Virus record (IMG/VR): IMGVR_UViG_3300049460_000128
Coordinates: 186,001 to 250,000 of that record
DNA: 64,000 bases
Reading direction: 5' to 3' (one strand)
Part shown: positions 1 through 64,000 of the stretch, in pieces
How positions within the stretch are numbered: the stretch's first letter is position 1
Layout of the letters: every line of letters starts with the position of its first letter
Translations under genes and position numbers: made by a program
The notes under the pieces: model-generated
Database searches by the model: none
The model's input: the letters and a program-made list of their open reading frames with translations, nothing else
What the model was told of the DNA's origin: nothing

Positions 1-1058
1 TGATGGCCAATATGGGCATTATGGCGTTGTTTCAAATATTTTGCCATGTTACTGTTTCCAGTTAGTGGACCATGCTTTTCCACCAGAGCCAAATATGCAT
101 CACCGGTACAACCCCATAATTTTTCATTATTTTCCGATTTACGCTCGGCTGCTTCTCGCTTCTTACGATCAGCGGTTTTTTCCGGCATCTTACGATCAGA
201 ATACGTAATGCCATATTTGTTCAATATCTGCCCAACACGGGACCTGGACACTCCGAAAAATTCAGCAATTTGACGATACGTTGATCCGGCTTTATATGCC
301 GAAATCATTTCGGCAGTTCGTGGGTTTTCTGGTACGGATGGGATGATTTTTGGAGCGAGTTTCAAAGCTAATGCTTTGGCTTTGTTGAACACGATTTTTT
401 CTTGACGGACTCGTTCTTTTTTACGTTCGGCCGCTTCTTTTTTACGTTCGGCTCTACGGGCGGCAGCTAGTTGCAGCGCGATTTGCAATGGTGTTGGGTT
501 GGCGGGTTTAGTCGGTTTGACGATAGACTTGATCGGTTTACCAATGCCGTTTTTTCGCAAAATGAGACCAATACTCTGCGGATTCATACCAAACTCAGCC
601 CCTAACTCACCATGAGTTTTTCCCATATTGTAGCCAGCAATGATGCGTTGATCACGTTCAGCATTCTTCAATTTGAGCCCGACTGGCTCTTTGTATTTCT
701 GAACTTTCAGAGGAACTGGTGACTCCTCAGTAACCTTGCTTGGTTCCAGCAAGGGGATAAACGACCTGATCCTGTCCTTTTCCAGTTCAGCATCAACATG
801 TTTTCCATACTGACAAATGGCTTGATGGACCGTTACTTTGATCCCTTCAGTGACGGGGCCTTTATCGACATAGCATCCGCCTTCGTCAGCCTTGATACGA
901 TGCAACCGAAGCAGTTTTAGGAAACCTGCGGAGTCGAAGCCATACTCATCACGTAGTTGGGGAAAGTTTTCACCTGCTAGAAACCGTTCAAGTACCGTAC
1001 GAATCTGATTTTTATCCAACGCGAAAATTGGGATGATTCGTGATTGTTTGTTAGCCAT
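1..1058 (-). CDS. Multi-HTH DNA-binding protein, 3' end outside window (possibly endonuclease-associated)
   Basis: Not in the ORF track. Translated by hand from ATG at 1058 (MANKQSRIIPIFALDK...), open to the window edge. Three HTH-like segments, e.g. RDQRIIAGYNMGKTHGELGAEFGMNPQSIGLILRKNGI and RTAEMISAYKAGSTYRQIAEFFGVSRSRVGQILNKYGI. Confidence 0.75.
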   Translation of the reverse strand, partial: MANKQSRIIPIFALDKNQIRTVLERFLAGENFPQLRDEYGFDSAGFLKLLRLHRIKADEGGCYVDKGPVTEGIKVTVHQAICQYGKHVDAELEKDRIRSFIPLLEPSKVTEESPVPLKVQKYKEPVGLKLKNAERDQRIIAGYNMGKTHGELGAEFGMNPQSIGLILRKNGIGKPIKSIVKPTKPANPTPLQIALQLAAARRAERKKEAAERKKERVRQEKIVFNKAKALALKLAPKIIPSVPENPRTAEMISAYKAGSTYRQIAEFFGVSRSRVGQILNKYGITYSDRKMPEKTADRKKREAAERKSENNEKLWGCTGDAYLALVEKHGPLTGNSNMAKYLKQRHNAHIGH

Positions 1059-1094
1059 TCCAGGGATACTTTCGTTAGCTCTCTTGATGTTGGT

Positions 1095-1123
1095 ATTATA
1101 GTGAAATATTCACCACCACGCAA
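1095..1123 (-). promoter_or_regulatory. sigma70-like promoter TTGCGT-N17-TATAAT
   Basis: -35/-10 hexamers with a 17-nt spacer, upstream of the ATG at 1058. Confidence 0.65.
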
Positions 1124-1150
1124 GTGAACCATCTAGATATCTCTGAATGT

Positions 1151-1387
1151 TTATGACAAACTGGCGCGCAGATTTGCTAAGGAGTGTTCAACTGCCTGAA
1201 TTTGATTCAGGACTGTGTTCTTTTGCTCAGTCAACATGCCGGCTGGGCCGCGCTGGGCGATCATTTCCAGTTCATCGGCAATAGAGAAGTACATGCGCTC
1301 GCGGAACGATGCAGCCAAGCGCATCAAGTCCTGATACACTTCATCAGCAAACTCGTTGTCTGCTGGTTGAATGAATTGCTGGGTCAT
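1151..1387 (-). CDS. Hypothetical protein
   Basis: 78 aa ORF; ATGA overlap with the upstream ORF. Confidence 0.6.
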   Translation of the reverse strand: MTQQFIQPADNEFADEVYQDLMRLAASFRERMYFSIADELEMIAQRGPAGMLTEQKNTVLNQIQAVEHSLANLRASLS

Positions 1388-1776
1388 ACATTCCCTTTAA
1401 AACGCACTTCAACACGCAGATGGCCTTCATTGGTGCCCTTGATGCACAGTTCAGCCGAACGATCGGCAACCGTCACATACGCGACGATCAGCTTGTTGCG
1501 ATTGCATGCATCGGGTGTACCACTGCCGATCAGACCTTTCTTCTTGGCTGACCGCACGAAGCTGGTTGGGCTGATCAAACGCTTGGGGTGCATGACCATA
1601 CATTCGACCACTACACCAAGACCATTGCCCACGTCATATTGACGAGAACTCAGCACCATCGAACCGGTTACCAGCTCGTGAATGTGACTATGTGCAGCTA
1701 GGATGTAATCGACTGTCATTTTGTTTCTCTCGTTATATCGTAGCAACATGATACAACCAAATGAACTAAAGGTCAA
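1384..1776 (-). CDS. Hypothetical protein (likely true start ATG at 1719)
   Basis: ORF collinear with its neighbours; no recognisable motif. Confidence 0.55.
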   Translation of the reverse strand: MTFSSFGCIMLLRYNERNKMTVDYILAAHSHIHELVTGSMVLSSRQYDVGNGLGVVVECMVMHPKRLISPTSFVRSAKKKGLIGSGTPDACNRNKLIVAYVTVADRSAELCIKGTNEGHLRVEVRFKGNV

Positions 1777-1793
1777 GTATAATGCACAGTCGT

Positions 1794-1818
1794 AAAAATG
1801 CCCGGACTAGCCGGGCAT
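1794..1818 (-). terminator. Rho-independent terminator
   Basis: ATGCCCGG-CTAGT-CCGGGCAT followed by a T-run on the minus strand, just after the VWA gene. Confidence 0.75.
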
Positions 1819-1822
1819 TCAT

Positions 1823-3061
1823 TTAACTACCAGTACCTTCAGCGTTCTTGTCGTAGTACGCTGTGATGCCGAACGGAGCAACGATTTGGTCATTGCCGTG
1901 GATGACGAACAACGTGTCGCAGTAGTTGTCATCGCCCCAGCTACCACCTGGATAACCGTCGGTGAACATAACTAAGCGTTGAGGCTCGATGCCCTCGCGT
2001 TTCATCATTTCCCAGTTGACTTCAAAGTCAGTACCGCCACCACCCTTCGGATCATATTCCATGATCTCGTGGAGGTTTTCGGCCGTGAACACTTTGACGC
2101 CATACACCGCAGTGTCGAACGTCCACAGCGTCAGTTTGAAGTCACGGAAGATTTCCATGATGCCCTTAACTTCGCTCAGGAAGTCTTTCAGCATCTCGTC
2201 CGTCATCGAACCCGACGTGTCGATGGTCACAGCAATGTCGATGGAATCCATGACATTTTGGCCCGGGAAGATTGCGCTGTTGCCGCTACCCAGACTTGAC
2301 AAGCTGCGACGGCTGATTTTCTGGAACGTGAAGTCATCCTTGACGGTCGACTTGATGTGCGATTCCAGCAGAGTGCGCCAGTCCATTTTCGGCTGGGTGA
2401 ACGCTTCGATGAGGCGTTTAACGCCTGCCGGGACATTGCCAGCACCGACCGATTGAGCTGCTTGCATTGTTGCAGCGCGCACTTCGTTGCGGATTTGGTT
2501 GATGTCGTCTTCGGTCAGTTTTGGTGGGCCGTCTCTGCCCATAACGCGCACTTCAACACCGCCATCGCCATCTCCGTCATCGTCACCGGGCTGAGCCATT
2601 TCCAGGTGCTCGTCCAGGGTGATCTTGATCGTGGTCGAGTTTTTACCCAGAGTATCATACACCTCTTCCGAGGTCATGTGGTCTGTGTAGCGCTCGTCGA
2701 ACAGACCGCCCGGTGGCATGTCGCCCAGCTTTTCTTTCACCAACGTGTAGTTGACGATGTAGTCGTTGGCCATGTTCCACAGCTTCGGCTCGCGAGTACC
2801 ACGACGTCCCATGTGATCGTACACGCAATGCAGCACTTCGTGACCGAACAGGAACAGCAGCTGATTAGGCGTCAGACCTTTGATGAAATCTCGGTTGTAG
2901 TAGAAATGACGGCCGTCGGTCGCTGCGGTTTTGCACCAGCTAGACGCATCAATGATGATCAGACGCGCTGCGAGGGCACCGAAAAACGGCTTCTCCAGCA
3001 ACATCTTCACACGCGCTGAAACGATCGCGTAGACGATTGGGTCATTGAGATTGAGACTCAT
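1823..3061 (-). CDS. Metallopeptidase-like (HExxH) plus C-terminal VWA domain protein, MoxR partner
   Basis: AATDGRHFYYN and HEVLHC in the N-terminal half; MIDAS-like DTSGSM, GGGT and FTDG in the C-terminal half; adjacent to a MoxR ATPase. Confidence 0.88.
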   Translation of the reverse strand: MSLNLNDPIVYAIVSARVKMLLEKPFFGALAARLIIIDASSWCKTAATDGRHFYYNRDFIKGLTPNQLLFLFGHEVLHCVYDHMGRRGTREPKLWNMANDYIVNYTLVKEKLGDMPPGGLFDERYTDHMTSEEVYDTLGKNSTTIKITLDEHLEMAQPGDDDGDGDGGVEVRVMGRDGPPKLTEDDINQIRNEVRAATMQAAQSVGAGNVPAGVKRLIEAFTQPKMDWRTLLESHIKSTVKDDFTFQKISRRSLSSLGSGNSAIFPGQNVMDSIDIAVTIDTSGSMTDEMLKDFLSEVKGIMEIFRDFKLTLWTFDTAVYGVKVFTAENLHEIMEYDPKGGGGTDFEVNWEMMKREGIEPQRLVMFTDGYPGGSWGDDNYCDTLFVIHGNDQIVAPFGITAYYDKNAEGTGS

Positions 3062-3172
3062 ACAATGAATATCCTTATGAAATTCTTATTCTGCTAGTAT
3101 AGCGACATCGTGCCACATGCGCAATATCCCTACACTAGCAGGTCATCAACAACGGCCCGAAGGCCGCGCCAC

Positions 3173-4534
3173 TTAGTTGTTGATGATGATCTTCTTGTAC
3201 TGCTCAACGAACACGCCGAAGTTAGGCATCACTTTCGGGTTCAGCGGCAGTTTGAAGGTCGACAGCGCGGTCTTGCTGCCCATCACGATTACTTCAGGCA
3301 TGAAGTTCTTCATCATGAAGCCGATGAAGTTGTCGGCGCGTTGCAGCCACAGCGCTTTGTCTTCCTTCTTGTTGCCGTTGCGCTCGACGTTCACCAGCGA
3401 TTCACGCAGGGCGTAGCAGAGCGAGGTCGACAGTGCGTAGTGCAGCGACACGTCGCGAGTGGCCAGTTGCGGCGCTTTGCCGTTCAGGATGTCGTCGGTG
3501 CTTGGCAGCTGACTTGCTTCTTTGCGGAAAGCGTGGAATTTCATTGCCACACCTTCACCGACGGCGCCGGCGATCATGGCCAGCATGATCTGGTCATTGA
3601 TGCCGTCCGGGGCCACGTCAGCAGTGATCTTGCTGGTGAATTCCCACGAACGCGGCGTTGCGAAGCCACGCGATGCCGAAGCTGCGTCGAAGTTGTGCAG
3701 GTCGTCCTTGAACGCGCTGAGGTAACCAACTACTGCCGAATCGATGCCGGCCAGCAGTGCCCATTTTTGCCAGTCGTCGAAGTCGCTGCGCATTTCAATG
3801 TGAACGAAGCGGTTGGCGATCGGGGTTGGCATACGGAACGTGATGCCCTTGTCGTTTTCACGGTTACCAGCGGCCATAACCATCACGCCATCTGGGACAA
3901 CGTATTCACCCAGGCGACGATCCAGGATCAGCTGGTAAGCACCAGCTTGCACGGACGGCGCTGCCGAGTTGAACTCGTCCAGCATCAGGATGCCTTTTGC
4001 TTTGCCGTCGATGGTGAAGTGCAGCTTGCCTTCGACTGGCTCGCCGGCGTCGTTCAGCAGTACGGCGGTGAAGTTGTCTTGTGCTTGCGCAACGATTTTT
4101 GCCGTGGCGCCTTTGGTCAGGGACTTGACCGTGATGTCCACTTTTTGCACGTGGTGGATGCCGTTGTCGCCCAGCGGGTTGTTGAAGTAGATCACTTCTT
4201 CAACGTTTTCCAGGTTGCGGGTAGATTTGATGCGGATGTCGCGTGGCAGTGCAGTTGGCGCCGACCATTTCAAGCTAGGCACGCCGTTTTCGTTCGATGG
4301 GATTGGAACACCGCGCAGGTCAGTTGGTTCCATCTGGGACAGACGAATGTCGATGAGCGCTTCGCCGTCTTCAGTTGCTACTTGGTTAGTGATCGCGGAC
4401 TTCGCTACACCAGGTGGGCCCCAGATGAACAGGGATACTTTGCGCGGACGCATGTGACGAATCACGATTTGCGTTTCGCTAGGTTTCAGGGTGAGGGTAT
4501 CGATCTTCGATACGGATTTTGCTTTTGTTGACAT
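3173..4534 (-). CDS. MoxR-like AAA+ ATPase
   Basis: Walker A GPPGVAKS, Walker B ILMLDE, AAGNR, ANRF and TPRSW motifs. Confidence 0.9.
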   Translation of the reverse strand: MSTKAKSVSKIDTLTLKPSETQIVIRHMRPRKVSLFIWGPPGVAKSAITNQVATEDGEALIDIRLSQMEPTDLRGVPIPSNENGVPSLKWSAPTALPRDIRIKSTRNLENVEEVIYFNNPLGDNGIHHVQKVDITVKSLTKGATAKIVAQAQDNFTAVLLNDAGEPVEGKLHFTIDGKAKGILMLDEFNSAAPSVQAGAYQLILDRRLGEYVVPDGVMVMAAGNRENDKGITFRMPTPIANRFVHIEMRSDFDDWQKWALLAGIDSAVVGYLSAFKDDLHNFDAASASRGFATPRSWEFTSKITADVAPDGINDQIMLAMIAGAVGEGVAMKFHAFRKEASQLPSTDDILNGKAPQLATRDVSLHYALSTSLCYALRESLVNVERNGNKKEDKALWLQRADNFIGFMMKNFMPEVIVMGSKTALSTFKLPLNPKVMPNFGVFVEQYKKIIINN

Positions 4535-4585
4535 TCGTCTGTCCCTAGATAAAAAATGTTACTGCGGTGTGTTACAACAGTATCT

Positions 4586-4614
4586 ATAGTATATCTAGTG
4601 GCAACTAACGTCAA
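4586..4614 (-). promoter_or_regulatory. sigma70-like promoter TTGACG-N17-TACTAT
   Basis: Hexamers and 17-nt spacer upstream of the MoxR gene. Confidence 0.7.
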
Positions 4615-4674
4615 GCACTTTTCATAATAATCAACTTTTTTCTGATATATTCATTTAGTGTTGCAACGCCACAC

Positions 4675-5103
4675 TCAGTCGTCCTTGATAATTTGCTTGC
4701 TATCGCTAACAAGACGAAAACGGGCTTCTATCAGATTGTCCAGCGAACCATCTGTCATTTTTAGCATTGCACCAAGTTCTGTGTCAAACAACGTCAAATC
4801 TTTATCGGATAACCAATATGGCATTTTTGAAACACGGTCCAAATATAGCAAATGAGGCAACTTTATAGCATATCCGGCCGGCATCTGGACGTGATAACTT
4901 TTAAAGAACGATTTGAGCAGATTCAGCCCAACCTCGCTTAAACGCAGGCCTCTAGCGGCATTTTCATTACCCCGGTACGAGTGGAAAATTAAGTAACATA
5001 CCTCCTGGGTCGTCAAGCCATCTACAAACGAACGCAGTGGATGCTCTTGTTCAGTTGCATGACGAATTAATTCATCTGCGATCATAGATTGTATTGTTGC
5101 CAT
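4675..5103 (-). CDS. Hypothetical protein
   Basis: 142 aa ORF preceded by TATAAATA. Confidence 0.7.
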   Translation of the reverse strand: MATIQSMIADELIRHATEQEHPLRSFVDGLTTQEVCYLIFHSYRGNENAARGLRLSEVGLNLLKSFFKSYHVQMPAGYAIKLPHLLYLDRVSKMPYWLSDKDLTLFDTELGAMLKMTDGSLDNLIEARFRLVSDSKQIIKDD

Positions 5104-5160
5104 ATTATCTCACAAAATGAATATTAAAAGGTGATGACTACCAGTTTGAATGAACCATAA

Positions 5161-5168
5161 TATTTATA
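5161..5168 (-). promoter_or_regulatory. T4-like late promoter TATAAATA
   Basis: Exact T4 late consensus. TAAATA cores also occur in intergenic gaps at 5660, 6183, 26362, 41343, 43577, 46090, 48218, 52375, 54990 and 56300 (minus) and at 37899 and 43594 (plus). Confidence 0.65.
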
Positions 5169-5308
5169 GGTTCATTCATCTACTGGTTAGATGAAAAGTA
5201 CGTCGTGCATGAACCTTTGGTGTAAGGTTCATTGGTGGGGAAATTAAAACAGGATGAGACAGGATTCATTGCAAATCCCATAAACTTGACTATCAATCAA
5301 GTTTTAGA

Positions 5309-5626
5309 TTATTCTTCGTCGGAATCAGCTTCTTCGTCAAATTCAAACACTTTGACACCGGTTGTCAGTTTGTACACGCCAAACTTGTCGGTCTTAAACA
5401 GCTTATTCAACTTCTCGGCCAGATTGTAAGCATGGCCGCTGTTACTGAAGCTACTCTTCTTGTACTTAGGGCCCGGATAGTTGACTAAACTATTCAACGA
5501 GCGCAAATTGATTGGTTTCTCTTCATAGAAGACAGCATAAATGGCATCCGCTGCCAAAATTTGCTCGCTCTTGTATGTCTTGCTGTCAGTATGAGACAAC
5601 AGAATCTCTGGTTTTGGTCGACTCAT
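5309..5626 (-). CDS. Hypothetical phage protein
   Basis: 105 aa ORF with acidic tail; TAAATA upstream. Confidence 0.75.
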   Translation of the reverse strand: MSRPKPEILLSHTDSKTYKSEQILAADAIYAVFYEEKPINLRSLNSLVNYPGPKYKKSSFSNSGHAYNLAEKLNKLFKTDKFGVYKLTTGVKVFEFDEEADSDEE

Positions 5627-5703
5627 GGTGATACACCCCTGTGATTACTCTGGAACAAGTATTTATGCGAATAAGCGGATTCATTAACAGATGTGTTTCG
5701 CAC

Positions 5704-5727
5704 AAAAAAGGCCCCAAGAAGGGGCCC
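5704..5727 (-). terminator. Rho-independent terminator
   Basis: GGCCCC-TTCTT-GGGGCC-TTTTTT. Confidence 0.8.
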
Positions 5728-5758
5728 TTGCTACAAGGGTATTTATCGAAAAGCGATG

Positions 5759-5893
5759 TCACGTGAACGCAAGTATCAACAGCGTAACCAGGTTGGCCAA
5801 CGTGTACCCAATGATGAACCAGATAATCGCATTGACTACACGTTGACGTTCGTTGCCATCACTTGCGAGCTTTTCCAAGTAGTTGAAGAACAT
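5759..5893 (-). CDS. Small membrane protein (44 aa)
   Basis: Not in the ORF track. MFFNYLEKLASDGNERQRVVNAIIWFIIGYTLANLVTLLILAFT; TAATG overlap with the glutaredoxin stop; hydrophobic C-terminal half. Confidence 0.6.
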   Translation of the reverse strand: MFFNYLEKLASDGNERQRVVNAIIWFIIGYTLANLVTLLILAFT

Positions 5894-6153
5894 TAAAATT
5901 CTTCGTCGAAGTTGCCGGCCGCTTTTCGTGCCAGGATGTCTGACTTCATCAGCTCCTGGAAGCCACCAATGCGCTCACCATCTAGGAAGATTTGTGGCAC
6001 TGAACGAACACCTGGATAGTTGGCATAGAACGCGGTGCGTTCATCGTCATCATCCAGATTCTTTTCCTCGAATGCAATGTCATTGCTTTTCAGGAAATTC
6101 TTGGCCGACGTGCAATACGGGCAAATGGTCTTACTATAGATTATTACTTCCAT
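5893..6153 (-). CDS. Glutaredoxin
   Basis: CPYC active site, SVPQIF, IGGF. Confidence 0.92.
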   Translation of the reverse strand: MEVIIYSKTICPYCTSAKNFLKSNDIAFEEKNLDDDDERTAFYANYPGVRSVPQIFLDGERIGGFQELMKSDILARKAAGNFDEEF

Positions 6154-6185
6154 GATGATCTCCTTGTTTATCTATGGGAGGATAT

Positions 6186-6527
6186 TTAGTTCCTCTTGGG
6201 AAACCGAGCACTCTTGTCTCGTCCCGTAAATTTCGGCTCTGGGGCATCCAACTCCTGAGCCTCTTCCAATGCTTTCATTATGCCATGAACTTGCGTCTCA
6301 GACAGACCACCCTGACGCATGCGTTCAATAGCTCTTGCATTTGACCCCGTTATCTCTGGGTTCTTCAGGAACGATAGGTCCATTTTCGCCAATGCGTCAG
6401 AGGGTGACGGCTGCTGTGGTTTCACATAGCCGGTCTTTCGGCCCAGATAGATGCCCAGCCAAATACAAAACAGCAAGCCAACCAGTATGCCTACGCTCCA
6501 CAGCGCTTCAGTGTATTGTCCCATCAT
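6186..6527 (-). CDS. Hypothetical membrane-anchored protein
   Basis: N-terminal hydrophobic segment ALWSVGILVGLLFCIWLGIYLG. Confidence 0.65.
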   Translation of the reverse strand: MMGQYTEALWSVGILVGLLFCIWLGIYLGRKTGYVKPQQPSPSDALAKMDLSFLKNPEITGSNARAIERMRQGGLSETQVHGIMKALEEAQELDAPEPKFTGRDKSARFPKRN

Positions 6528-6543
6528 TTATCCTTAATGGTGG

Positions 6544-7014
6544 TCATAGCGACCGGTTCTGTGCTGCCAATTCTGTCATCATTTCAAGACGTGACTTGAA
6601 TGGTCCCATACTCTGATATTGCTCAACTGTCTTCAACAACGGGCAAAACCCTGGTACCCAACGCTTACTGAATTTGATACACCAGTAACCAGCAGCATGT
6701 TGCGTCTTGCCCCGCAGATACACTGGGCGATCACCAGCATGCTCGATAGTGATGTTCTGATGCTTCACTGGGAAACCGTTGATGTCTGATTCAACTTGAT
6801 TATCCAGGCCGTCTCCAGCTTCAACGATTTGTTCCTTTATCTTACCGCCTAGGAACTTCTCAATAGCCTTCATATCAGGAAACTTTTGTTCAACTTCTTT
6901 GGTGAGAAACAGATATGAATCTTCACTCTTGTTGATGAAAGCAACCGGAGTGCCGTTGGTATGGGCGATCCAGCTGTTTTCGGTAATCTTACGAAGCGTG
7001 TAATTTGCTGCCAT
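6544..7014 (-). CDS. Hypothetical phage protein
   Basis: 156 aa ORF in an operon context. Confidence 0.7.
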   Translation of the reverse strand: MAANYTLRKITENSWIAHTNGTPVAFINKSEDSYLFLTKEVEQKFPDMKAIEKFLGGKIKEQIVEAGDGLDNQVESDINGFPVKHQNITIEHAGDRPVYLRGKTQHAAGYWCIKFSKRWVPGFCPLLKTVEQYQSMGPFKSRLEMMTELAAQNRSL

Positions 7015-7537
7015 CTTTCAATTCCTTGACTGTTGTTTTGACTAACTGTGGTTGTACCAATTGAGTATTGAAAAAACGGCGATCGTGACGAGGCACGAAA
7101 TACACCAGATGATCTTTGACGAATGCTGGAACTTCATCCGGCTCTTCCACACCGTCTGGTAGTTCCACTTCAGCCATCACGATATAGATCTGTTGATTTG
7201 ATTCTTCATACAGGAAGTCGACTTCCCAAGTGAGATCATTGTGTGGTACCGCGATACGCACTTTGTTGATAACGCGATCAACTTTTACCCATAATGCGTT
7301 GAAATCCTCAGTAGTGATTTCAGTTTCAATTTCAATCAACTTTCCGTTGACTGGCTGCTTGAAGGTAAAGTAGTTAGCCACGAGTTCATCATCCTTCATC
7401 GTTTGACGGATGCGCGTCTGATCATTTAGATAACCTTGGCGGATGTGATACGTGGTATGTGGTCCGGTGACTCGAGACATAAATTCACTCTGTGAAATCG
7501 TCTCCAATACGTATTTGCGTTCGTTCTCAATGGCCAT
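6989..7537 (-). CDS. CYTH-domain protein (adenylate cyclase/triphosphatase-like)
   Basis: N-terminal ExExK (IENERKY), IRQGYL, RIR, KxR, WEVD, AEVE. Confidence 0.88.
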   Translation of the reverse strand: MAIENERKYVLETISQSEFMSRVTGPHTTYHIRQGYLNDQTRIRQTMKDDELVANYFTFKQPVNGKLIEIETEITTEDFNALWVKVDRVINKVRIAVPHNDLTWEVDFLYEESNQQIYIVMAEVELPDGVEEPDEVPAFVKDHLVYFVPRHDRRFFNTQLVQPQLVKTTVKELKDGSKLHAS

Positions 7538-7568
7538 AGTTAGTCCTCTATATTGCTGTCAGTATATA

Positions 7569-7600
7569 TAAAAAGACCATAATTCGCATTATGGTCTCTT
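7569..7600 (-). terminator. Rho-independent terminator
   Basis: AGACCATAAT/ATTATGGTCT hairpin followed by a T-run, after the RNase H-like gene. Confidence 0.6.
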
Positions 7601-7603
7601 CAA

Positions 7604-8629
7604 TTATTTGGCGTACGGTGCATTCAGGTATGCGGTATGATCGGTGGCCTCTTTGCTGATGTTCACCAGACCATTCTTATCACAGAAGCGAAGCATGTGA
7701 ATGCCCACGTTACCCACTCGTGCTTTCTGAACTCGCTCAACAATCACATCATCCATCAAGGCCTTAATGTCATCTGGCTGACGAGTTAAGTCGATCAGAC
7801 TTTCGTTGAACTTGTACTTGTCCTGCACCTTTACCTCGATGGGCTCGTCGTTCTCGTCATAATCAGTCCAAGTCTGAAGCATCAGATTGTTCCAGTCAAA
7901 ACCACGATCAAAGCGATCATCCCAAGCCGCTTTCATCTTGTTCTCACGAACCTTTGGATAAGCGGAGAAGATATTATCACCAGCATCGCCACGAATGCAC
8001 TTCATGAACAAGGCGCGTCTCCACCATTCTGATTCTGGAATGAAGGTAGCAGGTGGGACCACTTTCTTACCAATCTTCAGCTTACCAGCACTCGTAACTG
8101 AGAACTCCACTACATCACCATCCTTGTCGCTCACTTGGTCTTTGCTGATAAGCAACTCACGCACGCCGTCGTAAATCTTCACATTATCAGCCAGCAATTG
8201 AATGAAGTCTGTGTCGCCACTTACAATCAAGTGTTCATCGCTTGGGTGCATCTGGATCCAGCGAGCAATGAAGTCATCACCCTCTACTCGATCCTTTTGC
8301 AAGACCGTTGCATTGGTCTTGGTCACCAGAAAGTCGGTCAACTCAGTGAATGTTTCGCTAAAGATCTGATTCTCTTCGCGCTCGCGTGCGGTAATGGTCA
8401 GGTCAGCTACTCGTCGATGTGCTTTATATAGCGGGTGCGAGTCAAAGCGCCAGCTCTTGCCTTCGAGACAGAAGACCACATGCTCGCCGCCATATTCACG
8501 CCACATTTTACGAATGGAGCGGAAGATTGCATGCAGGGCCAAGCCCGCTTTACTGTACGGGTCACCTGATACTGCATGACGCGCACGGTAAAACAAATTG
8601 GCGGTGTCTATAATGATGTATTTTGTCAT
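7604..8629 (-). CDS. rnh: T4 RNase H-like 5'-3' exonuclease (FEN/PIN family)
   Basis: IIIDTAN, EGDDFIA, SGDTDFIQL, GDAGDNI acidic motifs. Confidence 0.85.
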   Translation of the reverse strand: MTKYIIIDTANLFYRARHAVSGDPYSKAGLALHAIFRSIRKMWREYGGEHVVFCLEGKSWRFDSHPLYKAHRRVADLTITAREREENQIFSETFTELTDFLVTKTNATVLQKDRVEGDDFIARWIQMHPSDEHLIVSGDTDFIQLLADNVKIYDGVRELLISKDQVSDKDGDVVEFSVTSAGKLKIGKKVVPPATFIPESEWWRRALFMKCIRGDAGDNIFSAYPKVRENKMKAAWDDRFDRGFDWNNLMLQTWTDYDENDEPIEVKVQDKYKFNESLIDLTRQPDDIKALMDDVIVERVQKARVGNVGIHMLRFCDKNGLVNISKEATDHTAYLNAPYAK

Positions 8630-8668
8630 TGATTTTTATTGTTATTTTGGAGTTGTTCGTTGCGTCAA

Positions 8669-9583
8669 TCAACTATACGAGGTTGGGCCGTTTGGGTCAC
8701 TTTCTTTTTTGATCACGCGCTTGCTGTTGAATGGCATCACGTCGCCCATATACATCTGATCTTGTGATTGAACTACGCCACGGCAAATGTCGGTGAACCA
8801 ACGCTCGACAATCTGATCTTCAGTAAAGCCCGTATAGCCAGCTTCACGCAGCTCGTCAATCCATTTATCATTCCAGTCAAACTCGAAATATAGACCATCG
8901 AGTTTGTCTTCTGGATTATACTCAGAGTTCAACACACAGATATATGGTTCACCCTTTATCGTCGCACACTGTTTCTCGTATGGTTGTTGTTCAATCAAAC
9001 CCAAGCTCAGATCGATATCCAGGATTTCCAGTTCGAGGTCAACACCAGGAGCAACCAGAATTTTGGCAACGCCAACCTTGTACTCGCGTTCTGTAATTTC
9101 ACCATGGACCCATTGAATGCGCAGCAACTCGCAAGCTAGTTCATCGCCTTCGAGGTTCAATTTCGCAAGCGCATTCATGTATGCTTTCTCGGAAATTTCT
9201 TCAAAGGACCAATCGATATGCAGCAGTTCAAACTCCAGGTCTTTGCCCGTAAGTGTGATCTTGGCTTTCTCAATTGCCAGCTTGCGTGAATTGATTTCGC
9301 CCCGTTGATGTTGAATATCCAACAGACGTAATGCTAGGTCATTGCCAGTTAGCGTGGCATGGGCATGCTTGATGTCATATTCATGACTGGTGATTTTATT
9401 GTGCTTCTTGCGATTTTTTAGTTTCGCAACAGTCAATGTCTCGGGAGCTTCGTCCCGATATTTGATTTCGGCCAGCTTGTCGTCAAGCTCAAGGCCGTTA
9501 AGTGTGTACTCAGCTTCTGCCACTTCACGTGTAGTGCCTTTCAACCCCCATGAGCTGGGCAACCAGCCAAATGGTATTTTCAT
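8669..9583 (-). CDS. Hypothetical protein with five ~33-aa helical repeats
   Basis: Internal repeats visible at aa 48-211. Confidence 0.75.
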   Translation of the reverse strand: MKIPFGWLPSSWGLKGTTREVAEAEYTLNGLELDDKLAEIKYRDEAPETLTVAKLKNRKKHNKITSHEYDIKHAHATLTGNDLALRLLDIQHQRGEINSRKLAIEKAKITLTGKDLEFELLHIDWSFEEISEKAYMNALAKLNLEGDELACELLRIQWVHGEITEREYKVGVAKILVAPGVDLELEILDIDLSLGLIEQQPYEKQCATIKGEPYICVLNSEYNPEDKLDGLYFEFDWNDKWIDELREAGYTGFTEDQIVERWFTDICRGVVQSQDQMYMGDVMPFNSKRVIKKESDPNGPTSYS

Positions 9584-9659
9584 AAATGCGAATTCCCCGA
9601 ATCAAGTTCTACCTCTACTATAGAGACTCAATCGGGGAATCGCAATATTTTACTTCAGA

Positions 9660-11627
9660 TCAAGCTTGCTGTTTCAGCCACTCTTTATTGAACGGATACT
9701 GAATGATCTCGGTACTAAGTACCATATCATCTTTAGCCAGTTCAATGAACTCCTGTTGCGCGATGGTGTTTTCCTTCAACAGTGCATTCACGATACGCGC
9801 AAACAGTGGCTTATTGCCTTTGATGAGATCCATGGCCCGAGCGTATTGATCATTCAAGATCTGTTCAATGGCTTTATTAGTTGCCGACAGATCAGTGACG
9901 TGGGTGACGCCGCCATTGCCCTGAGCATCGACGCGCGCCAGAGTATCACCAAGGCCGTAGTTACGAACCATATCGCTTGCAATCTTGGTTGCACGACTCA
10001 AGTCGTGTGACGCGCCAGAGCTGCGGTTGTTTGCGCCGAAGAACACTTCCTCGGCAACCGTGCCCGCCAGATAAGTCGCGATCTCATCCAGGTGATCCTG
10101 TTTGGTCATGATCGCGCCGCTTGTAGTAGGCAGCATGTAGCCACCTTCAAACGAAGCAGGATTGATCTTGATCTCAATCGGAGCACTCTTGGTCAGCGCC
10201 GCGAATACAAAACCGTGACCAGTTTCATGCACGGCAACCAATGTCTTGGTGTCGAGTGTGGTCTTGGACTTCTTGAGGTTCAGTTCGAGATCGACTGGGA
10301 AGTTGGTACTTGCATTGTTCCCTGTAACCACGATCGACTTCGCATCAGCACTCATCTTCATGCCGACATCCAGATAACCATTCTCGATGGCCCAGAACGT
10401 AGCATCGACCAACACACCACTGAAGATCATGTGGATCGACGAGAACACAGGACGAGTACCCTGAGTTGGATACACGGAGTTGTTGTAGATCTCACGATGG
10501 ATCGACTTGTCCAACGTGAAGACGATATCCGATACCGCAGTCATCTCGTCGATGTAACGCTTGCAGGTCGACTCAATCAAACGCTCATACGACAACTTGC
10601 TCATCGATGGATAGATGATGTGGTTGTTGCCCATACGTGCGATCTGCTCTGGACGGAAACGACGCTTCAGATGACGCTTGATGTCAGTGCTGCTGATCTT
10701 CTTGGTCATGTCATGGTAGAAGTCAGCATCGGTATCGCAATCGTCCGTGCTGTCACTGCCAGTGAATGCCGAATCCAGATTGCCGGAGATGAAGATCAGG
10801 AGCTTCGTGTAATCGATTTCCCACGACACACGCTGTTGCTTGAGATCGGCCAATGCCAGGCTGGTGCGGTCTGCATCCCATTTCATGATCTCGGAAACAG
10901 ATTCACTCAAACGCAGAAGCTTCTTGAGATTCTTGGCTTCATACGGATAGACCTTGAACGCACGTTGCTTCTTGGCTTTCTTTGGCTTTTCTTCCTCGTC
11001 CTCGTCGAGATCATCGTCGTCTTCAGTACCAACACCATCCTGGTCCCATGCACGATATGCCAACATCATCTCGATCTCAGCAAAGATTGATGCGTCGGCG
11101 GAGAATTTGCCATCACTAAGCAAAGTCCAGACGTCCTGGAAACGCTCAACCTTAACATCACCACCCACTTCATCAACAGTACGGAAGCGCTGGATCTCAT
11201 CCAACAGCAAGATGCCTGGCTTACCTTCGTCGATGGTGCTGGTACCCAACAGTTTAGTGATGCTGTTGGCATTGTAGGACGAAGTAACGGAACCACCGTC
11301 CATTTGAACTTCAACGAACTTTTCGTTGAATTGCAACAACGATACGATACGACGTACCAGTTGCGTTTTTCCCACACCAGTCATACCCCAGAGGTTGATG
11401 ATGACCGGGCGAGTAATGATATCTGGGAAGATATACCATGCCGAAATGGCAGAGATTACCTTGTCAATGATTGTATCAAGACCAAAGAACTCAGTCTTCA
11501 GTTGCGCGGCCACGCTGGCAAGCTTTGCACGCTTTTCGGCAATGACTGTATTGTCCAGTTTGGCTTTGATCGGTACTACGTTGTTGCTTGCGGTCATGGG
11601 GAAGAGCCTTTTAATAATTGGAGGCAA
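9660..11627 (-). CDS. AAA+ ATPase fused to a peptidase M41 (FtsH-like) domain, soluble
   Basis: Walker A GMTGVGKT, Walker B LLLDEIQ, Clp-like RRFRPEQIARMG. C-terminal VAVHETGH (HExxH), LAGTVAEEVFFG and GASHDLSRAT. No transmembrane segment. Confidence 0.82.
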   Translation of the reverse strand: MPPIIKRLFPMTASNNVVPIKAKLDNTVIAEKRAKLASVAAQLKTEFFGLDTIIDKVISAISAWYIFPDIITRPVIINLWGMTGVGKTQLVRRIVSLLQFNEKFVEVQMDGGSVTSSYNANSITKLLGTSTIDEGKPGILLLDEIQRFRTVDEVGGDVKVERFQDVWTLLSDGKFSADASIFAEIEMMLAYRAWDQDGVGTEDDDDLDEDEEEKPKKAKKQRAFKVYPYEAKNLKKLLRLSESVSEIMKWDADRTSLALADLKQQRVSWEIDYTKLLIFISGNLDSAFTGSDSTDDCDTDADFYHDMTKKISSTDIKRHLKRRFRPEQIARMGNNHIIYPSMSKLSYERLIESTCKRYIDEMTAVSDIVFTLDKSIHREIYNNSVYPTQGTRPVFSSIHMIFSGVLVDATFWAIENGYLDVGMKMSADAKSIVVTGNNASTNFPVDLELNLKKSKTTLDTKTLVAVHETGHGFVFAALTKSAPIEIKINPASFEGGYMLPTTSGAIMTKQDHLDEIATYLAGTVAEEVFFGANNRSSGASHDLSRATKIASDMVRNYGLGDTLARVDAQGNGGVTHVTDLSATNKAIEQILNDQYARAMDLIKGNKPLFARIVNALLKENTIAQQEFIELAKDDMVLSTEIIQYPFNKEWLKQQA

Positions 11628-11691
11628 GTTGTATTGCCAGTTGCCAGTATACTGACATTACTCTTTCTTGCAAGTGGCAAGAAATTAACTT

Positions 11692-12096
11692 TTACGGAAT
11701 CACACAGTCAAGCGACTTCAACTGATCCATTAATTGCAGCTTACGAACCGCATAATAGGAGAACCAACGATCACGATTGTCCCATATGAATTCTTCATAC
11801 CGTGCCAACCCATTGCACGGACAGTCATCTGGAAATGCCATCTCATTGATCATCACATAATGGATACAGTCAACATCACGAACGATGATGTAGCTGTCTG
11901 GATCTTCCGCTGCCATCTTCTCCAGATCTGGAACAGTTTCATCCAAGTGACATACATACTCATCATGGATGTTACTGCTATCGATGGCAATATGCTCACG
12001 ATCACAATATGAACAATTGATCGCCGTTGCACCACCACCAGACAAAGAGTTCACAAACGCATCACTGACCTTGGGTCCATCATATTTTCTTTTCAT
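11692..12096 (-). CDS. Hypothetical Cys-containing protein
   Basis: CSYC and CPC motifs; lacks the array motif. Confidence 0.6.
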   Translation of the reverse strand: MKRKYDGPKVSDAFVNSLSGGGATAINCSYCDREHIAIDSSNIHDEYVCHLDETVPDLEKMAAEDPDSYIIVRDVDCIHYVMINEMAFPDDCPCNGLARYEEFIWDNRDRWFSYYAVRKLQLMDQLKSLDCVIP

Positions 12097-12629
12097 ATAC
12101 TCAACTTAAACATTGTCATATCGGATTCAGTCATAGCAACCTTCCACTCAAAATCATGCAGCTCCTCGTCACCCAGGGCGTCATATATGGTTTTATACAA
12201 GTGAACTCTACCATTATGCCGGTTGATCAACTCATTGATTTCCGGCTTTAACATGAGATCAACATGGTGCCGTGGTACAACTATGCTATCCAACTGAGGG
12301 ACTTGTTTGAAATGAATAGTTGAACGAAACGCCTCAAAATGATCAGCAAACCAATCCTGCGAAATACGAAGCTCCGTCATATCTGGAAACTTATAGACGG
12401 ACAAGAACCAATAACCTAACTTCAACTCATAAGTCATATACTTGAGCTTGAACACTACCATATCGCCCAAGGAGTCAAACTCCATATAGGTCAAGAAGCC
12501 ATCGCCATCCGCATAACTCAACTTATGACCATCAGCCAAAATCAAACTCTCAGTGGTAAGAGCCAAGTCCCTAAGACTGGGATCATGCCCACACTGACCC
12601 TCATCATATATGGCAATGAAGTACGTCAT
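12093..12629 (-). CDS. FKLT-family protein, double unit
   Basis: Internal FDSLGDMVVFKLKY and terminal MTESDMTMFKLSI. Confidence 0.75.
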   Translation of the reverse strand: MTYFIAIYDEGQCGHDPSLRDLALTTESLILADGHKLSYADGDGFLTYMEFDSLGDMVVFKLKYMTYELKLGYWFLSVYKFPDMTELRISQDWFADHFEAFRSTIHFKQVPQLDSIVVPRHHVDLMLKPEINELINRHNGRVHLYKTIYDALGDEELHDFEWKVAMTESDMTMFKLSI

Positions 12630-12844
12630 ATCAACACATCACTATACTTGAGTCGAAACATTACCGCCTGCTCATCACTCATAAACTGAATGTGAATGAA
12701 CCCCTGATCTATGAACAAAATCGTTGAGTCATATCCCTCAGATCTCAACTCACTAACAATCTCACCCTTCAACATGGGAAAACCCGTAGGCACACACAAC
12801 GCCTTTACGGCATTAGCAGTCAATCGAATATAACTCATGGACAA
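12626..12844 (-). CDS. FKLT-family small protein
   Basis: FMSDEQAVMFRLKY. Confidence 0.75.
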   Translation of the reverse strand: MSMSYIRLTANAVKALCVPTGFPMLKGEIVSELRSEGYDSTILFIDQGFIHIQFMSDEQAVMFRLKYSDVLI

Positions 12845-13086
12845 CTCAACTTGAATAGCATCAAGTCCTCTTCAGACTCAAAGGTAAGATACGGAGCATC
12901 AGTCTCCAACTCAACCTGACCATATCTGGTGTTTATAACAAACGGCTCCCGCCTACTAGACAATACACCTTTGTACTTGGCAACAACACCAGCATACGGC
13001 TCACGAATCGAAGACGGCGCATAGACAGCATACTGATTCATGGTACACTCACACCAGTCACTCGGTATTTTGATTGATATACTCAT
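12835..13086 (-). CDS. FKLT-family small protein
   Basis: FESEEDLMLFKLSCP. Confidence 0.75.
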   Translation of the reverse strand: MSISIKIPSDWCECTMNQYAVYAPSSIREPYAGVVAKYKGVLSSRREPFVINTRYGQVELETDAPYLTFESEEDLMLFKLSCP

Positions 13087-13292
13087 AGGTGAGTCAACTT
13101 AAACAAGGCAGCCGAGGCTTCATCCGGAAACACAATACTGCAAAAACTCCAACCATGATGATCATCCCACTTAATGTCATACCCCATTCGTCTCGCTATA
13201 TCAATCACCTTATCAATATGACGGATCTGAGCAGTCGTGTAGGTATGCTGGTGATCATCAAAGACTTCAAGTTTAACGATTCCGGTCATCAC
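13083..13292 (-). CDS. FKLT-family small protein
   Basis: FPDEASAALFKLTHL. Confidence 0.8.
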   Translation of the reverse strand: MMTGIVKLEVFDDHQHTYTTAQIRHIDKVIDIARRMGYDIKWDDHHGWSFCSIVFPDEASAALFKLTHL

Positions 13293-13593
13293 TTGGTATC
13301 ACATTAAGCCAATAGTCACTCATACTCAATTTAAACAAAACAGACTGTTCTGATGTCGTAAACTCCAGGTAGGTTTTTGGATTCTCGTCAAGAGTTTCGA
13401 CAGGAATGACCAGATTCAGCGTTCTTAGGTCAAACCCAGCATCCACGATTGCTAGCTGCATTGGGTACTTGAGGCCACCAAAACTCTTGGCCAATTTGCC
13501 ACCCATCATCACACTACGATGGTTCACCCAGTTGACCCAATGATCCGGTATTTCGATACGATCCATATGCTTTATAAAAAACTTTGGTGCCAC
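13273..13593 (-). CDS. FKLT-family small protein (likely start ATG 13566)
   Basis: FTTSEQSVLFKLSM. Confidence 0.7.
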   Translation of the reverse strand: MAPKFFIKHMDRIEIPDHWVNWVNHRSVMMGGKLAKSFGGLKYPMQLAIVDAGFDLRTLNLVIPVETLDENPKTYLEFTTSEQSVLFKLSMSDYWLNVIPSDDRNR

Positions 13594-13689
13594 ATTATGG
13601 CACCATTTGTTGAGTTACTGCTGACCCATATATCATGTTACGGCGTCATGGATCGTCACCAGTCAGTCGTATGACTCTGGGATGACACC

Positions 13690-13965
13690 TTACATGTACG
13701 TGAGCTTAAACAGCGCAGCTTCGTCTTCATGCTCAAAATGCAGATATGGCAAGCTTACTGGAAATTTGAGTTTGATTGACTCGCCAGTATGAAGAGGAAA
13801 ATCGAAGATGACGTCCTCGGATTCCATCACCAGAGTTGCCGCATACTGACTTACGATGTTGATCTTTTCTGGACGTAATCCTGACTTAACTTCACCCAAC
13901 GCTGTAAACTTACGAACGCCGTAGAATATGTCGACCCAATCACTTGGTAGTTTTATTCGTATCAT
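13690..13965 (-). CDS. FKLT-family small protein
   Basis: FEHEDEAALFKLTYM. Confidence 0.8.
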   Translation of the reverse strand: MIRIKLPSDWVDIFYGVRKFTALGEVKSGLRPEKINIVSQYAATLVMESEDVIFDFPLHTGESIKLKFPVSLPYLHFEHEDEAALFKLTYM

Positions 13966-14324
13966 AGGTGGGTGAGCTTGAAAATAGTTGCCGCTGCGTC
14001 ATCATCGAATGCGACGTGTGGCCAATATTGGTCGGTTCTCTGGTAGGTATGGGACACAGTAAGACCATGCTCTGGTCCCAAGTCTGCAATCTTGACTGGG
14101 TGCATGATCATATAACCACCAGCCGCATTGACGATCTCCCAGTATTCATCATCCAAGCCATAATAGCCATGGGTTTGAGCTTTGACTACTCGATTTGACG
14201 GCAAGCCCTTGGCTGCTGAATGCCAGTAATCTCGGGCGTCGTACCACCACCAGAGATTGGGAGGGCGAAAAATTACTGGCATGATAGTTTGAACATCACC
14301 GCATCTTCTTCTGTTTGGAAGCAT
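13962..14324 (-). CDS. FKLT-family small protein (likely start ATG 14282)
   Basis: FDDDAAATIFKLTHL. Confidence 0.75.
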   Translation of the reverse strand: MLPNRRRCGDVQTIMPVIFRPPNLWWWYDARDYWHSAAKGLPSNRVVKAQTHGYYGLDDEYWEIVNAAGGYMIMHPVKIADLGPEHGLTVSHTYQRTDQYWPHVAFDDDAAATIFKLTHL

Positions 14325-14536
14325 GCCATTATTTGATAATAGGGCTTTCGCATGGTTATATACTGGTCCCCATTATGGAACGAGTAATCCATGGATGTCT
14401 TACATCGCACAAGATGGCCATTGTGTTGCTTGACCATTGCCTCATAGGGCGAGTTATCAAGCTTAGCCATGAAAGCTTCCGCGACAAAGCTCCATTCGAT
14501 AGTCACATATTCTTCTGGAGTAGGAATCTGAATCAT
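14273..14536 (-). CDS. FKLT-family small protein
   Basis: FQTEEDAVMFKLSCQ. Confidence 0.78.
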   Translation of the reverse strand: MIQIPTPEEYVTIEWSFVAEAFMAKLDNSPYEAMVKQHNGHLVRCKTSMDYSFHNGDQYITMRKPYYQIMACFQTEEDAVMFKLSCQ

Positions 14537-14787
14537 AGCTCGGTCAACTTGAACAACACTGCATCAGCGTCAGTCTCAAAGGTCAGGCATGGACGCACGG
14601 CCACGTATGGATAGCTTGTACCATCGGGCAGATGCTTGACTAGCTCGTGACGCTCAAATGTGAATTGACAATTGAACTGTTCGAGTACGTGCAGACGCCC
14701 ATCGGTTAACCCTGACAGACGAAACGTTTCTTGCTTTGCATCAAAGCCCCATTTGCACCATTCATACGGTATAATAACTTTAGTCAT
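14533..14787 (-). CDS. FKLT-family small protein
   Basis: FETDADAVLFKLTEL. Confidence 0.8.
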   Translation of the reverse strand: MTKVIIPYEWCKWGFDAKQETFRLSGLTDGRLHVLEQFNCQFTFERHELVKHLPDGTSYPYVAVRPCLTFETDADAVLFKLTEL

Positions 14788-14981
14788 AGGTGTTTGAGTT
14801 TGAAAATTGCAGCGTCACCTTCGTTTTCAAACTCAATAACCCACAGGTAATGACCATCATTATCTGGAGCAGTCGCGAACACCTTGTAGCCATCAGCCCG
14901 ATAGGCGGCTATCTTGTTGTTGAATACCACATTAGGTCTGATCCTAAAGTAATCCTCAGCTAGTATGAAATGAACACTCAT
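14784..14981 (-). CDS. FKLT-family small protein
   Basis: FENEGDAAIFKLKHL. Confidence 0.8.
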   Translation of the reverse strand: MSVHFILAEDYFRIRPNVVFNNKIAAYRADGYKVFATAPDNDGHYLWVIEFENEGDAAIFKLKHL

Positions 14982-15217
14982 AGGTATGTTAGTTTGAACA
15001 TCACGGCATCTTCTTCATTGCGGAAGATCAACTTACAATATCTCCGTACATGCGGTATCATAATACCTTTATATGGCCTTTCTGATCTTTCAGTACAGGT
15101 TTTCCGTATAGCATGAACATCAGTCAAGTATTGTTCTATTTCTTGATTGATGAAGGTTGGCTCACCCCTCCAGGCAATGGCTGCTGGGCTACCGGGAGGT
15201 ATGATAAGCTCGATCAT
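14978..15217 (-). CDS. FKLT-family small protein
   Basis: FRNEEDAVMFKLTYL. Confidence 0.8.
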   Translation of the reverse strand: MIELIIPPGSPAAIAWRGEPTFINQEIEQYLTDVHAIRKTCTERSERPYKGIMIPHVRRYCKLIFRNEEDAVMFKLTYL

Positions 15218-15465
15218 TTGCCCGCGTAGGCCTTGAGTGTCTCCTTTATTGCTTCCTGCTTGGCTTCTTCGGGAGTCAGCACTGGCTTCAAAGTTTCAAC
15301 GAGCAGAACCAGATCATGGGCTGTATTGGAAATCGACAAGCGAGTGTGTTTGCCGTATTGCTTCTTGAATTCCTTCAGGCGGTCAATTGCGTCGGTGATA
15401 TCAGTATTCAGAATTGGCAATTGATTCACTACTGCCCAGGTCATTGGTTGTGTGTTTTTAGTCAT
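15214..15465 (-). CDS. Hypothetical protein embedded in the array (no motif)
   Basis: Overlaps both neighbours; ends YAGK. Confidence 0.65.
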   Translation of the reverse strand: MTKNTQPMTWAVVNQLPILNTDITDAIDRLKEFKKQYGKHTRLSISNTAHDLVLLVETLKPVLTPEEAKQEAIKETLKAYAGK

Positions 15466-15682
15466 TTGGTATACTCAGTTTGAAAATTGCCAGATCACTC
15501 TCGGTCATGAACAGAAGAGTGTTGTTCCTGCCATTGTATATGGCGCCAAGATTATTTGCTAACTCTTGACACCAACTTGTCAACACACAGATGCGATCAC
15601 GATCCTCATTTGCCATAAGGAAAGTGACTCGATAGAAGTCAGTCTCTTTACCTGTTGGGGTTGGCAGTTTGAATGAAATCAT
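15458..15682 (-). CDS. FKLT-family small protein
   Basis: FMTESDLAIFKLSI. Confidence 0.75.
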   Translation of the reverse strand: MISFKLPTPTGKETDFYRVTFLMANEDRDRICVLTSWCQELANNLGAIYNGRNNTLLFMTESDLAIFKLSIPND

Positions 15683-15899
15683 TGTATGTCAATTTGAATA
15701 AAGCTGCGTCCGTGTCAGTCTCGAATTTGATTACGTAGCGACGATGCATCACCCATGTATATTGAGTGTCCCGTTGATATTCATGTTCAATGGCATGTCC
15801 GGCCAGGCGGAACACATTAAGGTATTCATCTTCACCTAACACAATCTCTTGACACAAATTGAAGTGCGGATGCCATCTCGAAATTGGAATTGTGATCAT
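15648..15899 (-). CDS. FKLT-family small protein
   Basis: FETDTDAALFKLTY. Confidence 0.78.
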   Translation of the reverse strand: MITIPISRWHPHFNLCQEIVLGEDEYLNVFRLAGHAIEHEYQRDTQYTWVMHRRYVIKFETDTDAALFKLTYNDFIQTANPNR

Positions 15900-16207
15900 A
15901 AGTGCGTGAGTTTGAACAAGGCAGCTTCATCTTGAGTGGGAAATACCAGCCAATAACGAAGGTCAAGTGTTTGAATGATAGTGTCGCACTTCAGATGCTC
16001 TAAGGCTGGGCGCAGGATGGGATTGAAGCGGATGAAATGTGTGATGCCGGCCGGTGGCCATTTCCATGGAGTCACTTCCAATGCGGTATCAGGCAAGGCC
16101 ACTGGATCACGATAGATCAGCACCTTACCGATAAAGAATTCACATATGAAGCGTTCGAGACGCGGCTCGTTGATGTAGTCCATATTGCCAGTATAACAAA
16201 GCCACAT
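15896..16207 (-). CDS. FKLT-family small protein
   Basis: FPTQDEAALFKLTHL. Confidence 0.78.
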   Translation of the reverse strand: MWLCYTGNMDYINEPRLERFICEFFIGKVLIYRDPVALPDTALEVTPWKWPPAGITHFIRFNPILRPALEHLKCDTIIQTLDLRYWLVFPTQDEAALFKLTHL

Positions 16208-16231
16208 GATGGCAAGTCTGGCAATATTTCA

Positions 16232-16459
16232 CTATTGAGTGAATGGTTCCATGTGGATCTTATCGGCCCACTTGAGACGAAACACGGCCATATCCTCTTC
16301 GTCGTCAAGCCATATCATCTGCTGATTATGGCCAAGTTTTGATGTGATGGATCCCACACGACCATCAAGACGAATCTCCGCAAGATGCGATTGGTATCGA
16401 GTGAAGCAATCGTGATAATTGCGCCATAGTGGCGACAAGATTATGTATGCGTAAGTCAT
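16232..16459 (-). CDS. FKLT-family small protein
   Basis: LDDEEDMAVFRLKW. Confidence 0.72.
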   Translation of the reverse strand: MTYAYIILSPLWRNYHDCFTRYQSHLAEIRLDGRVGSITSKLGHNQQMIWLDDEEDMAVFRLKWADKIHMEPFTQ

Positions 16460-16791
16460 AGGTGAGTCAATTTGAACAAGGCCGCAGCCTCTTCGGAGTC
16501 AAAGAATAAACGGGCATTCTCGATATCAATCTTCACCTGATTATCCTTACAAGTCTTATAGAAGTCTTCTCGTAGGAACCGACGGCGCACAGGCAAACCA
16601 CCGTCGTTCCATCCCGAAAGAACGGTTATGACACCAAGTGGGCAGGCCAATGAAGCCACGCCGGAAGTCGCGGCATCTTCTGGATCAACAATCTCACCGA
16701 ATATGAAACTCATATTGTAGCCTAAAAAGTACCGCGTCTGCTTCAGTCTCGAAGATAAAATACGCTGACGACATACCTTCGCCATATCCAA
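16456..16791 (-). CDS. FKLT-family small protein (start uncertain)
   Basis: FDSEEAAALFKLTHL. Confidence 0.75.
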   Translation of the reverse strand: MDMAKVCRQRILSSRLKQTRYFLGYNMSFIFGEIVDPEDAATSGVASLACPLGVITVLSGWNDGGLPVRRRFLREDFYKTCKDNQVKIDIENARLFFDSEEAAALFKLTHL

Positions 16792-16972
16792 TTTTCACCT
16801 CATCGTTGGTCTGCTTACGGGCCTCAGACATGGATTCAATGAGATCAAACAATGGACTTACCGTTGCGGGGTCGCGAGTGTAGAAGGTCAGGTGATAGCT
16901 AATTTCACCACAGTGATTTGATAGAATTCCAGATCGCTCATGTAGTCGATGAGCATTTGATGACCACGCCAT
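16694..16972 (-). CDS. FKLT-family small protein (start uncertain)
   Basis: FETEADAVLFRLQY. Confidence 0.72.
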   Translation of the reverse strand: MAWSSNAHRLHERSGILSNHCGEISYHLTFYTRDPATVSPLFDLIESMSEARKQTNDEVKIGYGEGMSSAYFIFETEADAVLFRLQYEFHIR

Positions 16973-17166
16973 AACGGGTGATCAGCCGTAGTGCTCAGAT
17001 GTTCAGGTGTCTTGGGCAAAAGCTCGTGCAAGACTATTGTGTGCAAGCCTGGGTTTTCTGGAAGAATCCAGTCGCACCAAGCTTCTGCTTCGTCTTCTTC
17101 TACATCGTATTTCTTTGCCGCGTATTCGATCAGATCGTCGGCTTCAACTCGTACATTATGGTGCAT
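16888..17166 (-). CDS. Hypothetical acidic protein embedded in the array (no motif)
   Basis: Collinear ORF. Confidence 0.6.
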   Translation of the reverse strand: MHHNVRVEADDLIEYAAKKYDVEEDEAEAWCDWILPENPGLHTIVLHELLPKTPEHLSTTADHPLWRGHQMLIDYMSDLEFYQITVVKLAIT

Positions 17167-17168
17167 GA

Positions 17169-17375
17169 TTACAGGTGGGTTAGTTTAAAAAGTGCTGCGG
17201 CATCTTCGGTTCTGAAAAACATCAAACCACGTTTGGTGTCATAGCTGATCTTGTGTTCACGCAGTAAAGCACCGAACTCAGCAGTCACATGTGACTGTTC
17301 TTTCCAGTCACTAGTGTAATAGTAGAAGATACGAAATTTGTGGGGAATTTCAACTTTAATCTTGGAACGTTTCAT
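17169..17375 (-). CDS. FKLT-family small protein
   Basis: FRTEDAAALFKLTHL. Confidence 0.8.
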   Translation of the reverse strand: MKRSKIKVEIPHKFRIFYYYTSDWKEQSHVTAEFGALLREHKISYDTKRGLMFFRTEDAAALFKLTHL

Positions 17376-17584
17376 AGGTATGTGAGTTTGAAAAGTGCTG
17401 CCTCTGCTTCATTCTGGAAGTCTATGTAATAGCATAGCTTGAAGTTGAATTGGCCATATTCTTCGTGTTTGGTTTTCACCTTAAAGCCAGCTGCTTCTAA
17501 TTTATCGAACCACGCATACTCGGCAAGGGCTGTCACACTCGAGACTGAGTATGCCATTCGATCAAGCAAAATTATTCTAACCAT
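17372..17584 (-). CDS. FKLT-family small protein
   Basis: FQNEAEAALFKLTYL. Confidence 0.8.
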   Translation of the reverse strand: MVRIILLDRMAYSVSSVTALAEYAWFDKLEAAGFKVKTKHEEYGQFNFKLCYYIDFQNEAEAALFKLTYL

Positions 17585-17765
17585 AGTGCGTTAACTTCCA
17601 AATGACTGCATCGGCTTCAGTTTCAAACTCCATCCAAATTTGTCGTCGACCATCCACTTCACCCCACCTGGGTTCATGGCCTTTACTTCGCCATTCTATC
17701 AGATCTCGAACGAAGGAATTATTGCGTGGCCTCAGTATAGCATCGTAAAGGATTACTCGTATCAT
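17577..17765 (-). CDS. FKLT-family small protein
   Basis: FETEADAVIWKLTHYG. Confidence 0.78.
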   Translation of the reverse strand: MIRVILYDAILRPRNNSFVRDLIEWRSKGHEPRWGEVDGRRQIWMEFETEADAVIWKLTHYG

Positions 17766-17959
17766 AGGAATTTCAATTTGAATATGGCAGCGTCATCGTC
17801 AGTATCAAAATCCACATAGTATCGATAGATGGCATACCGTGTGTCGTAGTTATATTGCACATCCGATCTAACCTCGAAACCAGCACTCGTTATTTGCGTC
17901 AGCAGTGTGCCCCATTGCTTGAAGTTGTATCGTGTTTGATCGAGTTCGATGTGAATCAT
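17762..17959 (-). CDS. FKLT-family small protein
   Basis: FDTDDDAAIFKLKFL. Confidence 0.8.
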   Translation of the reverse strand: MIHIELDQTRYNFKQWGTLLTQITSAGFEVRSDVQYNYDTRYAIYRYYVDFDTDDDAAIFKLKFL

Positions 17960-18174
17960 TTGACGAAGATTTCCGGATAGGTGAGTTTGAATATCGCAGC
18001 CGCTTCTTCACTACTGAAGACCACCTTGTATTTCTTGTATTTACGGCCGGTCTCATCCAGATACTCATCGAAGTCAAATTTCACTTCTTCTTTGATGAAG
18101 ACTTCTCGGGCAGCAAGCCAACGATCCTTGGTCCACAAATGGTCGATGTTGATGCCTACTGTCAAGATATTCAC
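17956..18174 (-). CDS. FKLT-family small protein
   Basis: FSSEEAAAIFKLTYP. Confidence 0.8.
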   Translation of the reverse strand: MNILTVGINIDHLWTKDRWLAAREVFIKEEVKFDFDEYLDETGRKYKKYKVVFSSEEAAAIFKLTYPEIFVK

Positions 18175-18473
18175 AGTACATTCAGCTTAAACAATGCCGC
18201 AGAAGCTTCGTCTGGGAACACCAGAGTCATACGTCGATTGTCGTTGATTGCTAGATGGGTACGATCAGTTAGATTATGTTTTTCCAAATATGCCTTGATT
18301 TCTGGCATTTTGAATTCCCAATGTGATGGGGTTCCCGGCCACACTTGTTTAGTGATACTTGCCGGATCGTATTCGTCATATACCAGTGCCGCTTTAAACA
18401 GGTGATAGGGGATAATAATAGGTACCATTCTAGCCTCATTAAGTTTGCCACATGATAGTATGGCACCACACAT
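18171..18473 (-). CDS. FKLT-family small protein (likely start ATG 18428)
   Basis: FPDEASAALFKLNVL. Confidence 0.75.
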   Translation of the reverse strand: MCGAILSCGKLNEARMVPIIIPYHLFKAALVYDEYDPASITKQVWPGTPSHWEFKMPEIKAYLEKHNLTDRTHLAINDNRRMTLVFPDEASAALFKLNVL

Positions 18474-18480
18474 AGGTAAA

Positions 18481-18690
18481 TTACATATGCGTCAACTTGA
18501 ACAAGGCAGCTTCAGTTTCATCAACGAACGGTATGTAGAAAAAACGTTTATCGGCCTCATCGTAATAGTTGACCATACATCCAAGTTTCTGATACTTAGA
18601 CGCCTGTGCGCGTAACCGCTCACGATGATCCAGTTCACTTTGTGGTGAATGATAACTGATTTTGGTGCTGCCAATTATGAGTTTGATCAT
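18481..18690 (-). CDS. FKLT-family small protein
   Basis: FVDETEAALFKLTHM. Confidence 0.8.
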   Translation of the reverse strand: MIKLIIGSTKISYHSPQSELDHRERLRAQASKYQKLGCMVNYYDEADKRFFYIPFVDETEAALFKLTHM

Positions 18691-18923
18691 AGATGAGTGA
18701 GCTTAAAGATTGCGGCGGTGGCATCATCCGAAAATCTAATCTTCAGTAAATGTGGTGCGGTCACTTCGCCATCACCAATAACAGTTCCACCCGCAGTCTT
18801 AATCAGTCGTATGGCGTCATTGGTGACGCCCCAGTACATGCAGTCGATGTACCAAGGGCTAACACTGTCTCGGGGTATAACTTCGATTAGCCATTGTTCT
18901 GGTACTGGAAGGTCGATCATCAA
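18687..18923 (-). CDS. FKLT-family small protein
   Basis: FSDDATAAIFKLTHL. Confidence 0.8.
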   Translation of the reverse strand: MMIDLPVPEQWLIEVIPRDSVSPWYIDCMYWGVTNDAIRLIKTAGGTVIGDGEVTAPHLLKIRFSDDATAAIFKLTHL

Positions 18924-19144
18924 TATGTCAATCTAAAAAGTACCGCTTCTTCTTCGGTTTTGAGGTACAGGTATGGTTCGTCAAATGGCTCGTCAACTTC
19001 AAAGTTTTCACCCAACAGTTCTTTGAGAATTGGTTTCGCATACTCAGATGGAAACTTTGCCAAAACACAATCATGGAAACATGGAGCCGATTTGATGTCA
19101 ATATCCCAACACCAAAATTTATCTGGCAACGGTACGCGAATCAT
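18920..19144 (-). CDS. FKLT-family small protein
   Basis: LKTEEEAVLFRLTY. Confidence 0.78.
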   Translation of the reverse strand: MIRVPLPDKFWCWDIDIKSAPCFHDCVLAKFPSEYAKPILKELLGENFEVDEPFDEPYLYLKTEEEAVLFRLTY

Positions 19145-19419
19145 TGGAATCGACCTGCAATAAGTTCTTCAGGGAGTTCGCTCGCATCGACGCCATATTG
19201 TAGCTTGAATACTGCTGCTTCTGCTATCTCATTATCTGGAAAGATGGCATACCAGACTGTTGGATCATCGCCTATGTATTTGGGCGAACAGTCATGTGCT
19301 ATTTTTGCCTCATCCAACTCTGCAATGATGACGTTACAACGGGCCAGACCCGCAGTAGCTTCCTCATATGTGGCACCAGGCTTGAATCTATTTTTGATGT
19401 GGAAGATGATTCGAATCAT
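19141..19419 (-). CDS. FKLT-family small protein
   Basis: FPDNEIAEAAVFKLQY. Confidence 0.72.
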   Translation of the reverse strand: MIRIIFHIKNRFKPGATYEEATAGLARCNVIIAELDEAKIAHDCSPKYIGDDPTVWYAIFPDNEIAEAAVFKLQYGVDASELPEELIAGRFQ

Positions 19420-19655
19420 AGGTGTGTGAGCTTAAAAATGGCTGCTTCGGACTCGGTGGCGAATTCACACCAGAAGATATACGAAATGCTTTTGTCATAT
19501 ATAAACGACGTTGGCAAATCCATCATGCACAGCTTTTTGTTGTCGGTTGGTCTAGCTTCGAGTTTGATGTTGTTATCTGTTAGCATTTGCAGAAATTCAA
19601 CCGTATTTTTGAAGGTGTTCATGAACACCTGGACCTTGATTGTTTGGAGTGCCAT
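19416..19655 (-). CDS. FKLT-family small protein
   Basis: FATESEAAIFKLTHL. Confidence 0.8.
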   Translation of the reverse strand: MALQTIKVQVFMNTFKNTVEFLQMLTDNNIKLEARPTDNKKLCMMDLPTSFIYDKSISYIFWCEFATESEAAIFKLTHL

Positions 19656-19909
19656 TACATGTAGGTGAGTTTGAAGATTGCTGCTTGTGTATCGTCGGCA
19701 AATACCACCACAACTTCAACATCATATTGCTCGTTGAGATACGAAAGCGAATAACCCTCGTCTTTGAGTTGGCGCTCAAGAACTGCACGACGTTCTTCTT
19801 CAATGATCCATTCAGATTTAGACCATATCTTCTCACGCATAAATGCGTACTTCAAATAGGAGTACAGGTAATGGCTTCTCATTGATGATGTCCGTATTTC
19901 AGTTTCCAC
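19655..19909 (-). CDS. FKLT-family small protein
   Basis: FADDTQAAIFKLTYM. Confidence 0.8.
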   Translation of the reverse strand: METEIRTSSMRSHYLYSYLKYAFMREKIWSKSEWIIEEERRAVLERQLKDEGYSLSYLNEQYDVEVVVVFADDTQAAIFKLTYM

Positions 19910-20148
19910 ATGACTGCTTCTTCATCACTGTTAAACACCAGATGGATATCCCAGTTAACTTTTTCTGGTTTCAACGTGTAGGCTTCAGCAGGCAATGGTT
20001 GTCTTGCGATAACCCAACCCGGGAAATCGAAACGTACACCAGTCATGTCGATGCCAATAGGTACCATTACGCGCTTGAACATGGAAGTGTACGTTGAGGG
20101 ATGAGTCACGTACTCTATCCACGAGTTTGGTACTCGTATTCTGGTCAT
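19879..20148 (-). CDS. FKLT-family small protein
   Basis: FNSDEEAVMWKLKY. Confidence 0.76.
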   Translation of the reverse strand: MTRIRVPNSWIEYVTHPSTYTSMFKRVMVPIGIDMTGVRFDFPGWVIARQPLPAEAYTLKPEKVNWDIHLVFNSDEEAVMWKLKYGHHQ

Positions 20149-20351
20149 AGGTGTGTCAACTTAAACATTGCGGCATCTTCTTCTGTATCGAATTCCATCC
20201 ATGCCTTTATCAAAATCGGGCGCATCATGAGTCCATTATATTCGGACTGACGTACGACTGGATGATTTTCGTTCTCCAACTTGTGTACACAGCGTATGGC
20301 CTCAACGGTAGATGGTGTGCCATACATGTCAAATAATAAAATCTTGATCAT
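20145..20351 (-). CDS. FKLT-family small protein
   Basis: FDTEEDAAMFKLTHL. Confidence 0.8.
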   Translation of the reverse strand: MIKILLFDMYGTPSTVEAIRCVHKLENENHPVVRQSEYNGLMMRPILIKAWMEFDTEEDAAMFKLTHL

Positions 20352-20557
20352 AGGTGCGTCAATTTGAACAATGCAGCTTCATCTTCGGTATCAAACCACA
20401 TGTAGATCCACGAGTCATCCATTGCATATTGATAGCCCAGACGAATGATCTTAACACCCATGGCATCTACTTTGGACCAATCACGCCGCATTGCTGGCAC
20501 CGCCGGGTCTTCTGGTAACTTGATGACATTTAGACGGATCATATTCTGAGCTTCCAT
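20348..20557 (-). CDS. FKLT-family small protein
   Basis: FDTEDEAALFKLTHL. Confidence 0.8.
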   Translation of the reverse strand: MEAQNMIRLNVIKLPEDPAVPAMRRDWSKVDAMGVKIIRLGYQYAMDDSWIYMWFDTEDEAALFKLTHL

Positions 20558-20739
20558 ATGGCGTATGCGGCCTCATTGGGGAATTCAATATACCATTTCA
20601 AATGACGTCCCACCTTTTCATACTTGAAAATACTGCCATCAAGCCGTGCTAAGTCGATTTGCTTTGAGACCAATTCATATCGTTCTTTAGTTACATCGTC
20701 TTCTTCTTCCGAATCTAACACCTTGATTGTTATGGTCAT
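20539..20739 (-). CDS. FKLT-family small protein
   Basis: FPNEAAYAIWKLRI. Confidence 0.72.
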   Translation of the reverse strand: MTITIKVLDSEEEDDVTKERYELVSKQIDLARLDGSIFKYEKVGRHLKWYIEFPNEAAYAIWKLRI

Positions 20740-20954
20740 AGGTGCGTGAGTTTAAAAAGCATAGCTTCCTCTTCGGTCTCAAATTCCCAATAAGCCTGAA
20801 CAAGCCCTTCTGTTTCTTCCCGCACGATTGGGCGTGGTAAGTCAGGATGAGCAGACACCCAGGTTGCAGCGGCGCCGCGTAACTTCAAATGGAGCATAAT
20901 AGTGTTTCCTGATACACCAATTGCGCCCAATTCACGAAAGATTACCTTAGCCAT
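20736..20954 (-). CDS. FKLT-family small protein
   Basis: FETEEEAMLFKLTHL. Confidence 0.8.
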   Translation of the reverse strand: MAKVIFRELGAIGVSGNTIMLHLKLRGAAATWVSAHPDLPRPIVREETEGLVQAYWEFETEEEAMLFKLTHL

Positions 20955-21177
20955 GCAATGACTCCCAATTGGTTAATTTGTACAGGGCAGCTTCTTCTTC
21001 AGTCTCAAACTCAACATAAGCTTGCACGAGACCCTGACCTTGGTTACGGGTGACTGGACGTTGCTGTGAAGGATTTTTGACGTGCCAGCGATTGTATTTC
21101 ATCATCAACCACATTTCAGTTGTGAGGGCCGCCGAGTTGGAATTGGTTTGACGTTCGTCAATGATCAATCGAAACAT
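20947..21177 (-). CDS. FKLT-family small protein
   Basis: FETEEEAALYKLTNW. Confidence 0.78.
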   Translation of the reverse strand: MFRLIIDERQTNSNSAALTTEMWLMMKYNRWHVKNPSQQRPVTRNQGQGLVQAYVEFETEEEAALYKLTNWESLHG

Positions 21178-21179
21178 GA

Positions 21180-21398
21180 TTACATGTGAGTGAGTTTGAA
21201 GAGGAGCGCCTCTTCATCGTTGGGAAATTCCCAATAGAGATAAATTTCTTCGTCTGTTTCGTCAATACTGAGTAGTGGCATCCAGTTAAATTGATTGCGC
21301 CAACCATAACTAATAAGCCTCACATCAAAGCGCTGCATGTCTTGCATAAAGTCATCGCCAGTACTGAGAGGCTCGCGGTATACTATTAGTCGATACAT
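21180..21398 (-). CDS. FKLT-family small protein
   Basis: FPNDEEALLFKLTHM. Confidence 0.8.
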   Translation of the reverse strand: MYRLIVYREPLSTGDDFMQDMQRFDVRLISYGWRNQFNWMPLLSIDETDEEIYLYWEFPNDEEALLFKLTHM

Positions 21399-21401
21399 GA
21401 T

Positions 21402-21423
21402 AAAAGGGGATTGCTCCCCTTCC
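21402..21423 (-). terminator. Terminator-like hairpin inside the array
   Basis: GGGGA-GCAA-TCCCC followed by CTTTT. Confidence 0.65.
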
Positions 21424-21453
21424 CTTACTTAATTGCTTCATTGAATAGTTACA

Positions 21454-21678
21454 TCAAGTAGCACCCGGCCACCTGTGACTCAATTTGTACATCATGGCTT
21501 CTTCCTCATCATCGAACAGAAAGTAAACACTGATGCCTTTCTTGCCGCCACGCATTTGAAGAAGTTCCTCGTCGAGCGCCGCACTGTTATTCCAGTTACT
21601 CATAAATTCCCACAAGATATCCCATGACCCAACAGGATACGGGTGAGGAACAAAGCGGACGACGAGTTCGTACATCAT
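21454..21678 (-). CDS. FKLT-family small protein
   Basis: FDDEEEAMMYKLSH. Confidence 0.75.
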   Translation of the reverse strand: MMYELVVRFVPHPYPVGSWDILWEFMSNWNNSAALDEELLQMRGGKKGISVYFLFDDEEEAMMYKLSHRWPGAT

Positions 21679-22052
21679 TGAGCCTTGAAGTCGGCCAGCA
21701 AACGCTCTTCAGCAGCCACACCAGTCAGACCGCGATACCACAAGGTAGCCGAGATAGCCACTGAGTCCCGTTGGATTTCATGCAAGACACGGTTAGCCAT
21801 TTCCAGGTTGTATGTGACCAATACTGGGGTCTGACCCGCGACACTGTCAGCAACCGCAGTAAAGCCATGGCCACTCAAAGCAGCCACGAGAGTGTCGAGG
21901 CTTTTGTGATTGCGTTCATCAACCTCAGGGTAGTGCATGTGGAGGATTGCCATCGGGGTGCCGCCCATCTCGCGAGCAAACGCCTGGAAGACGTCATTGT
22001 GGCTGAGGCCGATCATGTCGTCGGCGATGGTGCTAAAGTCTGGTGTATTCAT
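21675..22052 (-). CDS. Hypothetical protein (no motif)
   Basis: 125 aa ORF with ATGA overlap. Confidence 0.65.
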   Translation of the reverse strand: MNTPDFSTIADDMIGLSHNDVFQAFAREMGGTPMAILHMHYPEVDERNHKSLDTLVAALSGHGFTAVADSVAGQTPVLVTYNLEMANRVLHEIQRDSVAISATLWYRGLTGVAAEERLLADFKAQ

Positions 22053-22085
22053 TTTATTGGTATGCTATGTGTTTAAATTGCGAAT

Positions 22086-22367
22086 TTATTCAACGTTGGT
22101 TTTCATATCGTTAACGAAGCTATAACGCCGCAATGCCGTGATGGTGTCGTCATACGTCAATCGAAATACGACAAGCTCGGATTCGGTATCAAATTCCACA
22201 TGGTAGTGTTCAATCACGTTATAATGACTATAGCCACCTTTGGACGGGTGGATTTCTTCAGACACATGCCCCACCTTATATCCAAGTGACTCCAGCATGG
22301 CAATGAATGCCAACACCTCTTGATTACTACCACGACATGAATAGCTGTGAAACTGATACTGAATCAT
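22086..22367 (-). CDS. FKLT-family small protein
   Basis: FDTESELVVFRLTY. Confidence 0.72.
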   Translation of the reverse strand: MIQYQFHSYSCRGSNQEVLAFIAMLESLGYKVGHVSEEIHPSKGGYSHYNVIEHYHVEFDTESELVVFRLTYDDTITALRRYSFVNDMKTNVE

Positions 22368-22567
22368 TGTTGTGATGTGATGACTATTGGCAACACGACT
22401 TCGCGGAAGTGTTGCGCTGCTTCTTCGGTAGCAAAGTCAATCGCACCCTGATACTTGCCTGCCTCTTGGATTTCGCGATATTGAAATCCAGCAGCTTTCA
22501 TATTTCCTTGCATCAGCATGCGAGGGAATTGGTCTTGCTGGATTTCAAATGTAACAGTGATTGTCAT
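22364..22567 (-). CDS. Small protein with a partial array-like motif
   Basis: IDFATEEAAQHF; lacks KLT. Confidence 0.6.
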   Translation of the reverse strand: MTITVTFEIQQDQFPRMLMQGNMKAAGFQYREIQEAGKYQGAIDFATEEAAQHFREVVLPIVITSQQ

Positions 22568-22649
22568 TATTTCGCTTTCAGTTTTGACTTATGGTATTTG
22601 GTACGTATCATAGCAGAGTAACATAAACCATACCATACTAAAATAATAC

Positions 22650-23393
22650 ATGACATATCAATGCCAAGAATGCACCAAATCATTCACCACAAGGTCTGGG
22701 TTGACCGGCCACAGTCAAACACATAAGGTCAAGAAGCCTATTGTGATGAAAGAATGCTCTATTTGTTTTACTGAATTTGATGCAATGGTCAGACGAAAGA
22801 ATGGCCAATACGTGGTGAAAGAAACATGCTCAGATGACTGTCATTTGGCATTGAGAATAACCAGAGCTACTATGACCAAACGTCCTGATGTTATTTCTCT
22901 TGGCAAAAGTGTACATGGTGACAAGTTTGACTATTCACAAACTGTTTATGTTGATGCTAAAACTCCAATCATGATAGGATGTCCTATACACGGCAGTGTG
23001 AAAGTAAGTATCTACGGCCATTTGAAAAAATATGGCTGTCCTCGGTGTGGGACTGAAGTGAAGTCTAGAGCATTTGTTGATAATGTATTGAACGCACCAG
23101 GTGGAAAAATATCAAAACAAGAAACTATTTGGCTGGATGAGCTTGGTATAGTGGAAAGACAATATAAAGCTCAAACCAGCCAGCGTTCAATATTAGTTGA
23201 TGGGTATGATGCTATTACAAATACGGTGTATCTATTCCATGGCGTTTTTTGGCATGGCCATCCTGATCATTTTCCAGCAGATCAAATGCATCCAATCAAA
23301 CACGCATCATACGGAGAGCTATATGAAAAGACCCTCTTCGAAGAGGGTCTTTTGCGTGATGCTGGTTATAACGTGATTAGTAAATGGGGATAA
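22650..23393 (+). CDS. Zinc-finger plus PD-(D/E)xK/Vsr-like endonuclease, putative free-standing homing endonuclease
   Basis: C2H2 finger CQECTKSFTTRSGLTGHSQTH; further CxxC and CPIHG..H..GCPRC motifs; C-terminal VDGYDAITNTVYLFHGVFWHG; on the opposite strand to all neighbours. Confidence 0.75.
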   Translation: MTYQCQECTKSFTTRSGLTGHSQTHKVKKPIVMKECSICFTEFDAMVRRKNGQYVVKETCSDDCHLALRITRATMTKRPDVISLGKSVHGDKFDYSQTVYVDAKTPIMIGCPIHGSVKVSIYGHLKKYGCPRCGTEVKSRAFVDNVLNAPGGKISKQETIWLDELGIVERQYKAQTSQRSILVDGYDAITNTVYLFHGVFWHGHPDHFPADQMHPIKHASYGELYEKTLFEEGLLRDAGYNVISKWG

Positions 23394-24413
23394 TCATTTG
23401 CCGATGACATTGTCAAACAGGAAGCAATGTGCTCTTGTGGCCACATTATAACCACGAGCAATTGCGCCTTCAGCGACCTTGGCTTGAACCAAACGTTGAC
23501 CCGCCGCGGTGGCACCTACGGGCATGATCCAAACAGGCCAGGTGACGCCAGCAGCGCGGAACAAAGCAGTCGCACGTTCTACCTCATCCCATGCACGATC
23601 GCTGCCATCCGACACGAATTTCAGCTGGCCGGCGTTGCTGAGCGCAGCATACGCGGCTACGATTTCTGGCTTGATGGCGTCATCCCATTTTTCGCCACTC
23701 AGGAACAGTTTAGGCGACACAGACCAGAACCACTCAACACCCTGAAGTGCTTCAACGGCAGGAGGTAGGCCCGTGAACGAATCAGCGCACAGATTTTGCA
23801 GGTCAGTCATGTAGAAGCTTTGCTGCATGGCTTCGCTGTCGATGGTATCAGCATCTGGGAAATGACCGCTCAGATAGCTGGAGAATTTGTCGCGTGCCTT
23901 TTGCGTGCCGTTTGTTTCAACAGTCACGTACTTGGGCATGTTGCCGCGCTTTGCGAACTCTAGCATGATGTCCACGATTGCGTTCTGGGACATCATTGGC
24001 TCGCCGCCCGTAAAGGCCATGTGAGTCCATTGACCAGACTTTGGATGCAGGAAACGACCGTCGGGATTGCTTGGCGATTTCAGGAAGGCTTCCAGCTCAT
24101 CACAGATCTTTTCCACCGACCCTTTGCGGGCAAGGTGTGCGTATTTTTTCGACCACGAATACGAGCTGTCACAACCTTTATTGAACACTGGAAGTTCTTC
24201 CATGCTCTTGTAAGGGGTGATGTCGATCTTGCGGTAATCCAAATCCCATGTTTCAGGCTGATCTGGATTCGTTTGGCCGAAGCCCTCACATTCGAAGTTA
24301 CAGCCCCAGAAACGGATCCAAATTGTCGGAATACCGGTGTATCTTCCTTCGCCCTGGATTGTGTTACCAAAAATCTCAGAGTACTGGTACTCTTTAATGC
24401 GTGTAGTAGTCAT
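23394..24413 (-). CDS. queE: QueE-like radical SAM 7-carboxy-7-deazaguanine synthase
   Basis: EIFGNTIQGEGRYTGIPTIWIRFWGCNFEC...GCDS, FTGGEP, VETNGT, WSVSPKL. Confidence 0.85.
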   Translation of the reverse strand: MTTTRIKEYQYSEIFGNTIQGEGRYTGIPTIWIRFWGCNFECEGFGQTNPDQPETWDLDYRKIDITPYKSMEELPVFNKGCDSSYSWSKKYAHLARKGSVEKICDELEAFLKSPSNPDGRFLHPKSGQWTHMAFTGGEPMMSQNAIVDIMLEFAKRGNMPKYVTVETNGTQKARDKFSSYLSGHFPDADTIDSEAMQQSFYMTDLQNLCADSFTGLPPAVEALQGVEWFWSVSPKLFLSGEKWDDAIKPEIVAAYAALSNAGQLKFVSDGSDRAWDEVERATALFRAAGVTWPVWIMPVGATAAGQRLVQAKVAEGAIARGYNVATRAHCFLFDNVIGK

Positions 24414-24472
24414 TGTATTTCAATGTAATGTGGTGTTGCCATTCTAGACAGAAGACTTGAGTCAATCAATAG

Positions 24473-24500
24473 AAAAATATGGGCCACGAAGGCCCATATT
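24473..24500 (-). terminator. Rho-independent terminator
   Basis: ATATGGGCC-TTCGT-GGCCCATAT-TTTT. Confidence 0.75.
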
Positions 24501-24695
24501 TCACAACTTCTTCAAATATTCATACGCCTCAGCCAAATTCCAAAACTTTTTGGAGAATGACTTTAGGAATATGGTTCTGCCTGAATGTTCTGCATACACA
24601 TCGACCGATAGGTTAAAGACACCATATGACTCGGTTAACGTGTAGCTATTTGAACGTTTACTGGATCGGCGCCAGCCAACTAGATGATATGCCAT
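24501..24695 (-). CDS. Hypothetical protein
   Basis: 64 aa ORF. Confidence 0.5.
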   Translation of the reverse strand: MAYHLVGWRRSSKRSNSYTLTESYGVFNLSVDVYAEHSGRTIFLKSFSKKFWNLAEAYEYLKKL

Positions 24696-24763
24696 TTACG
24701 CTAATGAACTCCTACAACGACATTATAGCACAATCGTGCTGAAGTTGCTGTAGGCAAACAAGT

Positions 24764-25042
24764 TCATTCAGTAATTTCAACGAGCTTATAGATACGATAC
24801 GCGCCACGTGGATTGATCACTTGACCGCGTGAGTCAACCTTGCCTTCACGGCGCAGCTGGCTCTCTTCCTGACGGTTGCAATAGTCACGAAACCCTTCTG
24901 CATCTTTCATCGTACCATATTGATTGGTACCACCGTAAGAGTAAAAGCCCACATGACCATCTGGCTTTTCAGGATACCAGGGCCGGCCGACAGCATAGTT
25001 GAATTGTTCGCTCATTCGTATTCCCAAGGATAGACGATCCAT
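24764..25042 (-). CDS. Hypothetical protein
   Basis: 92 aa ORF overlapping the PRT gene end. Confidence 0.6.
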   Translation of the reverse strand: MDRLSLGIRMSEQFNYAVGRPWYPEKPDGHVGFYSYGGTNQYGTMKDAEGFRDYCNRQEESQLRREGKVDSRGQVINPRGAYRIYKLVEITE

Positions 25043-25539
25043 TCTGGCTTTTCGATCTTGTTGATCTCTTCGCCAGAATAGTCTGGACTGAACAGTGTAG
25101 CACCTAAATTGTGCTGCAACACTGCAACTCGAATACGTGCCATGTCGTATGTTTCAAGATCAACATCATAGCCATTGGCTTCAGCAACTGCGGTTGCCAT
25201 ATCGCGAGCATTGGCGAGATGGGTTTCCAACTGTTGGTGAATTTCATGCAGGGTATGACCTTCATCACAGATGTCGTCTACGATGAGCACTCGTTTATTG
25301 CTACGAATAACTTCCACCAATTTTTCAATTGGGTCGGCACCTGGATGATCACGAAGAGAATACTTGAAAGCAACCATAGGTACATCGTAGTAGTGGCTGA
25401 CATGCACGGCAGGAATCATCCCACCGCGCACAAGACCTACCACGATATCTGGTTTGTACTCATCGAGAGCCATTTGACGATACATGACATTCAGCATGTC
25501 GTGCATATCAGTGTAACCGAGATATCGTTTCTTGATCAT
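25012..25539 (-). CDS. Type I purine phosphoribosyltransferase (Gpt/Xpt-like)
   Basis: VVGLVRGG, PRPP loop VLIVDDICDEGHTL, C-terminal WIVYPWE. Confidence 0.88.
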   Translation of the reverse strand: MIKKRYLGYTDMHDMLNVMYRQMALDEYKPDIVVGLVRGGMIPAVHVSHYYDVPMVAFKYSLRDHPGADPIEKLVEVIRSNKRVLIVDDICDEGHTLHEIHQQLETHLANARDMATAVAEANGYDVDLETYDMARIRVAVLQHNLGATLFSPDYSGEEINKIEKPEWIVYPWEYE

Positions 25540-26213
25540 TTGATGTGCTTGACCGAATTCAGGAATTCAGTACGCATACCCAGTTCAGTGCGGAACTTAC
25601 CACCCATGTAGGTAGTAATGGTCGAACTCGTGGAGTCTTCAACACCGCGGGTTTGAACGCACATGTGTTCAGCATCCAGGTGGACTGCTACATCATCCGT
25701 TTTCAGAATGAACTTCAGTGCTTCAGCGATCTGAACGGTCAGACGCTCTTGGATCTGTGGACGACGTGCGAAGTATTCCACGATACGATTCAGCTTGCTC
25801 AGACCCAGTACGGTGCCATTTGGCATGTAGGCAATAGTTGCTTTGCCGATGATTGGGACCAAGTGGTGTTCGCAGTTCGATTGAACCGTGATACCAGTTT
25901 CAACAACCATTTGATCGTAGTTGATTTTGTTTTCAACTGCGGTACACTTTGGGAAATTCTCAGGATCCAGACCCCAGAAGATTTCGCTGGTGTACATTTT
26001 GGCAACGCGCAATGGAGTTTCCATCAGGCTGTCATCTTTCAGATCCATACCCAGAGTTTCCAGAATGCTCGTTACAGCTTTCTCGATCTTGGAGATCTTT
26101 TGTTTGATAGTCAGACCGTTGTCGATCATTGGAGTTTGCAGACCCAACGATTCCAGGTGTGCTTGAACTTGCTTACCCAATTCCGGGTCGGTTTTTGTTT
26201 TGTTAAAAGACAT
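25536..26213 (-). CDS. folE: GTP cyclohydrolase I
   Basis: ETPLRVAKMY, SNCEHH, GLSKLNR, RRPQIQERLT, HMCVQTRG. Confidence 0.95.
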   Translation of the reverse strand: MSFNKTKTDPELGKQVQAHLESLGLQTPMIDNGLTIKQKISKIEKAVTSILETLGMDLKDDSLMETPLRVAKMYTSEIFWGLDPENFPKCTAVENKINYDQMVVETGITVQSNCEHHLVPIIGKATIAYMPNGTVLGLSKLNRIVEYFARRPQIQERLTVQIAEALKFILKTDDVAVHLDAEHMCVQTRGVEDSTSSTITTYMGGKFRTELGMRTEFLNSVKHIK

Positions 26214-26245
26214 CAGCTACCTCTTATAGCGTAAATTGTTATGAA

Positions 26246-26360
26246 CTATGACCTCTTGCCATAGCTATGTGGGAATCATCGATCAACATGACACGGTAAA
26301 GAACGGCTCTCGTGGCCGGTTACGGGACGTCATGTTAGTCAACTAGGACTTTGTCCACAT
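26246..26360 (-). promoter_or_regulatory. Candidate structured cis-regulatory leader of folE
   Basis: Several nested inverted repeats between TAAATA (26362-26367) and the folE start. Confidence 0.5.
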
Positions 26361-26434
26361 CTATTTATGAACTCAATTAAGTATCATACAAACATGATAG
26401 CAAGTTGAGATCATGGCTCATAATTAAAGTTGAA

Positions 26435-27412
26435 TTATTTCGTGTACCACTTGTAGGCACTACCGATGATGGACTCGATATTCGAGAAGAATGGAGTCCA
26501 ATGCAATACGTCATGTGCCTCATCAGCATTGGCGATAAGTTCTGCTGGATCACCAGCACGGATGGGACCAACTTCAAGATCGAACATGCCATAACGCTCA
26601 GTCACGTAGTCGATGATCTGCTGATTACTGATGCCCTGGTTGGTGCCAAGATTCAATACTCGTGCTTGTGGTGTGTCATCGGTCAACGTCAACTCAAAAG
26701 CTTTGATGTGTGCTTGTGCGATATCCCAGACGTGGATATAGTCACGAACGCAAGTACCATCAGCTGTTGGATATTCGTTGCCATTCAACACGAAGGTCGT
26801 GTTGTTGATCTTTGCTTCAAGAACACGGGCAACGATATGAGTTGCACCTGGTTCTTGACCCAAGTCTGATGTTCCTGGCATTGCGCCAGCGGCATTGAAG
26901 TAACGGAAGCAGACACTCGGAATGCCGTAAGCTGACTGATAATCAGCCAGGATTTGTTCGGTCATTGCCTTCGTCTTGCCGTAAGGGCTGATGGGATTGA
27001 CGAGATCGCTCTCAAACGCTGGAACGTTAGCTTCGCCGTACACACTAGCGGATGAGCTGAACAATACGACTGGTGACTTCTCCATGTCTTTCAGAGCATT
27101 CAGCAGTTTGATGGTCTTCAACACATTGTTTTCGTAGTATTCGGCTGGATTCTTCACTGAAGGACCAACCAAGCTGGTACCAGCACAATGAACGATCAGG
27201 TCTGGTTTCATGTCAACGATGCCCTGAAGTGTACCCTCATTGGCGAAGTCGTCCATGATAAACCAGTCAACATCTTTCAACGTGTGACCACGACGCACAC
27301 GGTCAACAACTACCATCTTGCAATCAGGATAATGTTGCTTGAATGCGCGTACGATGTGGCTTCCAATGTAGCCGCAGCCACCTGTTACCACTATTGTTTT
27401 TTTATCTGACAT
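26435..27412 (-). CDS. galE: UDP-glucose 4-epimerase
   Basis: GGCGYIGSH, VGPSV, FSSSASVYG, YGKTK, FRYFNAAG, RDYIHVWD. Confidence 0.92.
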   Translation of the reverse strand: MSDKKTIVVTGGCGYIGSHIVRAFKQHYPDCKMVVVDRVRRGHTLKDVDWFIMDDFANEGTLQGIVDMKPDLIVHCAGTSLVGPSVKNPAEYYENNVLKTIKLLNALKDMEKSPVVLFSSSASVYGEANVPAFESDLVNPISPYGKTKAMTEQILADYQSAYGIPSVCFRYFNAAGAMPGTSDLGQEPGATHIVARVLEAKINNTTFVLNGNEYPTADGTCVRDYIHVWDIAQAHIKAFELTLTDDTPQARVLNLGTNQGISNQQIIDYVTERYGMFDLEVGPIRAGDPAELIANADEAHDVLHWTPFFSNIESIIGSAYKWYTK

Positions 27413-27454
27413 AAATTTCTCGTTTGAATGGGATTGCGGACAACCCCGTACATC

Positions 27455-28630
27455 TTAATACTTCGCAGTACTGGTGTGTTTACGATAATCCGTATCCATA
27501 CGCAACCACTCTTCGCCATTACCCTCAACGATGTCCAGGATACGGTCGATAGTGCCATCATTGTGATCCGAAATCTTGCCGATGTTGCGATGCGGTGCAT
27601 CCAGCAGTTTTTCCAGTTTCAGCAATGCATCTTCCAGACTCCAAGGCACGTACAGGCGCTCGTAGTCATTCGCGAAGGTCTCTGGGAATGAACGATAAGC
27701 TGGGTACAGGACATTCGAACCCAGAGCATCACCTTCGCTCACAGTATTGCTGACCCAATCCTGCAACGCACAGTTGAACAGCACACGAGTGTCATTCAGC
27801 AAGGCGTAGTATTCGTTCTTTTGCAAGCCTTCATGAATGGTCAGAATGCCTTTGGCTTGCAGGTCGCGAGTGCGAGCCATATAGCTGTCGTTGTTGCTCT
27901 TCAGCGCGCCACCTGACATCAGACAAAACTCAACAGGACGATTTGGATGCAAACGCTTCCATTCTTCAGCCAAGTCCATGAAGAAGTCAGGTTGCTTTTC
28001 CTGATCCCAACGCGCAGCAAAGCCAACACGATATGCACGTTCATGGAACGGCTTGATCGAGTCAACACGGCCTACAACTTCTTGTTTGCCAAATGCCAAG
28101 CCCGAGATGTTGTAGATTGGGGCCGTCCAACCAGCAATCTTCATGTGAGCGACCATTTCTTCGTTGGTGGCCAGCACACCGTCAACGAACGAGTCAACCA
28201 TCTTCTCATACAGACCCATCCACTTTTCCATCTTCCACACGTGAACGAAATCATCTGGGTCGATAGTTTGCGCCAAGCAGCGGACGAACACTTTCGGGCG
28301 ATTACTTGCTGGGGTTTGATCCATGATGTATGGCAAGCTTTCGATGCCAGGGGTGTACATGTCTTCAAACAAGATTACGTCGTCGCTGGTAACTTCGCCG
28401 TCTTTCATCATCTTGACCAGACGTGCCATCTGTGTCATTGAGTAGTAGGAACGACCGTGTGCGTCAAGGACTTGCCCAGTAACGATAGCCTTGCTGTTGT
28501 CCAGGTTATCGCCTTCGACAGTCACGAAGTCAACATCGCGACGTTTGAATACTGCTTCATACCATTGCTGCAACTGGTAGGTGTATCGTGCTTGGTAACT
28601 TTCCAAGCCAATATGAAAAAGCTTTCTCAT
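27455..28630 (-). CDS. GT-B fold glycosyltransferase (GT4-like)
   Basis: RWDQEKQP; C-terminal QDWVSNTVSEGDALG resembling the EX7E region; upstream of galE. Confidence 0.78.
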   Translation of the reverse strand: MRKLFHIGLESYQARYTYQLQQWYEAVFKRRDVDFVTVEGDNLDNSKAIVTGQVLDAHGRSYYSMTQMARLVKMMKDGEVTSDDVILFEDMYTPGIESLPYIMDQTPASNRPKVFVRCLAQTIDPDDFVHVWKMEKWMGLYEKMVDSFVDGVLATNEEMVAHMKIAGWTAPIYNISGLAFGKQEVVGRVDSIKPFHERAYRVGFAARWDQEKQPDFFMDLAEEWKRLHPNRPVEFCLMSGGALKSNNDSYMARTRDLQAKGILTIHEGLQKNEYYALLNDTRVLFNCALQDWVSNTVSEGDALGSNVLYPAYRSFPETFANDYERLYVPWSLEDALLKLEKLLDAPHRNIGKISDHNDGTIDRILDIVEGNGEEWLRMDTDYRKHTSTAKY

Positions 28631-28676
28631 CTATTATCCTCTTGGGAATCTGTGTTCCCTGTTTTCTTATCCGGCT

Positions 28677-28705
28677 ATTATACGCCACATCAAGTATTTG
28701 ACCAA
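28677..28705 (-). promoter_or_regulatory. sigma70-like promoter TTGGTC-N17-TATAAT
   Basis: Upstream of the glycosyltransferase-galE genes. Confidence 0.6.
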
Positions 28706-28712
28706 ATACTTC

Positions 28713-29099
28713 CTAGTAGTCTTCTGCCGTTTTCAATACAGGGATCCAGCCAAGATCCCTGAAGTGTTGAAGCACGTTATCTAGAACATCAGTCAACTCA
28801 TCCATGTACATGAATACGTAAGTGCTTGTGATTTTGTGATGTGACCAACGAAGTGTTTCAATGATTTGATGTGCGTATCGGTGGGAGCATGCCCACTTAC
28901 GGCGTGAATCGTAGGTGTCCATTGACAGGGCATCAATGACTTGACTTGCTTCGTCTTGGGTGACATCTCGCTGCTTGAACCACTTATATCGTGCGATCAC
29001 GGTATAAAGTTGTCGTGACGTGTCGTCCTCAATCAGCATCTCCACCAAAGCCGGCGAAGTGCTGATATCGGTTTCTAGATCAACGATCCAATCACTCAT
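28713..29099 (-). CDS. Hypothetical protein
   Basis: 128 aa ORF. Confidence 0.6.
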   Translation of the reverse strand: MSDWIVDLETDISTSPALVEMLIEDDTSRQLYTVIARYKWFKQRDVTQDEASQVIDALSMDTYDSRRKWACSHRYAHQIIETLRWSHHKITSTYVFMYMDELTDVLDNVLQHFRDLGWIPVLKTAEDY

Positions 29100-29460
29100 A
29101 CTTGAAGGTCTGCGTCATACGACCTTCCGTGATGGTGATTTCTTGGACTGGGATGATCAGCAGAGTGGCGAACTCATCCTCGATAGCATCCGTCAATTCT
29201 TCAGATATCATAGCCAACGTTTTGTGATCGGCCGTCAGGGTCTTGTTTTTGTACAGTTCATTCAACCATACCGAAACTTCCGGATGAGTCATAACATCCA
29301 GAACATCAGCATACAGCTTAACCTGGATGTCAATCGAATGACGGAAGACTTGCTTGCTCGTTGGTGCAGCCATCACAACGGTGGGATCACCACTGCCGTC
29401 AATATGCAATACACGAGTCACAACCAGATTACAGCCAAGGATCACTTGAGTTGGTTTCAT
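29092..29460 (-). CDS. Hypothetical protein
   Basis: 122 aa ORF coupled to the queD-like gene. Confidence 0.6.
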   Translation of the reverse strand: MKPTQVILGCNLVVTRVLHIDGSGDPTVVMAAPTSKQVFRHSIDIQVKLYADVLDVMTHPEVSVWLNELYKNKTLTADHKTLAMISEELTDAIEDEFATLLIIPVQEITITEGRMTQTFKYE

Positions 29461-29864
29461 TTCTCACCTTTGAATGACATGATGGCGCCGTTTTCGCCGT
29501 CTTCCGCGACTTCAATCGTGGCGTCACGACCAGGATATTTGGCCTTGATTTCATTCCACAGATCGGTGGCAATCATCTCGCACGATTTGAAGTCAAGTTC
29601 AAGCGTGCCGCCCTTGTACAGGTTTTCCAGCCAGCGTTTGAACTGGATAAACTCGATGTCACGGTCAGCATGGAAAATGTCTAGAGTGACGCGGAAATGG
29701 AAGATGTGACGATGTGGATATCCCAGGAACGAAACATCGTATTCATCGCCAGTAGCCAGACTTGGATCAGTCAATGCTGCGGGATATTTGTGGGTGCCCT
29801 CTTTCTGGAAGGTCACGAAGATCTTGGATGCGACCAAGTCTTCAGATGGAGTAAATGCTGCCAT
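29457..29864 (-). CDS. queD: QueD-like 6-carboxytetrahydropterin synthase (T-fold)
   Basis: HRHIFH metal ligands, SCEMIA, IEVAEDGENGA; 135 aa; folE/queE context. Confidence 0.72.
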   Translation of the reverse strand: MAAFTPSEDLVASKIFVTFQKEGTHKYPAALTDPSLATGDEYDVSFLGYPHRHIFHFRVTLDIFHADRDIEFIQFKRWLENLYKGGTLELDFKSCEMIATDLWNEIKAKYPGRDATIEVAEDGENGAIMSFKGEK

Positions 29865-29867
29865 GTG

Positions 29868-30140
29868 TTATACCTTTGTGATAGCCAAGATGGCCAGTTT
29901 ATTTTTGCTGCGCTCTGCCGCACGTTTGTTTGATGCACGACTGAGTTCGTTGGAACGCTCAAGATTTTTGGCACGCCAGGCAGCTTGATATTCACGTTGA
30001 TATTCACGATACTTTTCGCGATTGCTATCACGCCATTTTTGCAATTTAGCCGCATGCGGGCTAACCAGCCGAAGCTCGCCAATGCGGGGACGACCTGGCT
30101 TAAAGCCCGTATTCCAAGGTTTCTTTTGTGTCTCAGTCAT
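29868..30140 (-). CDS. Small basic helical protein
   Basis: KYREYQREYQAAWRAKN basic coiled segment. Confidence 0.55.
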   Translation of the reverse strand: MTETQKKPWNTGFKPGRPRIGELRLVSPHAAKLQKWRDSNREKYREYQREYQAAWRAKNLERSNELSRASNKRAAERSKNKLAILAITKV

Positions 30141-30613
30141 TATTTGTCTTTGTGTGCGCGGTGAACAAATCTAGGAAAATCCGTTTCACCTAGTGGGTCA
30201 TAGTAGTAGTCATGCAGGTCTTGGTTCAATTGAGCAAACTCATCGGACCATACCTGACAAATGTGCATGGTATGATTTGCCACGCCATTCGTGGGCGCAT
30301 CAACCTGCATGTAGTAGAGGATAGACTGTCCCACTTTACTTTGCAATTTAGACTGCTCCAATTCTGCCAACGCAGGATCCATCTTTGCCCAAGTGGCTGC
30401 ACGCCGATACTCAATCATGCTGTTGATTGCTTCGTGTGTGGCCGGTTTGGTGCGAGCCATCTGTTCGAGGAAGTATTGATTCAAATCGTGATGCATATTA
30501 GCCATTAAAAGGAAGAGGGGAAAGTGAACGCTCAGAACAGAAAGCCAATTTGAATAGAGTAGCATCGTCACTAGTTGTGAACATAAAGTAACTGTTGACA
30601 TTATACCAATCAT
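30140..30613 (-). CDS. Hypothetical protein (start uncertain)
   Basis: ORF overlaps the upstream gene; true start probably downstream. Confidence 0.5.
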   Translation of the reverse strand: MIGIMSTVTLCSQLVTMLLYSNWLSVLSVHFPLFLLMANMHHDLNQYFLEQMARTKPATHEAINSMIEYRRAATWAKMDPALAELEQSKLQSKVGQSILYYMQVDAPTNGVANHTMHICQVWSDEFAQLNQDLHDYYYDPLGETDFPRFVHRAHKDK

Positions 30614-30824
30614 TCACTTCAAAATTGGCAATGCACCATTCCTCTGCTTCGCGGCGCTGTCTGATATCAAGGATTGACATCTCTATAAATCGCCCATAGT
30701 AATGAGTCATCTCATACTTGGATGGAATATGCTGACCTGTTTTGCCATAGTAGCGATCCATGAATTTGCGGACAGGCTCGCCTGCAATCTCACTCAATAC
30801 TTCGTAGTGTTCGTTCAAACTCAT
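30498..30824 (-). CDS. FKLT-family protein (second cluster)
   Basis: FTTSDDATLFKLAF. Confidence 0.7.
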   Translation of the reverse strand: MSLNEHYEVLSEIAGEPVRKFMDRYYGKTGQHIPSKYEMTHYYGRFIEMSILDIRQRREAEEWCIANFEVNDWYNVNSYFMFTTSDDATLFKLAFCSERSLSPLPFNG

Positions 30825-31186
30825 TTGTCAGCCCAGGTTAATTTGTACAAGACAGCATCATCCATATTGACGAACACGTAGCCATACATCGCATTGTTGA
30901 AGTCGTGCTTTTTGTCAAGTAAGGGGATGAACTTGTATGTTTTTACTCCCTTGGATTGTATCCACTCCTTGCACTCTGGTGTCCGCAATTGACGAATAAC
31001 ATCAGCCAACGGCATTAGTACCAGAGTGTGATCTGCATGCCACTTATACGTTTGTGGATCAACGACCACGTAGCCACATTCATCCATTGCCGGATCTGCC
31101 AAGTCATAGTTGTTTCCAAACCAGACATGCGGGTCGCAACCTTGCAGTTTGCATTTTTGATTTATTTCTTGCTGAACTTGTTCCAT
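30821..31186 (-). CDS. FKLT-family protein (second cluster)
   Basis: FVNMDDAVLYKLTW. Confidence 0.72.
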   Translation of the reverse strand: MEQVQQEINQKCKLQGCDPHVWFGNNYDLADPAMDECGYVVVDPQTYKWHADHTLVLMPLADVIRQLRTPECKEWIQSKGVKTYKFIPLLDKKHDFNNAMYGYVFVNMDDAVLYKLTWADK

Positions 31187-31722
31187 AGCATCAAATCGAA
31201 GTCAGCTGGAGTCATATTCACTTTCTTGGCTTCTGCCAAGAAAGCTTGCTCCAATACTGGATATTGTTTCGGGCTGGGCGTGCCGGTTGGTACATCATAG
31301 CCAAGCGTTCCCAGGTACTTTGTGATGTGGCGATCTAACACCGCGATGTTTTGATTTGGGCGACTGTGGATCAAAAAGAACCTTGCTGTTTTGTCACCCA
31401 CACCCGTTATGGCTTTCAGCCCGTCAACATCAACCGTGCGCAAATTCAATGCAACACTTTGAGCAAAGCCTTGTGTCAAACGAGTATATTGCCCCAGTCG
31501 TGCTTCTTTCAAATTCGCCGCCAAGGTATCTTTGCTCATCATAACCCGAATACGATCAAATGGCGAACCTGATGTTTCAATCAACAGGAACTTTTCCAAT
31601 GCCCTAGCTTGCGTCCTTGCGGTCTTACCAGCAACTACCTGACAGAACAGCCAATACAATTCTAACTCGGCATCAGTCCTCGTGTAATTGGTTACGATAG
31701 TTGGATCAACAAGTAAATTCAT
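31162..31722 (-). CDS. HhH-GPD DNA glycosylase-like (Ogg2/8-oxoguanine glycosylase-like)
   Basis: HhH LKAITGVGDKTARFFL with a Lys; AVLDRHI with the conserved Asp. Confidence 0.75.
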   Translation of the reverse strand: MNLLVDPTIVTNYTRTDAELELYWLFCQVVAGKTARTQARALEKFLLIETSGSPFDRIRVMMSKDTLAANLKEARLGQYTRLTQGFAQSVALNLRTVDVDGLKAITGVGDKTARFFLIHSRPNQNIAVLDRHITKYLGTLGYDVPTGTPSPKQYPVLEQAFLAEAKKVNMTPADFDLMLWNKFSKK

Positions 31723-32147
31723 TAACGACGCCCATTGTCAAATGCACGACGTGTGATGTCGTTCATGGTCTTGAGATCATGGATAGACATATTGACTTCA
31801 CCCAGGTAGCCGATGATTGAGCGAATGAAAACCACAATATGTGGCTCATGATCGGGCATTGTTTCGAGTTCCTTGAAGGCGTCTTGGAACGACGGATAAA
31901 CGATTTTAGAGTCTTCCTGCTCCGCAACCTCACGAGCGATGTCAATAAGCTTTTCCATGACGTCCTCGCCATAATACCAGCGCATTGCACCCAACAGATC
32001 AGACATCTCAATCAAAGCCATGATGACGCAGAACTGTTCAAATGCGTCCATGCACTCAAGGTATTCTTCTCGAATCTTGGAGAATTCCCCCAAGACGCCT
32101 TTTTCGATTACACGAATATGGTAACCAGGATTTTCTTCTTTGCTCAT
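31722..32147 (-). CDS. MazG-like all-alpha nucleotide pyrophosphohydrolase
   Basis: KIREEYLECMDA ... LIEMSDLL matches the EExxE...ExxD metal motif. Confidence 0.6.
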   Translation of the reverse strand: MSKEENPGYHIRVIEKGVLGEFSKIREEYLECMDAFEQFCVIMALIEMSDLLGAMRWYYGEDVMEKLIDIAREVAEQEDSKIVYPSFQDAFKELETMPDHEPHIVVFIRSIIGYLGEVNMSIHDLKTMNDITRRAFDNGRR

Positions 32148-32530
32148 ATATCTGAATAGGTTAAACGAAACATTACGGCATCTGCCAGATCATCAAAGCC
32201 AAGCAGGTAACCACCTGAGATTAAAGATCGCGGCGATGCCATTTGAGTTACTGCATAACGACGAGCCGTGATATTACCAACTGTCATAATATCCGATGTT
32301 ACAAGACCAAACCATTTTGTCGCTGGAGTATCTCTACGTAAGGTCAAACGCTTTACGCCACTGTTGAGCAACACAAAGGTTTGGCACTGGTGCTCCAACA
32401 ATTCGTCATACATGCTGGGCTTCATCCAGAATAATACGCCCGGAATATTGATGTCACCATAGGTTGATACGCGCTCGTCAGTCACGATACACTGTATATC
32501 AACACCTGGAAGGGTTACGGTTATTGCCAT
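32144..32530 (-). CDS. FKLT-family protein (second cluster)
   Basis: FDDLADAVMFRLTY. Confidence 0.72.
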   Translation of the reverse strand: MAITVTLPGVDIQCIVTDERVSTYGDINIPGVLFWMKPSMYDELLEHQCQTFVLLNSGVKRLTLRRDTPATKWFGLVTSDIMTVGNITARRYAVTQMASPRSLISGGYLLGFDDLADAVMFRLTYSDI

Positions 32531-32856
32531 GTTAGTTTGAACATCGTTGCTACTGAAAGGTCATTGAACAGAAACAACATGTGGGGCGTATAATCGCCCA
32601 AGTAGATGTTGCCATTGGAGATGATATGAATAGGCACAGACGCATATGGACATGGCATTGGGTCAGACCAAGATTCCACAGTCCAATCCTCATATGCTTC
32701 ACGTGTGATGATGACGCCAATTTCCCAATCGTACAACGTTTTGTCAGTGAAGTGTGAAAACCACTTGCAAGTGGAGAACCCGTCATTTTCCGTCTTACGC
32801 GAACGAGTGGTCCAGATTGGTTCACTAACGCCTGCGGGCTTAAAGATCATGACCAC
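32521..32856 (-). CDS. FKLT-family protein (second cluster)
   Basis: FNDLSVATMFKLTWQ. Confidence 0.72.
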   Translation of the reverse strand: MVMIFKPAGVSEPIWTTRSRKTENDGFSTCKWFSHFTDKTLYDWEIGVIITREAYEDWTVESWSDPMPCPYASVPIHIISNGNIYLGDYTPHMLFLFNDLSVATMFKLTWQ

Positions 32857-33230
32857 CTCAACTTGAAAAGTGCCGCAATGTCTTCACGTTCAAACACAAA
32901 GATACTATGGATATCATTTGAACTACTAGCCAGATTGATAGCATGCACCAGTTCATACTCGCCAGGATCATCAATGCCGAGATTATTGTGTGTGGTGATA
33001 TGTTCCTTCAATTTGGTGGTGGTTTTCGATGAAACCAGCACAGCATAGCCATCCGTCAGGCTGATGGATTTAGTCACAGTGAACCAGTGACTATCGAGTG
33101 CCGCAGCCGAATTGAACGCAGATAGGTCAGCATCGAACCATATCGCACCGTCAAGGCCTTTTAATTGTATTTGCATGATGAATTGGTAGATTAGGTGCCA
33201 TAGTATGGCACGCCAAACTGGTTGCCACAA
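32847..33230 (-). CDS. FKLT-family protein (second cluster; likely start ATG 33176)
   Basis: FEREDIAALFKLRWS. Confidence 0.72.
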   Translation of the reverse strand: MWQPVWRAILWHLIYQFIMQIQLKGLDGAIWFDADLSAFNSAAALDSHWFTVTKSISLTDGYAVLVSSKTTTKLKEHITTHNNLGIDDPGEYELVHAINLASSSNDIHSIFVFEREDIAALFKLRWS

Positions 33231-33241
33231 TAATACCTGAA

Positions 33242-33583
33242 CTATAGCCAGGTAAGCTTGAACATCACGGCATCTTCCAGCGCCCTAAAACCAAACAATG
33301 TTAAGCATTGCACTCTAGAATTTTTGCCAACTACATACCACACTGGCGTTTTAGTGACCGGATAGCCAATTTCTGATAGAAATTCATCCCAAGCGGTAGG
33401 GGTTTTGAACTTTAGGGTGGCAGATGGCACCAGGATGTACTGTGTATTTTGCGAATTTATAAGTGGCAAAAACTTGTTACCATCAATAACGTATTTCGTT
33501 TGATCATCTATAATTCGCAGAAATGACAAATTGTCAGACAGAATGTGAATAGGATGGGGCACGCCCTTGAGATTAACTATCAT
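33242..33583 (-). CDS. FKLT-family protein (second cluster)
   Basis: FRALEDAVMFKLTWL. Confidence 0.74.
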   Translation of the reverse strand: MIVNLKGVPHPIHILSDNLSFLRIIDDQTKYVIDGNKFLPLINSQNTQYILVPSATLKFKTPTAWDEFLSEIGYPVTKTPVWYVVGKNSRVQCLTLFGFRALEDAVMFKLTWL

Positions 33584-33906
33584 GGATAGGTCAACTTGAA
33601 CAAAACGGCTTGAGTTTCATCTTTGAAGCCAAACATCATAACGGCATCAAGCTCTCGCCCATTTTCGACCGGATACACGGGGCCCATGATCACTCGGGAA
33701 AAGTCCGGATTGTTAACTATGTCAAGCGAAATGACACGAGAATGCTGATACGGACGTATCAAACAATGCACACAATCCGCGTAGACATTTTTCATGAATG
33801 GCGAACGATATACATCAGTTGAGTTACGGATACCGTTGAATGATACAGGGCCTATGCCTGGTAGAATTACTTGCATGAATACTCCTTTGTTGTCAGTATA
33901 AAGCAA
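33580..33906 (-). CDS. FKLT-family protein (second cluster)
   Basis: FKDETQAVLFKLTYP. Confidence 0.74.
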   Translation of the reverse strand: MLYTDNKGVFMQVILPGIGPVSFNGIRNSTDVYRSPFMKNVYADCVHCLIRPYQHSRVISLDIVNNPDFSRVIMGPVYPVENGRELDAVMMFGFKDETQAVLFKLTYP

Positions 33907-33953
33907 AAATCCCTTAGAACAAATCTGGAGTAACCAGCTGTTCTAAGGGATTT
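33905..33953 (-). terminator. Terminator-like long hairpin
   Basis: AAATCCCTTAGAACA...TGTTCTAAGGGATTT inverted repeat with a T-run, after the clamp gene. Confidence 0.65.
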
Positions 33954-33986
33954 ACTTGTCACTTGGGCCTCACGACCCAAGCTTCA

Positions 33987-34733
33987 TTAACGACGTCGTG
34001 CTGGAAGGATATAAGCATAGGTTGCATTCTCAGTAGCTACACTGATTTGCATTGCACCTTTGCTCGTCACATTCACGGAGTAGTCATTGCCGTCTGCCAT
34101 TTTCAGAATCGACAGGAACTGTTGGATTGGCCACAGCAGTTCGCCTTTCAGCTCGCCAGTGATCTCAGTAGCGAAGACCATCTGGGCACGGTGGGTTGCT
34201 GAACCTTCATCGCCGATTGCCAGTACAACATTGCTGTCTTTGGTTTTCACCGAGAAGAACTGCTCGCCTTGCGAGTACAGGCCAGCCAGCGCCGCAAACT
34301 CTTGGATCTTGCTCTTGGTTGGAACGAACGAAATGTCCCATTTGATGTCCGCAACCAGCGGTTGCTCAGGTACCAGATTGCCCGACATCAGGCGGAAATT
34401 GGAACCCATACCGTTTTCGTCACGGAATTCAAACTCTTCTGGAACGCTTTTGCCGCCCAGGTCACGACGTTTAACGTTGAAGGTCGCAGCTTCAGTTTGA
34501 TAGCTGGAGAAGTTCAGCAGACCAGTCAGCAGCGGCAGCGAGCTAACACCAAAGTCGCCGATCAGCGACTCTTGAGTTTCTGCCAGTTTGGCCTTGATGA
34601 TAACGGTCTTTTCGCCATCAACTGCTTCGATCTTGGTTTCTTCAGCTGAACCAGTTACTTTGATGGTGTCGATAAAGCCCAGACCACCAATTTTCTTCAT
34701 CACTTCTTTGAGTACAGTTTGCATATTTGTCAT
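33987..34733 (-). CDS. Putative sliding clamp (gp45-like processivity factor)
   Basis: 248 aa, alternating beta/alpha pattern, C-terminal YAYILPA, directly downstream of the polymerase; assignment by size, context and recall. Confidence 0.65.
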   Translation of the reverse strand: MTNMQTVLKEVMKKIGGLGFIDTIKVTGSAEETKIEAVDGEKTVIIKAKLAETQESLIGDFGVSSLPLLTGLLNFSSYQTEAATFNVKRRDLGGKSVPEEFEFRDENGMGSNFRLMSGNLVPEQPLVADIKWDISFVPTKSKIQEFAALAGLYSQGEQFFSVKTKDSNVVLAIGDEGSATHRAQMVFATEITGELKGELLWPIQQFLSILKMADGNDYSVNVTSKGAMQISVATENATYAYILPARRR

Positions 34734-34825
34734 ACCTTTGTTGTTATTGTTTTCTTGTTGTGCCAGGTGCAGCTCAAGTGTTTGTATTCTACATGAGCTG
34801 CCCTTGATAGCAAATTAAATCTGGC

Positions 34826-37804
34826 TTACCACTTGAACAAATCGTTACTTACATCTTCGTTGGTCAAGGTCAAGTCCCACTTCAAAACACCCAAGAGGTT
34901 GTTCAATTTGAAGTCGATGATTGTCTCTTCCATCGTAGTGTGATCAAACGGCAATTCTTTGAACCACTGCGGCAAGTGCGGCTCGTCAATCGGATAAGCG
35001 ATTGAGGTCATACCCATCGGATTTGGCTTCAGTTTGCAAACAATGATCTTCTGACCATCAGTCAATGACATGGAGAAATTGTCGTTGTGCATCTTACGCA
35101 ATTTCATGTAATTGATCGAGGCCAAAACGTGCCCAGCAATGATGTCTCGCTTCTTCTTTTCATTGGCTTTGTGGCCAGCGTAAATGTCCAGCTTACCAGC
35201 ACTTGCATTATTGACCATGTTCGTTTTCTCAGTCAAGCCATTGCACTTCTTAGGCGAACCTTTTTCCCAACCTGGTTTGTTCCTGAACTCTTTCCTGAAC
35301 ACTTTGATCATGTCAAAGATTTCATCCTGGGACTTACCAGTCAGCGTTGCCATCAGCACGTCTTCCAAGAAGTCTTGCATGTATTGTGGCGTGTCTGAAC
35401 GTTTCAGGTCCAAGCCCATAACTTTCAGCTTACCAGGTTTGCCGTCAATGTCGTAGCGCTCACCCTCTTTGTCGTACATGAGGACCGCGTACTTCTTCTT
35501 CTTGATGAACAAGCCCTTAGAAGCGACGAGTTCGCGACCTGCTGCGATAATTCCACCGCGCTCGATGCCAGTGTTGAAACCCTTGTGCATGAACTCTGGG
35601 AAGCTCTCATTGACTGCATCACCAATGCCATCATACAGTTGAATAATGTTGTCACGAGTGAATTCAAAACTTGCATATTCAGGACGCTTCTGCCATACAG
35701 CTTTCGCACTGAAGTAACTGGAGTCAGTATCCGCGTAGATGATTGCCTCACCCTTGAAGTCATACTCACCTGTGATGATCTCGTTAATCTTCGAGTTCAT
35801 GTGTTTGGCAATCGAACGACCAGTCAACGTTACTGATTGACCAATACGTTTGTCGTAGAACTTCATGCTGGAGTTCAACAACGCACCATACAAACTGTTA
35901 AGCAGAATCTTACGCGCTTGCTGACGTTGATTCCAGAATGTCTTCCAATACTTGGCATCCTTTTCATCATTAGCAGTAATGCGCCCATCTTCGATCACAA
36001 AATTGTGATTGACCATTACCTGAGCTACAACCTTGGCATCTTTCTTGTACAGGGCTTTCGTGAACGCGCCCGAGTCCAAATCATTTGCGGTCAGGGTTGG
36101 CAGCAATCCATTTACTTCAGAGATGAAAGCACTTGGATCAGCATCGAAAGTCTTTGCCAAGTTGGTGCTCTTATCAGTCACATATGCGAAAGTTTTCTCG
36201 CGTGCCTGCATCTCTTTACGCTGACGATACCACGTCGCCAGCAAGCTTGGAATCACGCCAACTTTGTCAGTGCGGAAGATCGTGCCGTTTGCAGTAATGC
36301 ACAGTGGGCGACCTTCGTGGAAGATGAAGTTGTACAGTTCATCAGCCCTAAATACCTTAGTTGTGCCATCTTCAAAGTCAACCGTAATTGCATCCTTGGT
36401 ACGAGCCATAACCTTGTCGTATTCCAGAGTAGAGAATACATTTTCCCACAGTTCAGGCTTTGGTACTTTGTTAGCAATCCGCATTGCGATCATGGCTTCA
36501 GTATCCAGCGGACGAATGTGACCATACAACGTCTCAGGACTCATGTTCAATGCGCGCAGCGTTGATGGGTACAGGGAGTTAATGTCGCAGCAACCAATCT
36601 CATCCTGAATACCAGTCTTCGGCTTGGCCACGTATGCGCCAACGGCCGCATTGCTCAAGTCTTCTTCGTCATCATCGTCCGAATCAAATTCTTCGTCGAA
36701 CTCGTCATCAACTACTTCGGCGGCTTTACGGTCAGGGATGACCATACCCAGGTCATGTGCTTCCAGCATGATCGAGTTTTCGATCAAGGCCACGGAGCCA
36801 TTAGTGGTCTTCAACAGCACGCAGTTGGTGTGCGCAATCTGATTGGCCAGTTCGATGAATTTCTTCTTGGCATCAATCTTAACCATCAGCATAACGTCTT
36901 GACGGTTGTATTCAAGGAAGCGTTCAAAGTCCTTCTTGTACAAGTCGTCTAGCGTACCTTCGTAGACGGTCTTGTTTTCTTTCACCTCAATCTCGCCAAC
37001 GAAGTCAAGACGATATGAGTGCAACTGCTGTGGATTGTGCTTCTGATACAGTTCCAGATAGTCAAGGTGAATACGACCCACTGTATCGTAGGTGATACTT
37101 TTCTTCTTGAACTTGATGTACTCACGACGACGTGGCAATTGATTCCACAAACAGAAGCGACGAGTCTCATCTTTGCTGATCACTCGAGTGATTCGATTCA
37201 CCAAATATGGTACGTCGAAGCCGGTTGAGTTCCAACCAGTAATCACATCTGAGTCTTCAATGATATCCAGGAATGCTTTCAGCATATCACCTTCGTCTTC
37301 GAACAAGAAGCTGTTCTCAAACTTGTCATTGATACGCTGTGCTTCTTCGATCGCCATACCTGGAGGTGGCATGCACAGCGTTACCAATTGATTAGCCCAA
37401 CTCAAGTATACGGAAATTGCGGTCACGTTATTGAACGGGTCTTCGGTTGGTGCGAATCCTCGTTTAGTATCAAACGCGACCTCAATGTCGAAAAATGCGA
37501 TATTGAGTGCTGGTGCTTCAATGTTTCGGTAGTTTTCTTCCAGACTGCGGAAGACAGGATTGACATCGCTTTCAAACAAACGCTTGTTTGCTAGGATGTT
37601 TTTTTCACGGTTAAATGCTTTACCGTTATTGGTACTATACTTGCTGAGGGCATCACCAAAAATACTAACATGGTTGCCTCGTGTATCAGGGTAATACAGT
37701 GTGTAGTTACATGGCAGAGTCTTGTGAACTCGTTCTCCATTTACACGTTCAACGACCAGGATCTGATCTTTCTCCCGGACGTGCATCGCATCAATATAAC
37801 TCAT
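34826..37804 (-). CDS. polB: Family B DNA polymerase with 3'-5' exonuclease
   Basis: ExoI FFDIEV, ExoII GWNSTGFD, ExoIII YNRQD; motif A DINSLYPS, motif B KILLNSLYG, motif C YADTDS, KKKY. Confidence 0.96.
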   Translation of the reverse strand: MSYIDAMHVREKDQILVVERVNGERVHKTLPCNYTLYYPDTRGNHVSIFGDALSKYSTNNGKAFNREKNILANKRLFESDVNPVFRSLEENYRNIEAPALNIAFFDIEVAFDTKRGFAPTEDPFNNVTAISVYLSWANQLVTLCMPPPGMAIEEAQRINDKFENSFLFEDEGDMLKAFLDIIEDSDVITGWNSTGFDVPYLVNRITRVISKDETRRFCLWNQLPRRREYIKFKKKSITYDTVGRIHLDYLELYQKHNPQQLHSYRLDFVGEIEVKENKTVYEGTLDDLYKKDFERFLEYNRQDVMLMVKIDAKKKFIELANQIAHTNCVLLKTTNGSVALIENSIMLEAHDLGMVIPDRKAAEVVDDEFDEEFDSDDDDEEDLSNAAVGAYVAKPKTGIQDEIGCCDINSLYPSTLRALNMSPETLYGHIRPLDTEAMIAMRIANKVPKPELWENVFSTLEYDKVMARTKDAITVDFEDGTTKVFRADELYNFIFHEGRPLCITANGTIFRTDKVGVIPSLLATWYRQRKEMQAREKTFAYVTDKSTNLAKTFDADPSAFISEVNGLLPTLTANDLDSGAFTKALYKKDAKVVAQVMVNHNFVIEDGRITANDEKDAKYWKTFWNQRQQARKILLNSLYGALLNSSMKFYDKRIGQSVTLTGRSIAKHMNSKINEIITGEYDFKGEAIIYADTDSSYFSAKAVWQKRPEYASFEFTRDNIIQLYDGIGDAVNESFPEFMHKGFNTGIERGGIIAAGRELVASKGLFIKKKKYAVLMYDKEGERYDIDGKPGKLKVMGLDLKRSDTPQYMQDFLEDVLMATLTGKSQDEIFDMIKVFRKEFRNKPGWEKGSPKKCNGLTEKTNMVNNASAGKLDIYAGHKANEKKKRDIIAGHVLASINYMKLRKMHNDNFSMSLTDGQKIIVCKLKPNPMGMTSIAYPIDEPHLPQWFKELPFDHTTMEETIIDFKLNNLLGVLKWDLTLTNEDVSNDLFKW

Positions 37805-37811
37805 TTTAATT

Positions 37812-37846
37812 CCTCATATCCCATTTTTGGCTGGGTGACCCTATTG
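37812..37846 (-). repeat. 35-bp direct repeat, copy 1 (functional polymerase leader)
   Basis: cctcatatcccatttttggctgggtgaccctattg; 33/35 identical to 38585-38619. Confidence 0.9.
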
Positions 37847-37967
37847 AATTATCACATTTCAGTGATACTTGAGTTTAACAAAGCCATCTAAAAACTCATA
37901 AATAGAAAATGCCAGTCGCGATGTCCCCACATCCACTGGCTCTAACTACTTTCAAGGAGTAATCAGC

Positions 37968-38555
37968 GTGGCTATTTATAGCATCTACACCTTTACCAAT
38001 ATGACTAATCAAAAAGTGTATGTTGGTATATCAAACAACCCAGAACGACGTATGAAGACTCATATTTCTATGTCAAACAACAGTTCAAACTATCTGTTAC
38101 ATAAGGCAATCCGTAAATATGGCGTCGACAAATTTACGTTCAATGTAATAGCTCAAACGTGGACGAAAGAACTGGCATTTTCATTAGAGCAATATTTCAT
38201 TGATGATTTGGCATCGTATTTTCATGACTCTAGATTTGGTGGATACAACATGACCAAAGGTGGCGATGGTGTTGATTCCGAAACTGCTCGTAAAAATATT
38301 CAAAAACGAAATAAGTCGGCGGTTGCCGCTGGCACCCATAATTTTCAAGGCGATACTGGCTCGCAAATGCAAAAGGATAGATTTGCTGCCGGTACACATA
38401 ACTGGTCTGGTGATAATGGCAAGCTACTATCCAAGCAACGGTTTGATGATGGCACACATAATCAATTACTAGTTCATGTATGTCCACATTGCCAAAAACG
38501 AGGAAAAGGGGCAGTGATGTTTAGACATCACTTTGAACGGTGCAAACATCGTTAA
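37968..38555 (+). mobile_element. Free-standing GIY-YIG homing endonuclease (Seg-like)
   Basis: IYTFTN...VYVGISNNPERR, conserved E and N (GGYNMTKGGDG), C-terminal CPHC; GTG start with AAGGAG; own TAAATA promoter; flanked by the duplicated leader. Confidence 0.88.
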
Positions 38556-38584
38556 TTGCATCAACGTATGACATTACTTACTTA

Positions 38585-38619
38585 CCTCATATCCCATTTC
38601 TGGCTGGGTGACCTTATTG
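38585..38619 (-). repeat. 35-bp direct repeat, copy 2 (orphaned original polymerase leader)
   Basis: cctcatatcccatttctggctgggtgaccttattg, followed on the minus strand by ATG TCA TAC GTT GAT GCA (MSYVDA). Confidence 0.9.
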
Positions 38620-38661
38620 TGGTTTGGCAGTCAGTATATGGCTTCTATACTGACTTGCCTA

Positions 38662-38967
38662 TTAACCGTGCCAGGTATTCCACAGTCCCACAATATCAAT
38701 ACACCAGAAGAACAGATTCAAGAACACCCAGAACCCATTCGACCGCATGTAACTTGATACCATGAGCAAACTGCTACCACACAGGTAGAAGAAATACACT
38801 TCAAGCAAATTTGGATTCGGCGCGGTTATTGCCAATGACCCACTTGCTATCATACATGACAGCGTGCCAGCCATTTCAATCCAAAAGACCAGGGGATTTT
38901 CACGCAAGTCCTTGCGCCAATTCTCGATGATCCCGTCGAAGAACTGCTTATTGAAAATATTACGCAT
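38662..38967 (-). CDS. Small multi-pass membrane protein
   Basis: Three hydrophobic segments. Confidence 0.7.
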   Translation of the reverse strand: MRNIFNKQFFDGIIENWRKDLRENPLVFWIEMAGTLSCMIASGSLAITAPNPNLLEVYFFYLCGSSLLMVSSYMRSNGFWVFLNLFFWCIDIVGLWNTWHG

Positions 38968-39427
38968 TGCTATCCTTATCAGTCGGAGCCAATGCCATTA
39001 GCCATTCCGTGAATGTTTCGTTATGAAGAGCATCAGCTCCTCGTTCAGCACGAATGTGCTCTATGGCGTCACCAGGCGTCATACCGCGCTTGATCAACGC
39101 AAGAGCTATAACCAGTGCTGAACGGTTCAAACCCGCGCTACAGTGAACGAGGGTTGGTCCCATACTTGTGAATCTGTTAACAGTTTCAGCAAGCTCATGA
39201 AGCTTTGTCAAATCAGGCATCCAGGCAGCATCGTCGAATGGATAAACAATCGCCATTGTGCCATTAGGAATGTGATAAGTTGGAGCCTTATTTACCGCAA
39301 TGATGTACTGATATCGCATCGCATCAACGGGATTGCCACCAATCCAAAGATTGTCAGCAATCTTGTCTTCGTTGTTGACCAGAACAATTCCGCCAAAGCT
39401 TGACTTCAGTTTGTCACTTATCTTCAT
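38960..39427 (-). CDS. Dual-specificity protein phosphatase
   Basis: CX5R loop HCSAGLNRS; upstream PFDD acid loop. Confidence 0.9.
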   Translation of the reverse strand: MKISDKLKSSFGGIVLVNNEDKIADNLWIGGNPVDAMRYQYIIAVNKAPTYHIPNGTMAIVYPFDDAAWMPDLTKLHELAETVNRFTSMGPTLVHCSAGLNRSALVIALALIKRGMTPGDAIEHIRAERGADALHNETFTEWLMALAPTDKDSNA

Positions 39428-39821
39428 TTAATCCCAATGCCTTTCGGTCACTATCTGACAATTTGTCCAGTGCTTCTTTACGTTGACGAGCAAACTGGAT
39501 GGCCTTGAACTCTTCGTCGCTCATTGGCTTGCCAATTGTTGCCTTATAGACATCAGTCTTACCCTCACGATATGCTTCGTTGGTGACTGCCTTGTCTGGG
39601 CAAATGACCACATTCATGGTAGCCAGATATACTGAACTTCCATTTGGCTTATACCAAGACAGATCACCAACTTCACAATTACGGAAGGTGCCATATTTTA
39701 CAAACTTGGCTTCATTGCTCTTGCCTTGCAGTACATCCTGGACGATTGGCTCGTTGGGATCTTTACTACATGCAGACAGGGCAACCGCCAGCAAACTTGC
39801 TACTAAGAGTGATTTCTTCAT
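39414..39821 (-). CDS. Putative lipoprotein
   Basis: MKKSLLVASLLAVALSAC lipobox. Confidence 0.75.
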   Translation of the reverse strand: MKKSLLVASLLAVALSACSKDPNEPIVQDVLQGKSNEAKFVKYGTFRNCEVGDLSWYKPNGSSVYLATMNVVICPDKAVTNEAYREGKTDVYKATIGKPMSDEEFKAIQFARQRKEALDKLSDSDRKALGLNEDK

Positions 39822-39849
39822 GATTTAATGGGGCGCGAAGCCCCGTTGA

Positions 39850-40128
39850 TTACGAACCGCGACCAGCAGCTTCCAGAATTTCTTCCAGAGTGTCTTGTTC
39901 TTGACGAGCTTTGCTAATGCTCGATTTGAAAGCAACACGAATTGCTTTGTTGAGTACGCCTGGTTTCACGCGCAGTTCTGCGGCTACTTCTTTGACAGTT
40001 TCAGACAGACCAGTGCGCAGGTCTGCGATCTCTTGGGATACTTTGATACCCAAATCAATGGCGTGCTTGATCTTCTTCTTGTCTTCGGCGGTGAGGTCTT
40101 TCATTACATCGAAATCAGTATTAGACAT
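39850..40128 (-). CDS. DsbA/GapR-like dsDNA-binding protein
   Basis: 92 aa helical; pattern KEVAAELRVKPGVLNKAIRVAFK recalls T4 DsbA. Confidence 0.55.
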   Translation of the reverse strand: MSNTDFDVMKDLTAEDKKKIKHAIDLGIKVSQEIADLRTGLSETVKEVAAELRVKPGVLNKAIRVAFKSSISKARQEQDTLEEILEAAGRGS

Positions 40129-40208
40129 GTGTCTTCCTTTGTTATTGTTATTGTGTGTACTGCGGAGTTTTATAATATGATGCTAACTTGATTTCACAAA
40201 ATTGTTTA

Positions 40209-41225
40209 TCAAGTTTTACTGCGTTGTTCGTTGAGTTGATCACTAGCCAGGTTCTTCATCTTTGCTTCAACCTCAATATCCATCCAAGACAAGTGACTCA
40301 ATGCCCAGTCATTGGTGGCTTGATTCCAGCAGTAGTCGGAGTGAGCACGCAAATCACGCAAACTCTTACCAGCCGCCCGTTGTTCATGGAAGTCGGGAAG
40401 TACCAAGGGATCAGCATTAACCAATGCTTCAGGCCTACTGATACTGTAGTGACCTAATGGGCGAACACCACGCCAACTTGCTTTCACATAGTCGATACGA
40501 TGATCGTCAGGTTGAATGAAGTGACCTTCACTCTTAATCCACTCGTGGTGAATGTCCAAGACAATGGCGGCGTGATCGGCCAAGTATTCCAGTTCAGTCA
40601 ATCCGAAAGAGTACTCATCATTCTCAATAGTGATGAGATTTCGCCCATCTTCGCTCAAGCCTTCAAGACCACGAATCAAGCCCGCTACACCACCGGCGCG
40701 ACTGCCTGTATGGATATTGATAGCTGCGCCATTGGGGTGCCAGCCAGTAGCAAAGCCCATCATACGCATCATCTCGACGTGGTATTCGAACTCGGCGATC
40801 GCGCGATAGTATGTTGATTCATTGACTGAATTCAGAACACAGTATTGGCCAGGATGGAATGAAACTCTAACGTCGTATTGGCGTGCGATAGCGCCAATCT
40901 TTTCAAAGCCTGTTTCCATTACTTCGCGCATGGCAGGTTCGCCATATACCCAATTACCAACGTCATGCGTGTAGGCGGGCAGTAGATCAGAACCGAAACG
41001 AATCATTCGTTGTTCTTCTGGAAGCAAGCTGATATGCGTGATCAGACGTTCCGTTGTATCCATGTTGTGGGTCACAAGACCCAACAGCTTGGTGATGAGT
41101 TGATTGTCTGTCAGCTTGCCCAATGACGTGATTGTTGTTGTTTTGGGATTCATTAATCCCTCGGCTGCTTCGTCGCGTGTTGGACTGAGCCAATTACAAC
41201 AAAAACCTAATCTTCCTTGTGTCAT
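40209..41225 (-). CDS. uvsE: UV damage endonuclease (UVDE)
   Basis: RLGFCC, MIRFGSDLLP, SFHPGQY, NIHTG, TIENDE, VLDIHH, EAKMKNLA. Confidence 0.92.
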   Translation of the reverse strand: MTQGRLGFCCNWLSPTRDEAAEGLMNPKTTTITSLGKLTDNQLITKLLGLVTHNMDTTERLITHISLLPEEQRMIRFGSDLLPAYTHDVGNWVYGEPAMREVMETGFEKIGAIARQYDVRVSFHPGQYCVLNSVNESTYYRAIAEFEYHVEMMRMMGFATGWHPNGAAINIHTGSRAGGVAGLIRGLEGLSEDGRNLITIENDEYSFGLTELEYLADHAAIVLDIHHEWIKSEGHFIQPDDHRIDYVKASWRGVRPLGHYSISRPEALVNADPLVLPDFHEQRAAGKSLRDLRAHSDYCWNQATNDWALSHLSWMDIEVEAKMKNLASDQLNEQRSKT

Positions 41226-41361
41226 GAGTAACCGTTCTAGCTGATGATTCAGCTTTTATTATTGTTGAATGCCAGTGTACTATTGGCTATGTGGAATGTA
41301 CAGAAAAAGCAGTGACAGAAGCGCAGATTGCGCCCAGTCATCTATTTAGTATTGTACGTAC

Positions 41362-41850
41362 TTAATACGGGTATGCGTCTGTGTCACGACGTGGGTAATC
41401 GTTGCTGTAATTCCATTCCATGTTGTGTTCACCATATTCCAAAGCATCATCTTTCCACCGCATTTTGGTGGTGATGTGCTCTGAAAACTTCAGAGCGAAT
41501 GCTACTTGACTCGCTTCACTCTCAAAGAAGAATCGATAGTAGCCATGGCTCACAGAGTAACCGTAATCACTATACGGGCGCCCTTTGATTTTTGGTTTGT
41601 GGTAATAACCAAGCCCCAAGTATGCCATGATCACCGTGTCACTCAATACGTGTTCGACGAATTGACGTATCTCGCCTTTGAGACGATTTCGGTTCTCATA
41701 ATCGTAAGTGTCATCCATTAGTTTGATGTGGATGGAGCATTCATACTTGAAGACTGGACATCGGTTATCAACAATAGCCATACCGTGCGGGCAATACCAA
41801 GGCAGCATGCCAGTATCTTCCAGGTGTTTAAGAGTGTGAAGTTGACCCAT
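41362..41850 (-). CDS. Hypothetical protein with an array-like motif
   Basis: FFFESEASQVAFALKF. Confidence 0.65.
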   Translation of the reverse strand: MGQLHTLKHLEDTGMLPWYCPHGMAIVDNRCPVFKYECSIHIKLMDDTYDYENRNRLKGEIRQFVEHVLSDTVIMAYLGLGYYHKPKIKGRPYSDYGYSVSHGYYRFFFESEASQVAFALKFSEHITTKMRWKDDALEYGEHNMEWNYSNDYPRRDTDAYPY

Positions 41851-42860
41851 TATATGTTTGCGAATCTTATAGAGTTTTTGTTCTTGTTCTTACCAACCTG
41901 ATACGGCGCATCAGGATCTTTCACATAGATACTAAAGTGACCTTCATCATATACCATCTGAGCAAATTCTTCCAAGTTAGCCTTACCTTCGGGAGTGTTA
42001 CAGTTGACCGTCAGTTTCTGTACCATGCGATAATTGGAATTTTGCAAACGAAGCATTACCCCCAATGCACCACTCAATATGGCCTGTCGTTCGTTGTATG
42101 GAATAAAGCATTCACCCTTGTAATAATCTTGAAGCGGCATGCAGTCGTATAGATGAATTATAATCACGTCGTTGATGCGTTGAACCACCACCTCAAGTGC
42201 CATACTGCATGGTAGTATGTCAAATGATGCCAATGGATCTAGCAAGATCCGATGTCTCGTTTGCCCAACTTCATAATATGCAGTGACTGACTGATATTCT
42301 TTATCGAGAACCAAAATAGCAGGATCGCCCGTAATTACAGGTACGATTACCTTCGTGCCCTTAATCTTATCCAATTGATTGATCTTGTTTTCGATATGAT
42401 GGCCTTGCAGCTCAAACTCACGCACCATATAACCCAAAGTCTTCGGATCACTCAACGACAGTTTCTTGAGGATCTTGTTGATGGTTTGGATTTTCACCCA
42501 AGGCCACGAACGCAACAGGATGTGACGATAGAAGTCATTCCACTCCTTAGCATCAACGATGCTCGCAGCATCGTTGATGAGCTGTTTCCGTTCCTTGGTG
42601 GTCAAGTATCGGTGTCGCAGTTTGTTGCAAAGTTGATGAAAATCCACGAAGGTGAATGGAGATACAAAGTCATCTTCGTCATCACCAGGTTCAATTGTGG
42701 CAATGGTGAATATGTCGTAGTTGATGTCGAAATTACGTGCCAGTTGTGCGGCAGTAAAGAAGTTTCGTTCACCAGACATCCACAAATCAATTAAGATTTG
42801 TTCGACGGCCAAACGATCTTTTGCTGTATCTAATGAATGAATGATGTCCAGTATTGCCAT
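41850..42860 (-). CDS. ATP-dependent DNA ligase-like protein, apparently catalytically dead
   Basis: Ligase-like DBD (EWNDFYRHILL, TINKIL), LYDCMPL, VKDPDAPY; the KxDG motif position reads VITGD; no OB domain. Confidence 0.62.
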   Translation of the reverse strand: MAILDIIHSLDTAKDRLAVEQILIDLWMSGERNFFTAAQLARNFDINYDIFTIATIEPGDDEDDFVSPFTFVDFHQLCNKLRHRYLTTKERKQLINDAASIVDAKEWNDFYRHILLRSWPWVKIQTINKILKKLSLSDPKTLGYMVREFELQGHHIENKINQLDKIKGTKVIVPVITGDPAILVLDKEYQSVTAYYEVGQTRHRILLDPLASFDILPCSMALEVVVQRINDVIIIHLYDCMPLQDYYKGECFIPYNERQAILSGALGVMLRLQNSNYRMVQKLTVNCNTPEGKANLEEFAQMVYDEGHFSIYVKDPDAPYQVGKNKNKNSIRFANI

Positions 42861-42906
42861 ATGCTCTCCTGACGTCAGGATAACACCATGGCAACACTGT
42901 ACAAAA

Positions 42907-43545
42907 TTAATTGATATCGCGGAGGATTTTGAGGAGTGATCCCAGCTCAGATTGCTTCACGACTGCAAAGCCCTGGCTGTTGAGGAACGTCAGAAAGTTT
43001 TCTGGATTGTTCGTGTTGATATCACGATATTGTTCGGGCAAATCGTCCCATGCTCTCATGAGAGGATGGGTTTTGTTCTTGAGACTCAGAACTGCACCAA
43101 AACTCCATCCTTCATTTGCTTTCTCACGCATCCAGGACGCATGTTGAACTTTTGCCAATTGAGCACACAGAGCCTGATATTCGTCTTGTGGTAAGGTTAA
43201 ATCGGCTACTGCTTGATTGAGCTTTTGATCTTGGGTAGGATTGATGGCAATCTGGAAGTTGCCAGGAGGACTTACACGCTTCCATGCGTCAGCGACTTTT
43301 GCAAGTTCGCTTGGCAACAAGTCGCGCATAAGAGGAATAATGAATTCAGTTTTGTCATTGTATGAACGTCGAACCATGCGCGTAGTTACGGGCTGGCCAT
43401 TCAGATCCAAAGTTTCAACACCAGTCATGATGCCCTGCGGCGCATTGCTCATAACGGTTTTAAACCAAAGACGTCCATCCGTAACAGTGATGTGGTCATC
43501 ACTGACTAATTTGATATATCGTGGAATATTGGCTTGTTTGAGCAT
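42907..43545 (-). CDS. RyR-domain protein
   Basis: LAKVQHASWMREKANEGWSFG...KTHPLMRAWDDLP. Confidence 0.85.
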   Translation of the reverse strand: MLKQANIPRYIKLVSDDHITVTDGRLWFKTVMSNAPQGIMTGVETLDLNGQPVTTRMVRRSYNDKTEFIIPLMRDLLPSELAKVADAWKRVSPPGNFQIAINPTQDQKLNQAVADLTLPQDEYQALCAQLAKVQHASWMREKANEGWSFGAVLSLKNKTHPLMRAWDDLPEQYRDINTNNPENFLTFLNSQGFAVVKQSELGSLLKILRDIN

Positions 43546-43629
43546 TGAAAATCATCCGAATTATTGGTTCATTAGGTATTTATAAAACCCTACTAAATAG
43601 TCTACAACGCCAATCTGGAAGGATCAATT

Positions 43630-44010
43630 ATGAAGAAAGTTGAGAAAATCGACAAAGAACAAGTCTGGAAGCAAGCGTGGAGACCAGCGGCGGCCTATCT
43701 GTATTTGGCAATTTGCTTTGCTGACTTCATTGGCTTTCCCGTATATTACATGGCACTGGCACGCGTCAATGATGCAGCAGTGGTTGAGCAAGCACTAAAG
43801 TTCAAAGATGGTACGGCCCAGGTGGAAGTACTGAAGACATTGCGTCATGAACAAACATGGACACCAATTACCACGGTAGGCGGTGGTATGATTCACATCG
43901 CATTGGGATCAATCATTGGAGTTTCTGCGTGGACACGAGGTCAAGAGAAAATTGAACTGGTGAAACAAGGACCAGGAACTGAGGGCGGTGAGCCTCCTCA
44001 GAATTCGTAA
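43630..44010 (+). CDS. Holin-like membrane protein (GTA 3TM holin-like)
   Basis: WRPAAAYLYLAICFADF, GGMIHIALGSIIGVSAWTRGQEK. Confidence 0.72.
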   Translation: MKKVEKIDKEQVWKQAWRPAAAYLYLAICFADFIGFPVYYMALARVNDAAVVEQALKFKDGTAQVEVLKTLRHEQTWTPITTVGGGMIHIALGSIIGVSAWTRGQEKIELVKQGPGTEGGEPPQNS

Positions 44011-44014
44011 AGGT

Positions 44015-44042
44015 AAAAAAGCCCGGAACCTCCGGGCTTTTC
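44015..44042. terminator. Bidirectional terminator between convergent genes
   Basis: AAAAAA-GCCCGGA-ACC-TCCGGGC-TTTT. Confidence 0.8.
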
Positions 44043-44044
44043 GT

Positions 44045-46063
44045 TTATGCCTGAATGTATTCGATAACCAGAACAGCCGCACCTGCTGCGGGACCACCTG
44101 TTACCGTTACAAGCAATTGTGTATCAGTTGCATAATTGGTACTTACGTTCATGTCATACAGCCCAACCGAAGTTTCATCAATCATGTTAGCATCAACCAA
44201 TTCATCAACTGCGCCAACACGACCAACGGTCAATTGTGCGCCAGCTGAGTAAGCGGTTGTTACCTTAACCATCACACGACGTACCAGACCCTTGATAACC
44301 TCACCAATGTTCATGGTTGCAGTCGACAATGTGATTTCGCGAGTTTGCAACGAACCAACCTTGTTTGCAACACCAGCATCACCAACAACCGAAGCCAACT
44401 GACTTACGTTGACTGCATCAGTTGGGGCAACACCATTCGCAACATTGACAATGGTAGTGCTATTGGCACTGATCTTACCAGCACCCTTAGGGGCCAGGAT
44501 CAGATCAATGTCTACTTCCGAACCACCAGTGCTGTATGTGAACGAGGTAGTACCGCTGATCAGTTTACCCTGGCTGGTAGAGCCAGTTGTCATTATGAAA
44601 TTGGTGTGTGTATTACCCGCACCAGTTTGAATAATAACGTCGCCTGAACCCAGAGTACCATTACCACCACGCAGGACCAGATCACCACCAACGGTGTCAG
44701 AGTCGCCACCGGCAACGATCAGGTTAGCATCTCTATCAGCAACGATTTCTGATGTTGAACCAGTTTCACCAATGATTACTTCGCCTAGTGGGCCCTTGGC
44801 ATTCAGACGCAGATTAACATTGTCTTCCAGACTATCAATCGAGAATGTAAACTCGCCGGCAGTCAAGTTGCTGAACACACCGCTCGTATCAGCATTTGGA
44901 CCTGATGCAAAGGTCGCAACACGAGTAGCTAGATCACTTACACCTTTCGCATCAATGGTAACAACACCAACAGATTCGTCAGTTGCAACCATGGAAGTTG
45001 GCGTAGTTTTGTTATCAACAATGCGAGTCGAGCTGAGGTTAGCGATGTCTGAAGCCAAAGCAATCAGTTCATCGGAAACCGTACCGGCATTGTAGGTTAC
45101 ATCACTAGCACTCAACTTAGCATTGATCCAAGCCGTACCATTGTATTTCAGTGCCTGACCGGTAACTGGCGAGGTGATTGTTACATCACTCAGGTCATCA
45201 ATACCATTCGTACCAAATGACAGATTAGTACCGTCACTCTTCAGAATTGTACCAGCAGCACCAACAGCCAGAGTACCCAATGGACCCGTGCCGTTACCAA
45301 TAATCAGTGCTTTGGGTGTGAATGTAGTGGCACCAGTACCGCCATGAGCAACATCAATCGTCGCGCCATTCCAGGTACCAGTGGTGATTGTACCCAGTGT
45401 AGTAATCGATGCTTGACCCAGATAAGTGGAATCAATATCAATACTATCGGCATTGACCAAGATACGACCATTGGTACCAACAACCTTGATTTCTTGACCA
45501 TTACGAACCAGACCATCACCCGCAACAATCAGACCAGCTGATGAGAACTGAGTGAAGTTCAGTGGGGTAGTGCCTACGACAATCGCATCGTCAGTGCTAA
45601 GTGTCCAACCGGTGTCATGGTTAGTCGTGCCTTGCTCCACAAACGTAAATGCGCTTGCGGTAAGGTTTGTACCGTTTGCGTCGCTGGAACGTACCCAGGC
45701 TGACACGGCAACAGTATAAATGCCGTTTTGTGTTGCGTCTGCTTGATCTTTAACCAGGACACGATCGCCTGCCGAAACCATAACATCGTCAATCAGTTGA
45801 CCGCCAGACAGAGTGATGGCAGCAGTAGTTGCAACTTTTACTGATTGTTTTACATCAAGACCTTGGACTCGGTCATCAACATATTTTCGTGTGGCAGCAT
45901 GATTATCATCAGTTGGTGCTGCGACTGAGACATTCGCGTAGCTTTGTTCGTTGGCTGTTCTGAAAGTGAAAGCATCACTTGCCTGAAACACTTTGGCGCC
46001 GCCTTTGCCAAATTGTAATTTAGTACCAACCCCAACTAAGCTGAAATTTTTAATATCGGCCAT
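44045..46063 (-). CDS. Virion fibre/structural protein
   Basis: YVDDRVQGLDVKQSVKVAT...GDRVLVKDQ fibre module, VAHGGTG, Gly/Thr-rich. Confidence 0.8.
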   Translation of the reverse strand: MADIKNFSLVGVGTKLQFGKGGAKVFQASDAFTFRTANEQSYANVSVAAPTDDNHAATRKYVDDRVQGLDVKQSVKVATTAAITLSGGQLIDDVMVSAGDRVLVKDQADATQNGIYTVAVSAWVRSSDANGTNLTASAFTFVEQGTTNHDTGWTLSTDDAIVVGTTPLNFTQFSSAGLIVAGDGLVRNGQEIKVVGTNGRILVNADSIDIDSTYLGQASITTLGTITTGTWNGATIDVAHGGTGATTFTPKALIIGNGTGPLGTLAVGAAGTILKSDGTNLSFGTNGIDDLSDVTITSPVTGQALKYNGTAWINAKLSASDVTYNAGTVSDELIALASDIANLSSTRIVDNKTTPTSMVATDESVGVVTIDAKGVSDLATRVATFASGPNADTSGVFSNLTAGEFTFSIDSLEDNVNLRLNAKGPLGEVIIGETGSTSEIVADRDANLIVAGGDSDTVGGDLVLRGGNGTLGSGDVIIQTGAGNTHTNFIMTTGSTSQGKLISGTTSFTYSTGGSEVDIDLILAPKGAGKISANSTTIVNVANGVAPTDAVNVSQLASVVGDAGVANKVGSLQTREITLSTATMNIGEVIKGLVRRVMVKVTTAYSAGAQLTVGRVGAVDELVDANMIDETSVGLYDMNVSTNYATDTQLLVTVTGGPAAGAAVLVIEYIQA

Positions 46064-46136
46064 ATAGGTTCTCCTGAGGAATGTACGGGTATTTATGCGT
46101 TCAAATGAACAAATGTGCGTACACTTAATTCAAAAA

Positions 46137-46160
46137 GTAAAGGGCACCGCAGTGCCCTTT
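46137..46160 (-). terminator. Terminator-like hairpin
   Basis: AAAGGGCAC-CGCA-GTGCCCTTT. Confidence 0.6.
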
Positions 46161-46184
46161 ATCATGTCTACCTACCAGTAAAAA

Positions 46185-48170
46185 TTACAGGTATTCAACA
46201 ACCACAGTACCTGCAACCGTACCAGCCGCAACGAAAATCTTCAGCGCGGTGTCAGTTGCGTAGATCTGGTTAACTTCAACCACGTACACGCCAGTGCCAG
46301 TCGAATCGACATCAGCGGTAGAAGCGAGTTGATTGTTAACAGTCAGAGTACCAACTTGTACGTCAGCATCGGTAGCGCCAGCAGCAGTGATGTACACTTT
46401 CACGCGGTGAACCATACCCTTCACGGTGCCCAGATCGACAACAGTTGCCGAACCAGTTGCAGTGAATGTGGCGTAAACGGCACGGCCAGCATTAGCAACA
46501 CCAGCAGAAATCTTGCTGTCGGTGTAAGCCTTGGAATCAACCAGAGCTTGGTCAGCCTTAGCAGTTGCATCTGCGGCAGCAGCATCGATTGCATCAGAGA
46601 TCTCGCCTTCCAGCAGAGTTACTTTGCCATCAACATACGCCAGCAGCGACGAATTCAGTGCAGTGTCAGCAGCCTTGTAAGCTGTGTCCATTGCCTTGAG
46701 AGCAACGTCAAGAGCGGTCAGGGAGCTAACAACCGAAGTAGCCGAATTCAGGTAGTTGGTACCTGTGAATGTGGCAAACGTACCGTCAGTGTTCAGACCA
46801 ACAGCGCCTTCAATTGCATCAACTTCATCTTGCAGGGCCGTGATCGAACCCGAACCCAGAGCAGCCAGTGCATCCGATACCGATTTGATCTGTGCATCCA
46901 ACAGGAAGTCCGCACCTTTCAGTGTGGTAGCGCTGTTGATGTAGTTCGAAGTGGTTTCAGCTACATAAGCACCAGCAGCCGACAGACCAGCACCTGCTTG
47001 CGTAGCATCCAGTTCACCCTGAACAGCAGTGATTGCAGCGCCACGAGCAGTAACTTCAGCCGACAGGTCAGTACGCAGAGCGGTGATTTCGGTAGTCAGA
47101 GCATCCGAAACCTTAACACCAGTTGCACTCATCGACAACGACGAACCATCCAGTTTCAGAGTCAGAGTCGAATCAGCACCAACTTCATCTGGTGTGAAGT
47201 GCAGACCACCAGTGCTCGATACTTGTACATCCAGACGGTTACCGTTTTTCAACAGACCCAGACCAGCAACGATCTGACCGGTACCAGTGAACTGGACCCA
47301 TGCAGTACCGTTGAATACCCAACCTTGTTGGTCAGCATCGTCAAACAGTGCCCAGCTTGTGCTTGGAGTTTGACCACCGTCAAAATCAGCACCGTCGAAG
47401 GTGTAGATCTTGTTGTCAGCGTCAACCAGAACGCGATCGCCAGCAACCGAAGTCAGGGCATCACGTGCAGCAATGTCAGCAACCTTAGCGGTTACTGGAG
47501 CTTGCCAGGTCAGACCACCAGCAACGGAGTCAACGTAGTTCTTGGTAGCAGCGCCGAGTGGCAGTGTAGGGTCAGCATTCAGAATCAATGCGCCAGTCAG
47601 TGTGCCACCAGTCAGGTTCAGTTTCAGTGCTTCAGCGGCAGTTGCACGAGCAACTTCAGCAGCCAGTGCATCGGATACGCCAGTTACAGCAGTTGCGCGG
47701 TCAGCGATTTCGCCGGTCAGAGCAGCACCGACAGCTTCCAGAGCTTCTTTGAACGAGGTCTTACCGAATGCAGCAGAACCAGCAGCGAACGCAACCAGAG
47801 TACCATCAGTACCCAGACCAACAGCGGTCTCGATAGCATTTACTTCAGTTTGCAGAGCAGTCGTGTTAGCGGCAGCTTGAGCAACAGCATCAGCAACAGC
47901 AGCGGTCAGCTGGCTGAAGTTGATTGCGTCACCATTTGCAGTACCATTTGCCACGTTAGTGACTTTGTTGGCACCCATGTCGATCGTTGCAGTAGCACCA
48001 ACGGTCAGACCTGCAATCGTTGCGTTACCCGCATTGATTGGAGCAGCGGCTGAGCCAGCTGCATTTTTGAAAGTGAAAACATTTGTGTCGTTGATCAGAC
48101 GTGGACCAGCTTTACCAAACTGAACGTCTGTTGCTACACCAACGAGACCAAAATTCTTAATATTAGCCAT
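46185..48170 (-). CDS. Virion fibre protein with Ala-rich coiled coils
   Basis: N- and C-termini paralogous to 44045..46063; repeated LDxALK-type heptads. Confidence 0.8.
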   Translation of the reverse strand: MANIKNFGLVGVATDVQFGKAGPRLINDTNVFTFKNAAGSAAAPINAGNATIAGLTVGATATIDMGANKVTNVANGTANGDAINFSQLTAAVADAVAQAAANTTALQTEVNAIETAVGLGTDGTLVAFAAGSAAFGKTSFKEALEAVGAALTGEIADRATAVTGVSDALAAEVARATAAEALKLNLTGGTLTGALILNADPTLPLGAATKNYVDSVAGGLTWQAPVTAKVADIAARDALTSVAGDRVLVDADNKIYTFDGADFDGGQTPSTSWALFDDADQQGWVFNGTAWVQFTGTGQIVAGLGLLKNGNRLDVQVSSTGGLHFTPDEVGADSTLTLKLDGSSLSMSATGVKVSDALTTEITALRTDLSAEVTARGAAITAVQGELDATQAGAGLSAAGAYVAETTSNYINSATTLKGADFLLDAQIKSVSDALAALGSGSITALQDEVDAIEGAVGLNTDGTFATFTGTNYLNSATSVVSSLTALDVALKAMDTAYKAADTALNSSLLAYVDGKVTLLEGEISDAIDAAAADATAKADQALVDSKAYTDSKISAGVANAGRAVYATFTATGSATVVDLGTVKGMVHRVKVYITAAGATDADVQVGTLTVNNQLASTADVDSTGTGVYVVEVNQIYATDTALKIFVAAGTVAGTVVVEYL

Positions 48171-48257
48171 CTTTAACTCCTTGTTATGATTTAAATCCCC
48201 GAGTGGGTTTTCGTGGATATTTATATGAACCTAGGCGCCAATTTAACTCTGTGTTAA

Positions 48258-50252
48258 TCACAGATATGAAACAATGACTTTCGCCGCGCCTGTTGATGAA
48301 CCAGCGGAGTCAAGATGTACAAATAATTCACCATCCTCATCACCTTCGTAGATGTAAGTGGTGTTGGCTTCGTACGAACCAATGTTTGAAAGATCAGTAT
48401 TGTCGCTAGTGATAACCTCGTCTGGGGTTGAGGCTGTACCAACACTGATAGTTGCTTGTGAGTTGAATGGAGTAGTCACCACAACAGTCACGTTCACGAT
48501 TCGAGTACCTGACGAGACATTACCCAAAGAGACGACTGCCGAGTCTTTGGTGACGTCTACCGTCATTGTGCTGGCATCGGTCTTCGCTGAATCGTAGTTG
48601 GCAATCATGGTCCAAGTTGCACCAGTGCGAACATAGAGTTCCCATTCACCAGTCGTATTGCCATTTTGAACATAGACTTGATCACCAGAACGTGGGCTCG
48701 CGATTGCATTCAAGGCTGTGAGATTTGCAACAATCTGCCCGCTGCTGGTAGCAGTCATAGTTTTGTCCACAACCAAAGCCAAAGGCAACGAGCCGTTTGC
48801 GGCACTTTGAATGCCCGCGTCAATAGTGAATTGACCTGAAACATCCGTAACTGTGATTGCTCCGCCATCTGCGCGAATCAATTTCAAACGAGTTGTCGCC
48901 GCTGCTGGATTATTTTCCGGCACACCCAACATATCCGTGACCGTCTTGTCCTCGCCTGAAGTGGTTGTAGGTGTGACGTTTACGAAGTTGATATCAAGTC
49001 CTTCTGATTGCGTAAAGACAACAAAACCGGTATTGGAATCAAATGATGCATAGACGCCATGGATTGCAGTTTGCTCATTAACCGATCGAATAACATCCCA
49101 CCAACCAACTTGCCCAGAAGTACCAAAACTGATACTAGGGAGTGATACAATGGTTGATACTCCATTGATAGTGAATTGCATATTAGTGGTAGGAGTCGAT
49201 GTTGGATACGCTACTGTACCAGATACGATAGTGCTTGGCGACCCCATAGATGCCGTGACACCATGATTTGCCGTTGTCGAATTGATGGCAGATATGATGC
49301 TTGACGCATCAACCGTTGTATCACCTACAAAAGGAATTACATGATTATTCAGCTTAATGATGTTGCCAGGATATGTAACGGGCGTGTCAATTGATCCAAC
49401 CGTAAATGCTTTAACAGCATTGGTCATCTTGATGTAAAGGGCATTATTTCCACCTGTAATCACAGCACGGTCCCCGGTCACAGGATCAATGCCCAAAAGG
49501 TCACCTGCCACACCTGGTAGTCCAGGTTCAAGATCATCAATGATCTTTGTGCTTGGCGACAGATAAAAATAATGCGGCCCTGGTCCTACTGCCAATACGG
49601 TACCGGCAATGTAGATGTCGTCACTTGTAGCATTGACGAATTTACCCGTGACGTTGTCAATACGTACCACTTGCCCTTCAGCAAATCCATGATTCAATTG
49701 GAAGAAACGGTTCTCTACAGTTGGATTGAACACACGAAAACGCGATTCAATTTGACTGGTGATCGTCAAGTCGATACCAACTGGTAATGGATTCAACACT
49801 GGCAACCCGTCATCGCCAAGTTCAAAAAATACCAAATTATTATTGGAAGCAAATGCTCCAGTACCTGTCTGTGATGCATCAGCGAACGTGTTATAACGAT
49901 CGACGTCTTCAACGATGCATTGGATTGACGTATCACTAAGGCTAATTATTGATACAATACGCACGGCCCGTGGCTCTGTGACGGAAAACACCCACATTCC
50001 AGGTGTGATGTCCAAGCCCGTGTATGTATTTGGCACACGAGTCAGGTGACTGCTGTGTGCTGCTGAAAAAACATCGGCCGTTAAAATCCAACGAACTGGA
50101 GCACCGATTACGCCTTGCCACCATTGATCACCAAAGCCATCGTCATACAGCCAACTCTCCAAACCCACAATAGTTTGCCCATAGCCAGTAATGACCTTGC
50201 TGGGCAAATATTTGCGAATTGAGCTACTTGTTAAATTATTCTGAATTGCCAT
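48258..50252 (-). CDS. Virion structural protein
   Basis: C-terminal ~80 aa shared with the two downstream fibre genes. Confidence 0.72.
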   Translation of the reverse strand: MAIQNNLTSSSIRKYLPSKVITGYGQTIVGLESWLYDDGFGDQWWQGVIGAPVRWILTADVFSAAHSSHLTRVPNTYTGLDITPGMWVFSVTEPRAVRIVSIISLSDTSIQCIVEDVDRYNTFADASQTGTGAFASNNNLVFFELGDDGLPVLNPLPVGIDLTITSQIESRFRVFNPTVENRFFQLNHGFAEGQVVRIDNVTGKFVNATSDDIYIAGTVLAVGPGPHYFYLSPSTKIIDDLEPGLPGVAGDLLGIDPVTGDRAVITGGNNALYIKMTNAVKAFTVGSIDTPVTYPGNIIKLNNHVIPFVGDTTVDASSIISAINSTTANHGVTASMGSPSTIVSGTVAYPTSTPTTNMQFTINGVSTIVSLPSISFGTSGQVGWWDVIRSVNEQTAIHGVYASFDSNTGFVVFTQSEGLDINFVNVTPTTTSGEDKTVTDMLGVPENNPAAATTRLKLIRADGGAITVTDVSGQFTIDAGIQSAANGSLPLALVVDKTMTATSSGQIVANLTALNAIASPRSGDQVYVQNGNTTGEWELYVRTGATWTMIANYDSAKTDASTMTVDVTKDSAVVSLGNVSSGTRIVNVTVVVTTPFNSQATISVGTASTPDEVITSDNTDLSNIGSYEANTTYIYEGDEDGELFVHLDSAGSSTGAAKVIVSYL

Positions 50253-50953
50253 TAGAAGGTCACCACAATTTGAACAAAACCGTTGGCAATGGTCGCCATT
50301 GTTGAGACCAATTGATACTGGAAAGTTGTGGTGTTCAAGGCCGTCGTACCAGAGGTCGCCATCTTGACAACACCGGTTGCGGCTGTATTACCACCTGAAA
50401 CATAGACATAGAGTGGATTAGAAGTTGACGTAGTACCAACCCAGAAATTGACTGATTTTGGTGGACGACCAACGTTGTGCGTAATGGTCGTAACGCCACT
50501 AGCAACGGATACAGACCAACCAGATGGCAAATTAGTTGTCAGCGTGGTTGCGGCATCAGCACCATTGGTTGTAGTATTACCGGCATTCATTTGGGAAGTG
50601 AAAATAAACACACCTGGGGCGATACTGTTCGCAGGATTGGCACCACCGCCACCTGATGCTGCATCGAGCGTAACGGTGGTACCGTTGTCAGTAACAGTCA
50701 TGTTGGTGCCAGCAACCAGCTTCTTGAATTCGAAATTACTACCAGTCTTTTGATTGAACACACCCACGCCAGTTGCACCAACGTTCGATGCCGTTTCAGC
50801 ACCAATTTCAACAATGGAATCAGAGCCATTATTCTTCTTCATGAACAGCTTACCATCATTGGTATTCATTGCCAACTCACCCAATGCCAAGTCGGTTGTC
50901 AGTGGAATCTTTGATGCTACCGCGCTACGTTTAATCTTAATCACTTGTGCCAT
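50252..50953 (-). CDS. Fibre protein with Mtd-N-like N-terminal domain
   Basis: IKIKRS...GELAMNTNDGKLF. Confidence 0.72.
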   Translation of the reverse strand: MAQVIKIKRSAVASKIPLTTDLALGELAMNTNDGKLFMKKNNGSDSIVEIGAETASNVGATGVGVFNQKTGSNFEFKKLVAGTNMTVTDNGTTVTLDAASGGGGANPANSIAPGVFIFTSQMNAGNTTTNGADAATTLTTNLPSGWSVSVASGVTTITHNVGRPPKSVNFWVGTTSTSNPLYVYVSGGNTAATGVVKMATSGTTALNTTTFQYQLVSTMATIANGFVQIVVTF

Positions 50954-50969
50954 ATGGCCTCCAGAAGGT

Positions 50970-50996
50970 AAAAAGGGGAGCTATATAGCTCCCCTG
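50970..50996 (-). terminator. Rho-independent terminator
   Basis: AGGGGAGC-TATATA-GCTCCCCT-TTTT. Confidence 0.75.
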
Positions 50997-51022
50997 TGGT
51001 TCAACTATATGTTCCTATTTAC

Positions 51023-52312
51023 TTAGAACGAGCCGCCATCCAAATCAGCAGCAGTCAAGTAACCAGCATCATTGGTGAATGCACTAACGACGGTTGGAGC
51101 CGTGTACGAAATTACACCCGTTGATGTGTTGTATGCCAGCGAACCAGTTACCGATATTGCTGCACGAGCGTTCGTGTCAGTGTAAGCAGCTGGGATGGTT
51201 GGTTTGTTGGTCAAGTCAGTGTAGCTGCCCGATGTAGCTACAGTTGCCAGACCAGTGATCTTGGCAGTTGACAAAGTACCACCGATCGAACCCAAGCTCA
51301 AGTTTGCCTGGTTAACGTCAACCGAGATCGAACCACTCGAAGTGATTGGCGAACCTGAGACAGTGATCGTACCGCTCGACGACAGAGCAACACTAGTAAC
51401 CGTACCAGTACCACCACCAGTAGCCAATGCGGACAGATCCAAGATACCAGTTGTCGAATTGTAGGTAGCACCTGACGAGCCAGCAGTCAAGCTGATGGCT
51501 GCACGAGCCAAGGCGTCAGTGTATTGAGTTGGGATTACTGGTTTGTTGATCAGGTCAGTGTATGAACCCGTAGTAGCGACTGTGGTCAGAGCTGGTTTAC
51601 CAGTCAACGATGCATAAGCGCCATCGAACAGTGTTGGTTTGTTGGTCAAGTCAGCATACGAACCTGATGTTGCAACGGTTGCATATGTTGGTTTGCCAGT
51701 CAATGACGCATACGTGCCATCGAATGTTGGCGTACCTGACAGATCGGAGTAAGCACCCGAGAAAGCGACCGTTGCCAGTGCCGAGGTGTTTGCCTTCAGG
51801 GCAATGCTGTTGGTAACAGTGGTTGCAAAGTTTGCATCAGCACCCAGAGCATCCGACAGTTCTTTCAGGGTATCCAGTGTGCCTGGTGCGCCGTTGACCA
51901 AAGAAGCAACCTTGGTATCAACATACGACGTTGAAGCAGCACCAGAGATGTCACTGGTGGTCAGTACAACGGCGCCAGTACGACCGGCGACGGAAGTAAC
52001 AGCACCACCGGCGCCCAGTACAGCGGCGTCCAATTGACCTTTGGTGATTGCATGACTAGCCGCTGTACCATCTGGAATGGTTACTGCGGCTGTGAATGTT
52101 TTTGCACCCGTGATAGTATCATCACCGGTGATCGACACCATTGCTTTACCACCGATTGCTTCAATTGTAGTTGCAGAACCACCAGCGCCACCAGTACCTT
52201 TACCGTAGTACAGGACGCCATCAACTTCATTGAATGCCAATTCGGCATTTTGCAGGGATGCTGGAGCGCCAGCTGCACCGCTTGTACGGCGTTTAATACG
52301 AATAACTGACAT
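51023..52312 (-). CDS. Fibre protein with ATVAxSGxYxDLxxKP repeats
   Basis: IRIKRR...ELAFNEVDG N-terminus; repeats; ends DGGSF. Confidence 0.78.
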   Translation of the reverse strand: MSVIRIKRRTSGAAGAPASLQNAELAFNEVDGVLYYGKGTGGAGGSATTIEAIGGKAMVSITGDDTITGAKTFTAAVTIPDGTAASHAITKGQLDAAVLGAGGAVTSVAGRTGAVVLTTSDISGAASTSYVDTKVASLVNGAPGTLDTLKELSDALGADANFATTVTNSIALKANTSALATVAFSGAYSDLSGTPTFDGTYASLTGKPTYATVATSGSYADLTNKPTLFDGAYASLTGKPALTTVATTGSYTDLINKPVIPTQYTDALARAAISLTAGSSGATYNSTTGILDLSALATGGGTGTVTSVALSSSGTITVSGSPITSSGSISVDVNQANLSLGSIGGTLSTAKITGLATVATSGSYTDLTNKPTIPAAYTDTNARAAISVTGSLAYNTSTGVISYTAPTVVSAFTNDAGYLTAADLDGGSF

Positions 52313-52403
52313 ATGAATATTCCTTCAAAAAGCGACGAACATTTCCGAGGTTGGTCGCTGGAGTTAAGTATTGTTATTTAGTCGAGATATTGATTTATCT
52401 CGA

Positions 52404-54533
52404 TTAGAAGTTACCGCCGTCTGTCAAATCTGAAACAATCATTGTGGTGTTCCATTTTTGTGCTTCAGCATCCCAAACCAAAATAGATTGATCTGTTAAA
52501 CCTGCAATCACTACATCGTCCAAACCATTCAGGAAGGTCGCCCCTGGCAAGCCATCAGCGCCAGCTGGGCCTTGTTCGCCCTGTGGACCTTGTTCACCCG
52601 GCAAGCCCTGTGGACCGATTGGACCTTGAATACCCTGTTCGCCTTGCGCACCATCAGTACCGTCTACACCGGCTGGACCAATTGGGCCAATTTCGCCAGG
52701 AACGCCTTGTGGGCCCTGAATACCCTGGTTACCAGTGTCACCCTTGTCGCCTTTAGGGCCGGTTGACGAAGTCCAGTTATAGTTGGTACCATCCCAGTGC
52801 AGATACGTATCAGCTACTGATGGAGTCGCGACTGTGGACAGATTGCCCGTGCCGTTACCAACGATCAGAGAGTTCGAGGCAAATGCCGTTACACCAGTAC
52901 CACCGTGTGCAACATTCAATGTACCACTCAGGTTGTTCAAGGTCAGGTTCGATTCAACCAGATCAATAACGAATGAACCGTTTGATGTGATTGGGCTGCC
53001 AGTTACTGACAACTTGTTCGAACCAGAAGTCAATGCCACACTTGTTACCGTGCCAGTACCGCTAGATGCCAATGCCCAAGTAAAGGCTGTGCCATCCCAT
53101 TTCAGAACACTATTGGCCAATGTCGGAGCAGCAATGAAGTTCACTGCGCTTGTACCATTACCAACCAGGATGCCATTTACGGTATGAATCGTACGACCAG
53201 TACCACCCTTTGTTGTGCTCAACGAACCACCCAGGTTGTTCAAAGTCAGTGCTGACTCATTGACGTCGAAGTCAAATGTGCCGCTGCTTGTGATGGTGCC
53301 ACCGTTTACAATGATCTTGGAACTCAATGCGTTAGCGGTGATGCTAGTAACCGAACCCAAGCCAACTGCTGGTTTGTTCGTCAGGTCGTTGAACGAACCC
53401 GAGAATGCAACCGTGGCAAATGTTGGTTTGCCCACGATATCGTTGTACTGACCAGTCGTTGCAACCGTGGACAAATCAGCGAGATCGGAAGCCGACAGAG
53501 TTGCGTATTCCAAGCCGGATGCAGAGCTGTTGACACGCATGACTTGCTTGGCCGAACCGATAGTCGTCAGACCCGTACCGCCCTTAGCTGTTGGTAATAC
53601 ACCGCCAATGTTAGCGTGGTTCAAGTTTGATTCAACGATGTCTACCGTGAAGGTGCCAGTCGAAGTAACTGGGGAACCAGTCACAGTGACTTTGTTGGAT
53701 GCAGCCGACAAGCCAACACTCGTAACCGTACCCAGAGTACGCCATACAAATGCCGAACCATTCCACATGATGGTTTGATTTGCCGCAGTCGGTGCGACAG
53801 TTGAGGTCAATGCAGAGCTACCACCAACCATCAGACCATTGGTCGTGAAGGTCGTTGCGCCAGTACCGCCTTTGCTAACTGCCAGATTACCAGACAGGTT
53901 ATTAATTGCGATGTTGGATTCAACCACATCCAAGGTCACAGTGCCCGTCGAAGTAACGGTACCATTGACAATGCTCAGACGTGACGAATTGGCTTGCAGT
54001 GTGATGCTCGTAACACCGCCGCTACCGCTACCGTTACCGTTACCATTATCAGCTGGGACGATCCATTCATAGTCCATACCATTCCAGGTAAGAACTGCGC
54101 CTAAGTCTGAAGGAACTGCGATTGACTGAATAGCAGCAGCACCGTTACCCAACAACAGAGCATGGACGGGCAAGCCGTCTGCACCTGCACCAGTACCACC
54201 TTTCTGCACATTCAGGATACCTTGAAGTTCGTTCAAGGTCGTGGAAATTGCACCAGTTGCCGTCAGTGTAAGGGTCTCTGCATCACCTTCGATAGAGATA
54301 CCATCACCAGCTACAATTGAGCGGAATTGAAGCTTTACGTCGTGTTGGCCGTTTGAACCCGCATAGATGCCGTTGCCGATACCCAGGTTGTCACCCAACA
54401 CCGATGAGACTGTATTTGTTGCTGAATCACCAGCAGTATCCGATGATGTAGATGGGCCTGTAGTTGGGCCCGCATCAACCGGAGTATTATAGATCGGTTT
54501 ACCGTCAGTACCGATGCCGTATTGTTGTGACAT
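52404..54533 (-). CDS. Fibre protein with VTSV/GGTG repeats and a collagen-like segment
   Basis: Five GVTSI/VTSV...KGGTG-type modules; about 25 Gly-X-Y triplets; ends DGGNF. Confidence 0.82.
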
Positions 54534-54553
54534 ACAAATTCTCCAGAAATATC

Positions 54554-54988
54554 TTAATTATTAATTAGCACTCGGTCAACCTGACCAAGGAGGCCCGCCA
54601 GTACATTTGCTTCTGTTCCAGGAATGGACAGATCACGATCTACTCGCACGCGGATCCATGTAAAATTTCCAATTATGTTCATGCCAACCGTACCAGTATC
54701 ACCCGTAATACCAGTAGGGTTTACGGGATCTTTAGGATAATTCAAAGAAGGACTGCCCTGAATGATGATCGGAAACCAATCAAATTCTGTCGGATCGTTG
54801 GCAATACTGGCTTCAAACCAAACACGCCCAGTAAAATTCAACAGGTAGATGGATACAGTATGGAGACCATCCGTATAGCCATACCAACCATCAGCACGAA
54901 TTTTATCACCCGTGACCGCTAGCTGACCCATAGTATTACTTAACATTACGATGCTAGTTTTGCTCATGATAGATCCTTGGATTTTCAT
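54554..54988 (-). CDS. Hypothetical beta-rich protein (likely start 54967)
   Basis: In the fibre gene block; TAAATA upstream. Confidence 0.65.
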
Positions 54989-55033
54989 CTATTTATTATT
55001 TGAGGACCAGAATTAAAGCAGTATCATCCACTC

Positions 55034-55717
55034 ATGACCTCATTACACACATTCGCAGCATGGCGCAATGATCCCATTTGCAAATCATTTGAATATCTGG
55101 ACACCCTGCTGGATGGACTCAACTATGTGATTGCTGGTGGCTCGGTTAGAAAATTATTCCTGCACGAGCCCATTGAAGACTCAGACATTGATGTCTGGTT
55201 TTATGACGAAGAGTCGTTGACTACAGCTAAGAATCGCCTGATGGATATCATGCGCCCAAATATCCATCACAATGTCAATCTACCGTGGAGTAAGCCATTC
55301 TTCAATACGTTTAGCCTGTGTTCACATTCAGAATTTGGCTATACGCTCGTGTATGAAGATGTAATTGGTTTGACTACGGGAACAACAGTTCAATTGCTAC
55401 GCAAGCAATCAACCAATAATGGCATTGACGGTGTGATTGGAGTCTTCGACTATACGATCTGCCAGTTTGGATACTCGAAAGGAACGATCTATGCTACACA
55501 GGCAGCGATGGCTGATCATCAGGCAGGCATACTACGCCTCAATGAAAAATACGATCCCAAGGTCTGCTATGACCGCGCCTTGAAGTATATTGGGAAGGGT
55601 TATACGCCAACAAGAGACCTGTTCGACAAACTGTTTCTGCATGACCGTCAAACTTTGACGCACAGCTCAATCGATATTGAAAATTTGAACTATACGGATA
55701 TATTCAAACGTGTCTAA
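55034..55717 (+). CDS. Nucleotidyltransferase (Pol-beta superfamily)
   Basis: IAGGSVR...DSDIDVW, FDYTICQFG. Confidence 0.78.
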   Translation: MTSLHTFAAWRNDPICKSFEYLDTLLDGLNYVIAGGSVRKLFLHEPIEDSDIDVWFYDEESLTTAKNRLMDIMRPNIHHNVNLPWSKPFFNTFSLCSHSEFGYTLVYEDVIGLTTGTTVQLLRKQSTNNGIDGVIGVFDYTICQFGYSKGTIYATQAAMADHQAGILRLNEKYDPKVCYDRALKYIGKGYTPTRDLFDKLFLHDRQTLTHSSIDIENLNYTDIFKRV

Positions 55718-56105
55718 ATTCAACGACCTTGACGTCTCATTGGTGATGAGCAAGCTGAGTTCCGGAATTGCATACACTCAGGTAAAAACTACGCGAAAGA
55801 ACTGGCAAATTGTTGTAGTGGCCGGAGTACCAATTGAATTCCGTCAACTGTGCATTCTCATGCTGTCTTGGGCAAGTGGTAATTTTAGAGATGAGTTACG
55901 AAATCAATTCCATGACGACACCATGGCAATGTGGAGAGACATCAAATGGCTTCCTGGCAAGAAAGTCAAAGATGACGAGTGGGACTTGCCGTTTTTCTGT
56001 ATGAAGGCATTGAAAGCAGCATCGAGTGATACTGCTGCCGAACTTGATCTGCTGCCACTTGCACAGCAGATCAGTCGAGAACTACACGAAGCAGTTACTC
56101 TTTAG
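55710..56105 (+). CDS. Hypothetical protein
   Basis: Overlaps the NTase stop. Confidence 0.55.
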   Translation: MSKFNDLDVSLVMSKLSSGIAYTQVKTTRKNWQIVVVAGVPIEFRQLCILMLSWASGNFRDELRNQFHDDTMAMWRDIKWLPGKKVKDDEWDLPFFCMKALKAASSDTAAELDLLPLAQQISRELHEAVTL

Positions 56106-56274
56106 AGACTTCCACTACAGCGCCAGTACCAGCAACCAGTTCACCAACAATTGCTTCCAATTGTTCGCATACTTCAACGGGGGTGGCGTGGTCCTCTGCT
56201 ACGAAATCTTCCGGGTTGCCCTTTACTACTTTGCTGATAGTGACTTTGATGGTTTCGGTGTGAATGAATGCCAT
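56095..56274 (-). CDS. Small hypothetical protein
   Basis: ATG at 56274 with AAGGAG and TAAATA upstream. Confidence 0.65.
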   Translation of the reverse strand: MAFIHTETIKVTISKVVKGNPEDFVAEDHATPVEVCEQLEAIVGELVAGTGAVVEVSKE

Positions 56275-56321
56275 GATAATACTCCTTGAGTTAAAGTAGT
56301 ATTTATCTTTCATGTAAAGAA

Positions 56322-56342
56322 AAAGCCGGGTTGCCCCGGCTT
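56322..56342 (-). terminator. Rho-independent terminator
   Basis: AAAGCCGGG-GCAA-CCCGGCTTTTT. Confidence 0.75.
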
Positions 56343-56346
56343 TCGC

Positions 56347-56757
56347 TTATTCCTCGGAGTATTCCAAGTCATCTTCGTCTTCGTCTTCGTCTTCGTCTGA
56401 TTCATATACCACATCAGCTTCTGGACGAACTTTTGGCTTACGGCCACGGCGTTTAGGTGCGTCGTTATTCATGCCATCTGCCCTGATACCATGAATCAAT
56501 CCCAATGCGGCTGGATCCAGGCCTTCAATTTTCTTCAGACCCAAGTAGTCAGTTTCAACTACCTCCATGGCATCGTTGGTCAATTCAATAATGGTATTGA
56601 ATGCAAACGGGTGAGTATAAAAACGCTTGACCTTAAATGTACCTTTGGCTTTTACCAACTTTCCTTTCTCATTTTCTTTGTCATATTGGGCTTCAACGGT
56701 CATTCCCGGAGTGATCAGTTTCAGTTCGAGAAGGCGGCGAAAGAGTGCTGGGTGCAT
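56347..56757 (-). CDS. Hypothetical protein with an AT-hook-like motif and acidic tail
   Basis: PKRRGRKPK; EDEDEDEDD. Confidence 0.7.
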   Translation of the reverse strand: MHPALFRRLLELKLITPGMTVEAQYDKENEKGKLVKAKGTFKVKRFYTHPFAFNTIIELTNDAMEVVETDYLGLKKIEGLDPAALGLIHGIRADGMNNDAPKRRGRKPKVRPEADVVYESDEDEDEDEDDLEYSEE

Positions 56758-57430
56758 GAATGGTACCTTTGTTATTGTTATTATTTTTGGTATGCACTAC
56801 TGGTTCAACTATGATTGCACGAGCAACATTTTTGATAATTCCAGAATACGTCAATTTTGTCATAAGCACGTCATCCTCGTGTTTCAAATAACAGATGAGG
56901 GATGCACTTGACGATCGTAGTTTAACACGACTGGCGTCGTTTTCGTCAGCCAAGGTGGCAACACACCACTGTATTACTTCAGCGGTTGTTTGCTTGCCAA
57001 GATTTGTCTGAAATGTGACCTTCCATTCATACTCGTTATGAAACCAATGTGAACGATACACAACAAAGCCATTCGATCGCAAAACGTCAATCTGATCCTC
57101 AACACTTGGTTGCATGATCTCAGATATATGATAGCGACACGTGATCTCAGCCACCTTACAAAAGTGGTCAAAGTCAGTTTTTTCCGCGAAGTAGAATTTC
57201 CAAGAACTACGGCGCCCCTTTGTGAGCTTGAACCGTTCCTCGGTATCTGGGCATGCAGCCATAAGAGCGTCAAGTGACTTCTTTGACATGCGCCCTACAC
57301 GGTAATCCATTTGATCCCTGAAAACCCAAGACCCACCAGGATTATGAATGGCAACCACATAGGCGTACTTCCCCCACATGATTTTAGGCAGAGTCGAATA
57401 CTTGACCCTGTGCTTTGATGCTAACGACAT
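56693..57430 (-). CDS. Hypothetical protein with an array-like motif
   Basis: YLKHEDDVLMTKLTY. Confidence 0.65.
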   Translation of the reverse strand: MSLASKHRVKYSTLPKIMWGKYAYVVAIHNPGGSWVFRDQMDYRVGRMSKKSLDALMAACPDTEERFKLTKGRRSSWKFYFAEKTDFDHFCKVAEITCRYHISEIMQPSVEDQIDVLRSNGFVVYRSHWFHNEYEWKVTFQTNLGKQTTAEVIQWCVATLADENDASRVKLRSSSASLICYLKHEDDVLMTKLTYSGIIKNVARAIIVEPVVHTKNNNNNKGTIHAPSTLSPPSRTETDHSGNDR

Positions 57431-57509
57431 TGGTTTTTATTGTTATGAATGTTTGGCACTACGATGTTACGGCAACAGGGGATCAGCCTCGCCAATCCCC
57501 TGTTTTTCG

Positions 57510-59816
57510 TTAAGCCGCTACCGCGACTGATTTGAAGCTGTCCAGCTTAATCTCGCCGTTTTCCAACACGACATTCACAACCGAACCTTGGCCCAATTGA
57601 TCGAAGATCATAGCTTTACTGAGCGGCTTCTTGACCTTGTCTTGAATCAGACGGTCAAGTGGGCGGGCGCCCATCGCCGGATCGTAGCCCTTGTCGGCCA
57701 GATAACCCAGTGCTTCGTCGCTGAAGTTCAGCGTGATGCCTTTTTGACCAACTTTGTCCACCACCACTTTGATGAACTTATTGACAATTTTCAGCATGTT
57801 GGTGCGGCCCAAAGCTTTGAAGCGCACGATTGCATCCAGACGATTGCGGAACTCTGGAGAGAACAAACGATTCACCACATCCTTGTCTTCGTCTGCGCGA
57901 TCCTGCATTGCAAAACCCAACGGAGCCTTGGCTGCATCACTAGCACCCGCGTTACTGGTCATGATGACAATAACTTGATTGAATGGTACCATCTTACCAG
58001 CACTATTCGTCAGCTCGCCGTGATCAAACACTTGCAGGAACAAGTTGAAGATATCCGGATGCGCCTTTTCAACTTCGTCGAGCAGCAGCACGCAGCTTGG
58101 CGTCTTTTCAATCGCATTCACGAGCAAGCCATTGCCAGCACCGCCTTCGCCGTAACCCACGTAGCCAGGAGCCGCGCCGATCAGTTTGGCAACCGAGTGT
58201 TTTTCCATGTATTCGCTCATATCGAAGCGAACGATTGGCAATGACAGCGATTCAGCCAAGATCTTGGCGGTTTCAGTTTTACCGACACCAGTAGGGCCAG
58301 TGAACAGGTATGCGCCGGCGGTCTTGTTGTCGTCACGCAGACCAGCACGAGCAACAATCACGCCGTCATTCAGGGTTTCCAGTGCGCCATCTTGACCCAT
58401 TACACCAGCTTGCAACTTGCTTTGCAGCTTCAGCAGAACTTCGCGCTCATCGCCGTCGATGTTTTCAACTGGGATATGGGCTACTTTGCTGACTTCCACC
58501 TGGATGAGTTCCGAGGTGATGACCGTGGCTTTGTCAGCGTCCTTGACACGTTGGCGCGAACCAGCAGCATCCAGAATGTTGATAGCTTTGTCAGGCAGTT
58601 TCTGGCTTGGCATGAAACGAGCAGTCAGGTCAACTGCTTTATCCAGGGCTTCGTCCGTAAAGGTGACGCCGTGGAAAGCTTCGTACGATGCACGCAGACC
58701 ACGCAGGATCAGTTTGCAATTTTCAATCGAAGGCTCGTTGACGTCCAGCTTGTGGAAGCGGCGCATCAGGGCGCGATCTTTCTCGAAATACTTGCGGTAT
58801 TCTTCGTAAGTGGTCGAGCCGATGCAACGCAGTTTGCCTTTTGCCAAAGCCGGTTTCAGCAGATTGGCAACGTCCATGCCGCCCTGATTACTACCCGCAC
58901 CAGCACCCATGATCATGTGGATCTCGTCGATGAACAGGATTGGATCTTCGATGAACGACAGCGCTTGCAGGACGTGTTTCATGCGCTCTTCGAAGTCACC
59001 GCGGAACTTTGTGCCGGCGATCAGGTTGCCGATTTCCAGACTGTACACGACACTGTCGCGGATGATCGATGGGACTTTGCCCTGGACAATCATGTGGGCC
59101 AGACCTTCAGCAATGGCGGTCTTACCAACACCAGGATCGCCGACCATGATGACGTTATTGGAGCGACGACGTGCAGTGATCTGGATGATTTCTGCAACTT
59201 CGTTTTCACGGCCGATAACAGGATCGATGTCGCCGTTTGCTGCTACTTCGTTGAGGTTGATCGTGTACTTGGCCAGGAACGCGACAGCTTCGTCTTTGTT
59301 CGTGATGTCTTTTTGGCGCACTTCGCCGTCAGGACCACGCTGGACGTTTGGTTGACCTTGTGGGCTTGCTTCTTGTTCGCTGGCACCGAAGTATTCTTTC
59401 AGACTCAGCGGATCGAGGCCGATCTTGTGCAGGAAGTGGGCGGCATGACTGTCGTCTTGTTCGGCCACACCCAGCAGCAAGTCAGCAGCGGTTGCTTGTT
59501 TGCGCTTGGTGAACATCGCATGGGCAACGACGTGTTGAACAGTGTTGCCCAACGTTTCGGTTTGGCGAACTTGCCAATTGGCAGGGGCTTGGGGAATGAA
59601 TGGACCTTCCATGTAGTCGGTCAGGATACCACGCAGGTCATCTTGATCGATTTGGAAAGATTCGAAGATCGTTTTTACTTCTTGTTCTTCGATCAATGCA
59701 AACAGCAAGTGTTCTTGTGTTACGTATTCGTGGTCATACTTCCGTGCAAGCTCAAATGCTGCGCGCACGATGCGTATCGCCTCGGCGTTGTCAAACTCCG
59801 TGGATTTATTGCTCAT
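57510..59816 (-). CDS. clpA: ATP-dependent Clp protease ATP-binding subunit ClpA
   Basis: Clp N domain; two AAA modules (GDPGVGKT / FIDEIH and GPTGVGKT / LLDEVEK); LGF loop; PEFRNRLD; MGARP. Confidence 0.93.
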   Translation of the reverse strand: MSNKSTEFDNAEAIRIVRAAFELARKYDHEYVTQEHLLFALIEEQEVKTIFESFQIDQDDLRGILTDYMEGPFIPQAPANWQVRQTETLGNTVQHVVAHAMFTKRKQATAADLLLGVAEQDDSHAAHFLHKIGLDPLSLKEYFGASEQEASPQGQPNVQRGPDGEVRQKDITNKDEAVAFLAKYTINLNEVAANGDIDPVIGRENEVAEIIQITARRRSNNVIMVGDPGVGKTAIAEGLAHMIVQGKVPSIIRDSVVYSLEIGNLIAGTKFRGDFEERMKHVLQALSFIEDPILFIDEIHMIMGAGAGSNQGGMDVANLLKPALAKGKLRCIGSTTYEEYRKYFEKDRALMRRFHKLDVNEPSIENCKLILRGLRASYEAFHGVTFTDEALDKAVDLTARFMPSQKLPDKAINILDAAGSRQRVKDADKATVITSELIQVEVSKVAHIPVENIDGDEREVLLKLQSKLQAGVMGQDGALETLNDGVIVARAGLRDDNKTAGAYLFTGPTGVGKTETAKILAESLSLPIVRFDMSEYMEKHSVAKLIGAAPGYVGYGEGGAGNGLLVNAIEKTPSCVLLLDEVEKAHPDIFNLFLQVFDHGELTNSAGKMVPFNQVIVIMTSNAGASDAAKAPLGFAMQDRADEDKDVVNRLFSPEFRNRLDAIVRFKALGRTNMLKIVNKFIKVVVDKVGQKGITLNFSDEALGYLADKGYDPAMGARPLDRLIQDKVKKPLSKAMIFDQLGQGSVVNVVLENGEIKLDSFKSVAVAA

Positions 59817-59850
59817 TAGTTTTCCTTATGCTGGCCCGTTTTGCTTCTCT

Positions 59851-60309
59851 TCACCTGCCATTCTTGCGATATTGCAGATTGGCTTGGTATATACTGTTAG
59901 CCAGTGTAACACCTGCTTGTAGTTTGTCAAGGCAGAATTTGCCATTTCCTAAAAAAATGGCATGATGGATTTGGTCACGATATGGCGTCAGTTCGCGCTG
60001 AATGAGCGACACAATTGCTTGACGGTCGCTGTGACGAACAAAGTAGCCAGATTGGGATTTAGTTTCGAGACCATACAGCTCGCCATTTATCTCCTCAACA
60101 CGCTGGTCGAGATCATGTTCGGCATCGATGCAAGTTTGAGCACCGCGTTGCGATTGGCGAACAACACCGTCATTTACACCCTGGGCAATGGGAATGCCAG
60201 CTTCGTTGTACTGTTGCGCCCATACAACTTCTGGCAATGCCAGGGCTAACAGCAAAATGACAGATTTCATTTGTGTGCTCCAGTATATCGTAATACCACA
60301 TTGTTGCAC
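59851..60309 (-). CDS. Hypothetical exported protein
   Basis: MKSVILLLALALPEVVWA signal-like segment at an internal Met. Confidence 0.55.
   Translation of the reverse strand: MQQCGITIYWSTQMKSVILLLALALPEVVWAQQYNEAGIPIAQGVNDGVVRQSQRGAQTCIDAEHDLDQRVEEINGELYGLETKSQSGYFVRHSDRQAIVSLIQRELTPYRDQIHHAIFLGNGKFCLDKLQAGVTLANSIYQANLQYRKNGR
59903..59930 (-). promoter_or_regulatory. sigma70-like promoter TTGACA-N16-TACACT
   Basis: Upstream of clpA. Confidence 0.65.
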
Positions 60310-60324
60310 ACAAATGAATAAAAA

Positions 60325-61299
60325 TCAACTACTTAATGAGTCGCGAATGTCAACAAGTTCAAGTATCTGAGCATCAGTCAATTGCATGATATCTGGAACC
60401 ACTGACACAAACTCAATAAACATGTCACCACGACGGCTAGCATGTTGGATGTTCATGCCATGATTTGGAATACGAATTTTGGAATGGGGCTGAGTGCCGG
60501 CACGAACTTGAACGAGCAGCTTCTTACCATCAATGGTCGGTACAGTAAGTTCAGTACCAATCATCAAATCCAAGACATTGATTTTTTGCAAGAATGTAAT
60601 CGTGCTATCTTCACGCAAAAACTGTTCATGCTTAGTAACATGGATGGTCACATACAAGTCGCTGATCTTCACATTGGCATGTTGCCGCCAACCACCACCC
60701 TTACAACGAACTTGTTGACCGTCGTTAATACCAGGCGGAATGGTAACTTGCACCGTGATTGGTGTGAGATTGGACGTATTGTAGAACCGTGATGACGCCG
60801 ATGGCTTTGGAACATACGTGACATTACTGACAATGCCCGTATGTGCTTCTTCCAACGTAATATTAACGTCAACGAACTGGTCAGGATTTACCTTGTTACC
60901 CCAGTCGCTATAGTCATCTTGCGGGTAGGCTTTGCTATGACGACGCAGCAGTTCATCAATATCGTCAAAGTCGCCGCGCTTGGACTCCCAGGCTTCCTTG
61001 AAGTAGTCGGCCGAATCCCAGGAACGAGTACTGGCACGTGGTCTCGTGCTGCGATCATATGTATCACGCTTATCTGGGTCAGTCAAGACCTCATATGACT
61101 CTTTGATTTGTTTGAACTTATCTTCTGCGCCTGCATCCGAATTGCGATCCGGATGGTATTTCATGGCGAGCTTGCGATATGCTTTTTTGATTTCATCCTC
61201 GGTTGCCGTTTTGGCTACACCGAGGATTTCGTAGTGATCATTTTTTTGTTGTGTCATTCTGATCTTTCGGGGTGGTATCACGACGAAGGTTGATAACAC
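60325..61299 (-). CDS. dnaJ: DnaJ-class (type II, CbpA-like) co-chaperone
   Basis: J domain DHYEILGV...KYHPDRN; C-terminal peptide-binding domain; no zinc finger. Confidence 0.9.
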
Positions 61300-61669
61300 C
61301 TGTTGTATATTGGATCACAGATTTCTGCTCCAAAATATACCGTTGCATTTCGTCAAGGTTGCCAGTCAAATTTTGGAGATTGTCTTGGTCCAGTGAGTAT
61401 AGCACGATGGTTGCCGTCTTGTCTGTTAGCAGCTTTTCTAATTCTGGTCTAGTCAAAATAACCCAATTAACTGGCTTCAAAACCATAGGCTGTGCGGTTG
61501 GGATTGACGCAATGTCACCAATTGGCTGTGGGACAATCACAACTTCTGGCTTCTTGGTCTCCCACAATGCACATCCACTAAGACCGAACAGCAATATGAA
61601 TATGGCTAGAATTTTACTTACCATTTTGAACACCCTTCGTGGCAGTATTGAGCTTGTCAAAGTAATCAT
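61238..61669 (-). CDS. Putative o-spanin (Rz1-like lipoprotein)
   Basis: LLFGLSGC lipobox; Pro-rich; overlaps the i-spanin end. Confidence 0.7.
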
Positions 61670-62051
61670 TGAACGACTTGTTCAATTGATTTTGCGAGTC
61701 CTTAACGTTAGACGTAACTTGTGTTTTGAACTTAGACGAATTGACCACATTCGACAACGCATTGGCATTGGCGCGAATGTTCGTCAACTGAACGTTGAAG
61801 GTGTCATTCAGCTCTTTGATGCTCTTGATGTCAGACGCCAATACTTCATTTGCTGCTTTGATCTGTGTGTTTTGTTCTTGCAAACTGGCAATGATGGCCT
61901 TGTTGGATTCAACGGTGGCTTTCATATTTTCCAGATATGAATACAAGAAAAATACGCCGCCAAGAATCAATCCAATACCAATAATCCAAGGCAAAAACTG
62001 CTTCAGATATTTGCCTATTGTGTTTGATGCAAACCATTCAAGTAGAAACAT
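61614..62051 (-). CDS. Putative i-spanin (Rz-like)
   Basis: One N-terminal TM segment followed by a long coiled coil. Confidence 0.7.
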   Translation of the reverse strand: MFLLEWFASNTIGKYLKQFLPWIIGIGLILGGVFFLYSYLENMKATVESNKAIIASLQEQNTQIKAANEVLASDIKSIKELNDTFNVQLTNIRANANALSNVVNSSKFKTQVTSNVKDSQNQLNKSFNDYFDKLNTATKGVQNGK

Positions 62052-62084
62052 ATAAACCTCTTGGGGAGCGAACTCCCCCGTAAA

Positions 62085-63998
62085 TTAAGCGTAAACGCCA
62101 GTCATGGTGTACCATTGGCTAGTGGTGGTGGCAACAAACATCAGACGAGCGTTCGGGCCCAGCGAATAGGCGGCATTCAAGCCCAGTGCATCAATTGCGA
62201 CACTCGCCGACGGGAACACACTGATTGTCACCCCGGTAGTATTGATCAAGATACACGTCTGACCTGCGACTGGTACTGGCAATACTACCGCCTGCGCGGT
62301 ACCAGCAGTCGCAGTAGAAATTACTGTGATCTGATTGGTGATGCTTGCTCCATTACCCTGTGTACTACCAGCAGCCGCCAAACTTGGTGATACCGAACTG
62401 ATAACAAAACGTCCTGTCACATTACCAGTCGCAGTAATGTTTGTGGTGGACGTAATAGCACCGGCAACATTCAATGACGTCAATGTGCCAACCGAGGTAA
62501 TTGCTGGTTGAGCTGCATTGGTGACCGTCTGTGCGCTGGTGGCGGTGGCAGCATTGCCAGTTGTGTTACCTGATGCATCTATGTTGAGGGCGACGATCTT
62601 TGCCAACACACCACTAGCAGTAATACCATTCCATACGTTCACTTGCGTGATAGCACCAGATGCTCCCCGGTAGTTCATATTCAACTGCCCGCCAGCGAAG
62701 CCATTAGCCAGTGTCATCTCATTGGTATTGTCAACGTTCTTATAGCCCGTCAGATTGCCCGTCAGATTGCCCGTAAATGATGGCGCGGTAACAATACCAG
62801 GGACAGTCAACGCACCAGCATCAGTCACCGTCAAAATAGGGGTCGAGTACGCGTCGTTGAGAACTTGGAAGTTGCCATTTTGTGAGCGGACATATTTGAT
62901 TGGAGTTGTCGCACCATTACCAACCAGTTTGATATTGGCTCCGTTTGCACCGGTGTCAGTGATCAATATTGAGGTTGATGAACCTGATGTAGTTACATTC
63001 AAATTGCCCGTCAATGTGCCACCAGTAAGCGGCAGTTTTGTGGCATCAGCAACAGTTATATTCGCGGTACCGTCAAATGCGACACCATTTATAGTACGAG
63101 CAGTTTGAAGCTTGGTTGCAGTTGCCGCATTGCCCGATGTGTTACCTTGGGATATCGCATTAGTTACAAATGCCGTAGTTGCAATTAGCTGTGAGTTATC
63201 AGATGGTGGCTGAGTTCCGGCTGTCCACAAACCACTCAAATTCATTGTCGTGTCTGAAATTTGCTGGATCGATGCCATTGCAACACCAGCCCCGTAGGTG
63301 CTAGTGCTAGTCAGGAACGAAATTGGTTGAGTAACCGCCGTATTACTGGCTGGTTTCAAGGCAATACCATACTGAGTTCCATTCCCCGTGTAATTGATAG
63401 TCACACCCGAGCTGACACCCGTATATGCGCCAGTTGCACCATTGAGGTAAGCAAGACCAGTACTCTGAAGGTTGGTTGCACTAAGGGTACCGCTTACGGT
63501 AGCACCTAAGGTGGTAGTTTGGAATCGTTGACTACCTGCAACGAATGATGTGAATGTACCATCAGGAGCAACCGTAACTCTTGAGGTATTGCCAACCATA
63601 TCAAAAAGAATCAAGTTAGTTCCACCTGCGGAGCCATCAACACCTACAGCCCAACCCAGAACACCAGTATCACGGTAGAATTTAATTTGACCATTGCCGC
63701 CAACACTAGCAGTTGGATTACCAGCAAACACATGACCAGTTGCATTGACTGAGGTCGCTGACGTAATGGCTCCAGATACAGTCAATGGGCCAGTCATAGC
63801 ATCGCCTGCCTTATTGACTGGTGTAAAACCCAACGCACTAGTGATATCACTCGGAATCACGGAAGTCGTCCCCGTCACACGGCCGTAACCGTCAGTATTC
63901 AATTTACGGAACAAGCCAGTACCTGAGTCAGTAACCAGAGCTAAATCCAGTCCGCCAACACTTGATACAATACGGGTTGCAGAAGCCGACAGTGCCGA
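62085..63998 (-). CDS. Tail fibre protein, 5' end outside window
   Basis: Frame stays open to the window edge; ATKLQTARTINGVAFDGTANIT, GTLTGNL, ITSVGTLTSL fibre motifs. Confidence 0.85.
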   Translation of the reverse strand, partial: SALSASATRIVSSVGGLDLALVTDSGTGLFRKLNTDGYGRVTGTTSVIPSDITSALGFTPVNKAGDAMTGPLTVSGAITSATSVNATGHVFAGNPTASVGGNGQIKFYRDTGVLGWAVGVDGSAGGTNLILFDMVGNTSRVTVAPDGTFTSFVAGSQRFQTTTLGATVSGTLSATNLQSTGLAYLNGATGAYTGVSSGVTINYTGNGTQYGIALKPASNTAVTQPISFLTSTSTYGAGVAMASIQQISDTTMNLSGLWTAGTQPPSDNSQLIATTAFVTNAISQGNTSGNAATATKLQTARTINGVAFDGTANITVADATKLPLTGGTLTGNLNVTTSGSSTSILITDTGANGANIKLVGNGATTPIKYVRSQNGNFQVLNDAYSTPILTVTDAGALTVPGIVTAPSFTGNLTGNLTGYKNVDNTNEMTLANGFAGGQLNMNYRGASGAITQVNVWNGITASGVLAKIVALNIDASGNTTGNAATATSAQTVTNAAQPAITSVGTLTSLNVAGAITSTTNITATGNVTGRFVISSVSPSLAAAGSTQGNGASITNQITVISTATAGTAQAVVLPVPVAGQTCILINTTGVTISVFPSASVAIDALGLNAAYSLGPNARLMFVATTTSQWYTMTGVYA

Positions 63999-64000
63999 AA

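What the first reader, a model, noticed from the sequence alone, without database searches (positions are those of the whole stretch)
26246..26367. Structured 5' leader upstream of folE: candidate riboswitch-like RNA
Seen on the minus strand after TAAATA: an outer pair ATGTGG/CCACAT (26355-26360 with 26267-26272); an 11-of-12-bp helix GACTAACATGAC/GTCATGTTGATC (26329-26340 with 26281-26292) enclosing GTAA/TTAC and a CGGC-CACGAGA-GCCG hairpin; then CTATGGC-AAGAG-GTCATAG (26246-26264) about 30 nt before the ATG. At about 220 nt this gap is among the longest in the window, and it is unusually structured. Established: folE/que genes are commonly riboswitch-controlled (preQ1 classes), and a folE-associated RNA motif has been catalogued in bacteria. 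It does not look like a short preQ1-I aptamer to me. Inference: a cis-regulator sensing a purine, deazapurine or pterin.
Basis: partly seen in the sequence, partly recalled or inferred. Interest (0 to 1): 0.65.

Follow-up and report, generated by a model that had tools for sequence, protein, structure and literature searches.

The report
Conserved structured leader of phage folE
The gap in front of this phage's GTP cyclohydrolase I gene encodes a real, conserved set of RNA hairpins, two sharing one five-base loop and one holding the ribosome-binding site; it occurs almost only before this gene in many uncultured large phages and probably sets how much enzyme is made, but what it responds to is unknown.

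Summary
The window is part of a 297-kb uncultured T4-like phage. The 221-nt gap before folE (minus strand) holds, in order: a late-promoter-like box (CATAAATA), a 94-nt rod-like domain (H1), a 9-bp hairpin H2 with loop AAGAG, a 13-nt A-rich linker, and a 5-bp hairpin H3 with the same AAGAG loop that carries the Shine-Dalgarno sequence 6 nt before the ATG. Sixteen leaders from related phages were aligned. All keep H2 and H3 with an invariant loop pattern A-N-G-(A/C)-G plus G, while the stems covary (0/500 shuffles reach the observed score). H1 is lineage-specific, being replaced by a plain hairpin or absent elsewhere. At least 67 further T4-like phage folE leaders carry a related hairpin with a six-base loop at the same distance from the ATG. 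That hairpin is almost exclusive to folE (49 of 53 instances). No Rfam family matches, including preQ1, THF-II and guanidine-II. My best reading is a folE-specific translational operator built from repeated loops, like the T4 gene 43 operator or CsrA sites, most likely bound by a protein. A riboswitch is neither shown nor excluded. This is a new RNA motif of a known kind.

The parts
26407..26423 (-). 5' strand of a long-range helix (TTATGAGCCATGATCTC), just after the stop codon of the upstream epimerase gene. It pairs with 26255-26239 and displaces H2 in read-through transcripts.
   Evidence: MFE of the gap and of the read-through RNA. Duplex energies are -20 to -28 kcal/mol. The helix is kept in L183 and L185 through wobble-compatible substitutions.
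26362..26369 (-). Late-promoter-like box CATAAATA.
   Evidence: Thirteen [A/C]TAAATA boxes lie on the coding strand, several of them before tail-fibre or structural genes. Every class A and nearly every class B folE leader has such a box 0-16 nt before its first hairpin. The transcription start was not tested.
26346..26356 (-). Small hairpin GGAC-AAA-GTCC. It starts at the +1 predicted from T4 late-promoter spacing and is the likely 5'-terminal stem-loop of the late mRNA. It shares GG with the outer helix ATGTGG/CCACAT, so the two are mutually exclusive.
   Evidence: Sequence. One compensatory change among relatives: GGAC/GTCC, GGAT/GTCC, GGAA/TTCC. The +1 position is inferred.
26267..26360 (-). 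H1 domain, a rod of four helices: outer ATGTGG/CCACAT; long helix 26340-26329 with 26292-26281; GTAA/TTAC; and apical CGGC-CACGAGA-GCCG at 26318-26304, whose loop again contains A-N-GAG.
   Evidence: -27.3 kcal/mol, z = -2.9. Across four sequences 93% of cells are paired, 12 of 28 pairs change on both sides, and 0/500 shuffles reach the score. Sequence identity to L183 is only 70%, about the neutral rate. The domain is present only in the window, L183, L185 and L272.
26244..26266 (-). H2: 9-bp hairpin AGCTATGGC / loop AAGAG (26257-26253) / GTCATAGTT.
   Evidence: -9.0 kcal/mol, z = -5.7. In 16 leaders 99% of cells are paired, 6 of 7 pairs change on both sides, and loop positions A, G, G and the following G are invariant.
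26231..26243 (-). A-rich single-stranded linker CATAACAATTTAC.
   Evidence: Unpaired in all folds. The linker is 9-19 nt and A-rich in all class A leaders.
26216..26230 (-). H3: 5-bp hairpin GCTAT / loop AAGAG (26225-26221) / GTAGC. The Shine-Dalgarno GAGGT (26223-26219) spans the loop and the 3' strand, and the ATG lies 2 nt after the stem.
   Evidence: -4.5 kcal/mol. In 16 leaders 94% of cells are paired, 5 of 6 pairs change on both sides, and loop positions A, G, A, G are invariant.
25536..26213 (-). folE (GTP cyclohydrolase I, 225 aa), the regulated gene. Its stop codon overlaps the start of the next gene.
   Evidence: Pfam PF01227 2e-63; NCBIfam NF006824 300.6 bits against a cut-off of 202.
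25012..25539 (-). Purine-PRTase-like gene, translationally coupled to folE (ATGA overlap). A QueE-like radical-SAM gene lies further downstream at 23394-24413.
   Evidence: Pfam and NCBIfam; PHROG 2076 for the QueE-like gene. The PRTase follows folE in 17 of 18 class A loci.

Best explanation
This is the 5' leader of the folE mRNA of a T4-like jumbo phage, and it acts after transcription.

A late-type promoter (CATAAATA) would start the RNA at a terminal stem-loop that leads into the H1 rod. That 5' end probably protects the message from decay. Two hairpins follow, H2 about 45 nt and H3 about 12 nt before the ATG. Both display the same pentaloop (A-N-G-A/C-G closed on a G), and the H3 copy is the ribosome-binding site itself. 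The apex of H1 carries a third copy.

I propose that these repeated loops form a multi-site operator for a trans-acting, probably oligomeric, phage-encoded RNA-binding protein. FolE itself is the simplest candidate. Binding to the stable upstream hairpin H2 would help the protein hold the weak SD hairpin H3 closed and so lower folE translation. This is how the T4 gene 43 operator works (a hairpin about 40 nt upstream plus a site over the RBS), and CsrA dual sites work the same way.

In RNA that reads through from the upstream gene, a long-range helix removes H2. Early and late transcripts would then respond differently.

Shown here: the structures, their covariation, the loop invariance, the folE specificity and the absence of any Rfam match. 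Inferred: the transcription start, the effect on translation, and the existence and identity of the binding factor.
For: 1. Structure. H2 and H3 covary strongly while their loops stay fixed (99% and 94% paired, 0/500 shuffles). Most loci in that alignment were retrieved by FolE protein, not by loop sequence.
2. Internal control. The first hairpin of the same leaders (H1) has free loops (CAA, TAAC, CACTGC and others). The constraint on the H2 loop is therefore sequence-specific and not merely structural.
3. The loop word is repeated two or three times per leader, and one copy is always the SD. G-U pairs fix the strand as the folE sense strand.
4. Fixed geometry. The H2 loop lies 41-53 nt and the H3 loop 11-16 nt before the ATG. 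The related class B hairpin lies 46-59 nt before the ATG in 60 of 67 leaders.
5. Specificity. The covariance model hits only the folE leader in the 64-kb window (61 bits, next best 12.7) and only folE leaders in 100 loci. Of 53 hairpin-forming class B matches in IMG/VR, 49 precede folE.
6. H2 to ATG is 89% identical to L183, while 4-fold degenerate sites of folE differ at 29%.
7. Other late-box leaders in the window are short and unstructured.
8. Precedent. The T4 gp43 operator is a hairpin about 40 nt upstream plus a site over the RBS, and no riboswitch is known in T4 (PMC3014915).
Against: - No binding protein is identified, and no RNA-binding domain was found in the neighbouring genes.
- FolE is not known to bind RNA.
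- The loops do not match the CsrA GGA motif.
- The loops do not resemble the window's own gene 43 hairpin loop, GCCAAAAA.
- Most H2 loops also read as an SD (GAGG), so the ribosome itself could be the shared partner. L270 (ACGCG), L271 (AAGCG) and the class B loops are not SD-like.
- Anchoring the alignments on hairpins with the loop pattern introduces some selection bias.
- The transcription start is unknown.
- A single-gene regulon is equally typical of the THF-II riboswitch.
Confidence: 0.45

Rival explanations
1. Constitutive leader with no trans-acting regulator. The 5'-terminal stem-loops (H1/Pa, or H2 where H1 is absent) stabilise the late mRNA. H3 displays the SD in a loop. The SD-like loop of H2 acts as a standby or enhancer site for 30S subunits. 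The read-through conformer simply tunes early against late yield, as with T4 genes e, soc and 49.
For: - A hairpin begins at the predicted +1 in nearly all leaders.
- 15 of 17 class A H2 loops contain GAGG, like the true SD.
- The H1 sequence drifts at about the neutral rate while its pairing is kept, as expected of a purely structural element.
- T4 precedents exist for transcript-dependent and structure-assisted translation initiation regions (PMC3014915).
Against: - H2 loops in L270 (ACGCG) and L271 (AAGCG), and the class B loops (ACAACG), are not SD-like yet are conserved.
- In one class B subgroup the whole 8-mer CACAA(A/C)GG, more than an SD, is repeated in the hairpin and at the RBS.
- No other late gene in the window needs such a leader.
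- A plain stabiliser should let its loop vary, as H1 does.
Confidence: 0.25
2. Riboswitch. The leader binds a small molecule of the pathway (GTP, a pterin such as H2NTP or CPH4, CDG, preQ0 or preQ1) and changes SD access. Binding could be through the twin loops, as in guanidine-II, or in the H1 rod with its conserved internal loops, as in THF-II.
For: - folE is the first committed step of 7-deazaguanine synthesis, and a QueE-like gene lies in the same operon.
- The motif is exclusive to folE, as THF-II is (PMC6800512).
- Tandem small hairpins with identical conserved loops, the second at the SD, is the architecture of guanidine-II (established knowledge).
- H1 has some conserved unpaired stretches.
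Against: - No Rfam riboswitch model matches at E <= 10 or at gathering thresholds in the window and 20 related loci.
- ANGAG loops have no Watson-Crick self-complementarity, so they cannot kiss as ACGR loops do.
- No pseudoknot partner for the loops exists in the A-rich tail.
- H1 is missing from 12 of 16 leaders.
- The conserved core is only about 10 unpaired nucleotides in two pentaloops, which is small for a purine or pterin pocket.
- No conserved alternative pairing links the hairpins to the SD.
Confidence: 0.15
3. Processing or decay signal. The repeated loops are recognition sites for a sequence-specific endoribonuclease, either a phage RegB-like enzyme that cuts in SD sequences or a host RNase, which inactivates folE mRNA at a set time.
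For: - T4 RegB cuts GGAG in SD regions, and its action depends on RNA structure (PMC3014915).
- The loops are purine-rich and SD-like, and some H3 loops read AGGAG (L270, L271, L275).
Against: - Most loops lack GGAG.
- The motif is specific to folE, whereas RegB acts on many early mRNAs, and late transcripts are resistant to RegB in T4.
- No regB-like gene was looked for or seen in the window.
Confidence: 0.07

Closest known systems
T4 gene 43 (DNA polymerase) translational operator
   Same: A hairpin with a sequence-specific loop some 40-50 nt upstream of the AUG, plus a second contact overlapping the RBS, in a T4-type phage mRNA; it causes translational repression (PMC3014915). The class B folE loops A(C/U)AA(A/C)G contain the gp43 loop cores UAAC, CAAC and UAAA.
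   Different: - The window's loops are ANGAG pentaloops, unlike T4's 8-nt loop and unlike the window's own gene 43 hairpin (GCCAAAAA).
- The gene controlled is folE, not the polymerase.
- The leader sits behind a late-type box, whereas gene 43 is early.
- In 8 of 9 class B loci that hold both genes, gene 43 has no hairpin while folE keeps its own.
CsrA/RsmA dual-site leaders (e.g. glgC)
   Same: Two short hairpins present the same loop word, one over the SD, at a spacing that a dimer could bridge; the outcome is translational repression (established knowledge).
   Different: The CsrA core GGA in A-N-GGA is absent; the loops read A-N-G-A-G. The motif is restricted to one phage gene and is not a regulon. 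No csrA-like gene was seen near it.
Guanidine-II riboswitch (mini-ykkC)
   Same: Tandem small hairpins with covarying stems and identical conserved loops closed by C-G, a variable linker, and the second hairpin next to the SD.
   Different: ACGR tetraloops dimerise through C-G loop-loop pairs, and ANGAG loops cannot. No Rfam hit. The gene context is folE, not guanidine export or carboxylase genes.
THF-II riboswitch (folE motif)
   Same: A simple RNA found only immediately upstream of folE, with the RBS inside the structure (PMC6800512).
   Different: THF-II is one hairpin (P1-P2) with a conserved asymmetric bulge, and the RBS sits in the right shoulder of P1; it is found in Rhizobiales. Here there is no such bulge, the sequence is different, the hosts are phages, and there is no covariance-model match at E <= 10.
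T4 gene e / soc / 49 / I-TevI leaders (transcript-dependent structure)
   Same: A late promoter lies inside a structure. RNA from upstream promoters forms a helix that late RNA cannot form, and the window shows this for 26423-26407 with 26255-26239.
   Different: In T4 the long-RNA helix hides the SD or AUG. Here it replaces H2 and leaves the SD hairpin H3 untouched.

Membership tests
preQ1-I / preQ1-II / preQ1-III riboswitches (Rfam RF00522, RF01054, RF02680) | Match to the family covariance model (H-type pseudoknot, conserved loop C, A-rich tail docking in P1). | tested here: not met
   cmscan found no hit at gathering score in the whole window, no hit at E <= 10 in 26100-26550, and none in 20 related loci or in a class B leader. 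The 5-6 nt loops have no complementary partner in the tail (by inspection).
THF-II riboswitch (folE motif) | P1-P2 hairpin with highly conserved nucleotides in an asymmetric internal bulge, and the RBS in the 3' shoulder of P1 (PMC6800512). | tested here: not met
   No Rfam hit at E <= 10. The SD lies in the loop and 3' strand of a plain 5-bp hairpin with no bulge.
THF-II riboswitch (folE motif) | Binds THF and reduced pterins. | not testable with these tools
   Needs in-line probing or ITC.
Guanidine-II riboswitch (mini-ykkC) | Two hairpins, each with an ACGR tetraloop capable of C-G loop-loop pairing. | tested here: not met
   The loops are the pentaloop A-N-G-(A/C)-G and have no Watson-Crick self-complementarity. 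No Rfam hit.
T4-type gp43 translational operator | A hairpin about 40 nt upstream of the AUG plus a sequence overlapping the RBS. | tested here: met
   The H2 loop lies 41-53 nt and the H3/SD loop 11-16 nt before the ATG in 16 leaders. This is architecture only.
T4-type gp43 translational operator | Loop with a (U/C)AA(C/A) core, located on the polymerase's own mRNA and bound by gp43. | tested here: not met
   The window's loops are AAGAG. Its gene 43 leader hairpin has the loop GCCAAAAA. Class B folE loops do contain the core. Binding itself cannot be tested here.
CsrA/RsmA binding leader | GGA within A-N-GGA in the hairpin loops, one site over the SD. | tested here: not met
   The loops read AAGAG, ACGAG, ATGAG, AAGCG or ACGCG. 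Only the AGGAG H3 loops of L270, L271 and L275 contain GGA.
Structured cis-regulatory 5' leader (generic) | Conserved secondary structure with covariation, a fixed position relative to one gene, and sense-strand specificity. | tested here: met
   covariation; gene association; G-U pairs (strand).
T4-type late promoter | TATAAATA-like box on the coding strand upstream of late (structural) genes, with a start about 6 nt downstream. | tested here: inconclusive
   The box CATAAATA is present. Similar boxes precede tail-fibre genes and all four exact TATAAATA copies lie on the coding strand. No transcript data are available.

The most novel reading that the evidence does not exclude
The twin or triple ANGAG-loop leader, together with the related ACAA(A/C)G-loop leader of at least 67 other T4-like phages, is a new phage-borne riboswitch class. 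It would sense a 7-deazapurine or pterin intermediate, or GTP, to throttle the first step of DNA hypermodification. That would make it the first riboswitch shown to act in a T4-type phage.
Probability: 0.13. Interest if true: 0.85.

Novelty: new variant of a known kind. Interest (0 to 1): 0.6.

Why it matters
Phage 7-deazaguanine DNA modification protects phage genomes from host restriction, but how phages regulate the pathway is not described. This leader is conserved and covarying, and it marks folE, the entry enzyme, for dedicated post-transcriptional control in uncultured jumbo phages of 290-524 kb. A related class B hairpin motif does the same in many smaller T4-like aquatic phages. The leader is absent from Rfam 15 and from the cultured relatives I examined.

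Whatever the partner turns out to be (FolE itself, another phage protein, the ribosome or a metabolite), the motif is small and well defined enough to test directly in E. coli reporters and binding assays. It also offers a natural case of one RNA adopting different folds in early and late transcripts.

Tried and rejected
- **Rfam.** Searches at gathering and at E <= 10 on the window, 20 loci and a class B leader gave nothing beyond a chance RyhB hit at E = 8.7.
- **BLAST of the leader.** Searches against the other folE loci, the window and GenBank phages showed no sequence-level homology. Relatives were found only through FolE protein or loop patterns.
- **Loose DNA pattern.** GCAAGAGG-N-ATAAGAGGT gave 119 mostly chance hits, and only the folE leaders formed both hairpins.
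- **Cultured relatives.** Vibrio phages nt-1 and 6E35.1a (FolE about 63% identical) have short, unstructured folE leaders and no motif.
- **Terminator reading of CGGC-CACGAGA-GCCG-TTCTTT.** The stem is too short, and the U-run is not kept in L183 or L185.
- **Leader peptide.** There is no start codon at the right spacing after H2. Only L268 has a mini-ORF.
- **Plus-strand gene or sRNA.** There are no promoter or terminator sites, and the G-U pairs are valid only on the minus strand.
- **Concerted change of H2 and H3 loops.** L187 (ACGAG/ACGAG) suggested this, but L188, L269, L270, L271, L273 and L275 contradict it.
- **Loop-loop kissing or a pseudoknot with the tail.** There is no complementarity.
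- **gp43 as the binder.** The class B loops resemble gp43 operator cores, and aquatic gene 43 leaders carry GCCA(C/U)AA(A/G) hairpins. The window's loops differ, however, and most class B phages that hold both genes lack a gene 43 hairpin. I keep this only as a lead.
- **CsrA.** There is no GGA in the loops.
- **A regulator among the neighbouring genes.** The 92-aa and 64-aa ORFs have no family hits. The 391-aa protein is a very conserved glycosyltransferase-like protein.
- **Missing data.** DNA for the contig of P0002 (83% FolE identity) was not available.

Full report
**Context.** The window is part of IMG/VR contig 3300049460_000128, a 296.6-kb uncultured phage (L001). It encodes a family-B DNA polymerase and tail-fibre genes and has no tRNAs. 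No GenBank phage is similar at the DNA level. On the minus strand the gene order is as follows:
- a very conserved 391-aa glycosyltransferase-like gene;
- a GalE-like epimerase (27412-26435);
- a 221-nt gap;
- folE (26213-25536; Pfam 2e-63, NCBIfam above its cut-off);
- an overlapping purine-PRTase-like gene;
- two small ORFs;
- a QueE-like radical-SAM gene.

folE therefore heads a 7-deazaguanine-type operon. No QueC, QueD, QueF or TGT homologue lies within the 64 kb.

**Observation.** The gap folds far better than shuffled sequence (-60.7 kcal/mol, z = -3.2). The 94-nt domain 26360-26267 has z = -2.9 and the AAGAG hairpin z = -5.7. The gap is among the three to five longest in the window.

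It carries the SD (GAGGT) and ends 2 nt before the ATG. Among A-N-GAG loops, hairpins with stems of at least 5 bp occur at only three places in the 64 kb. Two are H2 and H3, and the third lies inside a coding region.

**Promoter.** The 'TAAATA' belongs to CATAAATA (26369-26362). Boxes of the form (A/C)TAAATA occur 13 times on the coding strand, several of them directly before tail-fibre or structural genes with short (25-45 nt) unstructured leaders. All four exact TATAAATA copies are on the coding strand. I read the box as a T4-type late promoter.

With T4 spacing (+1 about 6 nt after the box; established knowledge, not tested here) the late RNA would begin at G26356. That is the first base of a small hairpin, GGAC-AAA-GTCC. 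The outer ATGTGG/CCACAT helix would then form only in longer RNAs.

RNA reading through from the epimerase gene is predicted to pair 26423-26407 with 26255-26239, which destroys H2. That helix is kept in L183 and L185 by substitutions that stay compatible through wobble pairs. This resembles the T4 gene e, soc and 49 strategy (PMC3014915), except that the SD hairpin is not the part affected.

**Homologues.** BLAST found no leader homology, so I collected relatives through the FolE protein. The sources were IMG/VR, the 5.8-billion-protein set with contig look-ups and a metagenome scan. Two loop-pattern scans added more.

A FolE clade of 64-97% identity, which I call class A, always shows the same layout:
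1. an NTAAATA box;
2. an optional first hairpin H1;
3. H2, with its loop 41-53 nt before the ATG;
4. an A-rich linker;
5. H3, with its loop 11-16 nt before the ATG.

Alignment of 16 leaders gives, for H2, 99% of cells paired, 6 of 7 pairs with changes on both sides, and 0/500 shuffles reaching the score. All register-shifted controls collapse. For H3 the figures are 94% paired, 5 of 6 pairs and 0/500. The loops are fixed as A-N-G-(A/C)-G followed by G:
- AAGAG, 11 leaders;
- ACGAG, 3 leaders;
- AAGCG, 1 leader;
- ACGCG, 1 leader;
- ATGAG in L268, a seventeenth class A leader that was not in the alignment.

Frequent G-U pairs show that the structure belongs to the folE sense strand.

One caveat applies. 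The alignments were anchored on hairpins carrying the loop pattern. Three loci (L108, L161, L166) were found through loop words; the stems were not part of any search.

**The large domain.** Within these four it is well supported: 93% paired, 12 of 28 pairs with double changes and 0/500 shuffles. Its sequence is only 70% identical between the window and L183, which matches the 29% divergence at 4-fold sites of folE. H2 to ATG is 89% identical.

In the other leaders H1 is either a plain stable hairpin with an arbitrary loop or is absent. H1 therefore behaves like a structural, probably stabilising, 5' element. Its apex in the window subclade (C-A-N-GAGAG), and the H1 loops of L002, L273 and L268, again carry the pentaloop word. 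Seven leaders therefore carry three copies.

**A wider family.** Most other T4-like phage folE loci, which I call class B, have ATAAATA followed about 5 nt later by a hairpin NNNAC-ACAA(A/C)G-GTNNN. There are 67 unique leaders. The closing C-G is present in 66 of 67, the stems covary, and the loop lies 46-59 nt before the ATG in 60 of 67. A conserved RBS block follows, and in one subgroup it repeats the same CACAA(A/C)GG word.

L270 (TATCAC-ACGCG-GTGATA) looks intermediate between the classes, and model R1 gives class B leaders weak hits at the matching position. I therefore regard H2 and the class B hairpin as homologous.

The association with folE is specific. Model R1 finds only the folE leader in the window with filters off (61 bits, next best 12.7) and only folE leaders in 100 loci. 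A pattern independent of folE, TAAATA-N6-16-ACACAAMGGT, gave 120 IMG/VR matches. Of these, 53 form a hairpin of at least 5 bp and 49 of those precede folE. Only 2 of the 67 matches that do not form a hairpin lie near folE. Where a homing-endonuclease-like ORF has been inserted, the hairpin stays with the promoter.

**What it is not.** No Rfam 15 family matches at gathering or at E <= 10. That covers preQ1-I, -II and -III, THF-I and -II and mini-ykkC. There is no terminator, no leader peptide and no plus-strand feature. The cultured Vibrio phages nt-1 and 6E35.1a lack the motif.

**Mechanism.** The informative facts are these:
- H2 has a sequence-constrained loop, whereas H1 in the same RNAs does not.
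- The same loop word recurs two or three times, and one copy is the SD.
- The distance to the ATG is fixed.
- The regulon is a single gene.

This is the anatomy of a multi-site translational operator. The T4 gene 43 operator is described as a hairpin about 40 nt upstream plus a sequence over the RBS (PMC3014915). I therefore favour a trans-acting protein that binds H2 and H3 and closes the weak SD hairpin (-4.5 kcal/mol). Autogenous control by FolE is the simplest guess. My confidence is 0.45, and the binder is entirely inferred.

The rivals are a constitutive stabiliser plus SD display and standby leader (0.25), a riboswitch (0.15) and a nuclease target (0.07). Against the riboswitch reading:
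- the loops cannot kiss;
- no pseudoknot or junction is conserved;
- the complex domain is dispensable.

In favour of the riboswitch reading, THF-II is also simple and also exclusive to folE (PMC6800512).

I also tested whether gp43 could be the binder. The class B loops contain the gp43 loop cores, and many aquatic gene 43 leaders carry GCCA(C/U)AA(A/G) hairpins. The window's gene 43 hairpin loop (GCCAAAAA) is unlike AAGAG, however. In addition, 8 of 9 class B loci that hold both genes lack a gene 43 hairpin.

**Verdict.** It is a previously uncatalogued motif of a known kind. The key unknowns, namely the transcription start and the binding partner, can be tested directly.

Noticed in passing
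window 37820-38608 (minus strand): The gene 43 (DNA polymerase, 34826-37804) leader hairpin CCCA-GCCAAAAA-TGGG, its ATATGAGG RBS and its first codons (MSYIDA) are duplicated about 770 nt upstream as CCCA-GCCAGAAA-TGGG ... MSYVDA. A plus-strand GIY-YIG-like ORF (37968-38555, 195 aa) lies between the copies. This looks like a homing-endonuclease insertion that duplicated the 5' end of gene 43.
   Followed up: partly
L382, L411, L412, L418, L425, L429, L433, L436, L441-L447, L459-L471 (100 nt before gene 43): Many aquatic T4-like DNA polymerase genes are preceded by one or two hairpins with 8-nt loops GCCA(C/U/G)AA(A/G) next to the SD. These are candidate gp43 autoregulatory operators whose loop core resembles that of T4/RB69, and also the class B folE hairpin loop.
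   Followed up: partly
L268:1288-1440: In this class A relative the twin hairpins (loops ACGCG and ATGAG; model R1 gives 34 bits) are followed by an ATG and an 11-codon mini-ORF, then about 100 extra nucleotides before folE. This may be a leader peptide or an insertion.
   Followed up: no
L010/L013/L014 (about 360 nt), L017 (about 740 nt), L392 (about 790 nt) upstream of folE: An extra ORF, GIY-YIG or HNH-like by its sequence, sits between the late-box hairpin and folE. The mobile gene seems to have inserted inside the leader, and the hairpin stayed with the promoter.
   Followed up: no
window 27455-28630 (minus strand): This 391-aa protein has no Pfam, PHROG or NCBIfam hit, yet more than 8000 database homologues are over 70% identical to it. 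A few are tagged glycosyltransferase (PF00534, PF13524). It or a distant (about 22% identical) relative lies upstream of folE in about half of the class A loci, and in the window subclade a GalE-like epimerase lies between it and folE. It may act in sugar modification linked to the DNA-modification genes.
   Followed up: partly
window 25012-25539, and the position after folE in 17 of 18 class A loci: A purine-phosphoribosyltransferase-like gene is translationally coupled to folE (ATGA overlap) and is conserved with it. Its role in a 7-deazaguanine pathway is not obvious; it might convert a deazapurine base to a nucleotide.
   Followed up: no
window 44045-50252 (minus strand): Three tandem ORFs of 661-672 aa lie here. 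At least two are preceded by a late-type box (46096, 48224). One hits head-decoration and tail-fibre PHROGs and another has no hit; the third was not searched. Paralogy was not tested.
   Followed up: no
window 57510-59816 and 9660-11627 (minus strand): A Lon-like ATP-dependent protease (PHROG 4871, E = 2.5e-251) and a second, partial relative are encoded by the phage.
   Followed up: no

What the first reader, a model, noticed from the sequence alone, without database searches (positions are those of the whole stretch)
27455..28630. Glycosyltransferase recalls the queuosine mannosyltransferase (GTDC1/QTMAN)-type GT4 proteins
Seen: VGFAARWDQEKQPDFF and VLFNCALQDWVSNTVSEGDALGSNVLYPAYRSFPETF. 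From memory and unverified, GTDC1-like proteins have RWxxDKxPxxFF and a C-terminal ...LEA...P..L.YPEIF block. Established: animal tRNA queuosine is galactosylated or mannosylated by dedicated GTs. If the resemblance holds, a phage GT beside deazaguanine genes and galE would be a strong candidate for a deazapurine-glycosylating enzyme.
Basis: inference. Interest (0 to 1): 0.62.

Follow-up and report, generated by a model that had tools for sequence, protein, structure and literature searches.

The report
Sugar transferase tied to phage 7-deazaguanine genes
This phage gene encodes a sugar-adding enzyme from a large uncharacterised family that almost always sits inside the gene cluster phages use to replace guanine in their DNA with 7-deazaguanine, so it probably makes a sugar-bearing form of that base, which has not been described.

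Summary
The ORF (27455-28630, minus strand, 391 aa) is real and both quoted strings are present. It folds with high confidence as a GT-B glycosyltransferase of the retaining GT4 type.

The recalled GTDC1/QTMAN resemblance is half right. The C-terminal, donor-binding half is closer to the QTMAN family (hhalign E 7.6e-13) than to any of 30 ordinary GT4 controls (best E 1.2e-6). The N-terminal half shows no similarity to QTMAN_N (PF12038), the domain that defines that family. So it is not a QTMAN member.

- In 253 loci falling into 46 sequence groups, 45 groups have DpdL within 6 kb. DpdL is the QueD paralogue with the LxxxHRHxF motif, proposed to decarboxylate CDG to 7-deazaguanine.
- QueE, FolE, QueD and a DpdA-like transglycosylase (fold confirmed) usually accompany it.
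- No QueC-annotated gene lay beside it in the places looked at.
- Distant family members lie beside DpdL in cultured phages: PA5oct, ACP17, Phosso, Xanthomonas X1/BUDD, Burkholderia BCSR5 and cyanophage BUCT-ZZ01.
- DpdL also occurs without the transferase, as in phiST, whose DNA carries plain 7-deazaguanine.

I therefore read the transferase as an add-on step after DpdL. The donor is possibly UDP-galactose, given the adjacent GalE. The acceptor atom is unknown. I found no report of a glycosylated 7-deazaguanine in DNA.

The parts
27455..28630 (-). Glycosyltransferase P0001 (391 aa). GT-B fold, GT4-like retaining type. Founding member here of a large phage family.
   Evidence: AF2 pLDDT 94.4. 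Foldseek and VIA-align Z 23-27 to MshA, BshA, SPS, SenB, BGluT. 67 of 110 homologues hit PF00534. At least 7998 90%-identity clusters and 798 50%-identity representatives.
27980..28027 (-). Motif VGFAARWDQEKQPDFF (residues 202-217), holding the invariant R207-x4-K212 pair and P214. Start of the C-terminal, donor-binding domain.
   Evidence: Aligned to 'VWPHRWEHDKGP' of the QTMAN family by hhalign. That the R/K pair binds the donor diphosphate is from memory of GT4 enzymes.
27674..27784 (-). Motif block VLFNCALQDWVS...E299...YPAYRSFPE317TF (residues 283-319), the GT4 EX7E-like region.
   Evidence: Aligned to 'STAxHEFFGIAVVEA..GCLPWLP.RLSYPELLP' of the QTMAN family.
29457..29864 (-). DpdL (P0009, 135 aa). 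QueD paralogue with 'LGYPHRHIF' = LxxxHRHxF. Proposed CDG decarboxylase that makes 7-deazaguanine.
   Evidence: Motif rule from Cui et al. 2023. tblastn hits the paper's DpdL of phiST and ACP17. HMM 152 bits. No PF01242 hit.
26435..27412 (-). UDP-hexose 4-epimerase (GalE-like, P0002), directly downstream of the transferase. Possible supplier of the sugar donor.
   Evidence: PF01370 7.5e-45. Present in 57 of 80 close loci but in only 2 of 46 family groups.
25536..26213 (-). GTP cyclohydrolase I (FolE, P0003).
   Evidence: PF01227 2e-63.
25012..25539 (-). 6-oxopurine-type phosphoribosyltransferase (P0004). Candidate for turning the deazaguanine base into a nucleotide.
   Evidence: PF00156 4e-14. 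Nearest solved structures are purine PRTs: 1vdm 1.9e-12, GpT-1 4e-9.
23394..24413 (-). QueE-like radical SAM CDG synthase (P0005), with about 38 residues inserted between the second and third cluster cysteines.
   Evidence: Weak Pfam hits. Family HMM 257 bits against annotated phage QueE. Cysteine spacing read.
28713..29460 (-). Two small ORFs (P0007 128 aa, P0008 122 aa) between DpdL and the transferase. No homologues found in related loci.
31162..31722 (-). Ogg/HhH-type DNA glycosylase-like ORF between the sliding clamp and DpdL. Whether it belongs to the system is uncertain.
   Evidence: PF22175 9e-6, below cut-off. Phosso has an annotated 'glycosylase' at the same place.
33987..37804 (-). 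Sliding clamp (33987-34733) and family B DNA polymerase (34826-37804). This is the replication module in which the cluster is embedded.

Best explanation
P0001 is an active retaining-type GT-B (GT4-like) glycosyltransferase. It is a dedicated, optional extra enzyme of the QueC-less, DpdL-type 7-deazaguanine pathway of large phages.

Inferred pathway in this phage: FolE, QueD (from the host or from a part of the genome not held) and QueE make 7-carboxy-7-deazaguanine. DpdL converts it to 7-deazaguanine. In most relatives a DpdA-like transglycosylase puts the base into DNA. This phage has no DpdA-like gene in the 296 kb held but has a 6-oxopurine phosphoribosyltransferase, which suggests a route through nucleotides. 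The transferase then adds a hexose to the 7-deazaguanine moiety, either as free base or nucleotide or once it is in DNA. The donor is possibly UDP-galactose made by the adjacent GalE. The result would be a glycosylated deazapurine that further shields the DNA from host nucleases.

Shown: the fold, the conserved donor-site residues, and the gene linkage. Inferred: the acceptor, the donor, and the order of steps.
For: 1. Fold and catalytic make-up. The AF2 model has pLDDT 94.4 and Z 23-27 to retaining GT4 enzymes. R207, K212 and Y274 are invariant and E299 is nearly so.

2. Linkage across lineages. 45 of 46 sequence groups (60% identity) among 253 loci have DpdL within 6 kb; the one exception has only 107 bp of flank. 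QueE is present in 42 groups, FolE in 38, QueD in 38 and the DpdA-like family in 36. An unbiased neighbour census gives the same five families first, followed only by replication genes. The commonest compact order is QueD-QueE-FolE-DpdL-GT-DpdA-like.

3. The DpdL ORFs carry the published signature: 229 of 238 have LxxxHRHxF.

4. The 288-aa neighbour family folds as a tRNA-guanine transglycosylase. All 50 best PDB hits are TGTs, and it hits PHROG 887 at 2e-24.

5. Distant members (22-26% identity to P0001-type; hhalign versus the family Prob 99.8, E 4e-30) sit next to DpdL in cultured phages of six lineages.

6. The linkage is asymmetric. DpdL occurs without the transferase in phiST (DNA shown to hold plain dDG), RHph_I1_18, Bakedbeans, Ahp1 and D479. 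That places the transferase after DpdL.

7. PA5oct, which carries the pair, has DNA resistant to G-containing restriction sites, and the modification has not been identified.

8. Cui et al. could not reconstitute dDG from ACP17 DpdL plus DpdA and suspected a missing enzyme. ACP17's transferase lies between its candidate DpdA and DpdL.

9. There is a precedent for a GT4-type enzyme glycosylating a 7-deazapurine base: HuiG of huimycin.

10. I saw no alternative acceptor pathway. The genome's ThyA homologue keeps the residues of an ordinary thymidylate synthase.
Against: No chemistry is known for this. 7-deazaguanine and CDG offer no ordinary hydroxyl, so the transfer would have to go to N2, to the carboxylate, or to carbon 7. 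None of these is documented for a GT4 enzyme acting on DNA.

The family is acidic (median pI 5.8; P0001 5.25), whereas the DpdA-like enzymes are basic (median 9.3). Its nearest folds act on small molecules. Both points argue against direct DNA binding and leave base, nucleotide or DNA open.

The clusters always sit in replication modules, so some of the linkage within one clade is inherited synteny.

This particular phage lacks QueD and any DpdA-like gene in the 70%-complete record.

GalE is confined to this clade (2 of 46 groups), so the donor inference is weak.
Confidence: 0.55

Rival explanations
1. It makes a small-molecule glycoside rather than a DNA modification. It would glycosylate a pterin intermediate, as cyanobacterial BGluT does with tetrahydrobiopterin, or a free deazapurine that stays a metabolite, like huimycin.
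For: BGluT structures are among the close folds (Z 23.5-24.6). All near folds have small-molecule acceptors. The protein is acidic. FolE and a PTPS-like T-fold protein are neighbours. HuiG is a precedent.
Against: BGluT is not closer than a dozen other GT4 enzymes (Z values tied). The clusters nearly always carry QueE and a DpdA-like DNA or RNA transglycosylase and sit among replication genes. PA5oct DNA is modified at G.
Confidence: 0.15
2. It is a true QTMAN/GTDC1 orthologue that mannosylates or otherwise glycosylates queuosine in tRNA.
For: The C-terminal domain is closer to the QTMAN family than to 30 ordinary GT4 controls.
Against: There is no QTMAN_N domain in any of 110 members, and the N-domains are unrelated at profile level. 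The pathway lacks QueC, QueF, QueA and QueG, so no queuosine diol acceptor can be made. The genome has no TGT and only two tRNA-Met.
Confidence: 0.03
3. It glycosylates a hydroxylated pyrimidine in DNA (5hmC, 5hmU or 5hoC), as the T4, RB69 and RL38J1 transferases do, and its position next to the deazaguanine genes is coincidental.
For: That is the known role of phage DNA glycosyltransferases. GalE-type sugar genes accompany such systems.
Against: The only thymidylate-synthase homologue in the 296 kb keeps the L143, C146, D169 and N177 equivalents, so by the published rule it is an ordinary dUMP methylase. Compact six-gene modules in small contigs hold no pyrimidine-modifying gene. The tie to DpdL in 45 of 46 groups would be unexplained.
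Confidence: 0.05
4. It is an ordinary cell-envelope or protein glycosyltransferase (LPS, capsule, or virion protein), carried as an auxiliary gene.
For: Best sequence-profile PDB hits are PglA/WlaC and GlgM. One source annotates a member as a cell-wall glycosyltransferase.
Against: Those hits are weak (E 4.5e-4). The family is almost wholly viral. It is embedded in replication and deazaguanine modules in every lineage examined.
Confidence: 0.04

Closest known systems
QTMAN / GTDC1 (tRNA-queuosine alpha-mannosyltransferase; Pfam QTMAN_N PF12038 + Glycos_transf_1)
   Same: GT-B architecture. The C-terminal domain shares the variant motifs R-W-[DE]-x-[DE]-K-x-P and LEA...GC.P..P...S[YF]PE. Profile similarity is E 7.6e-13, better than for 30 ordinary GT4 controls. 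The substrate of QTMAN is also a 7-deazaguanine derivative.
   Different: There is no detectable QTMAN_N domain. QTMAN's acceptor is the cyclopentenediol of queuosine in tRNA, which this pathway cannot make. The genomic setting here is phage DNA-modification genes. No QTMAN structure turned up in the PDB copy searched by sequence, so the folds could not be compared.
DpdL-type dDG pathway of Cellulophaga phage phiST (Cui et al. 2023, NAR)
   Same: The same gene set (FolE, QueD, QueE, DpdL with LxxxHRHxF), no QueC seen, a divergent DpdA-like transglycosylase, and a location next to the DNA polymerase.
   Different: phiST has no member of this transferase family within 6 kb of DpdL (the flank fetched), and its DNA holds unglycosylated 7-deazaguanine. 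The clusters described here add the transferase, and in this clade also GalE and a purine PRT.
HuiG of huimycin biosynthesis (GT4-type, PF13439)
   Same: A GT4-family enzyme encoded beside FolE, QueD and QueE-type genes that puts a sugar on a 7-deazapurine base.
   Different: HuiG belongs to actinomycete secondary metabolism. Its acceptor is an O-methylated preQ0 free base (at the 2-amino group, from memory) and its donor is UDP-GlcNAc. Its cluster contains QueC and no DpdA. Sequence relatedness to P0001 was not tested.
Phage DNA glycosyltransferases (T4 alpha/beta-GT on 5hmC; RB69/DLP3 arabinosyltransferases on 5hoC)
   Same: Phage-encoded sugar transfer as a second layer on a non-canonical base, sometimes with phage-encoded NDP-sugar enzymes.
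   Different: Those act on a pyrimidine hydroxyl. They did not appear among the 50 best structural matches. Here the linked base is a purine analogue with no obvious hydroxyl.
BGluT (UDP-glucose:tetrahydrobiopterin alpha-glucosyltransferase, PDB 5ze7, 9v0l)
   Same: GT4 fold with Z 23.5-24.6. The acceptor derives from GTP through FolE and a T-fold enzyme.
   Different: It is not closer than many other GT4 enzymes. BGluT is not linked to QueE or DpdA.

Membership tests
QTMAN / GTDC1 family | N-terminal QTMAN_N domain (Pfam PF12038) | tested here: not met
   No hit for P0001 at E<=1 or for any of 110 homologues at E<=0.01. hhalign of N-domain against N-domain gives Prob 1.4. The same model scores 152 bits on a bacterial homologue.
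QTMAN / GTDC1 family | C-terminal Glycos_transf_1-type domain with the HRWEHDK.P and LEA..GC.P..P..SYPE motifs | tested here: met
   A3C versus A1C gives Prob 97.8, E 7.6e-13. Seven single QTMAN-family sequences score 69-79, against at most 52.9 for 30 GT4 controls.
QTMAN / GTDC1 family | Acts on queuosine-34 of tRNA with GDP-mannose | not testable with these tools
   Indirect evidence against: no TGT, no convincing QueC, and no GUN-anticodon tRNA in the genome held.
GT4-like retaining GT-B glycosyltransferases | Two Rossmann-like domains (GT-B) with closest structures in CAZy GT4 | tested here: met
   pLDDT 94.4. Z 23-27 over 300-346 residues to MshA, BshA, SPS, PimA, SenB.
GT4-like retaining GT-B glycosyltransferases | Donor-site residues: the R-x4-K pair and the acidic residues of the EX7E region | tested here: met
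   R207 and K212 are invariant; D291 and E299 are at least 90% conserved; E317 is at least 90% conserved among the closer homologues. The roles of these residues are assigned from memory of GT4 enzymes, not tested.
GT4-like retaining GT-B glycosyltransferases | Pfam Glycos_transf_1 above the gathering score | tested here: inconclusive
   P0001 itself has only PF13524 at 14.4 bits (cut-off 25). 67 of 110 homologues hit PF00534 at E<=0.01.
DpdL-type 7-deazaguanine DNA-modification cluster (Cui et al. 2023) | DpdL with LxxxHRHxF in place of QueD's CxxxHGH | tested here: met
   P0009 has 'LGYPHRHIF'. 229 of 238 family ORFs carry the motif. It is homologous to phiST and ACP17 DpdL.
DpdL-type 7-deazaguanine DNA-modification cluster (Cui et al. 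2023) | FolE, QueD and QueE present, QueC absent | tested here: inconclusive
   FolE and QueE are present. QueD was not found in the 296 kb. PF06508 gives only 27 and 20 bits, at places far from the cluster. The record is about 70% complete.
DpdL-type 7-deazaguanine DNA-modification cluster (Cui et al. 2023) | A DpdA-family DNA transglycosylase | tested here: not met
   For this phage, PF01702 and the HMMs of three DpdA-like families find nothing in the genome. It is met in relatives: 36 of 46 groups carry the TGT-fold family and others carry the PAC2_540/ACP17_424 family.
DpdL-type 7-deazaguanine DNA-modification cluster (Cui et al. 2023) | 7-deazaguanine actually present in virion DNA | not testable with these tools
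   Only indirect evidence: PA5oct DNA resists enzymes whose sites contain G.

The most novel reading that the evidence does not exclude
The enzyme attaches a hexose directly to 7-deazaguanine, for example by C-glycosylation of the electron-rich carbon 7 that replaces N7, or at N2. This would give the first glycosylated purine analogue in any DNA. The dependence on DpdL would then exist because removing the carboxyl group exposes the acceptor position. It would also explain why dDG could not be reconstituted from ACP17 genes without it, and would identify the unknown G modification of PA5oct-like jumbo phages.
Probability: 0.3. Interest if true: 0.9.

Novelty: new variant of a known kind. Interest (0 to 1): 0.78.

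Why it matters
Phage DNA hypermodifications decide which restriction, CRISPR and glycosylase defences a phage escapes. They also supply enzymes for biotechnology.

Sugars are known on modified pyrimidines, and eight 7-deazaguanine derivatives are known in DNA. A combination of the two has not been reported in the literature I could search.

This family is very abundant: at least 7998 sequence clusters and hundreds of IMG/VR contigs from jumbo and mid-sized phages. It is present in cultured phages, including PA5oct-like viruses of Pseudomonas aeruginosa. The prediction can therefore be tested at once by mass spectrometry.

It also offers an explanation for two published loose ends: the unidentified G modification of PA5oct, and the failed reconstitution of the DpdL step from ACP17.

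Tried and rejected
- **Sequence searches on P0001.** Direct Pfam, PHROGs and PDB sequence searches gave almost nothing. The family had to be built from metagenome representatives.
- **Nucleotide search of the phage collection.** Megablast of the region against the phage collection gave no match.
- **tblastn with P0001.** It found only BUCT-ZZ01. The members in PA5oct, ACP17 and Phosso appeared only after I noticed an annotated transferase beside Phosso's DpdL and searched with that.
- **Sliding clamp as DpdA3.** The 248-aa ORF after PolB, which I first suspected to be DpdA3, is a sliding clamp.
- **DpdA-like families versus TGT.** HMM and hhalign tests of these families against a three-sequence TGT profile, PDB and Pfam were negative. 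Only the fold and PHROGs showed the relationship, and only for the 288-aa family. For the PAC2_540/ACP17_424 family I have only TGT-like motifs (DSGGFQ, FDCASPF; the TGT motifs are from memory) and position. That assignment stays an inference.
- **QTMAN in the PDB.** No QTMAN structure turned up by sequence, so the fold search could not rank it.
- **ESM Atlas shape search.** It returned only the family itself.
- **Genome-collection scan.** It found only MAG contigs 63-75% identical, presumably phage DNA binned into MAGs.
- **Gene fusions.** None were found between the transferase and any pathway enzyme.
- **Conserved oxidoreductase or hydroxylase.** None that could create an acceptor hydroxyl was found.
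Full report
**Observation.** The window is bases 186001-250000 of a 296,594-bp IMG/VR virus record, estimated about 70% complete. A rhizosphere metagenome run holds the stretch and may be its source. The record is a jumbo phage with a family B polymerase, a sliding clamp, FtsH-, ClpB- and DnaJ-like genes and fibre genes.

ORF 27455-28630 on the minus strand encodes 391 aa (P0001). On the same strand it is flanked:
- downstream by a GalE-type epimerase, FolE, a purine phosphoribosyltransferase and a QueE-like radical SAM enzyme;
- upstream, after two orphan ORFs, by a 135-aa protein.

**What the protein is.** P0001 alone gives only a sub-threshold Pfam hit (PF13524, 14 bits), no PHROG and no PDB relative. 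The family is nevertheless very large:
- at least 7998 clusters at 90% identity, many on contigs of 100-380 kb;
- 798 representatives at 50% identity with E<=1e-3.

An alignment of 110 full-length homologues of 28-58% identity (A1) has R15, D90, D127, R207, K212, P214 and Y274 invariant, and E299 and many N-domain residues nearly so. 67 of the 110 hit Glycos_transf_1.

AlphaFold2 with this alignment gives pLDDT 94.4. The model is a GT-B fold. Its best matches, all tied at Z 23-27 over 300-346 residues, are retaining GT4 enzymes, most with small-molecule acceptors: sucrose-phosphate synthase, MshA, BshA, SenB, PimA, LmbT and the pterin glucosyltransferase BGluT. The T4 DNA glucosyltransferases are not among the 50 best.

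**The GTDC1/QTMAN claim.** Pfam now calls PF12038 'QTMAN_N'. No family member hits it. I obtained a real bacterial QTMAN-family protein from a Phycisphaerae MAG (152 bits to QTMAN_N) and built a 35-sequence family alignment, A3.

Profile-profile comparison gave:

| Comparison | Result |
|---|---|
| A3 vs A1, whole length | Prob 96.8, E 2.5e-10, aligned over the C-terminal domain only |
| C-domains alone | E 7.6e-13 |
| N-domains alone | Prob 1.4 |
| 7 single QTMAN-family sequences vs A1 | scores 69-79 |
| 30 ordinary Glycos_transf_1 proteins from the same three genomes vs A1 | best E 1.2e-6, score 52.9 |

The defining N-terminal domain, however, is not shared.

No QTMAN structure turned up in the PDB copy by sequence, so fold ranking could not address this. 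I cannot say that QTMAN is the nearest of all GT families, only the nearest of those I tested.

**The neighbour is DpdL, not QueD.** Cui et al. 2023 define DpdL as a QueD paralogue in which CxxxHGH has become LxxxHRHxF. They propose it decarboxylates CDG to 7-deazaguanine. It is found in phages with FolE, QueD, QueE and a DpdA but no QueC. Phage phiST, which has it, carries dDG in place of all G.

P0009 reads 'LGYPHRHIF'. By tblastn it hits the DpdL of phiST and ACP17, and also PA5oct-like phages and Sinorhizobium phage Phosso (72% identity).

**Conserved context.**
- *Close relatives.* In 80 IMG/VR loci the order is PolB - clamp - ... - DpdL - GT - (GalE) - FolE - (PRT) - QueE.
- *Distant metagenomic homologues (30-45% identity).* These also lie next to PTPS-like, radical SAM and FolE genes on small contigs, each with a DpdL homologue.
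- *Phosso.* It has an annotated glycosyltransferase right after DpdL. It is only 22% identical to P0001 but matches the family profile at Prob 99.8, E 4e-30.
- *Other cultured phages.* Searching with the Phosso protein found members beside DpdL in the PA5oct group (11 records), ACP17, Xanthomonas X1 and BUDD, Burkholderia BCSR5 and Synechococcus BUCT-ZZ01.

I then fetched about 160 more loci with three sub-family profiles and scored all flanks with HMMs built from tool-derived seeds. The 253 loci fall into 46 groups at 60% identity. Counts within 6 kb of the transferase:

| Family | Groups (of 46) |
|---|---|
| DpdL | 45 (the exception has 107 bp of flank) |
| QueE | 42 |
| FolE | 38 |
| QueD | 38 |
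| 288-aa family | 36 |

229 of 238 DpdL ORFs carry LxxxHRHxF. An unbiased clustering of all neighbours gives the same five families first. After them come only a clamp, PolA, a DnaB-like helicase and a clamp loader. No conserved oxidoreductase appears.

The 288-aa family folds (pLDDT 86.7) as a tRNA-guanine transglycosylase, and all 50 best PDB hits are TGTs. It also matches PHROG 887, 'queuine tRNA-ribosyltransferase'. It is therefore a DpdA-like enzyme.

A second family stands in for it in the jumbo and T4-like lineages: PAC2_540, related to ACP17_424 at E 2e-10. It carries TGT-like motifs such as DSGGFQ. Its assignment is an inference.

**Direction of dependence.** The transferase practically never occurs without DpdL. 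DpdL, however, occurs without the transferase in phiST, RHph_I1_18, Bakedbeans, Ahp1 and D479. I checked these with the family HMM and hhalign over up to +-10 kb (+-6 kb for phiST). This asymmetry is what one expects of an add-on step that uses the product of DpdL.

**This phage in particular.** The 296 kb held contain DpdL, GT, GalE, FolE, PRT and QueE. They contain no QueD, no DpdA-like gene of any of the three families, and no convincing QueC.

The PRT is nearest to 6-oxopurine phosphoribosyltransferases. I therefore infer that here the base enters DNA through the nucleotide pool and the phage's own polymerase, with host QueD supplying CPH4. A missing 30% of the genome could change this picture.

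The ThyA homologue keeps the residues of an ordinary thymidylate synthase by the rule of Lee et al. 2026. I see no hydroxylated pyrimidine for the transferase to use. Only two tRNA-Met genes are present.

**Mechanism.** Shown: a GT4-like fold with conserved donor-site residues, and obligate linkage to DpdL-type deazaguanine genes across many lineages.

Inferred: the enzyme adds a hexose to the 7-deazaguanine moiety after DpdL. UDP-Gal is suggested only by the adjacent GalE, which is clade-specific.

Whether the acceptor is the free base, a nucleotide or DNA is open:
- The acidic pI (5.25; family median 5.8, against 9.3 for the DpdA-like enzymes) and the small-molecule GT4 neighbours favour base or nucleotide.
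- From memory, eukaryotic TGT inserts the bulky base queuine, so a glycosylated base could in principle be inserted afterwards.
- The acceptor atom is unknown, because 7-deazaguanine has no hydroxyl. N2 (as in huimycin's HuiG; the atom is from memory) and the electron-rich C7 are candidates.

**Published loose ends that fit.** PA5oct DNA resists several enzymes with G in their sites, and its modification is unidentified. Cui et al. could not obtain dDG from ACP17 DpdL plus DpdA and suspected a missing enzyme. In ACP17 the transferase lies between the candidate DpdA and DpdL.

**Novelty.** Seven full-text searches found no report of a glycosyltransferase in phage 7-deazaguanine clusters or of a glycosylated deazaguanine in DNA. 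Subscription journals are largely outside that library, so this is not proof of absence. I rate it a new variant of a known kind, namely phage DNA hypermodification, with a real chance of new chemistry.

**Limits.**
- All functional statements rest on context and fold.
- The GT4 control set was 30 proteins from three genomes.
- HMMs for neighbour families were home-made and iterated once. 105 of 162 'QueD' hits lack CxxxHGH, so the QueD counts are soft.
- Loci within a group share ancestry, so I counted groups, not loci.

Noticed in passing
window 22650-23393 (+): A 247-aa ORF on the opposite strand, abutting QueE, with a C2H2 zinc finger, DUF723 and a weak Vsr-like end. It looks like a homing endonuclease. 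Similar ORFs sit between DpdL and the transferase in loci L035 and L036, and HNH or homing endonucleases interrupt the cluster in L088 and in phage D479.
   Followed up: partly
window 23394-24413 (-): The QueE-like protein has its radical SAM cysteines spaced C38-x3-C42-x38-C81 ('GCNFEC...KGCDSSYSW'). That is about 38 residues inserted where ordinary QueE has CxxxCxxC.
   Followed up: no
G000 C1:176451-177587 (outside the window; locus L004 1498-2640): A thymidylate synthase homologue of 380 aa with two insertions relative to E. coli ThyA but canonical active-site residues ('MALPPCH', 'QRSGDAFLGIPFN'). By the published rule it is an ordinary dTMP synthase.
   Followed up: partly
window 31162-31722 (-); Phosso locus L090 11394-11927: An Ogg/HhH-type DNA glycosylase-like gene lies between the sliding clamp and DpdL in this phage. 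Phosso has an annotated glycosylase at the same place, where most relatives have the 500-aa TGT-motif protein. Whether it replaces the transglycosylase is unknown.
   Followed up: no
loci of the window's clade (e.g. L254 13560-14912); BUCT-ZZ01 L001 6010-7353: Many relatives carry a second, roughly 450-aa GT-B transferase after QueE (hhalign versus the family E 8e-9 over both domains). This hints at di-glycosylation. This phage lacks it.
   Followed up: partly
Vibrio phage Bakedbeans, locus L300 9188-10369: Here DpdL is the C-terminal third of a 383-393-aa ORF. The N-terminal 260 residues match none of my family models.
   Followed up: no
window 28713-29460 (-): Two small ORFs (128 and 122 aa) between DpdL and the transferase have no homologue in 80 closely related loci and no Pfam or PHROG hit.
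   Followed up: partly
window 9660-11627, 57510-59816, 60325-61299 (all -): The phage encodes an FtsH-like AAA/M41 protease, a ClpB-type disaggregase and a DnaJ co-chaperone.
   Followed up: no
window 44045-54533 (-): A run of large fibre-like genes with YadA-stalk, flagellin-IN and collagen triple-helix repeats.
   Followed up: no
PA5oct-like phage PAC2, locus L091 10800-11318: A truncated, 170-aa epimerase-domain protein sits between DpdL and the PRT. This shows that a sugar-nucleotide enzyme accompanies the transferase in a second lineage.
   Followed up: no

What the first reader, a model, noticed from the sequence alone, without database searches (positions are those of the whole stretch)
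30498..33906. Second, separate cluster of seven longer FKLT-family genes interleaved with the glycosylase and MazG-like genes
Seen: seven ORFs of 108-128 aa end in the same motif but with a distinct flavour: KLTW, KLRW, KLTWQ, KLTWL. They sit 8 kb from the main array, between the polymerase/clamp genes and the deazaguanine cluster, and flank the HhH-GPD and MazG-like genes. Inference: an independently expanded subfamily, possibly co-regulated with nucleotide-metabolism genes.
Basis: partly seen in the sequence, partly recalled or inferred. Interest (0 to 1): 0.6.

Follow-up and report, generated by a model that had tools for sequence, protein, structure and literature searches.

The report
Seven long copies of phage mini-protein family
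Seven real genes next to the DNA-replication genes of a 297-kb jumbo phage are older, longer-type copies of an undescribed small-protein family that this phage carries about 56 times. The family's function is unknown, and the seven are not a newly invented subfamily.

Summary
Seven minus-strand ORFs (30498-33906) surround an HhH glycosylase-like gene and a 141-aa gene, and all carry the C-terminal F-x-acidic-A-x-x-F-K-L-T-aromatic motif. Four end in W, two in Y and one in F. A family HMM links them to the 37-gene main array 8 kb away and to 12 further copies elsewhere in the 296,594-bp phage genome.

The family is absent from Pfam and PHROGs. It recurs in related jumbo phages: at least 30 matches in Sinorhizobium phage Phosso, and several uncultured genomes. 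AlphaFold gives a confident beta-alpha-beta-beta-alpha domain. The seven add a poorly modelled N-terminal extension of about 45 aa.

The "independent expansion" reading is only partly right. The seven do differ from the FKLTHL-type core of the main array: all seven prefer a W-type profile by 6-21 bits. But the W/F/Y type is the lineage-wide form, and the short H type is restricted to this phage's clade. The seven share at most 30% identity, form no supported clade and have no close orthologues. They sit in variable slots of a conserved replication/modification backbone that hold none to two family-like genes between the clamp-like and HhH genes in relatives.

Function is inferred only: non-enzymatic binding modules, probably for host takeover or anti-defence.

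The parts
33580..33876 (-). Family gene S1, 98 aa from ATG 33876 (longest ORF reaches TTG 33906); ends FKLTYP
   Evidence: AAGGAG 7 nt before the ATG; W-type profile +5.9 bits
33242..33583 (-). Family gene S2, 113 aa; ends FKLTWL. It has an N-terminal extension of about 45 aa followed by the beta-alpha-beta-beta-alpha domain (residues 48-113).
   Evidence: AF2 pLDDT 70 overall, 73-88 in the domain; +12.5 bits
32847..33176 (-). Family gene S3, 109 aa from ATG 33176 (longest ORF reaches TTG 33230); ends FKLRWS
   Evidence: the public gene call is the 109-aa form; +16.1 bits
32521..32850 (-). Family gene S4, 109 aa from ATG 32850 (longest ORF reaches GTG 32856); ends FKLTWQ
   Evidence: +21.0 bits
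32144..32530 (-). Family gene S5, 128 aa; ends FRLTYSDI
   Evidence: P0038; +21.0 bits
31722..32147 (-). 141-aa gene interleaved in the cluster.
   Evidence: PHROG 6408, unknown function, 8e-26. No Pfam, PDB or NCBIfam support. No related locus was found in viral contigs, and it is absent from the syntenic slot of relatives.
31162..31722 (-). HhH glycosylase-like gene, 186 aa, part of the conserved backbone
   Evidence: PHROG 11575 9e-62; Pfam Ogg-HhH 9e-6, below cut-off; PDB 9o00 8-oxoguanine glycosylase/AP lyase 1.6e-7; NCBIfam N-glycosylase/DNA lyase 4.5e-11, below cut-off; 39-73% identical homologues in relatives
30821..31186 (-). Family gene S6, 121 aa; ends YKLTWADK
   Evidence: P0002, E 5.4e-9; +13.2 bits
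30498..30824 (-). Family gene S7, 108 aa; FKLAF motif followed by a 12-aa tail. Its best outside matches are FKLAY/FKLAF genes that lie between polymerase and clamp-like gene in two relatives.
   Evidence: 28% identity, 5e-5 to L005:6646-6942; +11.1 bits
33907..33953 (-). Terminator-like hairpin (15-bp perfect stem) followed by a U-run, between the clamp-like gene and S1
   Evidence: -30.9 kcal/mol, z -6.9, 0 of 200 shuffles as stable; inverted repeat I2
12093..22367 (-). Main tandem array of the same family: 37 HMM-positive genes, mostly 62-106 aa, with an FKLTHL/FKLTYL-type core
33987..37804 (-). Upstream backbone: B-family DNA polymerase (34826-37804, C-terminus ...DLFKW) and a 248-aa clamp-like gene (33987-34733)

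Best explanation
Shown:
- The seven ORFs are genuine protein-coding members of a large, undescribed small-protein family specific to a lineage of jumbo phages.
- The family domain is about 65-75 aa and is predicted to fold as beta1-alpha1-beta2-beta3-alpha2. Its hallmark is the end of beta3 plus alpha2: F, an acidic run, then A-x-[LMI]-F-K-L-T-[H/Y/W]-[L/M].
- The constraint acts on the protein, not on the DNA.
- The seven belong to the general, longer W/F/Y type. This is the form found throughout the lineage, both dispersed and in arrays. The seven carry an extra N-terminal extension of about 45 aa.
- They are old, highly diverged copies. They occupy two variable insertion slots of an otherwise conserved backbone: polymerase, clamp-like gene, HhH glycosylase, T-fold-like gene, glycosyltransferase-like gene, FolE, QueE.
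- They are packed head-to-tail with overlapping stop/start codons, behind a strong hairpin that follows the clamp-like gene.

Inferred:
- They are expressed as one polycistronic unit together with the HhH gene and the 141-aa gene.
- They act as non-enzymatic binding modules. The conserved tail helix and F/L core hold the fold, and the hypervariable loops, beta2-beta3 region and N-terminal extensions give each copy its own target.
- The most likely role is host takeover or counter-defence. This would explain why copy number and content differ between even close relatives.
For: Family link and genuineness:
- HMM E-values for the seven are 2e-7 to 5e-12.
- The exhaustive profile search finds 58 foreign proteins with the same tail, and no Pfam or PHROG family matches.
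- Synonymous codons at the invariant motif are fully scrambled: Ala GCA 15, GCT 13, GCG 9, GCC 9, and the invariant Leu uses all six codons.
- Ten orthologous W-type pairs from two related uncultured phages have dN/dS of 0 to 0.62.

Fold:
- AF2 gives pLDDT 89 for a 68-aa member. The same domain appears at residues 48-113 of the 113-aa cluster gene.
- Only generic alpha/beta-sandwich resemblances were found, best Z 4.9.

Subtype:
- All 7 cluster genes and all 10 dispersed copies tested prefer the W-type profile.
- Tails in relatives are W 43, F 25, Y 9, H 2.
- W-type arrays interleaved with unrelated genes exist in L055/L056.

Age of the copies:
- Identity among the seven is at most about 30%.
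- The tree is unresolved.
- A word-based search of 5.8 billion clusters finds no close orthologue.

Variable slots.

Operon-like packing and hairpin.

Lack of enzymatic or nucleic-acid-binding signature:
- No family or fusion hits.
- Median pI about 5.5, against 5.9 for long ORFs of the genome.
Against: - No direct evidence of expression.
- No binding partner is known.
- The arms-race or anti-defence role is inferred only from copy-number plasticity, small size and diversity.
- A conserved tail could instead mark a shared partner or a targeting signal.
- The AF2 model of the long form is only moderately confident (pLDDT 70, N-terminus about 50).
- The subtype split rests on profiles, not on a resolved phylogeny.
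Confidence: 0.6

Rival explanations
1. One reading: the seven are a separately and locally expanded subfamily whose function is tied to the neighbouring nucleotide-metabolism or DNA-modification genes and which is co-regulated with them.
For: - They share strand and overlapping junctions with the HhH and 141-aa genes.
- Five of them share an N-terminal M-x-[IV]-x-L-x-G-[VIL] start. It is also seen in the two genes at the same slot of relative G001.
- Relatives keep none to two family-like genes next to the clamp-like gene, or between polymerase and clamp-like gene, so this position is recurrent.
- The label 'S' is more clustered on the tree than shuffled labels: 3 changes against a mean of 6.7, matched by 0 of 500 shuffles.
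- The AU test does not reject one clade (p 0.26).
Against: - No supported clade, and one member pairs with a main-array gene at 92/89 support.
- Best pairwise hits are mixed among the groups.
- The same W type is dispersed elsewhere in this genome and dominates other phages in unrelated contexts, such as next to peptidase M29 and a Cys-tRNA synthetase.
- The closest relative by clamp-like protein identity (L005, 76%) shows no family gene, and no HhH homologue, downstream of the clamp-like gene.
Confidence: 0.15
2. The proteins modulate the replisome. The C-terminal ...LFKLTW tail mimics the polymerase's own C-terminal ...DLFKW tail, which is the presumed clamp-binding peptide by analogy with T4 and RB69 gp43 (from my own knowledge). 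It would then compete for the clamp-like protein.
For: - The polymerase of this phage and of five relatives ends in [DE]LF[KST]W.
- Family genes recur immediately beside the clamp-like gene in several relatives.
Against: - In the AF2 models the tail is an integral helix of the folded core, not a free peptide.
- Fifty-six copies, mostly far from replication genes, argue against a single shared replisome target.
- No family gene follows the clamp-like gene in Phosso.
- The identity of the 248-aa protein as a clamp is itself unverified.
- The complex prediction gave no answer either way and is not counted.
Confidence: 0.07
3. The conserved terminus is a sorting signal, for example for packaging into the capsid and ejection into the host. 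This would be analogous in logic to the capsid-targeting leader of T4 internal proteins (from my own knowledge). The variable rest would be the cargo.
For: - A short conserved terminal motif on otherwise hypervariable small proteins in plastic tandem arrays.
- The N-terminal M-I-R-I-I-I-P start is also conserved in many short copies.
Against: - The motif is part of a folded domain.
- No protease-site-like pattern was tested or seen.
- The arrays lie in replication and nucleotide-metabolism regions, not in the head module.
- No virion proteome is available.
Confidence: 0.08
4. The ORFs are decaying or non-functional duplicates, or the repeated element is really a DNA-level signal (promoter, terminator or recombination site) that happens to be translated.
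For: - Extreme divergence among copies.
- No close orthologues of the seven.
- Some dN/dS values in relatives are fairly high, 0.5-0.6.
Against: - Every frame is open, and the genes are tightly packed with overlapping starts.
- Codons at the motif are scrambled while the amino acids are kept.
- All measured dN/dS values are below 1.
- The fold is confidently predicted from the family alignment.
- DNA repeats in the region are only 65-83% identical over 14-40 nt, and one checked by eye (D1) coincides with the motif codons.
Confidence: 0.03

Closest known systems
The main FKLTHL-type tandem array of the same genome (window 12093-22367)
   Same: - Same HMM family.
- Same beta-alpha-beta-beta-alpha domain.
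- Same F/acidic/A-x-x-F-K-L-T tail.
- Same strand and the same overlapping-junction packing.
   Different: - The cluster genes are longer, median 109 against 78 aa.
- They carry an N-terminal extension.
- They have W/Y/F instead of H after K-L-T.
- They score 6-21 bits better on a W-type profile than on the H-type profile.
Hypothetical proteins of Sinorhizobium phage Phosso (PV764938.1) and of uncultured jumbo-phage genomes (IMG/VR UViG_3300017565_000001, UViG_3300044693_000177, UViG_3300026274_000007; Logan contigs L055/L056)
   Same: - Same family and same W/F/Y-type tails (FRLTWC, FKLRWS, FKLTWL and others).
- Similar lengths of 75-135 aa.
- Tandem arrays interleaved with unrelated genes.
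- All annotated only as hypothetical.
   Different: - No one-to-one orthologues of the seven.
- The clamp-like to HhH slot holds none to two family-like genes in these relatives instead of five, and I saw none between HhH and the next backbone gene.
- Agrobacterium phage Atu_ph07 lacks the family altogether, although its polymerase is 49% identical.
Ferredoxin-like / RRM-like two-layer alpha/beta sandwiches (SPOR domain 6i0n, papillomavirus E2 DNA-binding domain 6bus, RRMs)
   Same: - Order of secondary-structure elements, beta-alpha-beta-beta-alpha.
- An aromatic residue at the end of beta3 followed by an acidic helix N-cap.
   Different: - The fourth strand is missing.
- Best Z is 4.9 and Foldseek E is at least 0.4, so the match is only a common arrangement.
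- No sequence relation was found, and the proteins are mildly acidic.
Hyperplastic accessory-gene regions of T4-like phages and tandem 'accordion' paralogue families of large viruses (recalled from general knowledge, not tested)
   Same: Small, fast-diverging, non-essential-looking genes in variable slots between conserved core genes. Copy number differs between close relatives.
   Different: - Here a single domain family supplies about 56 copies, roughly 4-5% of the genome.
- No member has an assigned function.

Membership tests
FKL-tail small-protein family of this phage lineage (undescribed; defined here by the main array) | Significant match to a profile built from the main array | tested here: met
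   All seven hit the iterated HMM at E 2.4e-7 to 5e-12. Five appear in the search of 1.84 billion proteins with profile A1 at E 5e-9 to 4e-5. The seven were among the seeds of both profiles, so these matches are partly by construction. The W-type profile built without them scores them 23-30 bits.
FKL-tail small-protein family of this phage lineage | C-terminal F / acidic run / A-x-[LMI]-[FY]-[KR]-L-x-aromatic motif at or near the C-terminus | tested here: met
   Present in all seven. In 30498-30824 it is followed by 12 extra residues.
FKL-tail small-protein family of this phage lineage | beta1-alpha1-beta2-beta3-alpha2 domain | tested here: met
   AF2 gives pLDDT 89 for a short member. The same element order is seen at residues 48-113 of the 113-aa cluster gene, with block pLDDT 73-88. 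Only one of the seven was modelled.
W/F/Y-type (long) subtype versus H-type (short) subtype | Higher score on a W-type profile than on an H-type profile, both built without the seven | tested here: met
   7 of 7 prefer W-type by 5.9-21.0 bits. Controls: dispersed copies 10 of 10, non-H main-array copies 7 of 21.
Cluster-specific clade ('independently expanded subfamily') | The seven form one supported clade apart from the main array | tested here: inconclusive
   No branch of the 56-row tree is well supported. The seven need 3 label changes. AU test p 0.26. Only 75 columns were available.
MazG / all-alpha NTP pyrophosphohydrolase (for the interleaved 141-aa gene) | Match to a MazG-type profile or to a solved MazG | tested here: not met
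   No Pfam hit at E up to 1. No relevant PDB hit at E up to 10. No relevant NCBIfam hit. The only match is PHROG 6408, of unknown function. Its fold was not predicted.
HhH-GPD / Ogg2-type DNA glycosylase (for the interleaved 186-aa gene) | Helix-hairpin-helix plus the catalytic C-terminal region matching Ogg-type glycosylases | tested here: inconclusive
   Residues 102-184 match PDB 9o00 at 1.6e-7, Pfam Ogg-HhH at 9e-6 with 25.7 bits against a cut-off of 27, and NCBIfam NF002305 at 4.5e-11, below cut-off. Catalytic residues were not checked.
RRM / SPOR / ferredoxin-like domains | Four-stranded beta-alpha-beta-beta-alpha-beta fold with significant structural or sequence match | tested here: not met
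   The fourth strand is absent. Foldseek E is at least 0.44. Best Z is 4.9, within the range of unrelated matches. No Pfam hit.
Clamp-binding (PIP-like) tail proteins | Predicted or measured binding of the C-terminal tail to the clamp-like protein | tested here: inconclusive
   The complex prediction returned 'no answer' with a score of 0.02. That is no evidence either way.

The most novel reading that the evidence does not exclude
The FKL-tail domain is a new phage-specific fold family used as a diversifiable binder scaffold. Its two ancient subtypes have different jobs. The W-type copies embedded in the replication/DNA-modification module would tune or protect the replisome and the modified-base pathway. 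The H-type array would be a clade-specific arsenal against host defences.
Probability: 0.12. Interest if true: 0.75.

Novelty: new member of a known kind. Interest (0 to 1): 0.4.

Why it matters
The cluster itself is a modest finding. It does show that one undescribed 70-aa domain accounts for about 56 genes in a 297-kb phage. It also accounts for dozens of 'hypothetical proteins' in Sinorhizobium phage Phosso and in many uncultured jumbo phages.

Three results give this dark matter a handle for annotation and experiment:
- The family has a confidently predicted fold.
- It has two recognisable subtypes, a long W/F/Y type and a short H type.
- Both subtypes amplify in tandem.

Phosso is a cultured system in which the function can be tested.

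Tried and rejected
- Megablast of the region against 50,697 phage records found no match.
- Pfam and PHROGs scans of the seven and of 39 family members found nothing credible.
- Word-based searches of 5.8 billion protein clusters, with the family alignment and with the seven, returned only this genome's own proteins.
- Fold searches gave only weak, generic alpha/beta-sandwich matches. I tried Foldseek PDB, VIA-align wide and the ESM Atlas by shape and by features.
- I looked for informative domain fusions in the longer family proteins and found no Pfam domain.
- Complex prediction of the clamp-like protein with the 113-aa cluster gene returned 'no answer' (score 0.02). This is not evidence for or against binding.
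I did not pursue it by other means.
- The TTGCTTTATACT box downstream of the hairpin was tested as a possible recurring promoter. It does not recur above chance.
- The sigma-70 and terminator consensus scans were not enriched over shuffles, and the terminator scan missed the long hairpin.
- Two literature searches on Phosso and Sinorhizobium jumbo phages and on jumbo-phage multigene families found no description of this family.
- My initial idea that the M-x-V-x-L-x-G start of five cluster genes is beta1 of the domain was rejected by the AF2 model. The model places beta1 at residues 48-53.

Full report
**What is there.** The window is bases 186,001-250,000 of a single-contig virus record of 296,594 bp. 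Its B-family DNA polymerase (34826-37804, minus strand) is 52% identical to that of Sinorhizobium phage Phosso, 49% to Agrobacterium phage Atu_ph07 and about 42% to RaK2-like Klebsiella phages. This is therefore a jumbo phage of the wider T4-like assemblage.

At the finding's coordinates there are nine co-oriented minus-strand genes. Five family genes lie at 33580-33906, 33242-33583, 32847-33230, 32521-32856 and 32144-32530. They are followed by a 141-aa gene (31722-32147) and a 186-aa HhH gene (31162-31722). Two more family genes follow at 30821-31186 and 30498-30824.

The tails are FKLTYP, FKLTWL, FKLRWS, FKLTWQ, FRLTYSDI, YKLTWADK and FKLAF plus 12 residues. The 'W flavour' therefore holds for four of the seven.

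Three longest-ORF starts (TTG or GTG) are probably wrong:
- An AAGGAG box sits 7 nt before ATG 33876.
- The public gene call for the third gene is the 109-aa form from ATG 33176.
- ATG 32850 gives the usual 4-nt overlap with the preceding stop.

**Is it more than chance, and is it linked to the main array?** A tail pattern search finds 34 minus-strand ORFs in the window against one on the plus strand.

An HMM seeded on these and iterated on all ORFs of the genome converges on 56 members:
- 37 in the main array (window 12093-22367);
- the seven in this cluster;
- 12 dispersed copies.

The seven match at E 2e-7 to 5e-12, over most of the 78-position model and not only the tail. At the invariant motif the synonymous codons are completely mixed: four Ala codons are used about equally, and all six Leu codons appear at the invariant Leu. 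The constraint therefore acts on the protein, and the copies are old. DNA repeats inside the cluster are short and weak.

**What the family is.** No Pfam or PHROG model matches any of 39 members. A word-indexed search of 5.8 billion clusters sees only the genome's own proteins.

The exhaustive profile search of 1.84 billion representatives finds 89 proteins at E of 1e-3 or better. Of these, 31 are the genome's own, 58 are foreign with the same tail, and one is a false positive. The foreign proteins come from short metagenomic contigs that are themselves arrays and from longer phage contigs.

The profile also matches other genomes:
- 30 places in the cultured Sinorhizobium phage Phosso, all annotated as hypothetical;
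- 24, 23 and 9 places in three uncultured relatives;
- none in Atu_ph07.

AlphaFold2 with the family alignment gives a confident model (pLDDT 89) with the element order beta-alpha-beta-beta-alpha. Structure searches return only generic two-layer sandwiches. These include SPOR, papillomavirus E2 DNA-binding domain, RRM and ferredoxin-like folds. The scores (Z at most 4.9, Foldseek E at least 0.44) are typical of unrelated matches.

The 113-aa cluster gene has the same domain at residues 48-113, preceded by a poorly modelled extension of about 45 aa. Members are mildly acidic, and no informative fusion exists. Ten orthologous pairs between two related uncultured phages have dN/dS of 0 to 0.62. 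The family therefore encodes proteins under purifying selection.

**Is the cluster a separate subfamily?**

- *Pairwise comparison.* The seven share at most about 30% identity, mostly in the tail. Their best hits are spread over main-array, dispersed and cluster genes.
- *Tree.* A maximum-likelihood tree of the 56 copies (75 columns) has no well-supported branch. The seven need three label changes, which is fewer than for shuffled labels. One of them pairs with a main-array gene. An AU test does not reject their monophyly (p 0.26). Phylogeny therefore cannot decide.
- *Subtype profiles.* These are more informative. I built profiles from H-ending and W-ending members, excluding the seven. All seven prefer the W-type profile by 5.9-21 bits. 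So do all ten dispersed copies tested, while only 7 of 21 non-H main-array genes do.
- *Other genomes.* Across Phosso and three uncultured relatives the residue after K-L-T is W 43, F 25, Y 9 and H 2. In other phages the W type forms its own arrays of 15 or more genes of 85-120 aa, interleaved with a peptidase M29 and a Cys-tRNA synthetase. The short H/Y type forms arrays in contigs such as L001.
- *Length.* W-ending members are longer than H-ending ones, both in this genome and among the foreign proteins.

Together these results point to two old subtypes. The cluster belongs to the widespread long one, and the clade-restricted expansion is the short H type.

**Synteny.** Relatives found through the HhH and clamp-like proteins keep the backbone. 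Its order is polymerase, clamp-like gene, HhH glycosylase, a T-fold-like 135-aa gene, a glycosyltransferase-like gene, FolE, a phosphoribosyltransferase and QueE.

The slots between backbone genes vary:
- After the clamp-like gene there are two family-like genes in the 424-kb relative. Their starts resemble those of the five here.
- There is one degenerate copy in each of two other relatives.
- There is none in the closest relative fragment or in Phosso.
- Two relatives carry an FKLAY/FKLAF gene between the polymerase and the clamp-like gene. This gene is the best outside match of window gene 30498-30824.
- The 141-aa gene was not found in relatives.

The five-plus-two arrangement is thus a local gain in hypervariable slots, built from very diverged copies.

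**Regulation.** The clamp-like gene is followed by a 15-bp perfect hairpin and a U-run (-30.9 kcal/mol, z -6.9). From S1 to the T-fold-like gene the junctions overlap or are within 3 nt, except for one 65-nt gap. Co-expression with the HhH and 141-aa genes is therefore plausible, but it is inferred. No transcript data could be obtained.

**Neighbour labels.**
- The HhH gene resembles Ogg2-type N-glycosylase/DNA lyases in its C-terminal half.
- 'MazG-like' is not supported by any library.
- 'Clamp' rests on the Phosso annotation alone.
- FolE and a QueE-like radical SAM enzyme support a 7-deazaguanine-type pathway. I did not verify the remaining steps.

**Mechanism.** Nothing enzymatic or nucleic-acid-binding is detectable. 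The conserved positions are mainly hydrophobic core positions of beta3 and alpha2, plus an acidic helix cap and one Lys. The rest of the protein is hypervariable.

I take the family to be a stable mini-scaffold whose variable surfaces bind different targets. It would be amplified and turned over under selection from hosts. This is an inference, at roughly 0.3-0.4 for the functional part.

I considered a replisome-mimic idea, because the polymerase ends in ...DLFKW. The complex prediction gave no answer, and the tail is buried in a folded helix.

**Verdict.** The cluster is an ordinary, though informative, part of a larger and undescribed multigene family.

Noticed in passing
window 12093-22367 and the whole genome (G000:C1 17688, 169600, 183512, 184466, 253325-270209, 288264): The family has about 56 HMM-positive copies in the 296.6-kb genome, not 45. 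Twelve lie outside the two clusters, including a plus-strand group at genome coordinates 253-270 kb.
   Followed up: partly
main array, e.g. window 13083-21398: In H-type genes the terminal Leu is almost always CTA (14 of 16) followed by TGA. The resulting CTATGA contains the ATG of the next gene, a 4-nt overlap. The last residue of the motif is therefore co-constrained by translational coupling.
   Followed up: partly
window 34826-37804 (C-terminus of the polymerase) and L005, L006, L008, L011, L012: The polymerase and its homologues in five relatives end in [DE]LF[KST]W. This is a candidate clamp-binding tail that superficially resembles the family tail. It was not tested beyond one inconclusive complex prediction with a family protein.
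   Followed up: partly
window 22650-23393 (+): A plus-strand HNH-endonuclease-like gene (PHROG 681/559, about 5e-8) sits between the main array and the QueE-like gene. It is the only opposite-strand gene in this stretch and is probably a mobile insertion.
   Followed up: no
window 33907-33953 (-): A very stable 15-bp hairpin with a U-run lies directly after the clamp-like gene. The simple terminator scan missed it.
   Followed up: yes
P0010, P0022, P0053, P0055, P0078, P0081; window 12093-12629: Two-domain versions exist in metagenomic phages, with the family domain twice in one 139-245-aa protein. The 178-aa first gene of the main array also has two motif matches.
   Followed up: no
L005:8556-8921: In the closest relative fragment the homologue of the 135-aa T-fold-like gene (window 29457-29864) is split into two ORFs (64 and 46 aa). 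This may be a frameshift or an assembly error.
   Followed up: no
L014 (Atu_ph07) against L013/L015-L029 (Phosso): Atu_ph07 has no detectable family member, although its polymerase is 49% identical. Phosso has at least 30. The family was therefore gained or lost within this jumbo-phage group.
   Followed up: partly
L055 against L056 (positions 4600-6000): Two closely related uncultured phages differ in the number of near-identical 89-91-aa W-type genes in one array. This points to ongoing tandem gain and loss.
   Followed up: partly
window 30140-30613 (-): The 157-aa longest ORF overlaps family gene S7 by 116 nt. Homologues in relatives are 109 aa and start at M-x-D-F-N-E. The real start is therefore probably ATG 30496, giving 118 aa.
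   Followed up: yes
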